A stretch of DNA of 64,000 nucleotides, from positions 1-64,000 of IMG/VR virus record IMGVR_UViG_3300046703_000335; one strand, given 5' to 3'. The stretch's first letter is position 1; every line of letters begins with the position of its first letter. The notes beneath the pieces are model-generated. The model had not been told where the DNA came from and searched no databases. It saw only the letters and a list, made by a program, of their open reading frames with translations. This document shows positions 1 through 64,000 of this stretch, piece by piece. The position numbers were made by a program, and so were the translations under genes.

Positions 1-3000
1 GTACCAGAAGTAGCTATAGCTACGAATATCCCATTACCATAGCACACTGAACTCCAGCTATTATCCGCTGCTGAAGTTCTTGAAGTCCAAGTTCTCCCAT
101 TGGAAATGACTTGATCAGCTGATATTGTATCTTGTACATCAAGAGCAGTGACAGGACCAGTTACTCCGATACCTACGTTACCATTATCAAGTATTGATAC
201 TTTAGGGGCACCAGTTGAATCAGCTACTTGGAGAGCCATTCCAAGACCTGTACCAGAACCATGAACATCGAGACGTGCAGAAGGACTTATTCCTGTCACG
301 CCAAGACCTATACCTACATCACCAGAAAAAATAGTCGGTCCATTATACTTATTGTTTGTAGGAGGTGTGTAAGTAAGAGCCTTACCGTTGGTCATTACCC
401 TATTACCTGTACCAGTTTGTGCTATAGCTACAAAAAGACCATTTCCATAACAAACGGAGTACCAGTTATTATCCGCTGCACTGGTTTGAATAGCCCAGTT
501 GATTCCATCTGATGAGGTCATCACCCTGTTACCTACCCCACTTTGAGCTACAGTAACAAACAATCCGTTTCCATAACAAACCGAAACCCATTGATTATCC
601 GCTGCACTGGTTCTAACTGTCCAATTGATTCCATTTGGACTGGTCATTACCCTATTATTCGTACCCGAAGCCGCTACAGCAACAAATAATCCGTTTCCAT
701 AACAGATGCCATACCAGTTGTTATCCACTGCACTGGTTTGAATAGTCCAGTTGATACCATCGGAAGAGGTCATCACTCTATTACCAGTACCACTATAGGC
801 TATAGCAACAAATAATCCGTTTCCATAGCACACTCCAAACCAGTTGTTATCCGCTGCACTGGTTCTAATTGTCCAATTGATTCCATTTGGACTGGTCATT
901 ACCCTGTTACCCGTACCACTATAGGCTACAGCAACAAATAATCCGTTTCCATAACAGATGCCATACCAGTTATTATCCGCTGCACTGGTTTGAATAGTCC
1001 AGTTGATACCATCGGAAGAGGTCATCACTCTGTTCCCAGTACCACTACTTGCTACGGCTACGAATAAGCCATTACCATAACAAACGGAGTACCAATTATT
1101 ATCCGCTGCACTGGTTTGAATAGCCCAGTTGATTCCATCTGATGAGGTCATCACCCTGTTACCTGTTCCTGTACCTGCTACGGCTACGAATAAGCCATTA
1201 CCATAGCAGACACTATACCATTGGTTATCAACAGCAGAAGTTCTTGTGGTCCAGGTTCTTCCACTGGATATGACTTGATCAGCAGATATTGTACCTAATA
1301 CATCAAGAGCATAATTAGGACCGGTTACTCCGATACCTACGTTACCATTATCAAAGATAGACAACTTAGCAGAGCCATTTGAATCCGCTACTTGAAAAGC
1401 CATCCCTGTAGCTGTTCCGGAACCATGCACATCTAATCTGGCAGATGGACCGGTTGTACCAATACCTACATCACCAGTACTTTTAATACGTGCAGCAATT
1501 CTACTACCACCTGGATGAACAACACTAATCTGCATACCTACTCTGGGGTACACACTCCAAGATTCATTTCCTATATCAGTTTCGCATATGCTCTGTATAG
1601 ATGCTTCTCTGGTTTCTATACGTAACGCCAGTTTAGTACCAGCTTGATTGTTCGCAGTAGGAGCTCCTATAGTGCTTAGTGCTAATACAGGAGGAGTAGT
1701 GGTTACATCATAAAGGTGTAACTTACTAAGTGGACCGGTTACTCCGATGCCTACATTTCCATTATCAAGTATTGATACTTTAGGGGCACCAGTTGAATCA
1801 GCTATTTGGAGAGCCATTCCAAGACCTGTACCAGAACCATGAACATCGAGACGTGCAGAAGGGCTTATCCCTGTCACGCCAAGACCTACACCAATGTCAC
1901 CAGTAAAGATAGTAATACCATTATATTGATTGTTTGACGATGGACCATCGTTCAAGGCCTTACCGCTGGTCATCACTCGATTACCAGTACCTGTAACTGC
2001 TATTACTACAAAAAGCCCATTATTATAGCATATGCCACGCCAGTTATTATCTGCTGCGGAAGTTTGAATAGCCCAGTTAATACCATCTGGACTGGTCATC
2101 ACTCGATTACCAATACCAGTAAATGCCACAGCTACAAAAAGCCCATTGCCATAACACAATGAAATCCAGCTATTATCTGCTGCTGAATTTCTTAAAGTCC
2201 AATTAAATCCATCTGGACTGGTCATCACTCGATCACCAGTGCCTGAAGTGGCTACTGCTACAAGAAGTCCGTTGCCATAGCATACTGAACGCCACTCATT
2301 ATCCGCAGCACTGGATCTTGCGGTCCAGGAGATTCCATCTGGACTGGTCATCACTCGATTACCAGTACCTGAATAAGCTACCGAAACAAACAAACCATTA
2401 CCATAGCATACTGAACGCCATAGATTATTTTGGATATTACTTCCCATATTCCAAATAATTCCATCTGAACTGGTCATCACTGCATTACTTGTACCGGAAG
2501 GCGCTATTGCCACGAATAAACCGTTACCATAACACACAGATATCCAACCAAGATCTATATTAGCGGTTTGAGATGTCCAAATAATACCATTTGGACTGAT
2601 CATCACTCTATTACCAACCCCGCTACTTGCTACTGCTACAAACAACCCATTACCATAACATACGGAATTCCACATATTATCCGCTGCACTGGATCTAAGA
2701 GTCCAGTTGATACCATCAGGAGAGGTCATCACCCTATTTCCAGTACCTGTATCTGATATTGCTACGAATAAACCATTACCATAACACACGCTATACCAAT
2801 CATTATCCGCAGCACTGGTTTGGATCGTCCAGGTTCTACCGCTGGAAATGACCTGATCAGCAGATATAGTGCCCAGTACGTCAAGAGCACTAACAGGACC
2901 AGTTACTCCAATACCTACATTTCCATTTAATGTTGATATAGGGCTAATACCTAAAGTCTGAATTCCTGTATATGACGGTATAAAATCAGCGATTCCTGCC

Positions 3001-3476
3001 CCAATGACCGCAGCACCCTTAATACCTATGTACCGATATCCGGAAATTTTAAATGGCTTAGTAAATGCTCCTGTAGATGCACTAAATGTTAAGATACCCG
3101 TCTGATAGTCAAATATCCAGTTTGAAATGTCCGTAGGGAAAATTTCGGTATTATTATTATCATACAAATGTACTTTGTATAAATCCCCATATTTATCACT
3201 AATCCAATCTTTCAATCTATTACCACCTGAATAGGCATAATAGCATTGTTGACTCGCTACTGAGGTATCTTCCGTTAATGTGAATAAAGTATACTGTGAG
3301 GCCACTCCAGCAGCTACTGCTACCGCTGGATCAGATGAGATATTCTCAACCCAAATCTCACTATTATGGACATTAACAGTGTTGTCTCCGAATTCTTCAT
3401 AGAATCCTTTAGAACTTGAAGTAGCCCTTTTATTTATTAATGTTTTAAAAGATTTATCCTCTTTAGACCAAGCCAC
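1..3476 (-). CDS. Tail fibre/receptor-binding protein with tandem 7-repeat beta-propeller blocks and GNVGIG spacer modules (runs off the window start; absent from the ORF track)
   Basis: Manual translation: GGAGG SD then GTG at 3474-3476, MAWSKEDKSFKTLINKRA...; frame at base 1 is consistent. About 42-aa repeats W..VCYGNGLFVAV..G.GNRVMTSPDG..WT in blocks of 7, separated by GNVGIGVTGP segments. Confidence 0.85.
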   Translation of the reverse strand, partial: MAWSKEDKSFKTLINKRATSSSKGFYEEFGDNTVNVHNSEIWVENISSDPAVAVAAGVASQYTLFTLTEDTSVASQQCYYAYSGGNRLKDWISDKYGDLYKVHLYDNNNTEIFPTDISNWIFDYQTGILTFSASTGAFTKPFKISGYRYIGIKGAAVIGAGIADFIPSYTGIQTLGISPISTLNGNVGIGVTGPVSALDVLGTISADQVISSGRTWTIQTSAADNDWYSVCYGNGLFVAISDTGTGNRVMTSPDGINWTLRSSAADNMWNSVCYGNGLFVAVASSGVGNRVMISPNGIIWTSQTANIDLGWISVCYGNGLFVAIAPSGTSNAVMTSSDGIIWNMGSNIQNNLWRSVCYGNGLFVSVAYSGTGNRVMTSPDGISWTARSSAADNEWRSVCYGNGLLVAVATSGTGDRVMTSPDGFNWTLRNSAADNSWISLCYGNGLFVAVAFTGIGNRVMTSPDGINWAIQTSAADNNWRGICYNNGLFVVIAVTGTGNRVMTSGKALNDGPSSNNQYNGITIFTGDIGVGLGVTGISPSARLDVHGSGTGLGMALQIADSTGAPKVSILDNGNVGIGVTGPLSKLHLYDVTTTPPVLALSTIGAPTANNQAGTKLALRIETREASIQSICETDIGNESWSVYPRVGMQISVVHPGGSRIAARIKSTGDVGIGTTGPSARLDVHGSGTATGMAFQVADSNGSAKLSIFDNGNVGIGVTGPNYALDVLGTISADQVISSGRTWTTRTSAVDNQWYSVCYGNGLFVAVAGTGTGNRVMTSSDGINWAIQTSAADNNWYSVCYGNGLFVAVASSGTGNRVMTSSDGINWTIQTSAADNNWYGICYGNGLFVAVAYSGTGNRVMTSPNGINWTIRTSAADNNWFGVCYGNGLFVAIAYSGTGNRVMTSSDGINWTIQTSAVDNNWYGICYGNGLFVAVAASGTNNRVMTSPNGINWTVRTSAADNQWVSVCYGNGLFVTVAQSGVGNRVMTSSDGINWAIQTSAADNNWYSVCYGNGLFVAIAQTGTGNRVMTNGKALTYTPPTNNKYNGPTIFSGDVGIGLGVTGISPSARLDVHGSGTGLGMALQVADSTGAPKVSILDNGNVGIGVTGPVTALDVQDTISADQVISNGRTWTSRTSAADNSWSSVCYGNGIFVAIATSG

Positions 3477-3500
3477 GACAACCTCCCAATATTAAGATCC

Positions 3501-3569
3501 TTAAATAACCATTATTGATACTTTACTTGCCGAAATATTCTTTAAAATAACCCTAATAAAAACAACAGG
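3501..3569 (-). repeat. In-frame diverged copy of the last 22 codons of the 686-aa gene, directly after its TAG stop
   Basis: Translates PVVFIRVILKNISASKVSIMVI* versus the gene C-terminus GVVFIKVTLRNSSAAKASQMVIVGL*. Confidence 0.8.
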
Positions 3570-5630
3570 CTATAACCCAACAATTACCATTTGAGAAGCT
3601 TTAGCAGCTGATGAGTTTCTTAATGTAACTTTAATAAATACCACACCATTCGAGTTAGTGGAAGTAGCTGTCCCGAAAGTAAGGGATAGTATACCTCCAC
3701 TACAACTACCATCATTTCGACAACCATTACCATCCCCAAAACTTCTGCCACAATCTAACCACACTGTTTCACTTGGTAACCTTACTTCAATATTCAAATT
3801 TCCACTACCCACAGCAGAAATATTTGTATAGAGTATACCGGTAAAAGTTATACGCATACTTGAATGTGCTACTCCAATATTTGAAGCCCAAACAATCACC
3901 TGATCTCCCGAAAAAGCGCTATAATCTGTACTAACCCCTTGTGCAGGTAAATAACCAGTTGTGTAATTTATTAAAGGATAATACCATGTTGAATTATACA
4001 GCTGTCCATTACCGTTTGTAAGTGCATCTGAGCTAACCCAATCACCCGTAGGATCACTATAGCCTACAGGAATAAGTGAAAAATCATTTGAAAGCTTCCA
4101 ACGATACTCTTCATCAAACATGGTTATGGTACCATTACTACTATAACCAACAGAATATGTATTTAGTAATCTATTCTGAGAGATTGATGTAGAAGAAGCA
4201 GTAGCACCATTAGGTTTAGTACCTGTTACAGTTAATCGAGAGTCTATACTGTATACATTTGATAAACTTATGGTAATCAAAGGGCTAAAAGCATAGGAGT
4301 CATTATATGCAAAAGTGGCTCCTGCAATTGCAATATTAGTTGAATTAATTCCAGACATAACATAAGAAATAGGATTTGTTGGACGGATTGCTTTATTTGC
4401 AATATTAGTTATAGTACTTGAGGAATCAAATGTATCCCCCGTTCCATAGTATCTAATTCCTGAAAGATATCGAGAACTTGATAAAGTATTCTGGGTCACA
4501 GTTGGCGTTGTCACTCCAGGTGTAGCATTGACATTATCATACCAAAAAAGTGAATCAGATGTCAGTTGATTCACTGTAGCGGTTTGATACCTCATAGCAT
4601 GTCTTTTAAAACCCTCTGATGTCTGAGTGTAATTAATCTGTGCATTAGCTTTTCGCCATATTGTATTATAAATTACTATCGAAGTGATCTGTATATTACC
4701 CGTTATACCTACCCCAGATAAGATACTCCGAAAAGAATCGTCAACACCATCTAAGACATGATAAACTGTGCCTTCATCACCACCAAATGTTGACCCACAT
4801 TTAAATGTTGTTGTTGGGTTTGCATTAGATAGGTTATAAGTATTATCAATAACATAATCTGTAACTGTATTCCCTGCAACTACGCCATTCTGGTACCATT
4901 CTGCAGTAAGACCTGTAGGTAATATTGCTGAATACTTAGTTGTACTACTCAGAACTAAAGAGCTAGTTAAGACTCCTGGTGGAGTGGGAGCTATAGCTAA
5001 TAAAATTTCGTTCACATCATCGAGACCATTAGTAACAAGCGTACTAGCTTCCCAAGGAAATATACCATCTGAAAAAGAACCATCAGTGGGTAATCCCATA
5101 GGCAACTGATTACCAAAATAGATACCAACGCCACCAGTTACACCCTGAAATCCTGTTAGCCCTTGAAATCCAGTGACACCCCCAGAACCTCCTGACCCGC
5201 CTGTAGAACCCATAGAGCCATCAGTACTTACACCAACACTTCGCCATATATCATTAGTATAATCATATCCCTGAATTTGTACAGAGTTAAGCATGCTAAC
5301 TTGATCAGCTAATGAAGGTATGTATCTTGTTTCTCCAGGATTAGCAGCATCCTCTAATCCATTAACCAATACACCCTTTAATCTTAAATAGAAGTCACTG
5401 TCATTAGTAAGACCTATAACTTCTCTTTTAAATTTATAAAAAACTGATCTATTACTATAAGTAGCATCCGGGGAATTTAAAATGTATGAAACTACTAATG
5501 TTTCACCAAACATAGTAGGATCAGAAGACCAATACAAGTTAATAGCAGGATATAAAGTAGTAGGATCAAAATCCCAAAATATTTTTATCTCTGAATCATT
5601 ATAAGATATCTGAATCGATGGTGCTGCCAT
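3570..5630 (-). CDS. Putative virion structural (tail/baseplate) protein, 686 aa
   Basis: Long Ser/Thr/Gly-rich beta-type ORF with a short GxT collagen stretch, within the tail block; SD AAGGAG. Confidence 0.6.
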   Translation of the reverse strand: MAAPSIQISYNDSEIKIFWDFDPTTLYPAINLYWSSDPTMFGETLVVSYILNSPDATYSNRSVFYKFKREVIGLTNDSDFYLRLKGVLVNGLEDAANPGETRYIPSLADQVSMLNSVQIQGYDYTNDIWRSVGVSTDGSMGSTGGSGGSGGVTGFQGLTGFQGVTGGVGIYFGNQLPMGLPTDGSFSDGIFPWEASTLVTNGLDDVNEILLAIAPTPPGVLTSSLVLSSTTKYSAILPTGLTAEWYQNGVVAGNTVTDYVIDNTYNLSNANPTTTFKCGSTFGGDEGTVYHVLDGVDDSFRSILSGVGITGNIQITSIVIYNTIWRKANAQINYTQTSEGFKRHAMRYQTATVNQLTSDSLFWYDNVNATPGVTTPTVTQNTLSSSRYLSGIRYYGTGDTFDSSSTITNIANKAIRPTNPISYVMSGINSTNIAIAGATFAYNDSYAFSPLITISLSNVYSIDSRLTVTGTKPNGATASSTSISQNRLLNTYSVGYSSNGTITMFDEEYRWKLSNDFSLIPVGYSDPTGDWVSSDALTNGNGQLYNSTWYYPLINYTTGYLPAQGVSTDYSAFSGDQVIVWASNIGVAHSSMRITFTGILYTNISAVGSGNLNIEVRLPSETVWLDCGRSFGDGNGCRNDGSCSGGILSLTFGTATSTNSNGVVFIKVTLRNSSAAKASQMVIVGL

Positions 5631-5677
5631 TATAGAACTCCTTTTTCAAGGATAAAAAAATTAGCAGATTATTATTA

Positions 5678-7315
5678 TTAAGATCTATAAGACTCTAAAA
5701 TCTTATTACAAACATCCTCTACCGAAGGTAGATATTGATCCCAATCACCATCTTTAGTCTCTGCAGTAGCGCCACCCTCTAACCAAGTTGTAGGACGCTG
5801 ATCACAATCATCTAAGGTTAGTTTCTTGTACAAACTTACTGCTTTATGATAGTTACTTATTTTTCCATCAGGACATCTTCTAAAAGGTAGAATATGATCT
5901 GGATGCTTACATGTAGGTATTACAAATATCCAGTTATCAAAAGCTCCAGCTATATGTATTGGGGCAGAATCATTAGAGAGGAGCACTGGGGATCTTGAAA
6001 TTGCAGCGATAAGAGTTCCGATCGTAGTTCGATCTATAAGATTTATAGAATTAGCTGGAAGATCTAATTGAAAAGATCCCCTATTACTATGATCATCTGT
6101 TCCTATTAAACATACCGGGATCTCTTTTGATATCTTATCAACTACCTCTTGCCACCATTCAATAGGAAAAGTCTTCGAAGCCCAGTGTCGCCCTGGATGT
6201 ATCATAACTGCCTTTTTAAGATCAAAACCATTAAGAACATTGTCTAACTCTAAGTTATCTTCTTCCGTTATATCTAATTTTATTATCTTATCTGATAAAG
6301 GAAGTATTCTCTGCAGAGATGCTATAGAGCAGTAGTCTACAGTATGGCACATAAGATTTGAGACAACTGAATAAGTTACAGTTGTAGGATCAGGAAAAGT
6401 TTTCATTTCGTAAAAAGGAATATGTTCCGATGGAATGAATTCCTTATGCTCATATATGTCAAAATGATCTAAGTGGTTAAATAAACGGGGCCAATGTGTG
6501 GTAACTATAATGTCTGCTGTATCCTTGTAGATTTTATTTATAAATCGTAAGGTAGGTTCAGCACAAATTTGATCCCCCATACCCCCAGAGACTACCAAGG
6601 CTATTTTCCTTTTGTACCTATATCCTGGGCTATTTTCTTTCCACTTTTTCAAATCTCCTTGTACAATTTCTAATATTTCCCCTGGCTTAGTAAAATAATG
6701 ATACCCTGCATAGTGTATAATGTATGAAGCGTAGCGTATTTCCCCACTAAAGTCTAAACAAGTCATTCTATTAAAATGATATGAAAGATCGAACATTAAT
6801 GAAGAATCTTCTTTTGTCCTATAAGATTCCTCTAAGGATATCTTAAGATTAAGATATCCTTGTTCATAAAAATTTGAAAATTCTATTTCAGGTTTTTTAA
6901 AGTATCTTCTATGACATTTACTTATAACTAATACCCCAGTATTATAGTACTTACCATTCCATACTATCTTAGAAGGATCTATACCATATGCTTTAGCAGT
7001 TTCTATAAGAGAATATTCTCTTTGCACAAATTTTGCTTCATTAAAAGCCCCGAGCTGATTGTACGGGACTATTTCAAAAAGATCAGGACAATCTTCCCGT
7101 ACAATTAAATCTGTATCTAAGTAAATGACTCTATCATAACTATTTAAAATATTATATATTGCAAATTTTTCCCAATGAGGAGTAGTCTTACAGTCATTTA
7201 AGACAATAAAGTCTGCACCGATTCGCTCTGCATAATTCTTTAAAGTAGGGTGGGTGAAATTTGCAAGGTCTGAAAATTCCTCTCCTATACAGATGGTAAC
7301 TATTGCTTTTTTCAT
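5678..7315 (-). CDS. Two-domain glycosyltransferase: N-terminal GT8-like (GT-A) plus C-terminal GT9/heptosyltransferase-like (GT-B)
   Basis: YLDTD DxD motif, YYNTGVLV, EQGYLN and HYAG in the N-half; GGMGD, HPG...SKTFP and NDSAPIHIAGA in the C-half. Confidence 0.8.
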   Translation of the reverse strand: MKKAIVTICIGEEFSDLANFTHPTLKNYAERIGADFIVLNDCKTTPHWEKFAIYNILNSYDRVIYLDTDLIVREDCPDLFEIVPYNQLGAFNEAKFVQREYSLIETAKAYGIDPSKIVWNGKYYNTGVLVISKCHRRYFKKPEIEFSNFYEQGYLNLKISLEESYRTKEDSSLMFDLSYHFNRMTCLDFSGEIRYASYIIHYAGYHYFTKPGEILEIVQGDLKKWKENSPGYRYKRKIALVVSGGMGDQICAEPTLRFINKIYKDTADIIVTTHWPRLFNHLDHFDIYEHKEFIPSEHIPFYEMKTFPDPTTVTYSVVSNLMCHTVDYCSIASLQRILPLSDKIIKLDITEEDNLELDNVLNGFDLKKAVMIHPGRHWASKTFPIEWWQEVVDKISKEIPVCLIGTDDHSNRGSFQLDLPANSINLIDRTTIGTLIAAISRSPVLLSNDSAPIHIAGAFDNWIFVIPTCKHPDHILPFRRCPDGKISNYHKAVSLYKKLTLDDCDQRPTTWLEGGATAETKDGDWDQYLPSVEDVCNKILESYRS

Positions 7316-7350
7316 ATATTATTTCCTTTTATATTATGTAGATATATATT

Positions 7351-10300
7351 TTATAATACACGTTCAATAACAGCATTTTGAATCAAAAGAATATTAGTTG
7401 CACTAGCCGTTTGCCATTGAGCGGTTATCTTTACTATTGGAGATACACTAGTAGTATCAACTACAGATGTAGCATCCCCACCCTGATATGCCTTTGTTTC
7501 TGCAGTATCTGAGGTATGTACTTGAAAAATCCCTGTTGATATATATGTTCCATTAGAACCTGTTGACCGTACTGTTGCGATGCCATAGAATTCCATAAAT
7601 GTCTGACTTATAGCTGTACCACTCGATGCTAATAAAATAGATTGACCAGCATTAGCTCCTATATACATCTTAAATGTTAAGGTACCTGAAGTAGCTTGAC
7701 TCTGAAGGGTACCAAAAAAATAAAATTTAAAAGTTGAACCAACAAACAAAGAACCCTGAGGTAAAGTGTATGTTAGAATAGTAGTTTCAGCGTCAGTATT
7801 TGAGACACTTATTTGCGTAGAAGCTGCGGTAATCCCAGAACTAACTCCCTGTATGCCTGTTAAACCAATTAATCCTGTCATGCCTTGAGAGCCGGTAACT
7901 CCTTGGGAACCTGTTAAGCCAATTAATCCGGTAGCTCCTTGAAAACCCACTAAACCGGTTAAGCCTTGAGAGCCAGTCTGACCGACTAACCCAGTTATAC
8001 CTTGAGACCCAGTTTCTCCTTGATCTCCTTGGTTACCATCAAGACCATCTATACCTTGTAAGCCGGTAGCTCCTTGAGTACCTGTCAACCCAATTAATCC
8101 AGTAGTACCTTGTATTCCCTGAAATCCAGTTTCACCAATAACTGAAAGGCCCGTGATACCTTGTGATCCCGTAATTCCTGTTATTGAAAGACCAGTGGCT
8201 CCCTGGGCACCAGTTTCACCCTTTACACCGGTAACACCAGAAAGACCTGTCAAACCCTGATGACCGGTTTCTCCCTGATCACCTTGACTACCATCTATAC
8301 CTTGTAAACCTGTAGTGCCTTGAGTACCCGTTAACCCAATTAAACCTGTAGTGCCTTGTATTCCTTGAGTACCAGTTATTCCCTGAGATCCAGTTTCCCC
8401 TATGACTGAAAAGCCTGTGATACCCTGAATACCTGTTTCACCCGTGATAGATAAACCTGTGATACCCTGAGTACCTGTTTCACCCTTCACACCTGTAACA
8501 CCGGAAAGACCTGTTAGTCCTATTAATCCTGTTTCTCCCTGTATTCCTTGAGATCCAGTAACTCCTTGTATCCCCTGAGCACCAGTTAGTCCTATTTTTC
8601 CAGTTTCTCCAACAATGGAAAGACCTGTAATTCCTTGAGAGCCTGTATTTCCAACTATACCAGTTTCTCCTATAATAGAAATACCGGTTGTTCCATGAGA
8701 GCCCGTCTGACCAATTACTCCGGTTATGCCTTGGAATCCTGTTTCTCCAACAATGGAAAGACCTGTAATTCCTTGGAACCCCATAATACCCTGAGAGCCC
8801 GTCTCACCTTGAGCCCCTGTTAATCCTATTATTCCTGAGGCACCTTGAATACCCGTTTCACCAACTATTGACAGTCCTGTGATACCTTGAGAACCGATTG
8901 TTCCTAAACCTGTTATTCCCTGGGCACCTGTAGCTCCTTGAAAACCTGTTTCACCTATAATAGAGAGACCTGTGATACCTTGAGTACCTGTCTCTCCTAT
9001 AACTCCGGTTGTTCCCTGAACACCTGTCCCACCAACCACAGATATGCCCGTTAAACCTTGAGTGCCTGTCTGACCGATTAACCCGGTTATACCTTGATCT
9101 CCTTGGTTACCATCAAGACCATCTATACCTTGTAAGCCTGTAGCTCCTTGAGTACCCGTCAACCCAATTAAACCAGTAGTGCCTTGTATTCCTTGAATAC
9201 CTGTTTCTCCCTGAGATCCAGTTTCTCCTATGACGGAAAGGCCCGTTACACCCTGATGACCGGTTATTCCCTGGAATCCTGTCTGACCAACTATTCCGGT
9301 TATTCCTTGAAACCCGGTTTCACCAATAACGGAAAGGCCTGTGATACCTTGTGACCCAGTTATTGAGAGACCTATGACTCCTTGAATACCGGTTTCACCC
9401 GTGATAGATAAACCTTGAATACCGGTTTCACCCTTCACACCTGTAACACCATAAAAACCGGTCAAGCCCTGATGACCGGTTTCTCCCTGATCACCTTGGT
9501 TACCATCAAGACCATCTATACCCTGTAAGCCTGTGGCTCCTTGAGTACCCGTCAACCCAATTAAACCAGTAGTACCTTGTATTCCTTGAGTACCTGTGAT
9601 ACCCTGAAATCCAGTTTCACCAATAACTGAAAGGCCTGTGATACCTTGGAATCCTGTCTGACCAACTATCCCGGTTATTCCTTGAAACCCAGTTTCACCA
9701 ATAACTGAAAGGCCCGTAATACCTTGTGACCCAGTTATTCCAGTTATTGAAAGACCTGTGGCTCCCTGGACACCGGTTTCACCCGTGATAGATAAACCTT
9801 GAATACCGGTTTCACCTTTCACACCTGTAACACCAGAAAGACCTGTTACTCCTATTAAGCCTGTTACTCCTTGAACTCCAGTTTCACTCTGTATACCTGT
9901 AATACCAATTACAGATGCACCGGTATAACCTTGAATACCGGTCAAGCCCTGAGAACCAGTTTCTCCAATAGCAGTTGCGGTACCAGGAATACCAGTGATT
10001 CCTTGAGAACCTGTATATCCAATCAGCCCTTGGATTCCCGTTTCTCCAACTACTGAATAACCTGTTATTCCCTGAGATCCCTGAGATCCCTGAGGTCCAA
10101 TTTCTCCAGATACCCCTGTATCTCCCTGAAAACCCATTGAGCCTTGAAGACCGGTATCTCCCTGTATGCCAATTTGACCCTGACAACCTGTAGGACCCGG
10201 TAAACCTGTATCTCCTTGAGGGCCACCAAATGCTCCAGTTATACCTACTAAGCCGGTCACCCCAACAATGGATAAACCTGTTTGACCCTGAGAACCTGTA

Positions 10301-10605
10301 TCTCCCTGACAACCTGTATCTCCCTGAGGACCTGTAGGGCCTGGTAATCCTGTATCTCCCTGAGGACCACCAAATGCTCCAGTTATACCAACTAAGCCGG
10401 TCACCCCAACAATGGATAAACCTGTTTGACCCTGACAACCCGTATCTCCCTGACAACCTGTATCTCCCTGATAACCTGTAGGGCCTGGTAATCCTGTATC
10501 TCCCTGAATACCCACAGAACCCTGTATCCCTTGAATACCTTGAGGTCCTTTTATTGATATATTAAGAAATTTATTACTAACAATACGTTCGTCTATATAT
10601 GGCAT
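7351..10605 (-). CDS. Collagen-like tail fibre protein, 1084 aa
   Basis: About 900 residues of G-x-T/G-x-Q repeats plus a globular C-terminal domain. Confidence 0.85.
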   Translation of the reverse strand: MPYIDERIVSNKFLNISIKGPQGIQGIQGSVGIQGDTGLPGPTGYQGDTGCQGDTGCQGQTGLSIVGVTGLVGITGAFGGPQGDTGLPGPTGPQGDTGCQGDTGSQGQTGLSIVGVTGLVGITGAFGGPQGDTGLPGPTGCQGQIGIQGDTGLQGSMGFQGDTGVSGEIGPQGSQGSQGITGYSVVGETGIQGLIGYTGSQGITGIPGTATAIGETGSQGLTGIQGYTGASVIGITGIQSETGVQGVTGLIGVTGLSGVTGVKGETGIQGLSITGETGVQGATGLSITGITGSQGITGLSVIGETGFQGITGIVGQTGFQGITGLSVIGETGFQGITGTQGIQGTTGLIGLTGTQGATGLQGIDGLDGNQGDQGETGHQGLTGFYGVTGVKGETGIQGLSITGETGIQGVIGLSITGSQGITGLSVIGETGFQGITGIVGQTGFQGITGHQGVTGLSVIGETGSQGETGIQGIQGTTGLIGLTGTQGATGLQGIDGLDGNQGDQGITGLIGQTGTQGLTGISVVGGTGVQGTTGVIGETGTQGITGLSIIGETGFQGATGAQGITGLGTIGSQGITGLSIVGETGIQGASGIIGLTGAQGETGSQGIMGFQGITGLSIVGETGFQGITGVIGQTGSHGTTGISIIGETGIVGNTGSQGITGLSIVGETGKIGLTGAQGIQGVTGSQGIQGETGLIGLTGLSGVTGVKGETGTQGITGLSITGETGIQGITGFSVIGETGSQGITGTQGIQGTTGLIGLTGTQGTTGLQGIDGSQGDQGETGHQGLTGLSGVTGVKGETGAQGATGLSITGITGSQGITGLSVIGETGFQGIQGTTGLIGLTGTQGATGLQGIDGLDGNQGDQGETGSQGITGLVGQTGSQGLTGLVGFQGATGLIGLTGSQGVTGSQGMTGLIGLTGIQGVSSGITAASTQISVSNTDAETTILTYTLPQGSLFVGSTFKFYFFGTLQSQATSGTLTFKMYIGANAGQSILLASSGTAISQTFMEFYGIATVRSTGSNGTYISTGIFQVHTSDTAETKAYQGGDATSVVDTTSVSPIVKITAQWQTASATNILLIQNAVIERVL

Positions 10606-10616
10606 TTTTACCTCTT

Positions 10617-11402
10617 TTATAAATAACTTGCGGATGCTATTTTATTAACAAAGGAATTTACAACAGTTTTAATATCATTATCTGAAGCAAGTCCACCTAA
10701 AGATTGAATAGTAGAGCTCATAGCTACCAAACTTGTCATAGATAACGTGAATGCATCAGGGTTTAGTAGAGCATTTGCAGCCCACTGTTGTCGTTCTGTA
10801 TCATTCAAATAGCGTACAGCACCATTAGCAGAAGTGGTGTAAGAATAAGTTAAATTTTGACTCAGAGTAAGAGTATTTCCAGCAATTTCAAATATTGTAG
10901 CTTCTTCATAATGGTTATCATCTTGAATAATTACTACTTTACCTATCCAAAATAAAAAACCTGAAGTAACAACAACAATTTTTTGTCCTGAATTAGCATT
11001 TGATGTTAAAAGAGTTTCTGGGATAGACTCATTTAAGATATCCTGAGCTGAAAATGCAACAGCAGCCTGGACTCTTCCTCTCATAGACTCAGAAATATAC
11101 ATTTTATGAACATTTGCAAGAGTTCCAGTGCCAGTAATATCAGCATTAACAGCATTGATAAGTTCATCATCTGCATAGTATGCTGCTTCACCAATTTGAG
11201 CTTCATTGTAAACTATGAAATTAATATATTTATTTTTTAATACTGGTTTTTTACTCACTTCAGATAGTCCAGTTTCATAAACTATAATACTATATGTCCG
11301 TATAGTACTCGGAACATGCTCATCTGATGAAGTAGCCTCGAGAGGAGTTCCAACTATTGTATAAAAGGCTGTAATTTCCGCTATTATCTCACTTTTAAGC
11401 AT
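10617..11402 (-). CDS. Hypothetical virion/tail-associated protein
   Basis: ORF between fibre genes; SD AAGGA. Confidence 0.55.
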   Translation of the reverse strand: MLKSEIIAEITAFYTIVGTPLEATSSDEHVPSTIRTYSIIVYETGLSEVSKKPVLKNKYINFIVYNEAQIGEAAYYADDELINAVNADITGTGTLANVHKMYISESMRGRVQAAVAFSAQDILNESIPETLLTSNANSGQKIVVVTSGFLFWIGKVVIIQDDNHYEEATIFEIAGNTLTLSQNLTYSYTTSANGAVRYLNDTERQQWAANALLNPDAFTLSMTSLVAMSSTIQSLGGLASDNDIKTVVNSFVNKIASASYL

Positions 11403-11417
11403 AATATTTTTCCTTCA

Positions 11418-11467
11418 TTTTAGGTGTTTAATGATGAATTTATTTTAGGTGTTTAATGACGAATTTA
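11418..11467. repeat. Tandem 25-bp duplication of the RCC1 gene 3' end
   Basis: ttttaggtgtttaatgatgaattta / ttttaggtgtttaatgacgaattta, one mismatch. Confidence 0.9.
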
Positions 11468-12677
11468 CTTTCCAAGAATTACCTTGCTTCTGATATATAT
11501 TTATAACTCTTTTCCAAGTACCACCAATATTTACAAAATAAGCTGGCCATCTATACCAAGTATTTGCAACATTTACAGGTATTCTATTTGTACCTGAACC
11601 CATATGGAGAAAAGAATGTGCTCCTACTACCTGAACTGGAGAGGAATATGATACAGCATCATTATGCCCAAGACGACCATTTGCATTGGATCCCCATGCC
11701 CATACTGAACCATCTGCTTTTAATGCCATGGAAAAATTATTGCCTATATTAAATTCTAAAAAACTATGATTTCCCACTACTGCTACTGGGGATGAACTGT
11801 CAGTTCTTGTATTATCTCCTAATTGACCAAAAGCATTAACTCCCCATAGCCATAATGAACCATTTTCTTTTAAACCTCCACAAGCACCAGATAACTGATT
11901 ATCTGTAAGCCCCGCAGATATGTATATAAAAGAATGTGAACCTATTACAGCTACAGGAGATGATTTATTTGTCGTTGTCCCATCACCTAATTGTCCATTA
12001 GCATTATGTCCCCAGGACCATGCCGATCCATCTATCTTTAATCCAATAGAGAGACCATTTGTAAAGCCTCCTGCTGCTACTTGACAAAAAGAATGGTTTC
12101 CTATTAATGCTACAGGAGATGATTTGTCTATTGTTGTATTATCACCTAATTGTCCAGAGTTATTATTCCCCCAAGACCATCCTATTCCATCAGATTTTAA
12201 AGCAATGACGTGTGTTGCTGCAGCATGTATCTTAGTGAAAGAATGATTACCCACTACCTGAACTGGAGAGGAATATGGTAATACTGTATTATTACCTATT
12301 TGCCCTTTACTATTATCTCCCCATCCCCAAATAGACCCATTATCTTTTAATCCAAATTCATTATTAGAAGTTGTACAAGCTAATATAAAGTTATGATTAC
12401 CCACTACCTGAACTGGGGAAGATTTATTAACTAATGTATTGTCCCCTAATTGTCCAGAGGCATTATTCCCCCAAGACCATAACTGACCATTTGATTTAAG
12501 CCCGATACTTGAGCTATCAGATCCAGAGAGTAACATAAAAGAGTGATTACCAACTACTTGTACTGGAGAGGATCTATCAGTAATAGTATTGTCCCCTAAA
12601 CTACCTACGCTATTATCTCCCCACATCCAGCATTGCCCATTTAGTTTAAAAGAAAAACCTTGGCTGTTACAAGACAT
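11445..12677 (-). CDS. RCC1-repeat beta-propeller protein, probable fibre-tip component
   Basis: About 7 repeats of WGxNxxGQLGDNT...SSPV.V; C-terminal FVNIGGTWK...WK phage fibre motif. Confidence 0.9.
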   Translation of the reverse strand: MSCNSQGFSFKLNGQCWMWGDNSVGSLGDNTITDRSSPVQVVGNHSFMLLSGSDSSSIGLKSNGQLWSWGNNASGQLGDNTLVNKSSPVQVVGNHNFILACTTSNNEFGLKDNGSIWGWGDNSKGQIGNNTVLPYSSPVQVVGNHSFTKIHAAATHVIALKSDGIGWSWGNNNSGQLGDNTTIDKSSPVALIGNHSFCQVAAGGFTNGLSIGLKIDGSAWSWGHNANGQLGDGTTTNKSSPVAVIGSHSFIYISAGLTDNQLSGACGGLKENGSLWLWGVNAFGQLGDNTRTDSSSPVAVVGNHSFLEFNIGNNFSMALKADGSVWAWGSNANGRLGHNDAVSYSSPVQVVGAHSFLHMGSGTNRIPVNVANTWYRWPAYFVNIGGTWKRVINIYQKQGNSWKVNSSLNT

Positions 12678-12688
12678 AATTAATTCCT

Positions 12689-15600
12689 TTAAGCAATATA
12701 TTGGATATAAATGGCATTATCTGGGTATCCCGCAGGATTTGGAGGAGCACTTGTGCCTGAGGATACATTCAAACCAACTATCCCAGTTACTCCTTGAAAT
12801 CCGGTTTCTCCCTGAGGACCACCAAATGCTCCTGTAGGACCTACAGGACCAGTACTTCCTGGGGGACCACCAAATGCTCCGGTTATACCTACTAAACCTG
12901 TTACACCTACTAACCCTGTCACACCAATGATGGATAAACCTGTTTGTCCCTGAGAACCTGTAGTTCCTTGTATACCTGTAGTTCCTTGTATACCTGTAGT
13001 TCCTTGAATACCAGTTACTCCTTGAACACCCAAAATAATAAGAGTAGTTTCTACATAGGCTGCACGAGTAGTCCCCTGATAAGTCCAATTTATATTTCTA
13101 AGATTAGTAGCGCTATTAAACCCTAAAACTCTAATCACAATTCGATCGGTACTAAGAATAGATATATCATTCACAATTGTATATCTAATCGTATAACTCG
13201 TGTCTATTGCGGTAAGTCCAGGAGTAGCATCTGTTGTAAATAATACAGTATATGTACCACTAACTGATTTAGTACATACTTCATATTTAACCGTACAAGA
13301 AACATTTGTTGCAGAAAACGTCCCAAAAAACGACCATATACCTGCTGATATTGTTGTTTGTCCTGGATATCCTGATACAGTAATATAACTATTAATTGGA
13401 ATTCCATTTGGATCAGCATTTGTAATAGCTGTTAAAGTCTCAGTTGTTTCACTGCCTGTTGCAGGTACTCTATTTAGCTTATCGCATCGTACAGAGAGAA
13501 TTGCAGTAGAAGAAGTATTTTCTTGAGTTAAAGTACTTGTTACTGCTAGAGTAATCGTTGTTGCTGTAACAGATCTTATTTCTACAGTTTTATTATTGCT
13601 TGTTGTCCCAGTAATTGTAATTTTACAACGGGCACTCCAACCATCTGTTATAAAGCTTCCAGCACCATTTCTCACTATTGTTGCAGGTACAGCATTATTA
13701 AAAGTAAAGGTATCACTAACGGATGCATTAGATACAGGAGTTGTTTCTGTACTTATAGTACTATCAAAATAGAGTCTTTGACCGGTGACTGCTCCTTGAA
13801 GGCCTTGAATACCAGTTGACCCAATTAATCCGGTGACTCCTTGAACTCCGGTGACTCCTTGAGATCCAGTTAACCCGATTAGTCCAGTGACTCCCTGAAA
13901 TCCGGTGGGACCAATTAATCCGGTGACTCCTTGAGATCCAGTCAAACCAATTAGTCCAGTTAATCCTTGAGATCCAGTTAACCCTATTAAGCCCGTGACT
14001 CCTTGAAATCCGGTGGGACCAATTAATCCGGTGACTCCTTGAGATCCAGTCAAACCAATTAGACCAGTTAATCCTTGGGAGCCAGTTAACCCGATTAGTC
14101 CGGTGACTCCCTGAAATCCTGTGGGGCCTATTAATCCGGTGATTCCTTGAGACCCAGTTAACCCAATTAATCCAGTCTCTCCTTGAGATCCAGTTAACCC
14201 AATTAATCCGGTAGTTCCTTGAGATCCAGTTAACCCAATTAATCCGGTAGTTCCTTGAGATCCAGTCAAGCCTATTAATCCGATGTCTCCTTGAGATCCA
14301 GTCAAGCCAATTAATCCGGTGTCTCCTTGAGATCCAGTCAAGCCAATTAATCCGGTGATTCCTTGAAATCCGGTGTCTCCTTGAGATCCAGTTAACCCAA
14401 TTAGACCAGTGACTCCTTGAGATCCGGTTTCACCTTGAAACCCAGTCAAACCAATTAGTCCAGTGACTCCTTGAGACCCAGTTTCTCCTTGAGATCCAGT
14501 CAATCCTATTAAGCCAGTGACTCCTTGAAATCCGGTGGGACCTATTAATCCAGTGATTCCTTGAGACCCAGTAAGTCCTATTAATCCAGTGTCTCCTTGA
14601 GATCCAGTGTCTCCTATAAGTCCTGTGGAACCTATTTGACCAGTAGGGCCCATTCCAACTGTCACTCCATGCTCAATGCAACTTGAACAGATACCCATAG
14701 ATGATACATCGGGAGAACCAATAAGTTTTTCTATTATTAAGTGGAGATAATCATTACCTATTACATTATTTTTATTAATAGTAAAGTCGAATTCAGAAAA
14801 ATCATATTGAGCAGGAGAAACAAAAGTTTTAGTTACTATAGAGGTATAGTATGGTGCCAAGATACCAACATTGGTATCCTTGTTAAATCCTTTATAAGAC
14901 AATCTTAGTGAAAGCTGAGCCCCCGCCGAAAGGGGCGTGTTAAGAATAGCACCAATTTTTAAGTTTATATCCCCAGCGCCATTCCATTCAATAGGCATAA
15001 CAATTGTAGAATCTATTTTTTCAGAATCAATACTATTAAATTTTAATACGGGGATATCTCCAAAGACATCAGAATCCACATTAAAAGTTCTCCAGGATTC
15101 CATGGGTAGAATTTTAACAAATGTTTCAAAAGAAGCTAAACCAGGTCCAGTAGCGCCTATTAGACCATTTATGCCTGTAGACCCCCGTAACCCTGTAATA
15201 CCCTGTGCTCCTGTTGCCCCTTTAGGACCACCAAATGCCCCGGTCACCCCTATAATACCAATACCTGTAGTGCCCTGTGCTCCTGTAGAGCCATAAGCCC
15301 CTTCCAGAACAATTGAAGACAAATCACCACTTAATATCTGAGTCTGTCTACCTACGGAATCTGTTTTCCAATATGCCTTGATATTGTGCGTACCAACAGG
15401 TAAATCTGAGGTTACTTGATATAAGATTTCAGATCTTTCTCGATTATCAGAAAGATATTCTGAAAAGAATGGACCTGTTTCTCCATCTGATTGCAAGAGA
15501 TAGCTAACTGTCTGAGACCCTACCGAGATATTTTTATATCTGAGAGACAAAAGTGATAATATTTTACCTGATTGAGTAAGAGTTATTGAGGTACTTAATC

Positions 15601-16477
15601 CTGTTATAGGTAAATAACTGAGGAATTCAATACCGGTAGGAGATAATCCGGTAAATCCTAATACACGCTCTACGAGCATATTATCCATGATTATCTGGGG
15701 ACCTGTAATTCCTTGTGCTCCTGTAAATCCTTGTGCTCCTGTAAATCCGATAGGGCCTATAAGACCGGTATCTCCCTGAGGACCACCGAAAGCTCCAGTT
15801 ATACCTACTAATCCTGTTACTCCTACTAACCCTGTTACACCAAGGATGGATAAGCCTGTCTGCCCCTGCCAGCCTGTAGGACCAGGTAATCCGGTATCTC
15901 CCTGAGGACCACCAAATGCTCCTGTAGGACCTACAGGACCAGTGCTTCCTGGAGGACCACCGAATGCCCCGGTTACTCCAATTAAACCGGTCACACCTCT
16001 TAACCCAGTTGTACCAAGGATGGATAAACCTGTTTGTCCCTGAGAACCTGTAGTTCCTTGAGGACCCCCAAAGGCTCCTGTAGCACCAGGTAAGCCTATT
16101 CCACCTGTAAGACCAATGAGACCTGTTTCTCCCTGTACTCCCGTTAAACCTGCATCTTTACTTATTCCTGTGACTGAGTCATTTACATAAGATACCAGAG
16201 ATTCTATAGCACCTTGAACGTTAGTTGAACCAGCACCTGTTACGGGGGAGAAACCTACATTGATAGCAGACAAACTATAGATATATGTGGCAAGATTATT
16301 AACTGCGCCAGTTAGACCTGATATATTCCCTTCAAGGATGTTTATCGCTCCAGTGAGACCAGCAATGTTATAATTGGCATTAGTGAGCCCCGCTTCTAAA
16401 TTATAGATATCCCCTTGCATACCAGTTATTTCATTTTGGAGCTCCTGGGAGAGCCATCTTTTAGTTATACGACTCAT
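12689..16477 (-). CDS. Collagen-like tail fibre protein with internal globular domains, 1262 aa
   Basis: N-terminal coiled-coil, several GxT/GxQ tracts, C-terminal SSGTSAP...IYIQY. Confidence 0.85.
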
Positions 16478-16486
16478 TTTTGTTCC

Positions 16487-17569
16487 TTATTTAAGACAAT
16501 CATATAAAATCTTATTAACTTGATCTTTACCTAAATAGTATGGTATCCTAATAAGATTTATCTTATTATTAATACAGTATACGTCTTTTATTTTATCCCG
16601 TATTTTACACTCAATAAAGTTTGAAAACTTTTTGTGAGCATAAGGGCTGAACTGGAAGTGGTACGCTCCATCAAACTCTATGCAGGTATTCTTCTCAGGT
16701 ATAAAAAAATCAAATCTTAGTCGTATCTTATACTTACAACCAGGAAATGATTTATTTTTAATCGGGTTGTATCCCATCTCTTGAAAAATCGTGTCTAAAA
16801 GTTTCTCTCCTCTACTACCAGTACATTTAGGGCATCCAGAACCTGAAAGATGTAAATGAGGTGTTATATTGAAATTCCCATGCTTTTTACATGTTAATAT
16901 TACTTCCTTGTCTCCCCTTATATACGAAACATTAGCATATGAATACCTACTCCTATGAATCTCTATTGCTTTTTCTATAAATGTTTGGGTATTATAGCGG
17001 TACCCTGAGCATATTAAGCAAGCCTCGTCAGAATAGTATAAGTTGTTAGGAATTATCTCAAAGGGGCCGTGCTTACCACATACTAATGTTACTCTTGTAT
17101 ATTTATTTATGTAGTTAACCTGACTACAGCCATATTTATCCCCGAATTTTGATCTAACTCGTTTAATAAATTCAAAATTGTCCAGATGATAAGACTTTGA
17201 ACACTTAGCACAACCGCAACCCGATAGATGTGACTGTGCTAACTGATTGAAGAGTCCATGCTCAAAGCAGATTATATCTATTGGGTAATTTACCCCACAA
17301 AACGAGTCTTCTACATATATATACTTTCCGTTATGTATCTTATCAGCCTTAGTTACAAATTCTTTAAAAGTCAATTCCTTGCCTGAGCAATAATTACAAC
17401 CATAACCATATAGATGGCTCTTTGCATTTTTAAAGAAGACACCATGTTCTTTACAAATTATCTTTATCGGTTGACGGCTATCCTTATATAAGGTCTCAGA
17501 ATAATCATACTTATCCCCATGGACAGTTTTAGCCTTATTGAGATATTCTTGAGTAGTTAGCTTCTTCAT
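16487..17569 (-). CDS. Free-standing homing endonuclease: four Zn-ribbon repeats plus a C-terminal PD-(D/E)XK-type nuclease
   Basis: Repeats HGDKYDYS...IICKEHG...HL.G.GC..C; C-terminal RFDFFIP...IEFDGAYH. Confidence 0.75.
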   Translation of the reverse strand: MKKLTTQEYLNKAKTVHGDKYDYSETLYKDSRQPIKIICKEHGVFFKNAKSHLYGYGCNYCSGKELTFKEFVTKADKIHNGKYIYVEDSFCGVNYPIDIICFEHGLFNQLAQSHLSGCGCAKCSKSYHLDNFEFIKRVRSKFGDKYGCSQVNYINKYTRVTLVCGKHGPFEIIPNNLYYSDEACLICSGYRYNTQTFIEKAIEIHRSRYSYANVSYIRGDKEVILTCKKHGNFNITPHLHLSGSGCPKCTGSRGEKLLDTIFQEMGYNPIKNKSFPGCKYKIRLRFDFFIPEKNTCIEFDGAYHFQFSPYAHKKFSNFIECKIRDKIKDVYCINNKINLIRIPYYLGKDQVNKILYDCLK

Positions 17570-17814
17570 AGCCCCTCACCAATCAGGGTATATGTGAAGT
17601 TATGGATTGTATTTACACTAATAGTTGAAAGAAGTCTGTTATTTCCCCATGACACGCTAATATTTTCACTCATACTATGTTTATTTGCCAAAAGAGAAGA
17701 ATGGTGAATTGCTGATTTAGCAATATCTGGTATAGAACAGCTGATAGACTGATAGAACTTGTCAGTTATATTAAAATTTTTGAAGTAAATTTCAGATCGA
17801 TTTAGTGTATTCAA
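17566..17814 (-). CDS. Hypothetical protein
   Basis: ORF overlapping the next gene's start by 4 nt. Confidence 0.4.
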   Translation of the reverse strand: MNTLNRSEIYFKNFNITDKFYQSISCSIPDIAKSAIHHSSLLANKHSMSENISVSWGNNRLLSTISVNTIHNFTYTLIGEGL

Positions 17815-17928
17815 TACTGTCCTTCACTTAAATATGAGTTTAAAAAACTATATATAATTGAAGAATAGTATTAAGAGTTTATTATTCAGTTAGAGGAAAT
17901 TTTGAAGAGAAATCATTACAAAAAATTT

Positions 17929-18411
17929 CTATGATAGATAAGTATTAAGCTCATATGTTGTTTTCGGTACCCCATCCATCTTAAAGATATTCAGGACTAA
18001 TTGACTATTTTTCACTTTTTTATCCCCCATAGCCAATTCAAGATTTATTCGAGCGGTTTCACCCTCTGAGAGAGCACCTGTAAAAGTGCCTACCCATGTC
18101 TCACCCCCAGTGATAGGTGTCAATCCTGTTTTTTCTAAAGCAGCAATAACAACCTGGGTTATATCAGACAAAGAGCTATAGTAGTTTTGCTTTCCTATTG
18201 CATTTCTATAGGCACTTCTCTCTTTTTGAGTAATGTTTACTTCGCTATTAAGAGGAATAGTCTGACCACTTCCAAGAGGATTTAAATTAGCGCCTGCAGT
18301 CTTACCCAGAGCATCACTTACTTCATCTATTTCACGAGCTTCTTTTAGTAGATTCATAGATTCTAATTTATCAGCGATATTATCAAGCATTTTAGAAATT
18401 TTGGTATACAT
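17929..18411 (-). CDS. Hypothetical phage protein
   Basis: SD AAGGAG; helical N-terminus IADKLE..LLKEAREID. Confidence 0.6.
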   Translation of the reverse strand: MYTKISKMLDNIADKLESMNLLKEAREIDEVSDALGKTAGANLNPLGSGQTIPLNSEVNITQKERSAYRNAIGKQNYYSSLSDITQVVIAALEKTGLTPITGGETWVGTFTGALSEGETARINLELAMGDKKVKNSQLVLNIFKMDGVPKTTYELNTYLS

Positions 18412-18460
18412 GGCTATTCTCCTTTATAGATATAACATATATGAGCTAATTAAAAGATTA

Positions 18461-19399
18461 TTATCGAGATATCGAAAATCTTGAAAGAAAATCGTAATAA
18501 GAGAATCTTATACCATCTTTTAGATCAGTCATAGACTTCCACCCCAATGAATGTATCTTGGAGGAATCGATAAGTTTTCGTGGGGTACCATCAAGTTTAG
18601 TAGGATCAGTAGTTATTTTACCTTGATACCCAACTACTTCTTTAATAACATCAGCAAGATCACGTATTCGTATTTCAATACCTGATCCAACATTAATGGT
18701 TTTATTTTCATTATAATTTTCCATCAGAAATAGACAAGCATCTGCCAGATCATCAACATAAAGAAACTCTCTTAATGGGTTTCCAGTTCCCCAGATCATC
18801 ACTTCCGGTGAATTATTGATCTTAGCGTCATGAATCCTCTTAAGAAGTGCTGGAAGAACATGAGAGTTCTCCGGATGATATGAATCTCCTACTCCGTAAA
18901 GATTAGTAGGCATACAACTTATGAAGTTAGTCCCATATTGTCGATTATAACTTTCACACATTATTATCCCAGCTATTTTTGCAAGAGCATAGGGAGCATT
19001 AGTAGGTTCAAGTTGTCCAGACATAAGACTATCTTCCTGGATCGGCTGAGGAGCATATTTTGGAAAAATACAGGAGCTACCTAAAAGCAATAGCTTTTTC
19101 ACAGCATTCTGGTATGAAGCTTCTATTATGTTATTCTGAATTTGAAGATTAATGTAAATAAATTCTGCTGGATAGGTATTATTTGCGTGAATACCGCCGA
19201 CTTTAGCTGCAGCTAAAAAAACATATTCCGGATTTGTTTTTTCGAAGAATTTAAAGGTAGAGTTCTGATTAGTAAGATCGAGTTCCTGATGGGTAGCAGT
19301 TATAACGTTCTCAAAGCCTTCAGTTTTAAGTCTTCTAACGATAGCTGAACCAACAAGGCCCGTATGACCTGCGACATAGATCTTATCTTTGATATTCAT
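18461..19399 (-). CDS. fcl: GDP-L-fucose synthase
   Basis: [53 protein letters not shown]. Confidence 0.95.
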
Positions 19400-19448
19400 A
19401 TGATATAATTCCTCCTATAGAAGGAATTATAATCAAAAGATTATTACA

Positions 19449-20126
19449 TTACGTTTTATAGATATCGTTACGTATAAATTCTGCATCTGACCATATCCAC
19501 TTTTCTGGCAACTGCTCATGTTCACAAGAAAACCCCAATAAATCCATATACTTTTTCATCTCAGGAAATAAAGATTGACCAGTATAAGTTTCTTGCCCCC
19601 ATATCTCGGTATGTATGATTTTAACATCTGACAAATTTCTACCGAGACTTCTCAAGGCAGAAAGTTCAGCACCCTGCAAATCCATCCATATTATATCAGG
19701 ATTAGGGATCTTAAAAGTCTCCTGCACATCAATAAGTCTCATACATGGTATCTCAATTTCATCCTGAACATATGTTTCATGTGGGTACGTCCCATTAGAA
19801 ACAAATATAGAGGATGCCTTTGGATTTCCGTCAGCCCATGAAGTTAGTGTTTTCTTTTGATTAATGGGATGGAATTTAACTAACCCAGTATGGTCATTTA
19901 TACATATTGGGATGAAAGTTATTCTTGGTTTATTTACTATGTTTTTTGCGCAATCATGAATACACGCTGGATTTGCTTCAAAAGAATATATCTGGGCATT
20001 AGTAAAATAATCAGCAAGTGCAATAGATTCTGTACAATCACCCGCCCCAACATCATATATGACTTTTATTGTATCCTTATCTAACCATTTACTTACCTTA
20101 GTTAAAAAAGCACTCGTTATTGACAT
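19449..20126 (-). CDS. FkbM-family methyltransferase
   Basis: YDVGAGD, FEANP, IWMDLQGAEL. Confidence 0.85.
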   Translation of the reverse strand: MSITSAFLTKVSKWLDKDTIKVIYDVGAGDCTESIALADYFTNAQIYSFEANPACIHDCAKNIVNKPRITFIPICINDHTGLVKFHPINQKKTLTSWADGNPKASSIFVSNGTYPHETYVQDEIEIPCMRLIDVQETFKIPNPDIIWMDLQGAELSALRSLGRNLSDVKIIHTEIWGQETYTGQSLFPEMKKYMDLLGFSCEHEQLPEKWIWSDAEFIRNDIYKT

Positions 20127-20205
20127 TATGCTTTACCCCATTTAATAGATGAACATATTCTGTTTAAATTTTCTTCTACATTAGTTATATCGTTACCCAT
20201 GCCTA

Positions 20206-20799
20206 TTAGCCTTTTTTAAAAAGTGTCTGTCTTCCTGTGAATACAATCTTATACCCTTCTTTTAAAGCCTCTTTAGCCACTAATCTACCCTTACCTCCCG
20301 GGGAATCAATCGCCATAATAAGCTCATTGTTGAAAAACTCTACATCCGTATCATCAATTAGTATTAAGCAATTAGGATTCATAATTTTTTTTGAGCAATG
20401 GTATGCTTCCAAATGCTTTTCAGGACTCTCTGGTAAATCTACATCCCAAGCATCTAAGTATAAAAGATCTATTTTTTTAGTATAGCTCTTTATATACTCT
20501 ATACCATCCTGACATGTGGCTGTGCAGGTATTAATCGAAAACTTTTTTAAGATTTCTCTTGATATATTAGTCACATTCTCACTTATATCAACAGTGTCTA
20601 ACTCGAATCCTGAATTAGCAAATAACGCTGTACTATGCCCATCGTTACAACATATATGACTATAGTCCTCTATATTATGATTTATAGGTTGTCTTGATGA
20701 ACCAATTTCTAATACCCTATTACCCCCAAGACTCTTAACTATGCTTATCGCTTCTTGGATATACTTATAGGGCCTATCCCTTTTGCTCTGATCTACCAT
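20206..20799 (-). CDS. Class I SAM-dependent methyltransferase
   Basis: VLEIGS, IDLLYLDA, ILIDD. Confidence 0.75.
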   Translation of the reverse strand: MVDQSKRDRPYKYIQEAISIVKSLGGNRVLEIGSSRQPINHNIEDYSHICCNDGHSTALFANSGFELDTVDISENVTNISREILKKFSINTCTATCQDGIEYIKSYTKKIDLLYLDAWDVDLPESPEKHLEAYHCSKKIMNPNCLILIDDTDVEFFNNELIMAIDSPGGKGRLVAKEALKEGYKIVFTGRQTLFKKG

Positions 20800-20824
20800 T
20801 ATAATCTACCTTAATTAAATTTAT

Positions 20825-21594
20825 TTACCAAATAGTATTATTTACACACCAGGAATGAAGGGTAATTACATCATAATCTAAACTTTTTGAATTATTTATA
20901 ATTCCCTCTATCTCTTCATTTGTATAAACAGTGTCTAGGGGGTTTTCTTGAGGTTTGCCTCTAATTACTGTTTTTAGTTCCTTAAAGGCATAAAAACCAG
21001 GATGAAACTTATGCATGTACCCCCATAAATTTCTGGTTCAGCAGGGTAGCATGTACTATCTATTACTTCTTGAGATTTTTTTATAAAGGATTCCACAGTA
21101 TAACCATGACTTTCCAACATTTCATTTATCATAGATTTACTGAAGAAGTTCATGTCTGCTACGAAAGAGTGCTCAAAAACCCTCCCAAACCCAAGCATTT
21201 TTTCTTGAAAGTTAAAATACTGTACATGATTGTGGGGAACAGAAGAATACCATATAGGTTTGTTCTCTTCCGTAAAAAAAGGAAGAGTTCTATTAACTAT
21301 GTTATCCGTATCTATTGTAACATAAAAATCATTTTTAGATACTTTCTGAAATAACTTAAGAAACTGCTGGTATATCCAACTTGGTCGATGTTTCCATAAA
21401 AGGGGGTTAACATCTAAGATATCCTTATCTAAGTAATAATGAATAGTATCATCTTGTACCCCTAAATCAATTTTAGTTGGAGTACATATGTAAATATTTT
21501 CATACCCAGGTACATTATCCTTAATAGCTCTTAGGGTATAGGGTAATTTTATATAATCTTTTTTTGCACAGCACAAGAAGATATCAAAAGTCAT
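20825..21594 (-). pseudogene. GT-A-like glycan protein split by a 1-nt frameshift in a G5 run (ORFs 20974..21594 and 20825..21016)
   Basis: IDTD motif; ...GAA ATT TAT GGGGG TAC ATG CAT...; one extra G joins EIYG-G-YMHKFHP into one 256-aa ORF (770+1 nt = 257 codons). Confidence 0.7.
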
Positions 21595-22192
21595 TAAGAC
21601 CTCCAGAAATTAAATTGGTACCATTCTTTACCCAAAAAGTTGTACCTAAGTAGTCTTCCATAAATGTTATCTTAGTATAATTAGGAGGGACGACAATTCT
21701 ATCCCAACCATACATATTAGGAGATACATTAGTATCATGAGCAGCAATAATGTTAACTTTATTAAATAGCATGTTTACCATATCCGCTCTTAAATGGATT
21801 CCATAATCAACAAAAGCCAAATCATATGGTTCATAGTTTAAAGCCTTTTCTAAAATTAGCTGCAATTCCTTTGTATAGAGTGTCAAGTCACCCTGTACAC
21901 CTTTTTGACACATTTGATCTACTTTTATGAGTTCTTCAGAGCAAATAAAAGGCACTTGCACCCATTTTCCATTACTTTTTTCATTCTTGTACATAGAAGA
22001 ACACTTATCAAGCCATTCTTTGTGGTACGGATAAGCAATAACTTCTACAGAGCATACAAAATCGGAATTATCCAGAAAAAAACGAGTACCATCCCCTTCA
22101 CCAAATTCGAGTACTTTTTTAATATGATACCTGGCAAATAGTTCAATAAAACTTGGTATGTAACTCTGTGCATTAATAAAATCAAAAGCCAT
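21584..22192 (-). CDS. Putative SAM-dependent methyltransferase
   Basis: VLEFGEGDGT, DLAFVD, AAHDT. Confidence 0.6.
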   Translation of the reverse strand: MAFDFINAQSYIPSFIELFARYHIKKVLEFGEGDGTRFFLDNSDFVCSVEVIAYPYHKEWLDKCSSMYKNEKSNGKWVQVPFICSEELIKVDQMCQKGVQGDLTLYTKELQLILEKALNYEPYDLAFVDYGIHLRADMVNMLFNKVNIIAAHDTNVSPNMYGWDRIVVPPNYTKITFMEDYLGTTFWVKNGTNLISGGLNDF

Positions 22193-22908
22193 TATAGCCT
22201 CCTTAACAATACTTGGTATTCATCGCATAATATAACAAAATTATTTTTTTGCAAATATGGCAGTGAGTATTTAGCTTTTCCTAACAAGCTCTCCTCAGCT
22301 GACAAAATGATTGGAGCTGGATTTCTTACATCATCAATTAGAACTAATCCTCCAATTGATATAATGTTACTATCAACTATTGCCTGAGCTTCTTTTAATT
22401 GATGCTGAGCAGTCTGTTCAATAGGGGTCATATCCCCAGTATCTATATATAATAAATCTATTTTTTTATGATATCTTGATTCAAATGTTTTTATGAAATT
22501 TACGGAATCTTCTACATGATAGGTAATTTTATTGGATAGGTGCCCTGTTACTACTTTAGATCTATTTATATGTGCTTCAGAAATATCAACAGTGTATACA
22601 GATACTCCGGAGTCAATAAACTCTTCCGCAGCAACTAAGGAAAATAAGCCCGCCCCCCAGTCCCAGTCTTCACATTTTTTAGGATTCCAATATATAGGAT
22701 CATCGCTATTGCATCCAGCTATTCCCCCGTGAACAAAACTCCTAATAGTCCCTAATTCTACAATTGTAGCCCCATTTATTGCTTTGAATAATTCAAATGC
22801 TTTTTTAAAAGTATGATATCTAAAGAGTGGGACTCTCCCAAAAAAACTTTTAAAGTCATAGCAAGAGGAGAGATTCTCATCCATAATATCTTTGTATACT
22901 TCAATCAT
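22192..22908 (-). CDS. Class I SAM-dependent methyltransferase (likely start 22908; ORF extends to 22953)
   Basis: IVELGT, IDLLYID, GGLVLIDD; paralogous motifs to 20206..20799. Confidence 0.75.
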   Translation of the reverse strand: MIEVYKDIMDENLSSCYDFKSFFGRVPLFRYHTFKKAFELFKAINGATIVELGTIRSFVHGGIAGCNSDDPIYWNPKKCEDWDWGAGLFSLVAAEEFIDSGVSVYTVDISEAHINRSKVVTGHLSNKITYHVEDSVNFIKTFESRYHKKIDLLYIDTGDMTPIEQTAQHQLKEAQAIVDSNIISIGGLVLIDDVRNPAPIILSAEESLLGKAKYSLPYLQKNNFVILCDEYQVLLRRL

Positions 22909-23875
22909 TTTGGACCCTCTCAGATATATTAAAAATTTTACTCCATTTTTCAAGCTGTACTATTTGATGCTTTTTACTGACAACTTCTAAATTTTTCTTT
23001 ATCTCTTCGTAATTTATATTTTTTACTTTCTTGGAGAGATCCTCCCATGAATTGAAGTAGACAAAAACATCCCTAAATTCCTCACAGTACCATTCTGAAT
23101 AACTTAGGTTAGCTACTTGAAAAGGAGGGGACCAAAAAAAGTTACCAGTACGGGACAGCTCTATTAGAAAATCACTTGAAGGGATAAAATATGGGATACC
23201 TAAGTTTATACCCTCAAATAACGCTAAGTTAGACCACGCATATGGAATGTGAATAACTCCTTTAAAATCCTGTAAATCTAAGGGACCACTATATCTTCCT
23301 GTGTAACATGGAATGCCCATGGATAAGCATTTATGAGGCAAGTTCATATAGATAGTGTCATTATGGTAAGGGGGTATAAAAAAACTTGATTTCTTATCCA
23401 CTGTTGTAGGGATACTTGTCAATAGCTCTTTTTGTGTAATACCCGATATAGGCTTTATAGTAAAGTCACTTAAATTTACCCCTCTTTGTCTTGCGTACAA
23501 GTACTCAAAAGGAGTATATGAAATTAACTTTACTTTTTCGCTATTAATGCTATTATTCCATAACGAAAAATATTCGGAATCCGGGAAACCATCTCTATTA
23601 GGATAATCAAACCTATTGCATATCCAGACAAGTAACTTACCTGAGTAGTTATTCTGGAGAAATATCCTTGATAGGGGTGCAGTGTCTGATGTTATAATAG
23701 TATCAAAAGTATTGAAATATTCTTTATGCTTTTCCCATATTGTTGCGGCGCTATCATGCGTGATAAGGTAATCCCAATCAGCCTGCATAACACTAACATC
23801 CAAGCCTAACAATTTGGCTACATTATTTATATCTCCTATGCAACCCTTATGGTAGCTAACATGTAGTATTTTCAT
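22901..23875 (-). CDS. Putative glycosyltransferase (GT-B-like)
   Basis: C-terminal HIPYAWS..ALFE...GIP.F; glycan cluster context. Confidence 0.5.
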   Translation of the reverse strand: MKILHVSYHKGCIGDINNVAKLLGLDVSVMQADWDYLITHDSAATIWEKHKEYFNTFDTIITSDTAPLSRIFLQNNYSGKLLVWICNRFDYPNRDGFPDSEYFSLWNNSINSEKVKLISYTPFEYLYARQRGVNLSDFTIKPISGITQKELLTSIPTTVDKKSSFFIPPYHNDTIYMNLPHKCLSMGIPCYTGRYSGPLDLQDFKGVIHIPYAWSNLALFEGINLGIPYFIPSSDFLIELSRTGNFFWSPPFQVANLSYSEWYCEEFRDVFVYFNSWEDLSKKVKNINYEEIKKNLEVVSKKHQIVQLEKWSKIFNISERVQND

Positions 23876-24816
23876 CTAAATAGCTCCAGAATGCTGTTTA
23901 TTCTATTTATATAAGTGTGCTTATCTTTTACTAATTTCATTAGCTCAATAGCTTTTTTAGGAGAAGCACCTTCTTTTGCTTTACAATATAGAGTGTATGT
24001 ATTTTCATCATAGATAAGGCATTCATTAAATACCCTATTTACCGCTTTTGAATTAGTTATCCCTGTGTGCCCATAGCTAATATTCTTAAATATCCTGCAA
24101 GGTATGTAGCCCATCTCTACCTGAGGTATGCTACAAAGTTGAGGAGCGTATATTGATTCTTTTATTAGTTCAACATGTTGATCATTAGTTATAAAATTAG
24201 CGTGCCTCTTTAAATACCCAATATCCGTACCAGGTGTATATCCTCCATAAGCATGCACCTCTATTCCATCACTCCGGCACCCCTCAGAAAATCCTATAAG
24301 CTGGCTTCTTACATCATTGTACCCCCCATCAAGTACTGACCCTACATAATTTACTATATTCTTTCTCTTTAGGTTAGCCCACTCAAAGTTTATTTCGTTT
24401 GGAAGCAAGTCTGTAGCCCATGGTTGATAGATAGCGGAGCCCTCTATTATTGTATAATCATTTATTTTAGTAGTACCTTCAAGATTATATACTGGGTCTG
24501 TCAATACCTGGATATTAACAATACGGTCTAATACTGTAATAAATACATCACGAGGGCAATTGTGCAAGATGTATAACCCATCTTTTCTTATGGGTATTTT
24601 AAGGCATTCTTCACTACCAGAAGTTAAAAAAAGAGTATCTGAAAAATTAAAGTTTGACACGTCTATAGTATTGTTAAACCAATAGGTATCATACCCTAAA
24701 AATTTAAACGCTTTATAAAATGCCTCATGAATATACGAATGAGTATGTGTATCTTTAGGATAACCCCAGATGACTACTCTCTTTACGTTTAGTAAACGTG
24801 CATTTTTATCAGTCAT
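23872..24816 (-). CDS. Putative glycosyltransferase (CgeB/GT1-like)
   Basis: YVGS, RIFKNISYG, HTYINRI C-terminal motifs. Confidence 0.6.
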   Translation of the reverse strand: MTDKNARLLNVKRVVIWGYPKDTHTHSYIHEAFYKAFKFLGYDTYWFNNTIDVSNFNFSDTLFLTSGSEECLKIPIRKDGLYILHNCPRDVFITVLDRIVNIQVLTDPVYNLEGTTKINDYTIIEGSAIYQPWATDLLPNEINFEWANLKRKNIVNYVGSVLDGGYNDVRSQLIGFSEGCRSDGIEVHAYGGYTPGTDIGYLKRHANFITNDQHVELIKESIYAPQLCSIPQVEMGYIPCRIFKNISYGHTGITNSKAVNRVFNECLIYDENTYTLYCKAKEGASPKKAIELMKLVKDKHTYINRINSILELFR

Positions 24817-24819
24817 ATT

Positions 24820-25506
24820 CTACACTTCCAATCTTGCATAAATATCCCCAAAATCAATATGGTGGATATTTGTGTATAAGTATTCTGACATATCATTTTT
24901 AGTAAGCCAAGTATCATTACTAAATATTAAGGATTCTCCCTCACTATACTTATAGGTATATCTTCCTACATTTTCCAAGATATTCATGCATGTAAGGGCA
25001 TTTTCTTTCAATTCAGGTGTGTACTCAATGGATATATATGGAATAGGATATGACAATCCTTTCAAAACCTCTACTTCACTACCCTCTACATCTATTTTAC
25101 AGAAATTTGGAATGCCATAGTTTTCTATAAGATTATCTATTGTACTCGTTCTAATCTCAATAGGGGCATTCCATTCATAATTTTTGAATCTTTTTGACTT
25201 TGTCCTCTCAATAAAATCTTCTGAAAAGGTACTTAAAGTAGAAGCACTAGATAATCTAAACATACGGGGTAAACCATCTGATGATAGCGCCAAAGGAATT
25301 ATAATTACACAATCATTACTATAAAATTTATTAGTTAACTCTACTAAACATTTTTCTTGTGGTTCTATGCATATAACTTTTACGTTATATTTTAGAAAAA
25401 GTTCAGTCTTAGCTCCTGTGTTTGCTCCAATATCAAAGACAGTGTCTCCTGCCTTCAAAATTTCATCCAATATCATACCACGTACTCCTACTATGTATAT
25501 ATTCAC
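24820..25506 (-). CDS. FkbM-family methyltransferase
   Basis: FDIGANTG, IEPQ, KIDVEGSE.EVLKG. Confidence 0.9.
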   Translation of the reverse strand: MNIYIVGVRGMILDEILKAGDTVFDIGANTGAKTELFLKYNVKVICIEPQEKCLVELTNKFYSNDCVIIIPLALSSDGLPRMFRLSSASTLSTFSEDFIERTKSKRFKNYEWNAPIEIRTSTIDNLIENYGIPNFCKIDVEGSEVEVLKGLSYPIPYISIEYTPELKENALTCMNILENVGRYTYKYSEGESLIFSNDTWLTKNDMSEYLYTNIHHIDFGDIYARLEV

Positions 25507-26750
25507 TACATGAGTTCTATTTTAAACACCCCAACACAGTGATGGTCAGTGTTATATCTTATGACCGCTTTATCACTCGTACCAAACGGATCATACTCTT
25601 TTAGAAATGATTCTACTAAATAATCCATATCTTTAAAGTACTTAGTATAAGCGTTACTTATGTGGACTTTCAATTTACGTACTATATCACCATATTCCTT
25701 TGTAATCTTATAAAACTTATTTATGATATCTTTTTCTGTAATATAAAAAGTTGGAATAGTTAAATCTTGAAGATCCACACTTTCCGCAAAATCTACACAT
25801 TTAAAACAATATGAGATACTAATAAAAGGAGTTAAAACAGCTGCGGACAACACATTTGCATGTAACCTTGTACCAATTGTGAGAAAGCATTGAGAAGCTA
25901 TTTTAAGTATGTCCTCAAAAGTTAGAGTATTAGGAAAATGTGTAACATAATTAATCAAACTTTCATGACTTTCTTTTATTTTATCATACATCAATTTACT
26001 TAGCTGCTTATCAGAACTATTAGACATATCAAAAAAAACTATATTATATTCGCCAGTCTCTAATAGCTTAATACAAACCTTATAGATCTCCTCAAATATC
26101 CTGCTATTATACTCTTCTATAGTCTCATTATCAGAAGAACCTAGCCTATGAGGACCAACAACATGTACAATACTAACTCCTATATTCTTCTTTTTTTGGC
26201 ACAGCTCTATTGAGCTATCCCTAAAATTTATAAAACAGTTACTAAGTAAACCTGCATCGTACATGTAAGAGCCAATGTCTGTATTATTCACTTTTTTAGA
26301 AAATAACACAGACATCGGACCTCTTAATCCTCCACTTTTTACACCTGAGAGATTATTCAGGCTAACTTTTATGGTGTCATTAGTTATATAATCAATTTTG
26401 TCATATTCTCTATTTATAAAATGACAAATATTACTATTATTTAAGTTAAAATCTGGATTAATGCCCGTACCAAAAGCCATGCTAAATTTACCATCGTTTA
26501 TCATACCTGCATAGGTATTATCATAGTTATGTATAAGAGTCCCTCCACCAAATATCCTTATATCAGATAAATCTCTCCAACTTAAGGCATCTACTTTAAA
26601 GCTATTGTTATATACCTCAACAATGCTAAATTTTTTGTTTAATGAGCTCCTTAATAATAGAATAAAAATTAAATAGAGTATGTCATCCCCTATATTACCA
26701 CTATTAATGCACCCTGTATAAAAACCTTTTATTTCTACAGATGGACTCAT
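25506..26750 (-). CDS. Polysaccharide pyruvyl transferase family protein
   Basis: GNIGDD, GGGTL, LRGP, DAG, IGTRLHA. Confidence 0.85.
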   Translation of the reverse strand: MSPSVEIKGFYTGCINSGNIGDDILYLIFILLLRSSLNKKFSIVEVYNNSFKVDALSWRDLSDIRIFGGGTLIHNYDNTYAGMINDGKFSMAFGTGINPDFNLNNSNICHFINREYDKIDYITNDTIKVSLNNLSGVKSGGLRGPMSVLFSKKVNNTDIGSYMYDAGLLSNCFINFRDSSIELCQKKKNIGVSIVHVVGPHRLGSSDNETIEEYNSRIFEEIYKVCIKLLETGEYNIVFFDMSNSSDKQLSKLMYDKIKESHESLINYVTHFPNTLTFEDILKIASQCFLTIGTRLHANVLSAAVLTPFISISYCFKCVDFAESVDLQDLTIPTFYITEKDIINKFYKITKEYGDIVRKLKVHISNAYTKYFKDMDYLVESFLKEYDPFGTSDKAVIRYNTDHHCVGVFKIELM

Positions 26751-27454
26751 ACTTGATATACCTTATGATCCTTTTCCAATGCACATAACTTCTTTGTTGC
26801 CCTATAAGGATGCTCCTTAGCCCATTCTGCATCTTTAGGGAAACAATATGAAGGATCTAATATCACACTTGGAGGATTATCTATGAAGTATCGATTCATA
26901 TGACTCTCATCATGCCATACAGCTACATACCCTTTATTTATATCTTCTCCGATATTATTAGAAATAGTCTCTGACATCTTTAAGAAGTTTGCAGCTTTAC
27001 CCCCGTTAAAACCTCCAGCATAATAGTGCTGACCGCACATAGGAGCTACATAAGCTCTTGATACAGGATTCCTATCATAGGATAATACATGGAGTGGAGC
27101 GTTCCAATAGCCTGGATGCAACGTAGCTACAGAATCCCCAAGTATCTCATTACCCACATACCCTTCAAAGACCATATCAATATCACAATAAAAGAGGTAG
27201 TCCATATCTGATAATATCTTGGAATTCTTGCAAAAAATCTCATATCTACGTAAAGTCATCCCAGGCCATGGATAGTGTTCTTGAGGAATTACCGTAACAT
27301 CATTTCTTTTTATGTCATTGGGTAGATTTGTAAAAAGGAAATAACTGATCTCATGACCCTCTTGGGATAAAAAATAATTCTTGGCTGAATCATACAGATT
27401 ATCTATAAATTCAAGATATTTGTTCGTAGCTATATTTAACAAACCTATCTTCAT
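26747..27454 (-). CDS. Family 6 (ABO-like) glycosyltransferase
   Basis: IATNKY, CDID, LHPGY, AYV...YYAGGFNGG, WHDESHMNRYF. Confidence 0.92.
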   Translation of the reverse strand: MKIGLLNIATNKYLEFIDNLYDSAKNYFLSQEGHEISYFLFTNLPNDIKRNDVTVIPQEHYPWPGMTLRRYEIFCKNSKILSDMDYLFYCDIDMVFEGYVGNEILGDSVATLHPGYWNAPLHVLSYDRNPVSRAYVAPMCGQHYYAGGFNGGKAANFLKMSETISNNIGEDINKGYVAVWHDESHMNRYFIDNPPSVILDPSYCFPKDAEWAKEHPYRATKKLCALEKDHKVYQV

Positions 27455-28107
27455 ATGCTAAACCTAATCTTTCTTAATGTTTCTGACAGAGCGCTATTCT
27501 TTGTATTAAAAAAGGAATCACTATGAATTCGATGTCTAACCAGCACCATATCTATATTAAAAAAAGTCCAACCATCTTTAATTAATCTTATCCACAAATC
27601 ATAATCCTCTACACCATCCCATGAGAAATCCCATGAAATATCTCTTCCTCTTCTATTAATCATTGATGAAGAGTTTATTATAGTATTTATATCTGAAAAG
27701 TTAGATTCAGAAATATCACCAGTGTACAACCTTGGGGTATCATCCGATTCCCCAAAATACTGACAATGTGTCCCTATGACATCATACCGGGCTGCATAAG
27801 CTATCTGTCTTTCTAATTTTTCTGGTAGCCAGACATCATCAACGTCTAACAGACAAATAGAATCATATTTAGAAAAAAGTAAAAGCTTATTTAATGTTAT
27901 AGATTTACCCTTAAACTCCGGGAACTCTCTGATATGGATTTTATCTGAAGAATAGCTATTAGCTATTTTAAAAATTTCAGAATTTCCAGGGTGACCATTC
28001 ACCCCTATAAGAAGTTCCCAGTCTATAAACGTCTGAGCTTTTATAGAAGATATACTCTCCTCAAGGAATTCTATACCATTATATATTGGCATTAATATCG
28101 AAACCAC
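27451..28107 (-). CDS. GT2 glycosyltransferase
   Basis: SILMPIYN, LLDVDD.W.PEKLE, EDYDLW. Confidence 0.9.
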   Translation of the reverse strand: MVSILMPIYNGIEFLEESISSIKAQTFIDWELLIGVNGHPGNSEIFKIANSYSSDKIHIREFPEFKGKSITLNKLLLFSKYDSICLLDVDDVWLPEKLERQIAYAARYDVIGTHCQYFGESDDTPRLYTGDISESNFSDINTIINSSSMINRRGRDISWDFSWDGVEDYDLWIRLIKDGWTFFNIDMVLVRHRIHSDSFFNTKNSALSETLRKIRFSI

Positions 28108-28811
28108 TATGATATTCCTCTTAGTACCTCAGTAGCTACAGTCACATAATACTCTTTATTTAATTCTAAAGTTCTTAGCATGCTATCGGGTCTTTCAGTG
28201 TGTTCATATATTAATGTAGGGAGATATTTAAACTTAGCACCTGCCATGAAACATCGACACCAGAAATTCCAATCCTCATAGTGTGCACCCTTTCTTACTT
28301 TATATCCAGACACTTTCTCCCACAAACTTTTACGATAGAGAGAAGAACAAAAAATTGGATTATGTGACAAGAGTACTTCTTTTGTTATTTCTCCAATAAA
28401 GGGCTTGACTACTCTACCTGAACTAGTCATGTATCCGTAAAAGATATCAAAATCTTTGTCAATATAATGTGCAAGTGTCCGAAGACTTCTTGGGAAGAAA
28501 AAGTCGTCAGCATCTAAGGTTATAACAAATTCATAGTTAGAAGCTTTAATACCTGTATTTCGTGCGGCACTTAATCCCATATTTTTTTCATGTTGAATTA
28601 CCCTAATAGCATCTCTATTCTCATTTATTAAACTCAGAGCCTCTTGATTAAAAGGCTTAGTAGAACAATCATCTACTAAGATTATCTCTTTCTCAATATT
28701 CTGTAATAAGCAACTACTAAGTGCTCTGTAAAGGAATTCCGAATCATTATACGTGCACACTATTATGGATATCATAATCATTTCCATTCTAAGGGAATAT
28801 CTTGATGACAA
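28107..28811 (-). CDS. GT2 glycosyltransferase (likely start 28781 or 28775)
   Basis: VDDCST, GLSAARNTG, LDADD, EDWNFW. Confidence 0.9.
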   Translation of the reverse strand: MSSRYSLRMEMIMISIIVCTYNDSEFLYRALSSCLLQNIEKEIILVDDCSTKPFNQEALSLINENRDAIRVIQHEKNMGLSAARNTGIKASNYEFVITLDADDFFFPRSLRTLAHYIDKDFDIFYGYMTSSGRVVKPFIGEITKEVLLSHNPIFCSSLYRKSLWEKVSGYKVRKGAHYEDWNFWCRCFMAGAKFKYLPTLIYEHTERPDSMLRTLELNKEYYVTVATEVLRGIS

Positions 28812-29587
28812 GATATGTTATATATTATATCCTTGTTTTTTAACATTTTATCATATGACAAGCTCTTACCATTTATATACTGCTCATTTATCTCATAAGC
28901 AGTTAATTTACCGTGCCTATTTCCATTTACATCCTGAACTTTATTAGCAGGTATATTTAATAGCTTTGATTCGGTGAAGCACATCATATAGGGGACAGGC
29001 AAGGGGCTATTAGCTAAATTACCCTCAAACGTATTTGGGTTTGAATATTCTAACTGTACTAATTTTGAGTAAATATCCTTTGTTCTAAATAGATGTCCAT
29101 CAAGGGACATGGGGTATGACCAGTCACCGGGGCAAGCTTTATGCCAATCCCAGATCAATTTATCCCCAATAAAATTGGGGGGAGTCATCGGGATATTCAT
29201 AGTATAACAGTAATTTATCCCTGGGTACAACCTAAGGGATAGGCAAGCAATATCCTCGTTATGTAAAAAATAATGCACTTCAGGGCTGTCAATATCAAAC
29301 TTGTCTTTTAAAATTATATCATCCACAAAAAAGATAGTAAATACATTTCCCATAGAAATTAGCTTTAACATATCACTTTTGAAACAACCCTTATTCTCAA
29401 AAGCGAAGTGAACATCTGGATGAAACATTATAGTTTTTACATAACCAGAACCAAAAGCTTCATTACTAAATGTATAAAGTACATGGATATTGCCTGGGGA
29501 TATCCCACGAAACATTCTTTTTAGGCTATTAAGAAATAAATCTAACTGACATCCACGATCTTTACTAAAAACCACTAAATTTATCAT
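28778..29587 (-). CDS. GT-A-like glycan protein
   Basis: FSKDR..QL, FFVDD, YPMSLDGH. Confidence 0.6.
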   Translation of the reverse strand: MINLVVFSKDRGCQLDLFLNSLKRMFRGISPGNIHVLYTFSNEAFGSGYVKTIMFHPDVHFAFENKGCFKSDMLKLISMGNVFTIFFVDDIILKDKFDIDSPEVHYFLHNEDIACLSLRLYPGINYCYTMNIPMTPPNFIGDKLIWDWHKACPGDWSYPMSLDGHLFRTKDIYSKLVQLEYSNPNTFEGNLANSPLPVPYMMCFTESKLLNIPANKVQDVNGNRHGKLTAYEINEQYINGKSLSYDKMLKNKDIIYNISCHQDIPLEWK

Positions 29588-29600
29588 ATTTATCCTTTAA

Positions 29601-30365
29601 TTAAAGAATAGCCCTATAAGTATAAGGTTGTTTAGCTGCAAAATAATCGGCAAACTGCATCTGCTCTTGAAGTCTCATTTTACCATCATTATAGGGAGAT
29701 TCCTGATTATACACATAGATACGTTCATGTACAAATTGAACCCTACTAAAGCCTGATAGTTCCAGCATAGGAAACATAATAGCAAGATCCCAAGTCACCC
29801 TAGCATATAAACCATCAGGACCCCTTAAATCTTCATCCTTGACATGTTTCCACACCTTATATTTAAAAGTCCTTAAATGAGAAGCTCTCCAGTTAACTTT
29901 TCGAATTCCTATTTCCCAATCAGAAGCAGTATATGGAGCATTATTGGTATTAGCTCCCGGATCCGGATAAGATGCCCAAGATCCATGTGTCACCAGTAAT
30001 TCTGGATTATTCTTATAATACCCATCTACAATGGACAATGTATCAGGACCTGCAAACCAATCATCTGCATCAAGTGTAACAATGATATCGTTGTCTTCTG
30101 GTTGCTGCTCATTAATTGATCTAATAATATTTGCAGTAGCAAATAATTGGGTCTCATTTGCTATTACTTTTATTCGCGAATCCTTTTCCGCAAAACTTTT
30201 AGCAATCTCCACAGTTTTATCATCTGAAGGATCAATTACAACACATGCTGTCCAATCTTTATTATCTTGGGATATAACAGAAGATAAACATCTCTCTATA
30301 TATTTCTCTACTCTCCAGCCAATAATTACTATTCTATACACATCACACCTCATCCCATCCAACAT
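29601..30365 (-). CDS. GT2 glycosyltransferase
   Basis: YIERCLSSVISQ, DPSDD, LDADDW. Confidence 0.85.
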   Translation of the reverse strand: MLDGMRCDVYRIVIIGWRVEKYIERCLSSVISQDNKDWTACVVIDPSDDKTVEIAKSFAEKDSRIKVIANETQLFATANIIRSINEQQPEDNDIIVTLDADDWFAGPDTLSIVDGYYKNNPELLVTHGSWASYPDPGANTNNAPYTASDWEIGIRKVNWRASHLRTFKYKVWKHVKDEDLRGPDGLYARVTWDLAIMFPMLELSGFSRVQFVHERIYVYNQESPYNDGKMRLQEQMQFADYFAAKQPYTYRAIL

Positions 30366-31071
30366 GAAAAACCGTTGTACCTCTTAAGTATAATTCTTTT
30401 TTCTTATCCTCATAAATTTTTAAATATGGGGTACTTGAATTCAAAGGATCATGTATCAGCCAGTCATCTTCACTATGAAGTACATACTTTTTCTGTGTAA
30501 GAAGACACATAGTAGCATCGTCCCTACCATAAACACCACCATGATTCGTCCATGGATGATCATTCAAGAACTGATGATGAAAAAGCATCATCCCACCAGC
30601 TACACTCCAAGGGGTATAAAATTTATGACCCCCATGATCCTTCGCCGAGCAATTTATCCGAACAGGGTCATGTGCCCAGAATCGAGCGCTACAAAATCCC
30701 ATAATATCATAATCAATATTATCACATTGACTTATATAATGTAACCAGGGTTTAAGTATAACCATATCGTTATCCATAGTTATAACAAGATCAGCTTGAT
30801 ACCCATAAGTTTTAAATAGCACATTAAGTATTGCAGCTTTTCCAATATTGCTCGCATAAGGTATTGAGTCAAGCACTATACCTATATCATTAAATAGGGT
30901 ACAGTATCTGCTAATTATCTGAATGTCTTCTGGGGAAGCTTGATTTAATCCAACTGCAATGCGAATGTCATACACATCCCCTTGTGGAGTATTATTAAGA
31001 AGACCATTCAAGGTAACATCTAAAACTTCAGGTCTCTTATATGAGGGTATAAGAATAGCTAACTTTTTCAT
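30343..31071 (-). CDS. GT2-like glycosyltransferase
   Basis: ILIPSYKRP, NIGKA, MDNDM, GRDD. Confidence 0.75.
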   Translation of the reverse strand: MKKLAILIPSYKRPEVLDVTLNGLLNNTPQGDVYDIRIAVGLNQASPEDIQIISRYCTLFNDIGIVLDSIPYASNIGKAAILNVLFKTYGYQADLVITMDNDMVILKPWLHYISQCDNIDYDIMGFCSARFWAHDPVRINCSAKDHGGHKFYTPWSVAGGMMLFHHQFLNDHPWTNHGGVYGRDDATMCLLTQKKYVLHSEDDWLIHDPLNSSTPYLKIYEDKKKELYLRGTTVFHVGWDEV

Positions 31072-33056
31072 ATCCAGTGTCTACCTTCGCAATTATCCGG
31101 GAGATTTGGACTATAAAAAGGATCCACAAAATTAGACAAACACCACTTCTCATCCATATATGCTATAGCTTTTATAAAATTTTCATCTTTAGCAGAATCA
31201 TATCCTCGGGTATGAGATTCACGATGATATAATCGAGCAAAAGGAGTATAAACAATCGATTTTCCATTTTTTCTTAATTTAAGACAAAGATCAATATCGT
31301 TAAATGCTGCAGGAAGCTTTGGATCAAAACCACCCACTGCCAGAAAATCACCTTTACGAACCAACATGCATGCCCCAGTAACCGCAGAAATATCTTGAGT
31401 AAGATGAGGTCTTGAAAAATACCCAGGATCCCAATCCCACAACATCTTATGACTGTGCCCTGCAACTCCATTATTTCCTACAATAACTCCTGCATGCTGT
31501 ATCCGGTGATCTAAGTATAGGAGTTTAGCCCCTACCGCAGCTACTTCTGGTTGTATGAAATGTTGCACCATGTTATAAAGCCAATCAGGATGCATGATCT
31601 CTATATCATTATTTAAGAACAGTACAAATTCTGAATTATCTCCACAAACTGAAACAGCATAATTATTTATCTTAGAGAAATTAAACTCTTTCTCATATTT
31701 CAGTACTCTTATTTTCTTATTAGAAGATAATTTTGATAAATATTTATGAGTTTCATTTTTCGTACTGTTATTATCTACCAGTATAATTTCATAATTCTTG
31801 TATGATGTCAATTTAAAAGTTTTTAAGAGATTATTAAGAACATAAATCTCATCTTTGAATGGTACAATAATAGAAATTTTAGGTTCTTTAGACAAGATAT
31901 ACCGTACATCATAATGCCCCGGAAAATTCCCAGCAGCCACTATAGCTTTTCTATTTATACGCTTGAGATGGTCCTCTAACGCTCTTGCACCATTAAACCT
32001 GGCATTAGGCTTATTTACGATGCTACTTGCTGTAGAAGAGGGGGTAATGCGCCAATGATATAGGATCTTAGGGACATGAAATATATTCTTTGTTTGCTCA
32101 ATGAATCTCAACGCCAAATCATAATCTTGAGAACCATCAAACCCCGTCCTGATTCCCCCAATATTATCAATAATATTTTTTCGATAAACTGAGAAATGAC
32201 ACATATACATTGAGGATAGAAAAAGGTTATAGTTCCAGTCAGGTTTATAAAAAGGACCCACAAATTTACCATCTTCCAAGACCTTATCTTCATCAGTGTA
32301 TATTAAATCTGCTTCAGGATGTTCCTTACACATTAAAGCGATGTGTAAGAGGGCATCTTTATCCAAAAGATCATCATGATCCAGAAACCCTACAAAGCTC
32401 CCTGTAGCCATAGATAAGGCATCATTAGTAGAACTAACAATACCCCTATTCTTGTTATTAAGTAATACCTTGATCTTATCACTTTTTATAGATTTTAGAT
32501 AATCTGTTAAAACCGGGTCACAAGATCCATCATCAACTATACACCATTCCCAATTTTCATATGTCTGATTAATAACACTTTCTGCGGTGCTTTTAAAGTA
32601 TGCAAGGTCTGTCTTATATGTAGGTGTAATTATGCTAAATATTGGTGCGTTATTAAACTCATATATTGATGTACGTTCTCCTTCTATATATAGACAGGGG
32701 CCATTACTATTGACTTTAATATTAAAGCTCCCCTCAGAATTTTCTCTAACAAAACTGAGAGAAGTATAGATCATACAATCTTGTTTAAATGAATGATCAA
32801 TGGAAAGAATTATTGGACTCTCTGCTATAACTTGATTTGGAGTAATAGTATACTTACGATGAGTTTTTTCGATATACATATCTACCGTAAGTTGACCCAT
32901 TATATTTCCAGTAGAACTAAAAAATAATCCTATGGAGTTTACTTTACCCCTACTTATAGGGATATTAAAAGCATAACTGCTTAGTGGAGTATACTGAGAA
33001 TCCTTATCAATATTACTATAAAGAATAGGATCAATTTTGGTTAAGATATATGACAT
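31068..33056 (-). CDS. Tandem double-GT2 glycosyltransferase with N-terminal extension
   Basis: Two GT-A domains (VDDGS...FLDHDD...SQDYDL; VDNNS...LNNDIE...FNDIDLC). Confidence 0.9.
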   Translation of the reverse strand: MSYILTKIDPILYSNIDKDSQYTPLSSYAFNIPISRGKVNSIGLFFSSTGNIMGQLTVDMYIEKTHRKYTITPNQVIAESPIILSIDHSFKQDCMIYTSLSFVRENSEGSFNIKVNSNGPCLYIEGERTSIYEFNNAPIFSIITPTYKTDLAYFKSTAESVINQTYENWEWCIVDDGSCDPVLTDYLKSIKSDKIKVLLNNKNRGIVSSTNDALSMATGSFVGFLDHDDLLDKDALLHIALMCKEHPEADLIYTDEDKVLEDGKFVGPFYKPDWNYNLFLSSMYMCHFSVYRKNIIDNIGGIRTGFDGSQDYDLALRFIEQTKNIFHVPKILYHWRITPSSTASSIVNKPNARFNGARALEDHLKRINRKAIVAAGNFPGHYDVRYILSKEPKISIIVPFKDEIYVLNNLLKTFKLTSYKNYEIILVDNNSTKNETHKYLSKLSSNKKIRVLKYEKEFNFSKINNYAVSVCGDNSEFVLFLNNDIEIMHPDWLYNMVQHFIQPEVAAVGAKLLYLDHRIQHAGVIVGNNGVAGHSHKMLWDWDPGYFSRPHLTQDISAVTGACMLVRKGDFLAVGGFDPKLPAAFNDIDLCLKLRKNGKSIVYTPFARLYHRESHTRGYDSAKDENFIKAIAYMDEKWCLSNFVDPFYSPNLPDNCEGRHWI

Positions 33057-33640
33057 GTCTTAATGTGCTCCTCAAATAAAACAATCAGGTTATGCAAAAC
33101 TTCTTGCTCATCTCCAACAGCCTGAAGACAGATTATAGGTACTTTTATGTATTCCCTGGTTTTAGCATAAGCTTCTAAGAGCTCCCTTTGATTATCAATA
33201 TCAAGAGTCTCATCTCTTTCCGAACATATTTCTATAGGAGTAGTAAGATAAATATAAAGGTCAGGCTGAACAAAAAGCTTTTCACTGGAGTAAAGTTCTT
33301 TTAAAAATCTGAAACAGTTTGAAGAATATTTATAAGCATAAGATAACCCTGACCATAGGTATCTTTCGCAAATAATATTTTTTGCTGCGATAATACCCTG
33401 ATGTCTTAAACGAGATTCAAAAAATATTCTTTCTCTACGGTATTCATCTATATATCCAGGAGAGTTTAAGAGTTTTGCTTCCTCTATAGAAAAAGAGGGC
33501 TCTTTCGTCCATATGAAGTCCCCAAAATGGGGGTCTATTTTTAAGAGCCCATCAACTGTACAGCTGTTAAGATACTCGGCGAACTTAACAGACAGAGTGC
33601 TTTTACCAGCACGATCGATGCCTTCAAAGGCGATAAACAT
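33041..33640 (-). CDS. tmk: Thymidylate kinase-like nucleotide kinase
   Basis: IAFEGIDRAGKST P-loop, ERYLWSGLSY, QPDLYIYL. Confidence 0.8.
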   Translation of the reverse strand: MFIAFEGIDRAGKSTLSVKFAEYLNSCTVDGLLKIDPHFGDFIWTKEPSFSIEEAKLLNSPGYIDEYRRERIFFESRLRHQGIIAAKNIICERYLWSGLSYAYKYSSNCFRFLKELYSSEKLFVQPDLYIYLTTPIEICSERDETLDIDNQRELLEAYAKTREYIKVPIICLQAVGDEQEVLHNLIVLFEEHIKTCHIS

Positions 33641-33687
33641 ATAAAACCTCTAATTTTATTTAAATGTTATATTAATATACATGAAGC

Positions 33688-34497
33688 CTATTTATTGGCA
33701 AGTTTATCATTAACATCTTTTTCCGTACATGCCCTTTTTATTTTACCCTCTATTCGATATTTCAAAAACAAAGTATCATATTCTGCTTTTTTTCTCAAAA
33801 CATTGGGGACATAATCCTTTGTTTCTTTAACTAAACCTTCCTTTTTATTTTTATAATAATATGCCTGCCAGGGCCCACCATTATAATCTGCCAGGACTAC
33901 ATCCCAGGAATGGTGCTGAGCATATAATACATCAAAAAGCTTTACTGCAAATTTTGTACTTATACCAATATTATACAATAATGAGTCTGTGTATTCCATC
34001 CCAAAGTGCCCGGCTAATAATCGACCAGTCGATGGCATGAATTGATTTAATCCTAAAGCTCCCATAGAACTTCGTGCAAGTTTAGTAAATTTGGATTCTA
34101 TACACTGTGTGGCAAGAATCAGAAAGGGGTCTATATATGAATAATTTTCACACTCCCTCAGGTTGGCTTCAGCGATTTGATAAGCATCATCAAGATTAAT
34201 TTTGATTCCACTTTTTTTCCACTGTAAAACTATTTGATCCCGCATAAAAAGGATCAACTGAGATCTTCTTGATGACCAATCTATTGTAGAGAGCAGAAAT
34301 TGATTTGTTTCTGTATGCAATATAAACTGTTCATCCTGGACTTTCTTAATATCTGTGATCTCCTTATTCAGGTTCTTTGATAGAATTAAGATAAGAAATG
34401 TTAATCCAATGGAAACAATTAAGAAAAATAGGGCAAGAGACCAACCTATAGTGGTTGAGCTTTTCTTACCTCTTTTCTCTGTGTTATCCTCGTCCAT
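33688..34497 (-). CDS. Membrane-anchored lytic transglycosylase (SLT family)
   Basis: N-terminal TM; IES catalytic Glu, GALGLNQFMP, DYNGG, ETKDYV. Confidence 0.85.
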   Translation of the reverse strand: MDEDNTEKRGKKSSTTIGWSLALFFLIVSIGLTFLILILSKNLNKEITDIKKVQDEQFILHTETNQFLLSTIDWSSRRSQLILFMRDQIVLQWKKSGIKINLDDAYQIAEANLRECENYSYIDPFLILATQCIESKFTKLARSSMGALGLNQFMPSTGRLLAGHFGMEYTDSLLYNIGISTKFAVKLFDVLYAQHHSWDVVLADYNGGPWQAYYYKNKKEGLVKETKDYVPNVLRKKAEYDTLFLKYRIEGKIKRACTEKDVNDKLANK

Positions 34498-34519
34498 TGA
34501 TACATCCTTTCGAATAGGT

Positions 34520-34789
34520 TCATAAAACTTCCTTACGTATAAATTTTCCGTTTTCCCAATATTCTTTATGATTATTTTTAGGATCTATCAATGCTGGACC
34601 ACCAACCCTATGCAAAACTCCGTGCTTAAACCACGCCTGATAACCGGTTCGTTTGTTTATTTCAGCAGGACCACCCTGACGATGTTTCTTTCCGTCAAAG
34701 ATGTACACATCCACATCACCAGTAAGAGCTTGCTTACCATTAGGCAACTTCATCATTTTCCCGATATTCATACCTATGGATATAAACAA
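34520..34789 (-). CDS. Small HRxGGPA-repeat protein
   Basis: HRQGGPAEI / HRVGGPALI repeats. Confidence 0.6.
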   Translation of the reverse strand: MFISIGMNIGKMMKLPNGKQALTGDVDVYIFDGKKHRQGGPAEINKRTGYQAWFKHGVLHRVGGPALIDPKNNHKEYWENGKFIRKEVL

Positions 34790-34798
34790 ACATTCCCC

Positions 34799-35560
34799 CT
34801 ACATCTTATATCTTGGTTCAGGCTCATATGTATCTTGATTTACTATCTCATACGTAAATGGCCTACCATATCCAGCTTTACGTGGGTCAAGTGCTATCTG
34901 TTCAGGGGTATACCCCCAGTTAGTACATTGACCTGCATGATAACAAAAGATATTTTTACAGAATGCTACTTCCCAGCCATCTTCCCTCATCATCTTAGAC
35001 ACTAATCCATCATCCCCATAGGCTCCGAGTGCCTGATCCATTCTTTTTATTACCCTGTCAATACTTTCTCTTCTTATCAATTTTAAGGTATTTCCTACAG
35101 CCCCTGCATAAACTACATCGTGTGATATACGGATAGGCATTTGTAATCCTTGTGGAGGTAACTGGGGAGCCAGCATCCCAATTTCTGGATGCTTATTCAT
35201 TATGTCAATCATACAACTAAGCCAATCGGGGGATAGCTTTGGGGGATAGACATCATTATCGGTTACGCAGTAATATTCATCTGAGGATTCCACCATAGCA
35301 TGGAATATTATTTTATTGTACCTGCAGCCGGTATTTCTACTATCAAGTACTACTGAATTAATAATTTTTGAATCTATATACTCATTTAAAATATCACGAG
35401 TATTTTTATCACTTCCATTGTCATATACATTTATTGAAAATGTTCCAGGAGTAGTTCTTTCTACAAGATATCCAATTGTTTTTTTTAAAAAATCTGATCT
35501 CAACCAACTAGTTATGTATATCTGAGTAGGTTTACTTACCATTATATGTGTACTCCCCAA
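34799..35560 (-). CDS. GT2-like glycosyltransferase
   Basis: YDNGSD, SRNTG, VTDNDV, YGDD. Confidence 0.75.
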   Translation of the reverse strand: MGSTHIMVSKPTQIYITSWLRSDFLKKTIGYLVERTTPGTFSINVYDNGSDKNTRDILNEYIDSKIINSVVLDSRNTGCRYNKIIFHAMVESSDEYYCVTDNDVYPPKLSPDWLSCMIDIMNKHPEIGMLAPQLPPQGLQMPIRISHDVVYAGAVGNTLKLIRRESIDRVIKRMDQALGAYGDDGLVSKMMREDGWEVAFCKNIFCYHAGQCTNWGYTPEQIALDPRKAGYGRPFTYEIVNQDTYEPEPRYKM

Positions 35561-36227
35561 AATATTTAAGTTCTGCGTTTTTTCTTGCTTTTATAGCATC
35601 TGACAATTCATAAAAATACCCCAAGTGTATACTTTTCTTTTGTACCATAATATTAGCGTAATATTTACCTGTCTCTTTTTTCTTACCCACACCAGTTACA
35701 CCTATTTTATTCTTAGCCACCCGCTTATTTTCACAATTTCTATAGTGCTCACAAACCCTTAAATTTACTTTTCTATTATCTAAGGTATCATGATTAATAT
35801 GATCTACATCATATTTACTATTGTAAATTCCCATTATAATTCTGTGCATTCTCACTATCTTACCAGATATTTTGCATCTTGATACAGCGTATCCTTCCGG
35901 GCCCCTAACAGCCCATTTGTATTCCCTAATTTTATCTAAATCCTCTTTGTCTACTATAGCAAATTTATTCTTAGTAAGAGGTATTTGGTAATAGTCCTCC
36001 ATGTCTATTGGCTCCCATAATTTAATTGAGGCCTTTGAAATTTGATCTCTCATATAACAACCACATGAATTAGAATTACCCGATTTTAAGTTTGCTCCTT
36101 GCACAATTATTATCTTACCACAAGAGCATTGACAATTCCAAAATGTGGCACCACTTTTTATACAAGCCAAGGATAGCACAGTTAATCTACCAAAGAGTAG
36201 GCCTTCTAACTTTAGCTTCTTAGACAT
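35532..36227 (-). CDS. HNH-AP2 homing endonuclease
   Basis: N-terminal WNCQCSCG, VDHINHDTLDNRKVNLR, C-terminal AP2 (HLGYF...A.KAR..AE.KYFG). Confidence 0.88.
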   Translation of the reverse strand: MSKKLKLEGLLFGRLTVLSLACIKSGATFWNCQCSCGKIIIVQGANLKSGNSNSCGCYMRDQISKASIKLWEPIDMEDYYQIPLTKNKFAIVDKEDLDKIREYKWAVRGPEGYAVSRCKISGKIVRMHRIIMGIYNSKYDVDHINHDTLDNRKVNLRVCEHYRNCENKRVAKNKIGVTGVGKKKETGKYYANIMVQKKSIHLGYFYELSDAIKARKNAELKYFGEYTYNGK

Positions 36228-36439
36228 GGAGTCATCTCTATTCGATAAAAATTGGTTATATAAATGTTTATTATCATATATTGTCTTTCTAATATTAATT
36301 GATTATCATAAAGTGTGCACATGTGTGCTTGATCTACACACTTATTTGATTAAATAAATTGGTTTCTTATTTTTAATAATAGATAACTACAACTAAATAC
36401 TATAAGTTGTTAACTTGTAAATTTTTATTGATTAGTTTA

Positions 36440-36820
36440 CTATCTCCCAATACGTAATCGGACGGTAGCTATATGCCCTGTTACCTTATTGTTAAGTAAT
36501 AACGGCATCTTGTCAAAATCTATATGAAATAACACATTAAATATATCACCTCTATATTTTCCGAGTATCTCCCTTTGTTCATTATAGAGTTTACTATTTT
36601 TTCTCTTTTGTTTAGCTATTAGTACCTCAAGATAACCTTCGGATAGCGTCTTATAGTTTCTCTGGATTTCCTTAAGAATAACTCTAAGATCTTCTAAGGC
36701 AGTGCACTCATCACCAACGTCAAATGAGCTTATACCTGTAAATGACTTTATGCTATTGCATGTCTCATTTAGCAAGATAGCAACTTCACCGTTCGAATAA
36801 ATTATAGTAGGCTTATCCAT
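36440..36820 (-). CDS. Hypothetical protein
   Basis: ORF with SD AAGGTG. Confidence 0.55.
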   Translation of the reverse strand: MDKPTIIYSNGEVAILLNETCNSIKSFTGISSFDVGDECTALEDLRVILKEIQRNYKTLSEGYLEVLIAKQKRKNSKLYNEQREILGKYRGDIFNVLFHIDFDKMPLLLNNKVTGHIATVRLRIGR

Positions 36821-36831
36821 TTATATACACC

Positions 36832-37317
36832 TTAATATGAGCAGTATAACACGGAATATAATCCAAATCTACTTTCATCCCACAAGCCATGTGGCTCCAA
36901 AGTTCTTTTTAATTTTTCTTTTAATCCATTTATATCCGGAATAGGAATGAATCCTTCTTCATCACCCCCATTGGAACTTCCTGTTCCCACTGCACAACCG
37001 AGATACCAACTGTCATTATCCGTACCAGATGCCACATCAAGACTCTCAGGAAATACAACAAGAGTCTGCCCCTCTTCTAAATCGCTTACATCGTCATCTA
37101 AATTATAAACATAAGCGGGATAATCTGCTTCTATCTCCTCTTTTTCATTCAGCCATAACTTACGACCATCTTTAGGATGAAATTCCATTTCACCATCATC
37201 TGTGTATGTATGCTTAAATGCCCTTTTTCTTACAGGTATTTTAGCTCTTGGTATTTTCTCTTCATCAATTAATAACCGTACTCCTATAATCGCTTTTGAG
37301 TAATAATCTGCTCCCAT
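36832..37317 (-). CDS. Hypothetical protein
   Basis: ORF with SD. Confidence 0.6.
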   Translation of the reverse strand: MGADYYSKAIIGVRLLIDEEKIPRAKIPVRKRAFKHTYTDDGEMEFHPKDGRKLWLNEKEEIEADYPAYVYNLDDDVSDLEEGQTLVVFPESLDVASGTDNDSWYLGCAVGTGSSNGGDEEGFIPIPDINGLKEKLKRTLEPHGLWDESRFGLYSVLYCSY

Positions 37318-37353
37318 TACTTTGTACTCCTTTCTATATGCTATTAGTTACAA

Positions 37354-37749
37354 TCAATTTCCATCAATATTAGAATTATCTAATTCATCAATATCTTCTT
37401 CCATGATTGCTCTGGGATCTTCTATTACTTCCTCTATTATCCCTGAAAAACCTGTGGTCTCTTTAACTTCTCGATCATTAGCTAATACCATTCTTGGTTC
37501 AAGGATATCTTTTCGGTACTGCTCCTGATTGTATAAATAAAATTGAACTGCAGTGTTTAAAGCACTGGCAATTTCCATAGCTTCACACGGGGTCATATAT
37601 ATAGAAGTCTTTTTTCCTTCTATTTCTGTAAAGTTAAGTTTAAGAACATCACATTTAGGCTGTCCCTCATCTTCAGGAAAAAGAGTAACAGATAACTGTT
37701 CATTTATCTCCATATCCATCCGATCTTTAATAATCTCTGGTAATTGCAT
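37354..37749 (-). CDS. Hypothetical acidic protein
   Basis: ORF with SD GGAG. Confidence 0.55.
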   Translation of the reverse strand: MQLPEIIKDRMDMEINEQLSVTLFPEDEGQPKCDVLKLNFTEIEGKKTSIYMTPCEAMEIASALNTAVQFYLYNQEQYRKDILEPRMVLANDREVKETTGFSGIIEEVIEDPRAIMEEDIDELDNSNIDGN

Positions 37750-37759
37750 ACCTTCTCCT

Positions 37760-38557
37760 TTATAAATATTTGTCCAACCCTAAAATTGATTTTTTTTCTG
37801 ATAAATCTTCTAATATTGGAACCTCTTCAACCCATCGTTCAGTGTAACTTCGATCCTGTGATATAATTGGCATATCAAGATCAACTACCCACTTATTCCT
37901 GACAACACACCCAACCGGATAAGTAATCTTAAATGCTGATGTCCCTCTTTTATATGAAGTCTCTATATCATTCCAGTTGATACCCAATTGAAGCATTAAC
38001 ATATCCTGTTTTTGACTTCCATTTTTACCCATAAGTTGCTTATGTGAAAAATGTGCCATAGCCACTTGAGAGACTGAATTTTTTTCACAATCTCTTTCTC
38101 GCCAAATAAAATAGTTGGTAACTTCTTCCTTTGGGAGATTCCAGGCACGGGCGTCAAATATCGCAGGACCCTTTTTCTTGTATTGCTCTGGAAGATATGT
38201 CAAGCAAGCATGGTTAAACGCCGCAGTGCATATAGAAGCAGCCACGCTCTCAATCTTATTCGCCCTATTATCAAACCACGCCTCAGTACCTATACTTTGA
38301 TAATCACACATTAATATGGATATCTCATCACTTTGACAATATCCGAGTCTGGCACCCTCAATTTCACTACAGGTCTTTACCATAGCATAGTTCATGCACT
38401 TTTTTAGGTTACTATCAAACGGTCTAACTAAACCCCTTGTCCATGTATGAAATGCCTTTCCGTCAATTCTTAGCATAATGGGAATTCTGCGAACTAATAA
38501 ACGAAATGCACGTTGCTCATAATCCTTCATGCGATCCCCAAGAGAATCCTTACTCAT
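37760..38557 (-). CDS. thg1: tRNA(His) guanylyltransferase-like (Thg1/TLP) 3'-5' polymerase
   Basis: LGDRMK.YE, RIDGKAFH, YCQSDEIS, FDAR, YF.WR..D...NS. Confidence 0.92.
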   Translation of the reverse strand: MSKDSLGDRMKDYEQRAFRLLVRRIPIMLRIDGKAFHTWTRGLVRPFDSNLKKCMNYAMVKTCSEIEGARLGYCQSDEISILMCDYQSIGTEAWFDNRANKIESVAASICTAAFNHACLTYLPEQYKKKGPAIFDARAWNLPKEEVTNYFIWRERDCEKNSVSQVAMAHFSHKQLMGKNGSQKQDMLMLQLGINWNDIETSYKRGTSAFKITYPVGCVVRNKWVVDLDMPIISQDRSYTERWVEEVPILEDLSEKKSILGLDKYL

Positions 38558-39204
38558 TTTATCTCCTCAATACCTCTAAAAGCATTTTTTGTAATTGCTT
38601 CATATATAATCCTGAATCTTACAATTATAATCCGTAGGACTTTACCAACAAAGTCATCAATTAATGACCAAATAGCGGATATAGGCCAATAAAGTACCCA
38701 ATGTGATATAGTCTTCTTATGCTGAATAGCTTTGGGGATTTCTCTATTACCATAACCATAATGTCTAAGCCAATCATCCTGCATATTATATGGAACATTA
38801 GTATCGAGAGTTATTTCTGGTGGACCACCCGCGTCACTATATCTTTTTCCCAGGTCTTCTTTTCGGGATAAGAGCCATGCACATCTTTTTTCTTTATATG
38901 CAATAGCTTTCTTATTTACAAAAAGCCACCACTTAACAAAAGACCAAAGAAATCCTATTATTATATACACAAGGATAAATATAAGAGTCCTCACTGGGTG
39001 TGAAACTACTCCATCAAAAATATTATTTTTTATTGTGAAGTTAAGAAATAAAATGTATAACAGGATATTAATTCCTGACCACACTATAAATTCTTTTTCT
39101 ACCCAATAAAATAGGATAATAATCCAAAGTGTGGTAAGTATAATAGACCATACACTACCAAAGGCAAGATAAGCCCCCACTGCTTCCATAAAAATACCTC
39201 CCAT
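38554..39204 (-). CDS. Membrane protein
   Basis: Three to four hydrophobic segments. Confidence 0.6.
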   Translation of the reverse strand: MGGIFMEAVGAYLAFGSVWSIILTTLWIIILFYWVEKEFIVWSGINILLYILFLNFTIKNNIFDGVVSHPVRTLIFILVYIIIGFLWSFVKWWLFVNKKAIAYKEKRCAWLLSRKEDLGKRYSDAGGPPEITLDTNVPYNMQDDWLRHYGYGNREIPKAIQHKKTISHWVLYWPISAIWSLIDDFVGKVLRIIIVRFRIIYEAITKNAFRGIEEIK

Positions 39205-39232
39205 AAAAAATTCCTCTAATTTTATATACTAT

Positions 39233-39520
39233 CTAAATAGAATAAGATGCATCTCTCGCTTTTTGATTGATACATCTGCCAATATCATTTGAGCATGCCA
39301 GCCCCATTATCCCAGAAGTTACTGTAGAACAGACATCCTTATTAATGCAATCTTCTGGAAATTTTAATCTTTTTTTAGGAGCTATCCCCAGTTCTTTTTG
39401 TCTATTATATATCAGATTCCTAAGAGCATAGCATTCAAGTTCCTTAACCCTAAGTTCCTCCTGCATTGCGATAAGATCACAGTGACATGAATCATATCCC
39501 CCACACTTTGAACAAGCCAT
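39233..39520 (-). CDS. Cys-rich hypothetical protein
   Basis: CxxC...CxC N-terminus. Confidence 0.5.
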   Translation of the reverse strand: MACSKCGGYDSCHCDLIAMQEELRVKELECYALRNLIYNRQKELGIAPKKRLKFPEDCINKDVCSTVTSGIMGLACSNDIGRCINQKARDASYSI

Positions 39521-39533
39521 GTATAACTCTTTC

Positions 39534-40223
39534 CTATATTATATCTGAGACATCAATATCCAGAACACCCTCATTATCTATAGTGTCAGCAAGTATAACC
39601 TGCTTAATATTCTTACAATATTCATATGCCTTTAAAATATCTTTTAATACTACCTTGTCGTACTCACTTAAGCACACGTCATTAAATTTTGGAGCAGTTC
39701 GCATCACATATGATGGATGGTATGTTGACATAGCGTTTATATGCCCAAATATCTCATTTGAGAAATTAGATATTTTTCCATGTTCTATTACCATCGCTCC
39801 AGACTGAGGAAAAAACGCTGACTTAGAAGCATTTCCTAAAAGAACAATAATACCAAGACCACGTTTTTTAAGTTCCGCTATATCTTTATAAAGATGCTTC
39901 AGACAATGTTTGTATTCCTGTGGAGTTGGTATCCTATTACCATCCGGGTTATCTCTTATCGTATTGGAAAAAGCTACTCCAATATGTTTTTTTAGCTTTT
40001 TACGAATGAATAGAACTTGCTGACGAAGTCGTGAGCCTGCTCTCCCAATAAATGGTCTTCCTACTTTTCTTTCATCCGATCCCCCACCTTGACCAATAAA
40101 TAATATGGACACCTTACCTTCTATATCAGGATGACATTCTGTGGGAAGAAAGCAGCATCTTGAAAAAGCAGGACAACTGTTTTCTATACAGGTACATTTC
40201 ATAAGTTCGTGTTCAATTACCAT
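39534..40223 (-). CDS. Uracil-DNA glycosylase family 4-like protein
   Basis: N-terminal Cys cluster, FIGQGGG..E...GRPFIGRAG, SNTIRDNP..NR.PT..E..C, TYHPSY. Confidence 0.82.
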   Translation of the reverse strand: MVIEHELMKCTCIENSCPAFSRCCFLPTECHPDIEGKVSILFIGQGGGSDERKVGRPFIGRAGSRLRQQVLFIRKKLKKHIGVAFSNTIRDNPDGNRIPTPQEYKHCLKHLYKDIAELKKRGLGIIVLLGNASKSAFFPQSGAMVIEHGKISNFSNEIFGHINAMSTYHPSYVMRTAPKFNDVCLSEYDKVVLKDILKAYEYCKNIKQVILADTIDNEGVLDIDVSDII

Positions 40224-40229
40224 AGATAT

Positions 40230-41861
40230 CTATTCGAAAGAGTGTTTTGCATAAGGTGTTTGTGGAGATGGAACTTTTTCAGATTTTTCATATCCCTTGC
40301 TAATTTCCACGGTATCCTCAGAAGTATACCTAAAAGGATCAGTCCCACCAAAGTTACATTCCCTCAGGGCTTTTTTTGATTCTTCAAGGCTCTTAATACT
40401 CTCTTCTATAGCTTCATTTGTTAACATATTGTCAAAGAGTAATGACTTTTCTACTATTTCACAAATATCTGCTTGAGTAAACTTTTTTACGATAATGTCA
40501 TTTAAAAGCTGCTTATTAATGTACGTAAAAGATATGAAATCTTCTGTTAAATCAGGATCACCTTTTTTATTCTTATCATACCGGCACTTCAATATCTCAT
40601 ATACTTCCTCTATATCTTGAGGAGTTTTTACCATAATAACTTCATCAAATCTACCAGGTCTATTTATAAGAGAATAATGGACAAGGCTAGTATCATTAAC
40701 AGTAGCTAATAAAACAATATTTAATGTGTTATCTACATCATCGATTTGTTCAAGAAATTCTCCAAGAGATTGGTGCTTATCTTTAAGTTCACATGAATCA
40801 AGATCCTCAATAACCACCACACAGGGTTGTATGTATCGAATTGTTTGAAAGGTCTCTTTTACAACTGAGGAGGTAATAAAACAATTGGGGCTTATATATA
40901 CAACAGGATATTCTGTTATTGTAGTCTCCAGACAATGTATAATTGTAGATTTACCCGTACCCGGAACACCCACAAAAACAAAACCTCGCTTTTTCTTTCT
41001 TTTTAGCACTTTTCTAATCTCTGAAGATAATTTACTTGTGCTAAATTGCTTTGGTTTTTCTACAATCTCCTGTCTAGGATATGTACTTAAATCATTTGCA
41101 GATAAAAGTATAACATTATTACTCACATCAAAGTGTTCTATGAATTCCCGATAAATAAAACTTTTTAATTCTTTAATTTTTGACATATTATCTCTTGATG
41201 TATATATGTCAGAAAATCTGATATAGTGATCTCCTTCAGATGTCATGTAGCTCCTAACCATCCAGGCAAACTTAACATCTTTTACTTCAAATATTGTTAT
41301 TAATGTGCTATCATCTTCTCTGTATATATCAGGTAAAATCTGTAAATTTTCATATTTATAATAACCCAGTATATTAAAAAATTTAGTCTTGGGTCTTTGA
41401 AGAAGCCATCTTGTAACCTCACTACCCAGTGTAAAACACTCACTATCTAAAAAAACGTTATTATCAGTTATGCCAAAGAGCTCTTTAACTTTTTCTACAG
41501 ATTCATTGCATATTATCTCCTTACCAGCCTTAATAGCTAAATACCTTTTAACTTTTGATGCTAATTCTGTGATTAGCATAGTTGCGGGAATACCATATTT
41601 CAATAAGGTAAGCATAGCTTGATATCTTTTATTATTTTTCTTAAACCTCTTTAATAAATCAATTGAATTATCTGCTATATCAAGAACAAATTCAAGACTC
41701 CCATATTCTTGTAACAGAAATTGAAAGAACTTAACATTCTGCGAATATCCTGCTGTAACGGGGGCCTCATTTACCTTGGCTTGATTATTCGAACTTTTGA
41801 ATCTTCGTATATTACTCATATTGTATATAACTTTCCTATTTTCCGAATGTCCCTTTACCAT
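40230..41861 (-). CDS. AAA+ ATPase (likely start 41819)
   Basis: GVPGTGKS Walker A, VVIEDLD Walker B, RPGRFD. Confidence 0.85.
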   Translation of the reverse strand: MVKGHSENRKVIYNMSNIRRFKSSNNQAKVNEAPVTAGYSQNVKFFQFLLQEYGSLEFVLDIADNSIDLLKRFKKNNKRYQAMLTLLKYGIPATMLITELASKVKRYLAIKAGKEIICNESVEKVKELFGITDNNVFLDSECFTLGSEVTRWLLQRPKTKFFNILGYYKYENLQILPDIYREDDSTLITIFEVKDVKFAWMVRSYMTSEGDHYIRFSDIYTSRDNMSKIKELKSFIYREFIEHFDVSNNVILLSANDLSTYPRQEIVEKPKQFSTSKLSSEIRKVLKRKKKRGFVFVGVPGTGKSTIIHCLETTITEYPVVYISPNCFITSSVVKETFQTIRYIQPCVVVIEDLDSCELKDKHQSLGEFLEQIDDVDNTLNIVLLATVNDTSLVHYSLINRPGRFDEVIMVKTPQDIEEVYEILKCRYDKNKKGDPDLTEDFISFTYINKQLLNDIIVKKFTQADICEIVEKSLLFDNMLTNEAIEESIKSLEESKKALRECNFGGTDPFRYTSEDTVEISKGYEKSEKVPSPQTPYAKHSFE

Positions 41862-41973
41862 ATTTTTTCTTAGTAGGATCTTTTTTAACAGGTTCCTTAT
41901 CCTCTGTAAAATCCTTCTTAAGATCTATTTTCATCTGCTGTCTTATTCTCTTTTTCTCTTCTTCAGTTCTCAT
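41836..41973 (-). CDS. Small basic protein, 45 aa (MRTEEEKKRIRQQMKID...)
   Basis: Manual translation; start overlaps the upstream stop; absent from the ORF track. Confidence 0.45.
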   Translation of the reverse strand: MRTEEEKKRIRQQMKIDLKKDFTEDKEPVKKDPTKKKYGKGTFGK

Positions 41974-42424
41974 TCCAATTTAATGCTCCTATACCATCTT
42001 CAAGTTCTTTGGTCACTTCTATTACAGTAAGGCTATCCCGTGCAAAGCCACTATGAATCACATTGGCGATCTTTAATGTATTTTCACTGTTTAACCACCA
42101 ATCATCTTCACCACGGAACTTCACATGTCCTTTTACAAAAAGAGCTTCCTTATACTGACTTAGTGAATATAAAGGAGTCCCATCACAATCTCGATCGTGG
42201 CTTATTACCCATAATCTGGCATGTATCTTTTCACAACTACCCCCACCATGCCATTTATCAAACTTAACTTCTACTAAAGATCCAATAGGAATATCGTGAA
42301 CTATATCGAGATTGTTCTCTCGAATAGTCCTCCCATTTTCTTCGATAATGTCCGCTATATTAATTGCTATCGCAGGTATTGTTTGTGGGTTCGGAGGGCT
42401 CACAAGGTGCCTCCGAAGCAGCAT
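41963..42424 (-). CDS. Hypothetical protein
   Basis: ORF; true start uncertain. Confidence 0.55.
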   Translation of the reverse strand: MLLRRHLVSPPNPQTIPAIAINIADIIEENGRTIRENNLDIVHDIPIGSLVEVKFDKWHGGGSCEKIHARLWVISHDRDCDGTPLYSLSQYKEALFVKGHVKFRGEDDWWLNSENTLKIANVIHSGFARDSLTVIEVTKELEDGIGALNWNEN

Positions 42425-42875
42425 AGGACTTGTCGCATTTTTTTGAGTTCCTTCTTATCTTATATAATTTTATTTTGAGTTTAAGATCCTTAATTGCGTA
42501 AATGATACAAAATTTTAGAGTACCAAAAAGAATCCGGAGTACATTAAACTTTTTAGCTTCAAGAATTCTAATTTTTTCATTATCATGAAGCTTCCATCCT
42601 ATCGAATCAAAATCTATCCTATATTCATTACCCCGCCAGGTATCCTCCTCTTTAAGAAGATCTGTCTTATGTGGGGCATGCCCATTATATGAAATTATTG
42701 GTCTGAAATCCCCATCCCCATCAGCAAAAAAAGATGTCCATCGACTGCAACCGGCACTACCTAATTGTTGCCAGGTAGCCAACAGATCTTCTAATGCCAT
42801 AGACTGCTGTATAGATAGATTTTTTATTAAGATTACAGAATCAAACTTTTTACCTTTTAAACTATTTTTTTTCAT
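42360..42875 (-). CDS. Hypothetical protein
   Basis: ORF coupled to neighbours; FFADGDGDFRP. Confidence 0.55.
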   Translation of the reverse strand: MKKNSLKGKKFDSVILIKNLSIQQSMALEDLLATWQQLGSAGCSRWTSFFADGDGDFRPIISYNGHAPHKTDLLKEEDTWRGNEYRIDFDSIGWKLHDNEKIRILEAKKFNVLRILFGTLKFCIIYAIKDLKLKIKLYKIRRNSKKCDKSYAASEAPCEPSEPTNNTCDSN

Positions 42876-43396
42876 TTAATCAAACTCGTTCCACCAAATA
42901 GAGCATAACTTGTCAGTATTGATGTAGCTATACCTGCCGCAAAACCAATATATCCCATATTTTTTTCAAGCCAACTCCGCTCGGATTTCTTCTCCAGCTT
43001 CACAATCTTATCCTGGTATAACGTCTCAGCTGCTTTAGCCTTGCTATAATATTCTGACATTAAATACTTCGTATATTTAAGTTCCGTCTGCTGACGCTCC
43101 CAGGAAGCTTTATAAAAGGAGTAGAGCATCGCTTTACGATCACTTATTAGGACTCCTGGAGGCACTACCATAGAGTCTTTCTTTGTCATTCTAAGCATCC
43201 CGCCATCAAGAGGGATAGAGACAAAATCTTTTAGGGTAGAATCAACTACCCTATTAGTATCATCAAGATGAAAAGGTTGAATGCTATCAATGTTAAGATA
43301 TGCAGGCATGAAGCTATACCCAAGAGGAGATTCTTTCATTTCTTTAGTAGTACAGGAAGTCAGGAGCAATACAAAAATAAAAATAGTATTCTTCAT
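42872..43396 (-). CDS. Lipoprotein with C-terminal TM; candidate unimolecular spanin
   Basis: Lipobox LLTSC (Cys15), coiled-coil, C-terminal hydrophobic helix. Confidence 0.55.
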   Translation of the reverse strand: MKNTIFIFVLLLTSCTTKEMKESPLGYSFMPAYLNIDSIQPFHLDDTNRVVDSTLKDFVSIPLDGGMLRMTKKDSMVVPPGVLISDRKAMLYSFYKASWERQQTELKYTKYLMSEYYSKAKAAETLYQDKIVKLEKKSERSWLEKNMGYIGFAAGIATSILTSYALFGGTSLIK

Positions 43397-43401
43397 GATT
43401 A

Positions 43402-43794
43402 TTACCCTATCATTGCTGCTAAACGTTTACGACGCTCTGATGTATCCTCAATCTGCTTAATTCCCTCAAGCTGTTTGATTGTCTCTTCATTCTTATTTTT
43501 AGCTGCGGATATCTCGATTGCAGTTTCCATTTGGACCTCTACAAGCTTGTCCTTAAGATTCTCAATAGATTTACTCGTATCATCATTTGGTTTATCACCG
43601 GATGACGATTTGATATCCGTTTTACCTTTTGAATCAGCAATGATTTTAAGTATTATAAGAATTGCCAGAGGAGCGAGAATTATAAAATACTTCCAGTTAC
43701 TCTTAACGAAGGTAGTATTTCGAAAAATTATAAGAAGTATTCCGATTATAAGTATCCCAAATAGTGATAGCCATTCCCAGGACATAATCACCAC
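43402..43794 (-). CDS. Membrane protein (2 TM plus coiled-coil); possible lysis accessory
   Basis: Hydrophobic N-terminus; adjacent to the lipoprotein. Confidence 0.5.
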   Translation of the reverse strand: MVIMSWEWLSLFGILIIGILLIIFRNTTFVKSNWKYFIILAPLAILIILKIIADSKGKTDIKSSSGDKPNDDTSKSIENLKDKLVEVQMETAIEISAAKNKNEETIKQLEGIKQIEDTSERRKRLAAMIG

Positions 43795-43810
43795 CTTTCA
43801 GCTATAAAAT

Positions 43811-43843
43811 GAAAAAGTGCCGAGAATCTTATGACTCCGACAC
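43811..43843 (-). terminator. Rho-independent terminator
   Basis: GTGTCGGAGTC-ATAA-GATTCTCGGCAC followed by TTTTTC. Confidence 0.6.
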
Positions 43844-43883
43844 TGTAACATAATAACTGACAAAGATTATTTAAACCTAAATT

Positions 43884-44999
43884 TTAATTTTCTTCAAGAA
43901 TTCTTTTTAATCGAGTAGAACACTCTACAGAATCCGGCAGGGTATTAAAGTTGGGACGAACTCTCCGGTGGATATTTTTCCATAGTTTAAGACTATTTCC
44001 CTTATGATAATACATAAGATCTGAGACAAGATCTGGATATCGCTCAGTTACCATAAAAAACAAAGTTTTATGGCTTATGTCCGCAGGAATATCTTTCATA
44101 ACTTCCTCATAAGTTTCCTTAACCCTAATATAGTCATTATGGTGGATATCGTATATCTGCCGATACAAGAGGTCTGTAAGCTCTCTAAACTCTTCGGGTA
44201 CCTCTGCTATGAAACTACGGGGGATATCCGCTTTATCGAAGTCCCAGGCACCCCAGAATGATAGTAGAGTCATATGTGATAGAATTCTATGAATTTTACA
44301 GTATTCTGATCCCTTAACCTTAATCTTAAGACCATTGTGGAAAGTAATAACAAAACCCTCCTCAGTCGCCGGTAGAGTCTTACAATAAGCATATAACTCA
44401 TCCAGGCTATTGAACTCTACAGCCTCTACCACAGTGGCTCCTATGCGCTTTCCTTCCTCTTTAAGGGAGGTGTAGGATATCTCTTCTCCGGTTTCATTAT
44501 TGATGACACCTAAAAGTATCAAATCCTCTGTATCACCATAGTCTATTACAATTTTATTTTCTGGATAGACCATCTCAAAAAGATATGTATGCCCTTTAAG
44601 CATTTCTGTTGACCTTATATGCTTCCGGAACCATATAGTAGCCCACTGCGCCTGATCTGATAAGAAAGATCCCTTGGTCGCTATATAATCTTGACCTTCA
44701 TATCTAAAGTAAATCGCTAAGCTACCGTCAATCTTCTTAAGGGAAATAAAAGGCTTCTTCGCCAAGTCACAAAGATCAATCTTACCCATAAGCTCGGAGG
44801 CATTAAAGAATTTCTTAAAGGAACGTGAAACCACCTCTCCAGTGATCCTATTAAATATGATACCCCGTGCAGCCATAGTGATATCATCCCAATGCCCGTC
44901 ATATTGACATTCCCGTGAATAGCAAAAAAGAACAAGATCATTCCACTCAGTATGTCTGACATAAGGATGGTCATAAAATTTCTTAATATCAAAAGTCAT
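43884..44999 (-). CDS. T4 Rnl1-family RNA ligase
   Basis: ARGIIF, SFKKFFN, KIDGSL motif I, LFE, EEGFV, KIKVKG.EY. Confidence 0.9.
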   Translation of the reverse strand: MTFDIKKFYDHPYVRHTEWNDLVLFCYSRECQYDGHWDDITMAARGIIFNRITGEVVSRSFKKFFNASELMGKIDLCDLAKKPFISLKKIDGSLAIYFRYEGQDYIATKGSFLSDQAQWATIWFRKHIRSTEMLKGHTYLFEMVYPENKIVIDYGDTEDLILLGVINNETGEEISYTSLKEEGKRIGATVVEAVEFNSLDELYAYCKTLPATEEGFVITFHNGLKIKVKGSEYCKIHRILSHMTLLSFWGAWDFDKADIPRSFIAEVPEEFRELTDLLYRQIYDIHHNDYIRVKETYEEVMKDIPADISHKTLFFMVTERYPDLVSDLMYYHKGNSLKLWKNIHRRVRPNFNTLPDSVECSTRLKRILEEN

Positions 45000-45451
45000 G
45001 GTATATACTCCAGTGCGTATTTTGCAAATTCAGGAAAGTCATGTATTATTAAAGGTAAATCTTGCTTATTTTGCCCATAAGACATCATAAAGGGAAGAGC
45101 TCTTTTACAAAATATATCTGAATTAACCTTGTTAAAGGGATCACTTTGTGCCCCATCGCTATATTCATCACCTTCACAAAAAACAAATCTATAGATATAT
45201 TCATCAGTTATTTCATCTTTTTCCCAGTACTTTTTTAGAGACCCCAGCCCAATAGTGTAAAATTCTACATAGTATATATGATCAATGCAATAATGCAGCT
45301 GTACCCCATTCTGACCGTACTGAGCAGATCTGTATAGCTCTTCAAAGTACAAAATATTCTTAGGGAATATCTGAAACATAAACATAACCTTATCCTCATA
45401 AGACATGGCATCTATTTTAAGTAGATCTTCATGATTTATAATTCTGCTCAT
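44996..45451 (-). CDS. Hypothetical protein
   Basis: Coupled ORF. Confidence 0.55.
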   Translation of the reverse strand: MSRIINHEDLLKIDAMSYEDKVMFMFQIFPKNILYFEELYRSAQYGQNGVQLHYCIDHIYYVEFYTIGLGSLKKYWEKDEITDEYIYRFVFCEGDEYSDGAQSDPFNKVNSDIFCKRALPFMMSYGQNKQDLPLIIHDFPEFAKYALEYIP

Positions 45452-45452
45452 A

Positions 45453-47453
45453 TTAACCCTTTTGTAATTCCCTTAAACAATTGCCACAAAGACGAAAATT
45501 AACATAATATGCTGGGACATTCCGTTGATTAAACTGAATGTCACCAAGTCTATCCATAACAGCAACAAACCAGGGATTTTTTATCAATGCAATTGGGTCA
45601 ATGTCATCCAAAATTGAATTCCCAAAATACTGTGTTGAAGATAAATTTAAATATTTTTTTATTTGGTCCGGAATAAGGGAGAGTTCTTCTTCTTTAATTT
45701 CAAAGAATGCTCTGAAGATATCCCAGTCAAGAAATTGCAATGTATAAAAATGTCGGGCTATAGCATCATCACAATAGCAGCATAAGTGCTTATATCCCTT
45801 TATGGTCGAAGAAGGATATGAAAAAGATCGATCGTCACTTGAATAGTAATGCTGATGCAATTGTGTATAGCCAGTTAAACGGAAAGTATTTAAATAGGAG
45901 CCATGCTCATTTTTTACTTTTTTATCTATAGAATTTAGTATCGTGGTATCTATATAACCTTGTTCATTAGCTTTAGATACTGTACCAAACTGACGATATA
46001 CTCGAAGTGGGTAAGTTAAATTTTTCAAGCTTTTCTGGGCTAAAAATTTTAAACCTTTATTAGTTATAAATGAAGCGAGCTCTTCAGAAACATTATTATG
46101 ATTTTTCTTAAAATCTTCAAGCCACATCTCTTGGAGCGCTTCAGCTCTATTAAGTCTATTTCTAAATATTATTGATCGTCTCAAATGTTCTATAGAAGTC
46201 AAGCTACCTTGGGACAATCCCGACAAGTCAGTAGCTTGTACCATAGGGAGTTCCGCTTCAACTCCCTTTAAGGTATCTGATACATCATCCACACCAGCTT
46301 TATCCGGAGACCATGAGATATCCAAAGCACCAAGTGCGGGTAATAAAGATGCAGCAATCGCTGGAACATTCTCTGTAGAACCTTTCAAGAGCTGGTCTAC
46401 GAACCCAGCACAGGATGTATTTGATATTTTTGATGCAAATTCCTGATCCTTAAAAAATGTAATGCAGTTATCGACAAAAGCATACGTATATAGCACAGTA
46501 TGTGGAGAGCATTTAGTAAGTTCCCCTATGGATGTAAAGACGCTTTCTTCAAATATATTAACTGCTTTACTTGTAGTTTCCCCCGCAAAAAAGTTCATTA
46601 CAATCTCTACAGGGAGATAGCATGTCTCGTACTTACGATCAAGCCAAGCATCCTTACCAACAGTACCATTTGATTTATTTCTATAGTACTGATCTCGAAA
46701 AGAGTGCTTAGAATTTTCTACGAGGTATGCATAACCTTTTTGACGAAATAGTACATAAAAAGCAGTCTCTGCATGATTACCATAGGGGACATTTGCAATA
46801 ATATACACCCCAGGTTTAGCCCTATTAGCAAATGCGATTATTTGCTCTGGTTTATCTGTATAAAAAATATGGGTATTAAGTACTAATTCCGTGTCAAAAG
46901 GATGTTCTTCGCTTATAGGTATTTTAGATACTAAAAATTCACGACACCCATAATGATGCAAAGAGATATACATAGCATGTTTAAGTGCCTTTAAAATTTC
47001 AAATATATTCTTCCCTGAATTCAATATCTCTATACAAGATTCATAATAAATACCTAAGTTTCGCATGCCCCTTTTTACATAAATTTTTAAAATATCAAGG
47101 TGTATTGTTAAATCTACGTACCTTTTAGTTTTCTCTTCAAATGCTTTGTGATCAAATTTTCTACGATGAATAAATTCCTTAGGGTCTAAGGATACCTCGT
47201 ATACTTCACTAAAATAATGTAGATAAATTAATGATTCAAAAATAAGTTGAAGAGTTAAAGAATGAAATCCACCCTTCATAACTTTAGAAAATTCTGCGTA
47301 ATCAAAAGAAGGATCTCCAGCATAACCGGACATTGTACCTGTCTCATGGTATCTTGATATCTTTTCTATAATTTCTGAACCATAATCATAGAATTGTTCT
47401 CTTACTTTGTCAAGAGATTCCAACATTATTTTTAATTCTATATTCTTTTTCAT
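45453..47453 (-). CDS. Large hypothetical protein, 666 aa, with C-terminal Cys pairs
   Basis: Long ORF; CCYC and CGNC near the C-terminus. Confidence 0.6.
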   Translation of the reverse strand: MKKNIELKIMLESLDKVREQFYDYGSEIIEKISRYHETGTMSGYAGDPSFDYAEFSKVMKGGFHSLTLQLIFESLIYLHYFSEVYEVSLDPKEFIHRRKFDHKAFEEKTKRYVDLTIHLDILKIYVKRGMRNLGIYYESCIEILNSGKNIFEILKALKHAMYISLHHYGCREFLVSKIPISEEHPFDTELVLNTHIFYTDKPEQIIAFANRAKPGVYIIANVPYGNHAETAFYVLFRQKGYAYLVENSKHSFRDQYYRNKSNGTVGKDAWLDRKYETCYLPVEIVMNFFAGETTSKAVNIFEESVFTSIGELTKCSPHTVLYTYAFVDNCITFFKDQEFASKISNTSCAGFVDQLLKGSTENVPAIAASLLPALGALDISWSPDKAGVDDVSDTLKGVEAELPMVQATDLSGLSQGSLTSIEHLRRSIIFRNRLNRAEALQEMWLEDFKKNHNNVSEELASFITNKGLKFLAQKSLKNLTYPLRVYRQFGTVSKANEQGYIDTTILNSIDKKVKNEHGSYLNTFRLTGYTQLHQHYYSSDDRSFSYPSSTIKGYKHLCCYCDDAIARHFYTLQFLDWDIFRAFFEIKEEELSLIPDQIKKYLNLSSTQYFGNSILDDIDPIALIKNPWFVAVMDRLGDIQFNQRNVPAYYVNFRLCGNCLRELQKG

Positions 47454-47537
47454 ATTTTGTTACCAGGGAATATTTGAAGGTACAATGAGTATCTATAGTA
47501 TAATTTAACCCTCATAGATAAAACTCCGAAACCCAAT

Positions 47538-48197
47538 TTACGATATAAGAAAATCCCAACCTTTAACAAGCCATTCTACATAAAGATCATCTTGTTTACC
47601 ATACCAACCACAAGCATAGGGGGAATTAGCTTCTACCAAAGCCATTTCTCCAGAATCCAACAATCCGAAATCCACTGCTCCACAATAACCTTTAGGAATA
47701 TCTATATCTAATTCGGGAGCATCTGGAGTATTTAGCTCATCACCAGAATACCATTCTCCTGTTAGAATCTTTCCATCAGCGATATAGTATCTCCACTCAT
47801 TTATAAAGGTAACGATATCTGAACACCAATAGGGGCCTCGTTTTTTCTTTCTATAGCCCCCTACTGTAATAAAACCATTAAATCTTTTATGACGATCTGC
47901 TGGCTTAATAAATACGCCCCTATTTTGGGGCCATAAAGTCGATTTCCATACTTTTCTATAAAGGTGGTCTTTTAAAAAATCAGGATAATAATCTGGTATA
48001 GTCTTTTCACTGGGTAAGAACTTTTCGCACCAATCCACCCGACCAGAAGGAATATATCCTTCTGGTCTATCTCCCAGTCTATTACAAAGTTTATAGGGGA
48101 TCCTTTTTAAGATACAGTAGCTTATGATGGCTTTCTCTTCATTAGCACAGGAACCATAAACTAAATGTGATTGTAATGCAAATCCTTTAATATCCAT
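47538..48197 (-). CDS. ATP-grasp (R2K/DUF4343-like) protein
   Basis: VFIKPA..KRF.G, EWRYYI..G.I, AVDFG......ALVEAN..Y. Confidence 0.75.
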   Translation of the reverse strand: MDIKGFALQSHLVYGSCANEEKAIISYCILKRIPYKLCNRLGDRPEGYIPSGRVDWCEKFLPSEKTIPDYYPDFLKDHLYRKVWKSTLWPQNRGVFIKPADRHKRFNGFITVGGYRKKKRGPYWCSDIVTFINEWRYYIADGKILTGEWYSGDELNTPDAPELDIDIPKGYCGAVDFGLLDSGEMALVEANSPYACGWYGKQDDLYVEWLVKGWDFLIS

Positions 48198-48261
48198 TTT
48201 TCAAAAAATCCCTAATAATGTGGACTACCCGCTCACTCTATTTTTTAAGGGGAGCATGCCT

Positions 48262-48744
48262 TCATAGTTCGATTACCCATATATCTGGATACTTTAATAA
48301 GACACCGGTAATCTCTGGAAATTCATTTATCAAAAGAGGGATATCGATAAGTTTTCCAGTATATACCGAACGAATCAACATACCAAGTGTTCTAATCTTA
48401 TTTTTTACAACATCATCCCATTTACTTGAATAGTACTCATACTCTTTTTCTGAAAAAAGAGCATCAGATATATGAATCTTATAGATACTATCTATCATAG
48501 TCACTACTCTATTAATACCTGAAGATTGTTGACATTGATTAGTCATGAAAGATCTTGAAGTACTAATATTTAGTGATCTTATAGTGTCTATTCTGTCCAT
48601 AGTACTTAATGCAGAATAATCAAAAAATTTAAGCTCAGCATGCTTTTTCAGAATATTATATATTTTAAATTCTGTTAAATGAGGACTATTCTGCCCAAAT
48701 ACTAAGGCTACCGCATGGTAGTTAAACTCATCATTGTTATCCAT
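48262..48744 (-). CDS. Hypothetical protein
   Basis: ORF. Confidence 0.5.
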   Translation of the reverse strand: MDNNDEFNYHAVALVFGQNSPHLTEFKIYNILKKHAELKFFDYSALSTMDRIDTIRSLNISTSRSFMTNQCQQSSGINRVVTMIDSIYKIHISDALFSEKEYEYYSSKWDDVVKNKIRTLGMLIRSVYTGKLIDIPLLINEFPEITGVLLKYPDIWVIEL

Positions 48745-48751
48745 GCTATAC

Positions 48752-49003
48752 CTACTTTAATTCCAGGTACATTTTATTACACGTAGCACAATAAGAAGCA
48801 GGTACATTTCCACCTTTAAATCCCCAATTTCTTAAAAGATTTTCAATCTTCATTACTCTTTTTCCACCACAAAGAGCTTCACGGGAATATTCTCCTGAAA
48901 CAGATAGATAATAGTGCCACATACCACTCATACTATCCACAACTTTTAATAAATGTTTTTTTTGATTCTTCTGTTTCATCTTTTTTTCTTTCGTTTCATG
49001 CAT
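48752..49003 (-). CDS. Small Zn-binding hypothetical protein
   Basis: ALCG...CATC. Confidence 0.45.
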   Translation of the reverse strand: MHETKEKKMKQKNQKKHLLKVVDSMSGMWHYYLSVSGEYSREALCGGKRVMKIENLLRNWGFKGGNVPASYCATCNKMYLELK

Positions 49004-49263
49004 ATCCCAAAATTTTTTTGCTTTCTAACCCATTTAACCCATTTTTGGACACTCGGTTGAGATCTAAGCAGATTTATATTATAGTAGAGATCTCTCAGCT
49101 CATTATTAGTAAAAAGCATGTGAATTTGATCTCCACAATCGATGCAAACCAGCTCAGTATCCCTACCTCCCTTTGCTACCGGAGTAGTATGATGTTTTTC
49201 CTGATAACGTGTATCTGGGATCTCTCTACCGCACAGGGAACAGTATATTTCTTCTTTACGCAT
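48976..49263 (-). CDS. Small HNH endonuclease
   Basis: CSLC, HHTTP..KGG, C..C..QIH. Confidence 0.75.
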   Translation of the reverse strand: MRKEEIYCSLCGREIPDTRYQEKHHTTPVAKGGRDTELVCIDCGDQIHMLFTNNELRDLYYNINLLRSQPSVQKWVKWVRKQKNFGICMKRKKKR

Positions 49264-49266
49264 AAA

Positions 49267-49440
49267 TCATTTAGGGATATCTTCAACTTTTTTATACCAG
49301 AATTCAAACCCCGTGACTTGAAGACCATGCTCTCTAGCTATTTCGATCAGATCATCCTCTGTGGCATCATCTTCAACTTCCATTTCCTCTGTATCAGCTT
49401 CGCTCATACCATTACATCGAGCACCAACGATTATTTTCAA
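49267..49440 (-). CDS. Small acidic phage protein, 57 aa, TTG start
   Basis: SD AGGAG then TTG AAA ATA...; MKIIVGARCNGMSEADTEE...WYKKVEDIPK. Confidence 0.55.
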   Translation of the reverse strand: MKIIVGARCNGMSEADTEEMEVEDDATEDDLIEIAREHGLQVTGFEFWYKKVEDIPK

Positions 49441-49539
49441 GATTTTTTCTCCTAAAAAATATAAATGAGTACATCTATAATTAATATACTGTTATAAAAC
49501 ATGGGACAAAAGTGCTATCTATAAAATACTGAGGATTTA

Positions 49540-50172
49540 TTACGAGAGATTAAGAGTCTTCTTAATACCTATCTGATAGTTATCTATGATCCAATCAAAC
49601 TGACCTCGATAGATATTTAAGAATGCATCGATAGCAATGCGCGGGTGAGTGAATCGTAACTTTGGGTTATCTTTATTAAATTCTGCATGACTTATGTAGT
49701 GCCATGGATCTGTGGTCTCCATTTCATAATCATCAATAAGCATTATCCCACCAACTTTTAAAAGTTTCCAGGATAATATCAAATCCTCAAGGAGATTACA
49801 GGCATTATGATCCCCATCCACATAAATAAAATCAAATCTAAAGATATTATCCTTTATAAGATCGATAAGAACTTTTCCGGAAGGTTCCCTATAAAATATA
49901 ATGTCTCCTAAATGCTGTCTTAGGTTATATTCTCCATTTTTAGCGATATAAGGATCAATACAATGTAACATCCCCTTACTTCTGTGGATACTTTCAATAC
50001 TTAAGATATTATCAATCAACCAACAGGAAGTTCTTCCCTCAAAAACTCCTATTTCTAAGAAATTCAACTGAGATTCTTCTGTATTACTAAAAAGCTGTTT
50101 GATATACGCAAAATTAGTATGATGATCGGCATTCCAAAAATTTATTTTTTTTGTAAACTTATACTTATTCAT
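49540..50172 (-). CDS. Class I SAM-dependent methyltransferase
   Basis: FLEIGVFEG, FDFIYVDGDH, LKVGGIMLIDDY. Confidence 0.85.
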   Translation of the reverse strand: MNKYKFTKKINFWNADHHTNFAYIKQLFSNTEESQLNFLEIGVFEGRTSCWLIDNILSIESIHRSKGMLHCIDPYIAKNGEYNLRQHLGDIIFYREPSGKVLIDLIKDNIFRFDFIYVDGDHNACNLLEDLILSWKLLKVGGIMLIDDYEMETTDPWHYISHAEFNKDNPKLRFTHPRIAIDAFLNIYRGQFDWIIDNYQIGIKKTLNLS

Positions 50173-50647
50173 TTATTATAAATTCTCTCATTTTTGGTAA
50201 GTATTTAATTACAAAGGTATCTGTATAGTACCATTTATCTTGAAGACACCTAAGCATATAAATACTTACTTTAAATGTATAAAAATTATAAGTGTCAAGT
50301 ATCGAATCCAATAGAAACTGATGAGTCTGAGAAACTTTACAAATATCTAACTCAATTAGTCTATCTCGAGTCCAACTTATTAAGTGCTCAGATTTAAACT
50401 TATTTGCTAATGTCAGAAACATCGTCTTATCTTCAGCTAATAATTCGTATTCATCATCTTTATACATATTAGAATACATATAGAGATACCATCGATATGT
50501 CCCGGGAACCAGATCCGGAGGAATATACCCTGGAACGTTATCATCCAATGAGCAATTCAGGTGATCAACTGATAATGCTAATAATCTATTTAAATATTCT
50601 GGATTAATCATTTCCACAGCCCTTAGGCTTGTATATGCCTTTTTCAC
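50165..50647 (-). CDS. Hypothetical protein
   Basis: ORF. Confidence 0.5.
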   Translation of the reverse strand: MKKAYTSLRAVEMINPEYLNRLLALSVDHLNCSLDDNVPGYIPPDLVPGTYRWYLYMYSNMYKDDEYELLAEDKTMFLTLANKFKSEHLISWTRDRLIELDICKVSQTHQFLLDSILDTYNFYTFKVSIYMLRCLQDKWYYTDTFVIKYLPKMREFIINE

Positions 50648-51479
50648 GAACTATTTTGTCATAATAATATACTGCGGGGACTCCTACTACTTCTACTCCA
50701 GTTTTAGTACGCTTGACAGTAGAATTATGGTTAAATTCATTCCTGGCTATATTACCTATTATTTTCATATCCTCAAAGCATGCAAAGACATTCCCACCTA
50801 AAGTATGCCCCCCAATAAGTATGGTCTTATATCCTCGAGTGCATGTACAAAAATCATTACACTTTTTATATTCAAAGTCTACAAGATACCAATCTTCTCC
50901 ATCATAATCCTTGACTTCATGGAAATCCTTGCCACGATCATACCCTTTAAAATCCTGAATCTTAAAAGGTATACCAAATGCCTTCCATTTACGTTTATTT
51001 TCTTTTATTACTTCCTTATCATTATGCACCAGTAGCTCTTTAACATATACGGGGACGCCATTATCATGAAGGAAGTGTACGTTGTCTTCGTACATTTTTA
51101 CTAAACTTGGAATATGACCCATCATTTTTCGATGAAAAGTAAATCCTACACGGTGTATCCTATCTTTATAGGGTAATAACCGTGCATAATTTTCACGACT
51201 CTGAAGGCCATTTGTGAGAAAATCAAAGCGTTCTATTGAAGTCGATCGAATAACTGTGCAGATAGTATTAATATTTGTGGAGATGAAAGGCTCACCACCG
51301 TGAAAATGCATCAAAATATCTTCAGCGGGTAAAAGATGTGTGTCCCTGAATAGTTTATATTGGTCAATTGAGAAAGATTGATGCTTTGTGTAATTAGAAT
51401 AGAAACGTTCATGATGGAAGCAATAACTGCAACGGAGATTACAGTCAAAAAAAATTGGGTATGCAATAAATAGCTTCAA
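50604..51479 (-). CDS. Radical SAM protein
   Basis: CNLRCSYC, FHGGEP, TNG; C-terminal Cys cluster. Confidence 0.85.
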   Translation of the reverse strand: MKLFIAYPIFFDCNLRCSYCFHHERFYSNYTKHQSFSIDQYKLFRDTHLLPAEDILMHFHGGEPFISTNINTICTVIRSTSIERFDFLTNGLQSRENYARLLPYKDRIHRVGFTFHRKMMGHIPSLVKMYEDNVHFLHDNGVPVYVKELLVHNDKEVIKENKRKWKAFGIPFKIQDFKGYDRGKDFHEVKDYDGEDWYLVDFEYKKCNDFCTCTRGYKTILIGGHTLGGNVFACFEDMKIIGNIARNEFNHNSTVKRTKTGVEVVGVPAVYYYDKIVREKGIYKPKGCGND

Positions 51480-51520
51480 AGTATATTATCTTTTATTTAT
51501 ATTATATGTTAATTTACAAA

Positions 51521-51921
51521 TGGAGGAGAGGGGAGTTGAACCCCTGTGTCAAGTATGATCCCTATTAATCTCTACATGCTTAGTTTAATTTGCACTACCC
51601 CTCTGTAAATATCAATTAAACAAAATTTTTAACAGAGTGCATTAAGTAATTTCGGTCCCCTTCTCTATTATGCTTTTCGGGTACCCTACTTCGTGATCTT
51701 TTAAGAGATCGGATCCCACGATTGTCCGATACTCTTTGCTACCTTTAATTAGGCAGCGATTGAGCTTGCAACACCTAAACTGATATTATCAGCAAAGGCG
51801 AGAGCAAACTTAACAGCATAATCTTTTGCAATTATACTTTAACGGATGATTTACGAGGCCAACCGTTATCCTCAACATGCAATTAATACTTCACCTACCT
51901 GATCGAAACCAGTACTCCCCC
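51521..51921 (-). ncRNA. ssrA: tmRNA with tag (A)AKDYAVKFALAFADNISLGVASSIAA*
   Basis: 5' GGGGGAGUACUGGUUUCGAUC; 3' GGGUUCAACUCCC-CUCCUCCA; G3:U70 pair; AUAAUU-GCA resume context; tag ORF 51749..51829. Confidence 0.93.
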
Positions 51922-52017
51922 AAAACGTTCAAAGAACACTTTTAATATACATTCATGAAAAACAGGACGCCCAATTATTTATAAATTAACTTCCTAATAG
52001 AATGTTAATTCCCTGCT

Positions 52018-52112
52018 TCTCTCAACCCATACCCGCGTGTATGTGACACACTTATGGATCTTTTTATAAATACTACATTCAATCGGTACATCCCCGCGTG
52101 TATGTGGCACAC
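52018..52112 (-). CRISPR. Degenerate two-repeat I-C-like mini-array or paired direct repeats
   Basis: GTCACATAC-ACGCGG-GTATGGGTTGAG and GCCACATAC-ACGCGG-GGATGTACCGATTGAAT, 61 nt apart with an ~28-nt spacer; no cas genes in the window. Confidence 0.4.
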
Positions 52113-52148
52113 ACCAACCTATGGTATAGTTATTCTGTAAAAACATAT

Positions 52149-52327
52149 ATGCAATGTGTTTTACTCTCACACAAATAATGGTGCGCCCAATATGTCAATG
52201 AGCATGTGTCTTATATACGCGAGACATTTCACGCTTCAACACCCCAGTTACCCGGCAGCTCAGCGCGCCCACCCCGGCAAACCTGCCGGTGAGTGTATTT
52301 ATCTATGCAACACATTAAGTGCTGCAT
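52149..52327 (-). ncRNA. Unassigned structured RNA, about 180 nt
   Basis: GC-rich island; outer helices AATGTGTT/AACACATT and TACACTCAC/GTGAGAGTA; hairpins CCGGCA-GGTT-TGCCGG and CCGG-GTAA-CTGG; TGAGC/GCTCA helix. Confidence 0.5.
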
Positions 52328-52390
52328 TAATGGCTATATCATTTGTAGATTTTCATTTCAGACATGTAATCTTATGTGTAATCCCGATAT

Positions 52391-53029
52391 TTAATTAACT
52401 CTACATATTTTAAAGTCCTTCAAGCTTATAAGATAATTTTCTTTTACACCAGTATCAACAAATCTTATTAAAGATTCTGTACCGACAATTACAGCCAAAA
52501 GTGCAGTATTGCGTGCAAGGGGATACTCACAAACATCTATCCCTGTACCTTTTTTAGGTACACGATATCTCTCGTTCCAGGTAACTTCTGCGCAATCCTC
52601 TGATAAGCCTATGTGCATACAATCGATCTTATTAACTAAGCAATGATCCATAACTATTTTACGACTCTCCGGATTATCAAAGCCATCAATTACTATCGAA
52701 TCAGCTTTTAAAAATTTTCGAACATTGGAAGCCTCAAGTTTTTTATCGATAGGATCTATAGTAACTTTCATAACATTGAAGAGATGTGACCGGATAGCTG
52801 CAACTTTCAGTTGACCTACATCCCGACTATTCCAAATTTGAGTATTTCGGTTATGTTCCTCTACTCTATCAAAATCGATTACAGTCATTCTCTGAAAACC
52901 CTGACGTACCAGATTATCTGCGAGGTTCGAACCGATCGCACCTACCCCGCATAACGTGATATGCTGTGCAGCTATCTTCTTTAAAAGATCTTCCCCACGG
53001 TAAGCTCCCTCATGTACAAAAGTTTTCAT
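52391..53029 (-). CDS. ThiF/E1-like ubiquitin-like-protein activating enzyme (ORF extends to 53065; likely start 53029)
   Basis: CGVGAIG, IDFDRVEEHN..TQ, GQLK, IDGFDN, DVCEYPLARN. Confidence 0.9.
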   Translation of the reverse strand: MKTFVHEGAYRGEDLLKKIAAQHITLCGVGAIGSNLADNLVRQGFQRMTVIDFDRVEEHNRNTQIWNSRDVGQLKVAAIRSHLFNVMKVTIDPIDKKLEASNVRKFLKADSIVIDGFDNPESRKIVMDHCLVNKIDCMHIGLSEDCAEVTWNERYRVPKKGTGIDVCEYPLARNTALLAVIVGTESLIRFVDTGVKENYLISLKDFKICRVN

Positions 53030-53598
53030 TATCTCACCTTTTTTATATTTTCTATGACATTGCATGCAATTAAAAAATCACTAAGATAATCCAAGTTATA
53101 CCTTGAAACTGCATATGTGGTCCCATTATTGTCTTGTTTTAATAATACTACCCAATGACTGAATGTCAATTCCATCCCAGGCAGAGCAGAGATATAGGGT
53201 CCCGATATAACATCCTGTTCCCAATTTGAATTTTCTTTCAATATCTTAAGAGTATGATGAATGAGATTCAGCCATTTTCTTTCCTCAAGAAGATCTTCCA
53301 AAAAAACATGAGGGTATCCTTCCCAATCATCAATAGGCTCCAATTCATATACAAAAAAGTCAGTCTCATATCCTGTTCGGGGTATTCTAACAGTATTGCT
53401 TATAGCTCGATTACCAGACAGCATTTCATTGTAAATATTACGAATTTTAGGATGCCATTCCTTGTTTATATACAAAGGCAATTCCAATTTTTGTAAGTTA
53501 CTCAGAAAGTATAAATCTTCCACCATCTGGTAACTATTAATTCTCGTCAGATGTCTTGTTAAATTTTCAAAATCTATACTATGAGAATATGTAAACAT
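53029..53598 (-). CDS. Hypothetical protein
   Basis: TAATG-coupled to the ThiF gene. Confidence 0.55.
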   Translation of the reverse strand: MFTYSHSIDFENLTRHLTRINSYQMVEDLYFLSNLQKLELPLYINKEWHPKIRNIYNEMLSGNRAISNTVRIPRTGYETDFFVYELEPIDDWEGYPHVFLEDLLEERKWLNLIHHTLKILKENSNWEQDVISGPYISALPGMELTFSHWVVLLKQDNNGTTYAVSRYNLDYLSDFLIACNVIENIKKVR

Positions 53599-53604
53599 AT
53601 AAAA

Positions 53605-54225
53605 CTATCCCTGACAGATATTATCTCTTCTTTTTAAATTTTTTGCTGTCCCACTATTTTCTCTGCCCTGACGAACCCAAGCGATATCATGTATTGATGC
53701 AAGCGTCATAGCATTATCTCGTTCTTCATCACTTTTAAATCCATAAACTGTGTTATGGTTACCAACATTATTTCTGGGCTTATCAAACATATGATACACT
53801 GTTACGTTCTGATAGTTTTTCAGGAATTCTTGTGCCAAAGTATCAGTACCCCGTGCATCCCCAACTATAAAAGAATAATTACCTGCTATCACATTCTCTA
53901 TCATAGGCTGATAGTGCTCTTTAAATTCATCAGTAGTTAAGTCTAAATGACCCGATATAAAATAGGTATGTTCTCTACTTTTTTCTTTTTCAAGCCACAA
54001 AAGATCTTCTTTGGAAATCACTTCATCAAATAAAAACTGTGATCGATCTCCATAATCGATAACTCTACCATCCCGGGAACGACAACCTATAAGATTATTA
54101 CTGTCCCATCCAGGGCATTTATCTATAAATGCATATAGACCTTTCAATGTGGGAGGATTAATCTCTGGCATATCCTCCCAAGGAGTCACCACTGCATCAT
54201 TAATAACTTTTCGATGTCGTATCAT
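53605..54225 (-). CDS. Protein with C-terminal SLOG/DprA-like Rossmann domain
   Basis: FISGH, IVGDARGTD.LAQ, RD..M. Confidence 0.6.
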   Translation of the reverse strand: MIRHRKVINDAVVTPWEDMPEINPPTLKGLYAFIDKCPGWDSNNLIGCRSRDGRVIDYGDRSQFLFDEVISKEDLLWLEKEKSREHTYFISGHLDLTTDEFKEHYQPMIENVIAGNYSFIVGDARGTDTLAQEFLKNYQNVTVYHMFDKPRNNVGNHNTVYGFKSDEERDNAMTLASIHDIAWVRQGRENSGTAKNLKRRDNICQG

Positions 54226-54314
54226 TTTTACTCCAATACAAAAAAGCTAATGAATGCAAATTTCTATAGTTCATTCTACTATTTAATATACTATTTTAAA
54301 ATTAGCTATACAAT

Positions 54315-54350
54315 AAAAAAGAAAGGGGAAGACTTTTCCCGGTCTTCCCC
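54315..54350 (-). terminator. Rho-independent terminator downstream of the tRNA-mimic RNAs
   Basis: 9-bp stem GGGGAAGAC/GTCTTCCCC plus U-tract. Confidence 0.85.
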
Positions 54351-54397
54351 CTCAAATTATATCTCACCCGAGAGTTGTAATCTCAGGATTAGATAGT

Positions 54398-54560
54398 GAT
54401 GGTCAATAAATAATACCCTCGCCCTTTATAATAAGTCTCCCACTCTACCGCTGAGCTATAGACCCCCGAAGTTATCTATTACAAAATAACTTAGAGGGTC
54501 TAAATGGATTTGAACCACTGACAGGAGTGTTTTAAGGCTACCTATTCTTTATTAACCACC
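54398..54560 (-). ncRNA. YrlA-like Y RNA 2 (circularly permuted tRNA mimic)
   Basis: Order T arm (AGTGG-TTCAAAT-CCATT), acceptor TAGACCC/GGGTCTA closed by a hairpin, D arm (GCTC-AGCGGTA-GAGT); 13-bp terminal stem GGTGGTTAATAAA/TTTATTGACCATC; no anticodon loop. Confidence 0.75.
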
Positions 54561-54624
54561 TTCAATTTTGAATCTTGGACATTCAAAACACTAATCATCA
54601 ACTTAAATCTGGTATGCAAAAAAA

Positions 54625-54755
54625 TAAAAATAATCTTTTGCCTTTTACAGAAGTACTCTACCAAACTGAGCTACCTTCTCCATATTTTTTAGGGGAGAAG
54701 GAGAGGAATCGAACCTCCGCGTCTTCTGATATAGAAAAAGACAAAAGTGCTTTTA
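54625..54755 (-). ncRNA. YrlA-like Y RNA 1 (circularly permuted tRNA mimic, His-like acceptor)
   Basis: T arm GGAGG-TTCGATT-CCTCT, acceptor CCTTCTC-C/G-GAGAAGG closed by a short linker, D arm GCTC-AGTTTGGTA-GAGT; ends pair (CTTCTG/CAGAAG, then CTTTTGTCTTTT/AAAAGGCAAAAG). Confidence 0.75.
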
Positions 54756-54776
54756 GGATAATTAACCTACTCGGGG

Positions 54777-55550
54777 CTAATTAACTTTAAACCCCTGATT
54801 AATATAATTAAAAAATTTCAGTCCAACTTTTGCTGACTCAGTTTCCTGAGCATTTGCTTTTGACCGGGCGATCTTCACACCAGAGATCAGGCAATCAATA
54901 CGATTGAGCAACTGACTCTTCTGTTTTGGAGATAAACCTCCACTAGCGTAGGTTTGTGTCCAAGTTCCAACTGCTTCATCCGACATAACAATCTCAGTTT
55001 GTGCTTGAAACTTATCAGTAGCTTCAGCCTTGGTAATAACCTTTGGAATTTTCTTTGTTCTGATACGTTCTATTGGTTCAGATTTCCATACCCCTGTTCG
55101 AGTTACATCATCTGACCAAACCTTTGAGGGATCAATTGTAGGAATCTCTTCATAGACCTTCCTAACTCTTTCCAGAGCGGATTCCATCTGTACCAGAAAT
55201 GTTACAGGGGCCTTTTCAAGAATAATCTCTGTAGTGCCATCAGGAAGCTCTACAACGACATCCGCAGAGGCACTCTGATTACCACGTTCTTTCTGAAGTT
55301 CAATATCAATAAAACGAACTATCGATGCTTGAGAATAATCAAGTTTATCCTTAACTGTTGTGACCATAGGAGTAAACTCTTCATCAGGGCGATCCTTATC
55401 CTGGTCATTGAAAGGAGAATAACTCTTACGTGATTCAATGAAGTGTGCCGAGCGCTGATTGAATGTTTTAAGAGTTTCATCAATAATCTTGGCAAAGACA
55501 TCCTTTGCATCTTTTTCTACTGCAAGAAGCTCATACAATTTACCACCCAT
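54777..55550 (-). CDS. Conserved helical hypothetical protein directly upstream of the Y RNAs
   Basis: SD GGAGG; KL.ELLAVEK N-terminus, coiled-coil ends. Confidence 0.7.
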   Translation of the reverse strand: MGGKLYELLAVEKDAKDVFAKIIDETLKTFNQRSAHFIESRKSYSPFNDQDKDRPDEEFTPMVTTVKDKLDYSQASIVRFIDIELQKERGNQSASADVVVELPDGTTEIILEKAPVTFLVQMESALERVRKVYEEIPTIDPSKVWSDDVTRTGVWKSEPIERIRTKKIPKVITKAEATDKFQAQTEIVMSDEAVGTWTQTYASGGLSPKQKSQLLNRIDCLISGVKIARSKANAQETESAKVGLKFFNYINQGFKVN

Positions 55551-55656
55551 TAAAAACCTCCTGAGAATATTATGTATATTTTATCTATCTAATAGGATAT
55601 CTAAAGGATATTATTAAATATAATTAAAACTCTAAGGTAATAACATATAAAAATAA

Positions 55657-55686
55657 AAAAGAGTCCTGCTTTGGCGGGACTCTTTT
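55657..55686. terminator. Bidirectional-type intrinsic terminator
   Basis: AAAAGAGTCCTGC-TTTG-GCGGGACTCTTTT. Confidence 0.8.
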
Positions 55687-55710
55687 GAAAAAGCATATAA
55701 ACATCAAATC

Positions 55711-56904
55711 TTATCTCTGAGCAGTATTATTCTTACCTGCCATTCCCATATTAATACCGAGATCCATAGCTGTCTTAGCATTCAGCATATTAATGAGATC
55801 AGTTGCTCCATTTGCACCTTTACTATTTTCACCCATAATAACAGAAGGAACCCAGTTACCTTTATATTCAGAGATAGCTTTAGCATAATTAGCGTTAACT
55901 TCTTTATAAGCCTCTAATTTTTTATCCAAAGCACCATCAGCTGTCATAACAAGTTTCTTACGTTCAGCCTCTCCCTGCCCCAGAAGAATCTGTTCTGCTT
56001 TCTTAAATTCAGCAGCCTCTTTGTTAAGTTTAGCAACCTCTTTTTCTTGCTCCCCAAGAGTGACTGCGCGCGCCTTGACAACTTCCTGTTCCCAGCGACT
56101 TCTTGCAGCATTAGCCTCCCCCTGCTTTGCAACAGTAATTGCATTCTGTTCTGCTTTTTTAGCATCGGCTATTGAAGTTTGAACATCCATAGTAATCTGC
56201 TGTTGACTCTGAATTTGCTTTTCAATTGCCCCATCATAAGGGAGGGCATTAATCGCGAAGTTAAATGTTTTTATGCCAAAAATAGCCATAGCAGCATCTT
56301 CTTGACGTTCAGGCACTCCATTTTTCATTATTATATCAACTACAGTTACGGTTTTTTCAGCGCCAGTCATTTGGTCTATAGTCTTTGCTTCCTTAGAAAC
56401 AGTTCGGTACACACCATTTTGAATCTGATCCTCTACATACTGAATAAGATAGTTTCTTTTTTCGGCATATGACTCTTTGGAAGACATAAGTGGTCCAGTC
56501 ATATAAATGGCTTTATTTACTACTGTTGCTACTAACTGATTTTCAAGAGCTTGGATGCTACCAAATTTTGAATGAATATTAGAAAGATTAATGGGATCCA
56601 CAGGTAATTCATAACTTACACTGCCGTCCATTGTTCCATGTCCACCATCATTAAATCTTACTTGAGTTTTAAAGGAGTATATTTCTCTTTTAGGGTACTT
56701 AGATACCTTACCAAAACCTTGCCATTTTACACCGGCAGTTACATGCCAGGTAAGCTTACCAGAAATCGGACTTTGAACTACTAAGATCTGATTAGCATTA
56801 TTGACCTCAACAAATTGAAAAATTGACCACAAGCCTATTATGCATATGATCCCCCCAACGATTAATTTAAAAACTCCAGCAGGACTTTCCTGGGCTCTTG
56901 CCAT
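55711..56904 (-). CDS. SPFH/Band-7 (prohibitin-like) membrane protein
   Basis: N-terminal TM, SPFH core, Ala/Glu-rich coiled-coil. Confidence 0.85.
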   Translation of the reverse strand: MARAQESPAGVFKLIVGGIICIIGLWSIFQFVEVNNANQILVVQSPISGKLTWHVTAGVKWQGFGKVSKYPKREIYSFKTQVRFNDGGHGTMDGSVSYELPVDPINLSNIHSKFGSIQALENQLVATVVNKAIYMTGPLMSSKESYAEKRNYLIQYVEDQIQNGVYRTVSKEAKTIDQMTGAEKTVTVVDIIMKNGVPERQEDAAMAIFGIKTFNFAINALPYDGAIEKQIQSQQQITMDVQTSIADAKKAEQNAITVAKQGEANAARSRWEQEVVKARAVTLGEQEKEVAKLNKEAAEFKKAEQILLGQGEAERKKLVMTADGALDKKLEAYKEVNANYAKAISEYKGNWVPSVIMGENSKGANGATDLINMLNAKTAMDLGINMGMAGKNNTAQR

Positions 56905-56954
56905 AAGACACTCCTTAATATAAATGTTATTTGATTTGGAAGATTCACTCCCTG

Positions 56955-57221
56955 TTATTTATTATCGTTTGTTTCTTCTTTTTTAAGATCTTCTATAGAC
57001 TTTAATTTTTCATCATTTATTTTTCTTTGCTGCACTATATCCTGGATTAAATCTAATTCTACTGAACTCTGCTTTACCTCTTCCAATTTTTTAAGTATAA
57101 CTCTTTCTTTTGTAAATATCGGGAAATATGAAGTACCCCTTAAAAAAGGGTAAATAATTTGAGTAACCAGCACAGAAGCTATAATGCAAAACATACCGAG
57201 TTCTAATACAAAAAAAATCAT
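56955..57221 (-). CDS. Small membrane protein
   Basis: N-terminal TM. Confidence 0.55.
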   Translation of the reverse strand: MIFFVLELGMFCIIASVLVTQIIYPFLRGTSYFPIFTKERVILKKLEEVKQSSVELDLIQDIVQQRKINDEKLKSIEDLKKEETNDNK

Positions 57222-57252
57222 AAAACTCCTTTTAATATTGTCTTAATCCAAG

Positions 57253-57507
57253 TTAATTACTGCCGAATTGCTTGACTTCAGTATCACTGTCAAGAACGCA
57301 AGCACAATCTTTAATATTAGGATCACAAATTGCACCTATTGCAATAATATCTATTCTCAATCTCTCCAAATTAATCTTAAGATCATTAACAGGTATAATA
57401 ACTCTATCCATATCAATGTCTTCACAAATAGCGCTATCTAAAGAACTTATAACATGATTATAATCTTTGATAAGTTTTTTTCTTAGGATATTAAAGTCTA
57501 TTTCCAT
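57253..57507 (-). CDS. Hypothetical protein
   Basis: ORF. Confidence 0.5.
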   Translation of the reverse strand: MEIDFNILRKKLIKDYNHVISSLDSAICEDIDMDRVIIPVNDLKINLERLRIDIIAIGAICDPNIKDCACVLDSDTEVKQFGSN

Positions 57508-57519
57508 TGCATTTCCCTT

Positions 57520-57741
57520 TTATAAACTTTGAATAGGCTCTATGGTAGAGCTTTTAGGGCAGACAGTATCTATTTTTTTATTTTTTACTTTTAAACTATT
57601 TTTCTTCTTATCCAGTTGAATAATGTAATCATGAAGTTCATGAAATTCTGAAGCTGAAAATTTTGAATGTGGGTTGCCTACAGCAACTAATCTCTCGGTC
57701 AATTCTCTAAATCTGCTATCCATAAAATACCTTCCATACAA
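57520..57741 (-). CDS. Hypothetical protein
   Basis: ORF; start uncertain. Confidence 0.45.
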   Translation of the reverse strand: MYGRYFMDSRFRELTERLVAVGNPHSKFSASEFHELHDYIIQLDKKKNSLKVKNKKIDTVCPKSSTIEPIQSL

Positions 57742-57751
57742 AAATTAAATG

Positions 57752-58000
57752 TCATTGTAAAAAATCAGAAATCTGTGCTTCACAAGATGATTGAAATTCT
57801 TTAATAACAGCTATTGCATCTTTAACACGCTGAGCATCTTCTGGATTTGAGCATATAAGATCAGGATTAAGATATCCACCATCAGCTAAATCATACCAGA
57901 AATCACTGGATGATGCCCCACATTTTTTATTTACTTTCATAAGAAACCTTATATGAATTAAATTGGTAGCCAACAAATAAAAAATGGACCATAAGACCAA
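57752..58000 (-). CDS. Hypothetical protein
   Basis: SSDFWYDL.DGGY.NP; start uncertain. Confidence 0.55.
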   Translation of the reverse strand: MVLWSIFYLLATNLIHIRFLMKVNKKCGASSSDFWYDLADGGYLNPDLICSNPEDAQRVKDAIAVIKEFQSSCEAQISDFLQ

Positions 58001-58371
58001 AAGTCTACAGAAGATTTTTTTACAATAGTGGATCTATCTTTACGAAGACCTCCTACAGAATAGCAATAATACGCAGAATGATTCCCGCACCCAATCCCAC
58101 AGAGATATGTCTTATATATTGATTTCACCCAAGATCTCATTGTAGAATTATCTGTGGCACTTGGTGTGACATTTGATATACCTGGATGAGTATGATACCA
58201 CCCAATTACCCAAGGACTATTCGCTTTTGAATAATTCATTTCCACTTTAGCAGAAGATCCTATAGCATGATATCTACGAATCCCAATGAAAAATCTTATA
58301 CCTGGAAGAAACTTTTCCAAGCGAATTCCATACAAGAACCAGCATTCTTCTTTAAAGTTTAGTTTCGACAT
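57958..58371 (-). CDS. JAB/MPN (JAMM) metallopeptidase
   Basis: EECWFLYG (catalytic Glu), IGWYHTHP...PSATD JAMM motif. Confidence 0.85.
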   Translation of the reverse strand: MSKLNFKEECWFLYGIRLEKFLPGIRFFIGIRRYHAIGSSAKVEMNYSKANSPWVIGWYHTHPGISNVTPSATDNSTMRSWVKSIYKTYLCGIGCGNHSAYYCYSVGGLRKDRSTIVKKSSVDFWSYGPFFICWLPI

Positions 58372-58579
58372 CCGGAGATTCTTTCTTAGCTATTGCATCA
58401 ATCAAAGCATCTAACCTTACTCGGTCAAATTTTTTATCACAAAACCGACAATTTACACGAGAATAATCTTTATGTCCTATAGCATGTGGATGCTTAGCAA
58501 TTGATAATCCTTTTCTTTTACATGCAGGGCACTCAATTCCCCTATAATTTAATCGCATCATATGACCGACTCTAATCAA
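58352..58579 (-). CDS. Zn-ribbon protein
   Basis: CPAC...CRFC. Confidence 0.55.
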   Translation of the reverse strand: MIRVGHMMRLNYRGIECPACKRKGLSIAKHPHAIGHKDYSRVNCRFCDKKFDRVRLDALIDAIAKKESPDVETKL

Positions 58580-58967
58580 TTATGTCCCCTATTTCCTTTT
58601 TCAGCGCTTCTTTGTCTGAATGAGTATTCTTTTCGTTTATTTTAATGAAATCTTTATTCCTAACCATCTCCCATAACCCACAGTCTTTCAAATCCTCAAT
58701 TATTGAAAATACCGTACGTTTATCCCTGGACCATCTTTGCTCACTACCTTTAAAGTCATAATGGGATATCTTTGAATAGTATTGATAAGTTGGATTTTGT
58801 ATTTCAAGATACTCATCATCTATAAAAAACAACTGATAGCATGTTATACGGGTACTCTCTTCAACTGTGATTTCTATAATAGGATATGCTGCAGTTATAC
58901 GCCTCTTCTTCCTACCATACTTATGCATAAGATTGTCTACAGCATCTAATATAATAGGAGGGAACAT
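58572..58967 (-). CDS. Hypothetical protein
   Basis: ORF. Confidence 0.5.
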   Translation of the reverse strand: MFPPIILDAVDNLMHKYGRKKRRITAAYPIIEITVEESTRITCYQLFFIDDEYLEIQNPTYQYYSKISHYDFKGSEQRWSRDKRTVFSIIEDLKDCGLWEMVRNKDFIKINEKNTHSDKEALKKEIGDIID

Positions 58968-58969
58968 TC

Positions 58970-59344
58970 TTACCTAATCTCCCGAATCTCTATAATATCA
59001 GGATTTTTACATTCCATAAATTGAAGTCTAGCTCTTCCAAGACTATTCAAAGTACCTACAAATTCTTTTAGTAATGCTTTTGACTCTTCTGAATATTTAT
59101 CTGCGGGTATAGAGAATAGTGTAATATAGAGTTTTAATCGATGATCCTTTTTTTCAGTAAGTTTTGAAAAGTAATCTTTTAGCTTCTTATCACTATCTAA
59201 AATGAACTCACGAAAGCCTTCATGTTGAACTTTTATGGTATAATCTACTTTCTCGGAAAAGCTTAAAGTAGCCCACTCAAGTGGAAGAAGATTACTATAT
59301 GCACTCTTATCAGATCTTTTTTTAAGCATCATGCCTCCTATCAA
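58970..59344 (-). CDS. Hypothetical protein
   Basis: ORF. Confidence 0.5.
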   Translation of the reverse strand: MIGGMMLKKRSDKSAYSNLLPLEWATLSFSEKVDYTIKVQHEGFREFILDSDKKLKDYFSKLTEKKDHRLKLYITLFSIPADKYSEESKALLKEFVGTLNSLGRARLQFMECKNPDIIEIREIR

Positions 59345-59861
59345 AATGAGGAAGTCTCACTTCACTTAGCATATACCAACCCTCATCAATATACTTAAAT
59401 ATCCTAAAATACCCTGTTCCTTTTAATCTACTTAGAATCTTTGAAAATTGATATTTAATCTTTATTTGATTCATAGCCTGAACACCAGTAAGATTAAACA
59501 AGGTATTTAATATATGCGCAGAATATGATTGACTAGTAGTCCTATATACAGCTTTTAGCAAAGCTATCTCAAAAGGGTCACAATATTGTTTTAGCTCTTT
59601 AAATATTTTTTCTGAATCACCTTCACACAATCTATCTAAAGTTTCAAGAAAAGTTACCCGGGCACGTAATTTTGCCAATCGATGTGAGATAGCCCCCTGG
59701 GTCAATCCTGTAATGTCTGCTATTTCAACTTGCCCTAAATTAAAGATACAATAGTACTTGTAAATGTCACGTTCTAAAGAAGGTATCTTATCATAGAATC
59801 TTAAGAAATTCTCATAAGATATCTGAGATGCATTAGCATTGCTATGTTGGCTCAGCATCAT
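59322..59861 (-). CDS. Sigma-70 region-4-like HTH protein
   Basis: QVEIADITGLTQGAISHRL.K.R. Confidence 0.65.
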   Translation of the reverse strand: MMLSQHSNANASQISYENFLRFYDKIPSLERDIYKYYCIFNLGQVEIADITGLTQGAISHRLAKLRARVTFLETLDRLCEGDSEKIFKELKQYCDPFEIALLKAVYRTTSQSYSAHILNTLFNLTGVQAMNQIKIKYQFSKILSRLKGTGYFRIFKYIDEGWYMLSEVRLPHFDRRHDA

Positions 59862-60030
59862 TTTCCTGGGGATTTAATCGCTTTAAGATATTATCCATTT
59901 TAGATTTATATACACCCTGCTCAGCCCAGGTGTATCTTGCGCTAATATCAAAAAATTTAGATAGGACTGTAGCGAGTTCTATAATTTCTTTCTTTATAGC
60001 ACATGTATTACATTGTTCTGGCATATGCAA
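59842..60030 (-). CDS. Hypothetical protein
   Basis: ORF with CxxC. Confidence 0.45.
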   Translation of the reverse strand: MHMPEQCNTCAIKKEIIELATVLSKFFDISARYTWAEQGVYKSKMDNILKRLNPQENDAEPT

Positions 60031-60035
60031 CCCTC

Positions 60036-60893
60036 TTATTGAACATTATTAAATCGATGCAACACACCCGTCTGTTGAGCTTCCCTAACCACAGTGATTA
60101 AGCTCTTCAAGTCAAACCTGTGATCATTTCCAGATAAACAAATACCTGCGGCAATGACCATTCGCTTGTTATCTTTCGAAATATGGCTGGTGAACTCCTC
60201 ACCATCCACCTTATATGTCACACTAAAGTGGTCACTTCTTTCTACGAACCGAACAAACTCTCCCCCGGCATGTTCCACATCTTTTTTTAAGACATTTTCT
60301 TTCTTATCCTCCAAAAACCTTTTATCAAAGGTCGTTCGAAGAGAATAAGCCATTTTTTCCTCAAATGAGAGATTTGCAAACTTAATCTCACCAGGGTCCA
60401 CTAACTTTTCCAAACTATCCCGAAGATATTCCGCTTTAGTAGGGTCATTCCCTGTATCTACACTCTCAAACCAGAAATTAGCACCGTCATAACGAACGAT
60501 AACACGGTCAAAATTCATGACCGTATCATCAAATAATAGCACCGGTATCAGCCCACGGAATGGCAACCCATATTTATTAGCCTTATCCGGGATAGCTAGG
60601 AATTCTTTGTCTCTTCTCAGAGTCAGAGTCACTCTTAGCCTACCAAGACGGCGTAAATAGAGCTCACGTTCAGTAAAGTCTGCATCACCGGTTATTTTAG
60701 CAGAAATAGAATTTAAAGGGCGGATTTTATACCACCCAGGATCAACATTAGGAACTTTGAATGTATATACCAGCCCATCGATAGTAGTTACTACAGAGTT
60801 ATTATAGAAAATAGGAGAAATGAACTCCAGATTTGTGATCTGTTGTTCTTTCCTTCCTAAATTACTAATAATATCAAGGACATTAATAGACAT
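60036..60893 (-). CDS. Conserved hypothetical protein adjacent to the TROVE gene
   Basis: GGAG SD; C-terminal AAGICLSG.D..FDL.SL..V.RE. Confidence 0.7.
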   Translation of the reverse strand: MSINVLDIISNLGRKEQQITNLEFISPIFYNNSVVTTIDGLVYTFKVPNVDPGWYKIRPLNSISAKITGDADFTERELYLRRLGRLRVTLTLRRDKEFLAIPDKANKYGLPFRGLIPVLLFDDTVMNFDRVIVRYDGANFWFESVDTGNDPTKAEYLRDSLEKLVDPGEIKFANLSFEEKMAYSLRTTFDKRFLEDKKENVLKKDVEHAGGEFVRFVERSDHFSVTYKVDGEEFTSHISKDNKRMVIAAGICLSGNDHRFDLKSLITVVREAQQTGVLHRFNNVQ

Positions 60894-60908
60894 ACAATCT
60901 CCCGAGTA

Positions 60909-62471
60909 TTACCTAAAAGATCCACGAGAAATCAAAGGCGTTTCCATGATCTCGAAAACCAGGTCAAGCTTAGATTTACGAGATAAAAGAGGGATCAATC
61001 CCGGTAATGCATAATAATCATTACCTTCAGGGGTATAGATATCATATTCAATACCCGCCCTCTTCAAGTTACTAGAAAAGGTATTATCCGCAGGTCCTAT
61101 ATGAATGATCACCACATTTGGACGAACATTAAATGTCTTTGCATACTGTTCGTACACTGTAGTAAACATAGGACTAGCATTTTCACCCTCATCCGTTATC
61201 ACCACAATAGTTTCCACACTCTTTTTCTTTAACAACAAATAATTAAGTGCACAACCCATCGAAGTTGACCCTCCGGCACGTATGGGTCTAAATGCATTCT
61301 CCCAGTCGGTCAAAGAAGTTCCTTTTGCCTCAATCACTGCTGGAGTTGTATCAAATGCTACCACAGTAAGTTCTGCTATTGTAGCACCAGAAATCAATGC
61401 TGCGGTATTCTTACCAACTTCAATTGCTTTATCCATTGATCCGGACCGGTCAACAAATACAGCGGTTGATACTGAAATCTGACCACTCTTTTTGACCTGA
61501 GCATCTGCTACTTTATCCAATTGTGCTAAAACATCTACATCAAGGATACGACCAGTTTTAGCAGCTGTTTTGGACTTAAGTGTCGACACATTCTTTGACT
61601 TTTCAGCCTTTTTCAATTTTTCCTGAATAAGTGCTTTTGTAGCTTCATTAGCCATAGCACCCTTCTCTTCAAGAGAAGCCATGTTATTAATGACTTCCAT
61701 AGAAGACATGCTATTGATAAGAGCCACGAGTATAGTTGGAGTAATTTTATCGATCAACCCAATTGCGATCGTATATGGAATTTTATTTTCCACAATCATC
61801 TTTGCTGCATCAGCCGGTTCTGCTTCTGATATCTTTTTCAAGATAGTCAGCTTAGAGTCTTCTGGTATTTTCCCATCAAAAAGAATAGCTTGAGCTTGTG
61901 CTGAAGGTTTTACTTTAATTTTCTTGTAAAGGCTCTTCAAATCAGCTCGATTCTTCAAAGCGACTGTATCAAATCGATCCTTATCCGCTTCCAACCAACG
62001 CAAATAATTTTTGATTTCAGTTTCAAAAGAGGAAGTGGTATTTCTTTTCATACCTACAGTCTTCTCTTCGATCCGAACTTCATCGATTGACTTCTTATCG
62101 ATCTTGATCTTTTTACCTGTCTTTATCCGAATCTTAACCTTTTTACCTCGGATAAAACCAAGTATTTTATTCTTCATGAAAACCGCATGTTTTCTGAAAA
62201 GAGCAAGACCGACTTCACGATTATCGATAAAGGGATCCGTAATAAGCATGGCTGCAAAGATCTCGTTATGATCCCTGATCTCGCCCTTAGCGAGATACCA
62301 GCAAGCAAGATGCGCATAGAACAACGGATCATTATCCCGAATATCCTCATGGATCTTTTTTAAAACGTCCGTATCACGATGAGGACAAGTCATGAATGAA
62401 TTGAGCACCCTAACACGGATATCCCCTTCAACTACAGGAGCTGCAGGGGGAATAACTCTACGAGTTGTCAT
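60909..62471 (-). CDS. Ro60-like TROVE-vWA domain protein
   Basis: PHRD..., DPLFYAHLA.WY...G.IRDH helical region, IPYTIAIG, ELNNM-like EVINNM, vWA MIDAS VDRSGSM...GST...ITDEGEN. Confidence 0.8.
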   Translation of the reverse strand: MTTRRVIPPAAPVVEGDIRVRVLNSFMTCPHRDTDVLKKIHEDIRDNDPLFYAHLACWYLAKGEIRDHNEIFAAMLITDPFIDNREVGLALFRKHAVFMKNKILGFIRGKKVKIRIKTGKKIKIDKKSIDEVRIEEKTVGMKRNTTSSFETEIKNYLRWLEADKDRFDTVALKNRADLKSLYKKIKVKPSAQAQAILFDGKIPEDSKLTILKKISEAEPADAAKMIVENKIPYTIAIGLIDKITPTILVALINSMSSMEVINNMASLEEKGAMANEATKALIQEKLKKAEKSKNVSTLKSKTAAKTGRILDVDVLAQLDKVADAQVKKSGQISVSTAVFVDRSGSMDKAIEVGKNTAALISGATIAELTVVAFDTTPAVIEAKGTSLTDWENAFRPIRAGGSTSMGCALNYLLLKKKSVETIVVITDEGENASPMFTTVYEQYAKTFNVRPNVVIIHIGPADNTFSSNLKRAGIEYDIYTPEGNDYYALPGLIPLLSRKSKLDLVFEIMETPLISRGSFR

Positions 62472-62529
62472 ATCTTATCTCCAATCTTATATAGTATCTT
62501 ATCTGTTATGGCACTCTATATAAAGTACC

Positions 62530-62790
62530 TTAGCTTTTACCAAACGGAGTATTAGCCCTTACTGTTATGTTCCCGTTTGAGCTAATTTCTATAGCATGGT
62601 CCCTGAATTCATCCATGCCTACATCATATTTCTGGGCTAATGCCATACGAATTTGATCATGATTAACAGATGATGGTGTTATCACTGTTCCGATAGTGAT
62701 ACCCAATGCTTCAAATCGATCTTGTGAAAAAAGATCGCTAAACTTAAGATCATCCTGTCTTCCTCGAAACATTACATGGATATCCTGCAT
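62530..62790 (-). CDS. Ubiquitin-like/beta-grasp small protein ending ...RANTPFG-KS
   Basis: GGAGG SD before ATG 62790; IHV.F.GR..D N-terminus and G.I.VR...FG C-terminus; E1 and JAB in the same region. Confidence 0.6.
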   Translation of the reverse strand: MQDIHVMFRGRQDDLKFSDLFSQDRFEALGITIGTVITPSSVNHDQIRMALAQKYDVGMDEFRDHAIEISSNGNITVRANTPFGKS

Positions 62791-62845
62791 ACACACCTCC
62801 TATAGATGTTGTTAATATAATGTTGTGTCAAAATTTTTTAAACTT

Positions 62846-63157
62846 TTATTTACAAATTTTTAATCGCCATTGAACAAATATATTAAGTTTTGAATTATTG
62901 ATATATAATGCCACATTATCAAATTCAGTTTCATAGAGAAATTCATGTATTTTATTACCATCACCATAAAAATTCTTAAGTAACCATCTTATTAACAATT
63001 CTTCTATATCCCATCCTTTAAGCTCTCTGAACTCCAATATCTTAATTGCTTTATGCACTACTTCTTCATAAAACTCAATAGAGCCCGTAGCACCCTTACG
63101 ACCTTTAAGAATATTATGTAACACTAAACAATCAGTTATAAGATAAGTATTCTTCAT
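62846..63157 (-). CDS. Hypothetical protein
   Basis: ORF. Confidence 0.5.
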   Translation of the reverse strand: MKNTYLITDCLVLHNILKGRKGATGSIEFYEEVVHKAIKILEFRELKGWDIEELLIRWLLKNFYGDGNKIHEFLYETEFDNVALYINNSKLNIFVQWRLKICK

Positions 63158-63200
63158 ACTATAACTAATATACTTTTATAAAACGAGAATACAAAGTAAA

Positions 63201-63243
63201 AAAGAAACCCCGATAGAACTTTTTGCTCTACCGGGGTTTCTTT
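63201..63243. terminator. Intrinsic terminator ending the tRNA region
   Basis: AAAGAAACCCCG...CGGGGTTTCTTT stem. Confidence 0.85.
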
Positions 63244-63263
63244 TATGAAGATCGTAAGAAAAA

Positions 63264-63374
63264 TCAATAAGAAGTAGAGCACCTTATGGGTGGAGCAGTT
63301 GGGTTACTTTGGGATACCCACTTATGGTATCCAAGAAACTTTTTTAATGCTGATGTTTTGTAACTTTTTCTCAT
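63264..63374 (-). CDS. Possible 36-aa peptide (MRKSYKTSALKKFLGYHKW...)
   Basis: Manual translation; weak SD; overlaps two small hairpins. Confidence 0.25.
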   Translation of the reverse strand: MRKSYKTSALKKFLGYHKWVSQSNPTAPPIRCSTSY

Positions 63375-63432
63375 ATCCGTGCTATCCTAAAATATTTAAA
63401 AAATTACGCAGAAGTTAGGGATGCTAATTTTT

Positions 63433-63508
63433 TGGCTTCTAATGATGGACTTGAACCATCGACGCATTTCTTATAAGGAAATTGCCCTACCAACTGGGCT
63501 AATTAGAA
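63433..63508 (-). tRNA. tRNA-Ile(UAU), CCA encoded
   Basis: TTCTAAT/ATTAGAA acceptor, GCCC D stem, ATTTC-CT TAT AA-GAAAT, GATGG-TTCAAGT-CCATC, G73-CCA. Confidence 0.88.
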
Positions 63509-63551
63509 AATGTAAGCAACCAAAGTAATTGCGTAATTTTTATTATTGTTT

Positions 63552-63576
63552 GTTTCAATCCGCGCTTTTCAGCGAC
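63552..63576 (-). CRISPR. Solitary minimised type I-C-like repeat unit 1
   Basis: GTCGCTGAAAAGCGCGGATTGAAAC. Confidence 0.55.
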
Positions 63577-63733
63577 TATATAAAAATGAGCTAATATAAG
63601 AATCTCTACCTAAGTCGTTCGTACTATATGATGACCAGATACCCATACTGGGCAGTGATCATCAAGTTTTTTTTACCCAAAAAAAATGTAAGTCCAAACT
63701 ATAATGGTAAAAATTCTATTAATTCGTTTGTTC

Positions 63734-63758
63734 GTTTCAATCCACGCTTTTCAGCGAC
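63734..63758 (-). CRISPR. Solitary minimised type I-C-like repeat unit 2
   Basis: GTCGCTGAAAAGCGTGGATTGAAAC. Confidence 0.55.
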
Positions 63759-63798
63759 TGTACAAAAGTAAAAAAGTTGAAACTACAGAAGTCGTGCA

Positions 63799-63873
63799 TG
63801 CTAGTCTGAGGGATTTGAACCCCCTACCTATTGATTAGAAGTCAATTGCTCTACCAAATGAGCTAATGTAAGC
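63799..63873 (-). pseudogene. Pseudo-tRNA-Arg(UCU) with disrupted acceptor stem
   Basis: Intact D, anticodon (ATTGA-CT TCT AA-TCAAT) and T arms; 5' GCTTACAT pairs only 4/8 with AGACTAGC. Confidence 0.7.
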
Positions 63874-63889
63874 CTTCACTGTAATTGTA

Positions 63890-63922
63890 GTTTCAACCAA
63901 GTACCCTATTCATCAGGGTTAC
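63890..63922 (-). CRISPR. Solitary CRISPR-repeat-like unit 3 (different type)
   Basis: GTAACCCTGATGAATAGGGTACTTGGTTGAAAC: 5-bp hairpin ACCCT/AGGGT plus TTGAAAC end. Confidence 0.4.
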
Positions 63923-64000
63923 ATCTTAATAATACTAAATAATTTTATATTATGCAAATACTATTTTAAAATGAAATCCAATGGATATATAATATAGATC

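What the first reader, a model, noticed from the sequence alone, without database searches (positions are those of the whole stretch)
60036..62790. Candidate new system: Ro60-Y RNA ribonucleoprotein coupled to ubiquitin-like tagging
Seen: Ubl, TROVE-vWA (intact DxSxS MIDAS) and a 285-aa protein are three consecutive genes. The same 12-kb region carries the E1, JAB, two YrlA-like RNAs and tmRNA, while an RNA ligase and Thg1 lie further along. Established: Ro60/Y RNPs handle damaged RNA (RYPER with PNPase; rsr-yrlBA-rtcBA in Salmonella). Inference: a phage RNA-quality-control or anti-tRNase complex whose assembly or targets are controlled by Ubl conjugation. I know of no characterised link between these parts.
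Basis: partly seen in the sequence, partly recalled or inferred. Interest (0 to 1): 0.9.

Follow-up and report, generated by a model that had tools for sequence, protein, structure and literature searches.

The report
Ro60-Y RNA operon with ubiquitin-like tag
A huge-phage genome carries a ring-shaped Ro60-like RNA-binding protein and its tRNA-like partner RNAs in one conserved gene set with a small ubiquitin-like protein, its activating enzyme and its trimming protease. The same set occurs in hundreds of bacterial species, and no paper I could search describes it.

Summary
On the minus strand lie an 86-aa Ubl candidate (62530-62790), a 520-aa protein (60909-62471) and a 285-aa protein (60036-60893). 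A JAB peptidase, two YrlA-like RNAs, a ThiF-type E1 and a tmRNA lie within 11 kb; Rnl1 and Thg1 lie further on.

The 520-aa protein has no Pfam TROVE match. Its AlphaFold model (pLDDT 84.7) matches only Ro60 structures over its full length (Foldseek E 1e-10 to 3e-8), and its MIDAS residues are invariant.

The coupling is real:
- In 21 of 21 related loci with adequate flanks (Ro60-like at least 50% identical), Ubl, Ro60-like, p285, JAB and E1 co-occur in one order. In 12 loci they form a 3.7-4.5 kb operon.
- Natural in-frame Ubl-Ro60 fusions exist.
- Ubl tails after the terminal Gly occur only where a JAB is present (20/31 versus 0/28).
- Permuted-tRNA Y RNAs lie next to the Ubl gene on the same strand.

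The module is not phage-specific. At least 472 relatives lie in bacterial genomes, mostly filamentous cyanobacteria.

The Ubl fold, the E2 role of p285 and the conjugation target remain untested. I rate it a new variant of known kinds, with high interest.

The parts
62530..62790 (-). Ubl candidate (86 aa). It has a conserved C-terminal motif NGNITVRxNxxFG followed here by a 2-residue tail, KS.
   Evidence: the family alignment shows an invariant terminal Gly followed by 0-5 variable residues; it lies immediately upstream of the Ro60-like gene in most loci; it is fused in frame to Ro60-like in P0265 and P0292. No Pfam or PDB sequence hit; the fold was not predicted.
60909..62471 (-). Ro60-like protein (520 aa): alpha-helical ring plus a C-terminal vWA domain with a complete MIDAS (D341, S343, S345, T403, D427). 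A basic beta-hairpin is inserted at aa 110-139.
   Evidence: AF2 pLDDT 84.7, pTM 0.79; the top 13 PDB matches are all Ro60 (9kop, 2nvo, 1yvp, 9nen and others), E 1.5e-10 to 3e-8, TM 0.51-0.64 over the full length; 17 of 40 relatives hit Pfam vWA_Ro60 (best 4.8e-9); the profile's best PDB sequence hit is phage phiLo Ro60, E 0.12, colinear.
60036..60893 (-). p285, a new protein family. It has an N-terminal helix, two beta-barrel (S1/OB-like) domains, a long helix, a 4-strand meander, and an invariant Cys252 in the motif AGICLSG..D..FDLKSLI. It is a candidate thioester carrier or adaptor.
   Evidence: alignment, invariant C252; AF2 pLDDT 85.0; only weak S1/OB-type fold matches, no E2; co-occurs with the Ro60-like gene, and E1 starts right after it in 30 of 36 bacterial loci.
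57958..58371 (-). JAB/JAMM metallopeptidase (137 aa) with a complete E...HxH...S..D motif.
   Evidence: Present in 21 of 21 phage-clade loci with full flanks. Ubl tails occur only where JAB is present.
52391..53065 (-). Minimal ThiF-type E1 adenylating enzyme (224 aa): GxGxxG, D64, R67, N72, Q76, K87, DxFDN, R135, and an invariant Cys179.
   Evidence: Pfam ThiF 1.1e-27; alignment; CBASS Cap2 E1-E2 models, 1e-17; NCBIfam ThiF 1.8e-28, below cutoff.
54629..54741 (-). YrlA-like RNA 1: closing stem, T-arm, capped acceptor-like stem and D-arm (a circularly permuted tRNA-like domain).
   Evidence: Rfam YrlA 29.5 bits, full model, E 2.4e-4; the fold reproduces the YrlA architecture.
54424..54547 (-). 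YrlA-like RNA 2, with the same architecture and a longer capped acceptor stem.
54322..54353 (-). Intrinsic terminator that closes the pair of YrlA-like RNA genes.
   Evidence: 12-bp stem followed by a T-run.

Best explanation
This is one genetic module: a Ro60-like ring protein with tRNA-like Y RNAs, permanently coupled to a minimal ubiquitin-like activation system.

Shown:
- The ring protein has the Ro60 fold, with a strictly conserved MIDAS site.
- Permuted-tRNA (YrlA-type) RNA genes lie in the module on the same strand, most often directly after the Ubl gene.
- Ubl, Ro60-like, p285, E1 and (in phages and some bacteria) JAB are co-inherited in one order, often as an overlapping operon.
- In some lineages the Ubl is translated as an N-terminal fusion to the Ro60-like protein, joined exactly at its terminal Gly.
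- Residues after that Gly occur only where a JAB is encoded.

Inferred mechanism:
1. JAB cuts after the conserved aromatic-Gly end. It removes the 1-5 residue tail (KS in this phage) or frees the Ubl from the fusion.
2. The small ThiF-type E1 adenylates the Gly carboxylate and may hold it on Cys179.
3. The Ubl passes, probably through the invariant Cys252 of p285, to an amine on a target.
4. The target is either the Ro60-like RNP itself or a protein that the RNP and the S1/OB-like barrels of p285 bring close.
5. The Ro60 MIDAS site may dock the Ubl through its conserved acidic residue (D16).

The outcome would be controlled assembly or targeting of an RNA-surveillance particle. In this phage it would act during infection, alongside tRNAs, tmRNA, RNA ligase and Thg1. 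The target and the physiological trigger are unknown.
For: - Fold. Ro60-type vWA in relatives. Invariant MIDAS. An intein interrupts one homologue next to the MIDAS motif.
- Synteny: one search shows that, of 26 window genes tested, only these five recur in the loci with <60% Ro60-like identity, and in the same order; 21/21 full-flank loci of the >=50% clade have all four partners, and 12 compact operons span 3.7-4.5 kb. GenBank huge phage LR756511.1 has all five.
- Bacteria. Of 46 full-flank loci, 39 have Ubl and 25 have Ubl+p285+E1. E1 directly follows p285 in 30/36.
- Fusions: (P0265 in two independent samples; P0292).
- Processing logic: with Fisher p = 3e-8.
- Catalytic motifs: JAB; E1; p285 Cys.
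- RNAs: 24 strict hits, all on the gene strand, 0.0 in shuffles; 35 on the plus strand, 0 on the minus strand, nearly all just after Ubl; Rfam YrlA E down to 8.8e-8 on those sites.
- Precedent that phage Ro60 binds two adjacent Yrl RNAs, and the statement that the MIDAS role is unknown: PMC12135203.
- Precedent for MIDAS binding a UBL: PDB 8ql1 appears among the vWA fold matches.
Against: - The beta-grasp fold of the Ubl was never tested.
- p285 gives no E2/UBC match by sequence or fold, so the thioester relay is a guess from one invariant Cys and strand topology.
- The E1 is closest to ThiF sulfur-carrier adenylyltransferases.
- Cyanobacterial versions lack a detectable JAB, and in 19 of 46 full-flank loci p285 and E1 are not within 8 kb.
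- The JAB/tail statistic counts related sequences, so events are fewer than loci.
- No experiment shows RNA binding, conjugation or a target.
Confidence: 0.6

Rival explanations
1. Sulfur-carrier reading. The 86-aa protein is a ThiS/MoaD-type carrier that the ThiF-like E1 adenylates and that becomes a thiocarboxylate. p285, with its RNA-binding barrels and one essential Cys, then delivers sulfur to the tRNA-like Y RNAs or to tRNAs held by the Ro60-like ring. No protein is tagged.
For: The best named matches of the E1 are ThiF-type adenylyltransferases of about 200 aa. The E1 is minimal, with no UFD or E2-binding extension. JAB enzymes also trim sulfur carriers (CysO/Mec+ and QbsE/QbsD; from my own knowledge). 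The partner RNAs are tRNA-like, and the loci are full of tRNA genes. p285 has weak S1/OB-like fold matches and a lone invariant Cys.
Against: The C-terminus is aromatic-Gly (FG/YG/WG), not the Gly-Gly of known sulfur carriers. No rhodanese, cysteine desulfurase or PP-loop ATPase is among the conserved module genes. Translation as a Ubl-Ro60 fusion resembles ubiquitin-fusion precursors.
Confidence: 0.17
2. One reading: a phage-made counter-defence complex against anticodon nucleases, invented by phages and working together with the phage tmRNA, RNA ligase and Thg1.
For: The window also encodes Rnl1, Thg1, tmRNA and tRNAs. Jumbo phages are known to carry TROVE proteins within RNA-repair gene sets (PMC7824862). 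tRNA genes and arrays accompany the module in bacteria too.
Against: tmRNA, Rnl1 and Thg1 are not syntenic with the module in other loci. The module is widespread on bacterial chromosomes, so it is not phage-specific. No nuclease or ligase is a conserved member.
Confidence: 0.12
3. Mere conserved gene order: the Ro60-like RNP and the Ubl/E1/JAB genes are independent functions that happen to be neighbours in one lineage.
For: In this window about ten unrelated ORFs separate p285, JAB and E1. In 19 of 46 bacterial loci p285 and E1 are not nearby.
Against: The order is kept from 36% to 100% Ro60-like identity, in phages and in several bacterial phyla, while all other neighbours change. Reading frames overlap in the compact operons. 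In-frame Ubl-Ro60 fusions exist.
Confidence: 0.05

Closest known systems
Ro60/Rsr-Y RNA ribonucleoproteins: D. radiodurans Rsr and RYPER, the Salmonella rsr-yrlBA-rtcBA operon, and Thermus phage phiLo Ro60 with Yrl1/Yrl2
   Same: Same overall fold: a helical ring capped by a vWA domain with a MIDAS. Some relatives match Pfam vWA_Ro60. The adjacent small RNAs have the YrlA architecture, a permuted tRNA-like domain. There are two RNA genes per phage locus, as in phiLo (PMC12135203).
   Different: Only 11-14% identity to solved Ro60s and no Pfam TROVE match. A basic beta-hairpin is inserted at aa 110-139. The gene is linked to Ubl, p285, E1 and JAB genes, a link none of the papers read here reports for described Ro60 loci; I did not examine those loci. 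In some lineages it is made as a Ubl fusion.
Bacterial ubiquitin-like conjugation operons: Bil (BilA-D), CBASS Cap2/Cap3, and the Ubl-E1-E2-JAB sets of Iyer, Burroughs and Aravind
   Same: A small protein ending in an exposed or trimmed Gly, a ThiF-type E1 with a conserved Cys, and a JAMM peptidase with a full motif. The E1 matches Cap2 E1-E2 models, and the JAB weakly matches Cap3 and desampylase models.
   Different: No recognisable UBC-fold E2. p285 is a new family. The E1 is a stand-alone protein of 212-224 aa. The terminus is aromatic-Gly. A Ro60-like RNP and Y RNAs are core members. The module occurs in phages as well as bacteria.
ThiS-ThiF, MoaD-MoeB and CysO-Mec+ sulfur-carrier systems
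   Same: A small ThiF-like adenylating enzyme gives the best named match, and a JAB trims the carrier.
   Different: No Gly-Gly end, and no sulfur donor or biosynthetic enzyme in the module.
vWA/MIDAS partners of ubiquitin-like domains: Rea1/MDN1 MIDAS with the UBL domains of Rsa4/NLE1 and Ytm1, proteasomal Rpn10, and vWA-MoxR 'FtsH ternary' systems with Ubl conjugation (PMC7159879)
   Same: A MIDAS-bearing vWA domain is paired genetically or physically with a Ubl. 8ql1 and 2x5n appear among the vWA fold matches. A bacterial operon precedent is quoted.
   Different: Here the vWA domain is the cap of a Ro60 ring. There is no MoxR ATPase, RING or caspase-like effector. Docking of the Ubl on the MIDAS is my hypothesis and is untested.

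Membership tests
Ro60 / TROVE proteins | Helical (HEAT-like) ring closed by a C-terminal vWA domain | tested here: met
   AF2 model with pLDDT 84.7. The top 13 Foldseek PDB hits are all Ro60, E 1.5e-10 to 3e-8, TM 0.51-0.64 over about 540 columns.
Ro60 / TROVE proteins | Sequence match to the Pfam TROVE domain (PF05731) | tested here: not met
   No TROVE hit for the window protein at E<=0.01, nor for any of 40 diverse relatives at E<=1. NCBIfam Rsr matches only E 0.011 on one relative.
Ro60 / TROVE proteins | Ro60-type vWA domain with a complete MIDAS (DxSxS...T...D) | tested here: met
   D341, S343, S345, T403 and D427 are invariant. 17 of 40 relatives match PF25045 vWA_Ro60, best 4.8e-9. The window protein itself gives only a sub-threshold VWA_2 hit.
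Ro60 / TROVE proteins | A cognate Y RNA encoded next to the gene | tested here: met
   Two modules in the window. Strict scanner: 24 hits in the phage and metagenome loci and 35 in the bacterial loci, all on the gene strand, against 0.0 in shuffles.
Ro60 / TROVE proteins | Binds Y RNA and misfolded RNA ends | not testable with these tools
   Needs EMSA or RIP-seq.
YrlA RNA (Rfam RF02553) | Score at or above the Rfam gathering threshold (69 bits) | tested here: not met
   Window RNA 1 scores 29.5 bits. The best relative scores 48.4 bits, E 8.8e-8. All are full-length matches but lie below 69.
YrlA RNA (Rfam RF02553) | Closing stem plus T-arm, capped acceptor-like stem and D-arm | tested here: met
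   The MFE folds reproduce it. The scanner requires all three helices and finds none in shuffles.
Ubiquitin-like conjugation systems | Modifier with a beta-grasp fold | not tested
There are no Pfam or PDB sequence hits. The call rests on size, context and the C-terminus only.
Ubiquitin-like conjugation systems | Conserved C-terminal Gly, free or exposed by processing | tested here: met
   The terminal Gly is invariant with 0-5 residue tails. Tails occur in 20 of 31 JAB-positive and 0 of 28 JAB-negative loci. Fusion junctions lie exactly at the Gly.
Ubiquitin-like conjugation systems | E1 adenylation domain with nucleotide- and Mg-binding residues and a conserved Cys | tested here: met
   Pfam ThiF 1.1e-27. 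GxGxxG, D64, R67, K87, DxFDN, R135 and C179 are invariant.
Ubiquitin-like conjugation systems | E2 of the UBC fold with a catalytic Cys | tested here: inconclusive
   p285 has an invariant Cys252 after a 4-strand meander. No E2 appears in the listed top 50 of either Foldseek search (PDB, BFVD), and no Pfam, PADLOC, NCBIfam or PDB-profile search gives an E2 match.
Ubiquitin-like conjugation systems | JAMM/JAB isopeptidase motif E...HxH...S..D | tested here: met
   E8, H60, H62, S71 and D74 are invariant. Pfam Prok-JAB and JAB hits are weak.
Ubiquitin-like conjugation systems | Covalent conjugates on target amines | not testable with these tools
   Needs mass spectrometry.
ThiS/MoaD sulfur carriers | Gly-Gly C-terminus and an associated sulfur donor or biosynthetic enzyme | tested here: not met
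   Termini are FG, YG or WG. The conserved neighbours are Ro60-like, p285 and JAB only.

The most novel reading that the evidence does not exclude
The Ro60 vWA/MIDAS domain, whose role has been unknown since the first Ro60 structure, is a receptor or acceptor for a dedicated ubiquitin-like protein. If so, Ro60-Y RNA particles in this large bacterial and phage family are assembled, aimed or switched by Ubl conjugation, carried out by a new type of Cys carrier (p285) in place of a UBC-fold E2. In cyanobacteria the same system also recruits spare or decoy parts of the translation machinery: tRNAs, a bL12-like protein and a stand-alone mimic of the 23S GTPase-associated centre.
Probability: 0.3. 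Interest if true: 0.9.

Novelty: new variant of a known kind. Interest (0 to 1): 0.8.

Why it matters
Ro60 and Y RNAs are conserved from bacteria to humans and are a major autoantigen. The job of the Ro60 MIDAS site is still stated to be unclear (PMC12135203), and bacterial Ro60 biology is known from only a few species.

Here a distant Ro60-like family, found in hundreds of bacterial species and in huge phages, is tied to a ubiquitin-like activation set by operon structure, by gene fusion and by a processing signature. That makes the MIDAS question directly testable with five small genes and one or two RNAs.

It would add a new branch to the fast-growing field of bacterial and phage ubiquitin-like systems (Bil, CBASS Cap2/Cap3). 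This branch has an RNA particle as partner and may use a non-UBC carrier. It also flags a family of Ro60-like proteins that domain searches miss.

Tried and rejected
- Megablast of the region against GenBank phages found nothing. tblastn found only the unannotated huge phage LR756511.1.
- Pfam, PHROGs, PADLOC and NCBIfam gave nothing for the Ubl or p285, and only sub-threshold vWA hits for the ring protein.
- A sequence profile against the PDB put phiLo Ro60 first, but only at E 0.12. The fold search was needed.
- I tested the idea that p285 is an E2 and could not support it. Foldseek against PDB and BFVD gave only weak S1/OB-type matches. A C-terminal profile hit only repetitive adhesin strands, which I reject as spurious.
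- I asked whether p103, just upstream of the Ubl, is a bL12 homologue like the cyanobacterial gene. It is not.
- I tested whether the cyanobacterial families f148, f241 or f107 replace the missing JAB. The JAB profile gave no signal.
- A relaxed RNA scanner gave too many chance hits (7.3 per shuffled set), so I rely on the strict one.
- The MAFFT alignment of three Yrl RNAs was too poor to build a covariance model. I used the Rfam YrlA model on relatives instead.
- Burroughs and Aravind 2016 (NAR 44:8525) could not be read. What I say about it is from memory.
- The GTPase-centre RNA mimic seen in cyanobacterial loci is absent from the window.
Full report
**1. What is in the window**

All genes of the region run on the minus strand. 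The three ORFs of the finding are:
- An 86-aa protein at 62530-62790. The listed ORF starts at a GTG at 62796. Homologues begin at the ATG that gives MQDIHVMF.
- A 520-aa protein at 60909-62471.
- A 285-aa protein at 60036-60893, here called p285.

Downstream on the same strand lie:
- A JAB peptidase at 57958-58371.
- An SPFH protein and a DUF7873 protein.
- Two tRNA-like RNAs in the 54226-54776 gap, closed by an intrinsic terminator.
- A ThiF-type E1 at 52391-53065.
- A tmRNA at 51518-51921.

An Rnl1-type RNA ligase (43884-44999) and a Thg1 (37760-38557) lie further along. The window comes from a 210-kb viral contig, IMGVR_UViG_3300046703_000335.

**2. Is the 520-aa protein a Ro60?**

By sequence alone it is not recognisable:
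- Pfam gives only a sub-threshold VWA_2 hit and no TROVE hit.
- PHROGs, PADLOC and NCBIfam give nothing.
- A family profile against PDB sequences puts the Thermus phage phiLo 'TROVE domain-containing protein' first, colinear, but only at E 0.12.

By structure it is clear:
- An AlphaFold2 model built from 35 family members, without templates, has pLDDT 84.7 and pTM 0.79.
- Its 13 best PDB matches are all Ro60: phage phiLo, D. radiodurans Rsr, Xenopus and human. They score E 1.5e-10 to 3e-8 and TM 0.51-0.64 over about 540 aligned columns.
- The next matches are isolated vWA domains at E 5e-5 and worse.

Two further points agree with this:
- Among 40 diverse relatives, 17 match Pfam vWA_Ro60, best 4.8e-9.
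- D341, S343, S345, T403 and D427 are among the very few invariant columns of a family alignment at 31% mean identity.

The model also shows a lysine-rich beta-hairpin at aa 110-139. I did not check whether solved Ro60 structures have one. I therefore call the protein Ro60-like: same fold and same domain logic, but it fails the sequence definition of TROVE.

**3. The RNAs**

The first RNA (54629-54741) matches the whole Rfam YrlA model at 29.5 bits (E 0.0067 in a 16-kb scan, 2.4e-4 locally). The gathering score is 69.

Both RNAs fold as a closing stem, a T-arm, an acceptor-like stem capped by a loop, and a D-arm. This is the circularly permuted tRNA-like domain that defines YrlA (PMC4201824).

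A strict scanner for that architecture gave these results:
- 24 hits in 21 of the first 97 loci (phage and metagenome loci, including the window's own contig, L003), all on the strand of the Ro60-like gene, against 0.0 in shuffles.
- 35 plus-strand and 0 minus-strand hits in 80 bacterial loci. Nearly all lie 100-500 nt after the Ubl gene, even where the Ubl lies 5 kb from the Ro60-like gene.
- The Rfam YrlA model independently hits those sites with E down to 8.8e-8.

In this window and its closest relatives (L001, L018) the RNA pair has moved to a position between JAB and E1, next to DUF7873.

**4. Is the coupling to the Ubl system real?**

I profiled 26 window proteins against related loci. 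In the loci with less than 60% Ro60-like identity, only five recur, always in the same order and on the same strand: Ubl, Ro60-like, p285, JAB and E1.

With profile HMMs over 88 non-redundant phage and metagenome loci:
- All 21 loci that have adequate flanks and at least 50% Ro60-like identity carry all four partners.
- In 12 loci the five genes form a 3.7-4.5 kb operon with overlapping ends.
- In the window the same five genes are spread over 10.4 kb by insertions.
- The one GenBank relative, the 595-kb uncultured phage LR756511.1, has all five.

Two further lines of evidence go beyond synteny:
- Some lineages encode the Ubl fused in frame to the N-terminus of the Ro60-like protein. The junction lies exactly after the terminal Gly (...RPEASWG|AVTTEVDQRL...TPHRD). 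This is seen in P0265, on contigs from two samples, and in P0292.
- The Ubl ends in a conserved aromatic-Gly followed by 0-5 variable residues. Such tails occur in 20 of 31 distinct Ubls from loci with a JAB and in 0 of 28 from loci without one, where every Ubl stops at ...RPEAVYG. Fisher p is 3e-8, with the caveat that the sequences are related.

Both fit a JAB that exposes the Gly.

The enzymes look active:
- JAB keeps E, HxH, S and D.
- The E1 keeps GxGxxG, the Arg/Asn/Gln/Lys nucleotide contacts, DxFDN and an invariant Cys179.

**5. What remains uncertain**

- The Ubl fold was not tested.
- p285 is a new family of 147 clusters. It has an invariant Cys252 in AGICLSG..D..FDLKSLI.
- Its model (pLDDT 85.0) shows two small beta-barrels, a long helix, a four-strand meander, the Cys loop and a helix. 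That order recalls a minimal E2.
- However, Foldseek finds only weak S1/OB-like matches and no E2, and no library names the family. The E2 role is therefore inference.
- The E1's best named relatives are ThiF sulfur-carrier adenylyltransferases. This keeps a sulfur-transfer rival alive, although the termini are not Gly-Gly and no sulfur enzymes are conserved nearby.

**6. The module is not phage-specific**

A scan of one genome per species found at least 472 relatives at 41-45% identity. Most are in filamentous cyanobacteria, including complete chromosomes of Nostoc, Calothrix and Aliinostoc. Others are in Anaerolineae, KSB1, Planctomycetota, Acidobacteriota and Desulfococcaceae.

Of 46 full-flank bacterial loci:
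- 39 have the Ubl.
- 27 have p285 and 26 have E1.
- 25 have all three.
- E1 starts right after p285 in 30 of 36 cases.

A JAB is detected only in the non-cyanobacterial versions.

Cyanobacterial loci add genes of their own between the Ubl and the Ro60-like gene:
- A bL12 (L7/L12)-like paralogue that is not preceded by rplJ.
- Two unnamed families.
- tRNA genes alternating with the Yrl RNAs.
- In nine loci, an 85-nt stand-alone mimic of the 23S GTPase-associated centre.

Huge phages carry a compact, JAB-containing version of a widespread cellular module.

**7. Comparison with what is known**

- Phage Ro60 with two adjacent Yrl RNAs is characterised for phiLo. It forms RYPER-like complexes with host PNPase. 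That paper states that the MIDAS role is unclear (PMC12135203).
- TROVE proteins in jumbo-phage RNA-repair sets are noted in PMC7824862.
- vWA proteins combined with Ubl conjugation occur in the FtsH ternary systems (PMC7159879).
- A preprint on putative Asgard viruses lists a Ro60 and ThiF/E1 homologues in one virus without connecting them.
- Three full-text searches found no paper that links Ro60 or Y RNA to a Ubl system.
- I could not read Burroughs and Aravind 2016. From memory, it treats Rot/TROVE and SPFH as RNA-repair scaffolds with cognate RNAs, not with Ubl systems.

**8. Verdict**

The mechanism, target and biological role are still inferred.

It is a new, widespread variant that combines two known kinds of system and adds one new protein family. 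It gives a concrete way to test what the Ro60 MIDAS site does.

Noticed in passing
window 63552-63576 and 63735-63759 (minus strand); also L001 9053, L008 8836-8865 and 8920-8949, L018 1260, L027 about 565-592 and 696-727: A conserved hairpin repeat: GTCGC, a variable stem-loop with compensatory changes, then GCG-TGGATTGAAAC. From memory it looks like a type I-C CRISPR repeat. It occurs as one or two copies 84-182 nt apart, not as an array, among the small-RNA genes upstream of the Ubl gene. It could be solitary repeat units acting as an RNA anti-CRISPR, or a borrowed processing site. Rfam gave no CRISPR-DR hit.
   Followed up: partly
window 63776-63897 (minus strand), core 63807-63866: A tRNA-like element matches Rfam tRNA model positions 7-64 (51.3 bits), with anticodon loop CUUCUAA. 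It has no acceptor stem and ARAGORN does not call it. Instead it is enclosed by a perfect 12-bp long-range stem, GTTGAAACTACA/TGTAGTTTCAAC. The neighbouring tRNA-Ile(UAU), 63433-63508, is likewise flanked by AAATTACGCA/TGCGTAATTT.
   Followed up: partly
window 63400-63900; Yrl flanks in L008, L016, L023, L026, L027, L032, L035, L036, L039, L040: Small RNA genes of this phage clade, both tRNAs and Yrl RNAs, share flanking motifs: CTTACAT (or CATACAT) just upstream and GCACGACT (or GTACGACT) downstream. This suggests a common promoter or processing signal.
   Followed up: no
window 54777-56904 (minus strand): An SPFH/Band-7 protein (397 aa) and a DUF7873 protein (257 aa, Pfam 2.8e-68) lie directly upstream of the two YrlA-like RNAs. 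From memory, Burroughs and Aravind 2016 linked SPFH modules to a tRNA-like RNA. In L002 and L007 the SPFH gene lies between the Ubl and the Ro60-like gene. In most loci no SPFH gene is present.
   Followed up: partly
P0264 (901 aa, homologue of the 520-aa protein): This homologue carries an intein with a LAGLIDADG endonuclease, starting about 15 residues after the aligned position of the MIDAS DxSxS motif (protein aa 338; window-protein aa about 345). That region is among the most conserved parts of the protein.
   Followed up: partly
L109 6741-7130, and 29 further bacterial loci (L076, L079, L081, L087 among the metagenome loci): A ribosomal protein bL12 (L7/L12)-like paralogue (PDB 1dd3, E 1.5e-19) lies between the Ubl/Yrl genes and the Ro60-like gene in cyanobacterial versions, with no rplJ before it. 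A tandem-GNAT acetyltransferase (PDB 7q3a, 3.9e-30) often lies upstream. Both are absent from the phage clade.
   Followed up: partly
L152 10688-10772; pattern also in L076, L109, L111, L121, L165, L170, L176, L178: An isolated RNA of about 85 nt, closed by its own stem, matches the GTPase-associated centre of 23S rRNA (Rfam LSU_rRNA_archaea positions 1162-1247, E 5e-12). There are 11 copies in 9 cyanobacterial-type loci, all on the module strand, and none in the window.
   Followed up: partly
L111 2623-5226 and 7280-7694; L164 6573-7675; L152 2127-2548: Genuine tRNA genes alternate with the YrlA-like RNAs between the Ubl and the Ro60-like gene. In L111 an array of more than 20 tRNA genes precedes the module.
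   Followed up: no
L014 13236-13859: A TnpB/IS605-type gene fragment (Cas12f1-like TNB domain, 2.5e-19) lies about 1.8 kb downstream of the Ro60-like gene. L014 is one of the full-flank loci that lack Ubl, p285, JAB and E1, so the module may have been disrupted there.
   Followed up: no
window 47538-51479 (minus strand): A radical SAM protein (50604-51479), a 160-aa protein and a class I methyltransferase (49540-50172) follow the E1 and tmRNA. They are syntenic with the E1 in L001, L002 and L006 only. An R2K-type ATP-grasp protein (47538-48197) lies beside them.
   Followed up: no
window 60909-62471, aa 110-139: The model shows a long, lysine-rich beta-hairpin (GKKVKIRIKTGKKIKIDKK...) projecting from the helical ring. 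It is variable in length across the family. It could be an extra RNA-binding arm or a cluster of acceptor lysines.
   Followed up: no
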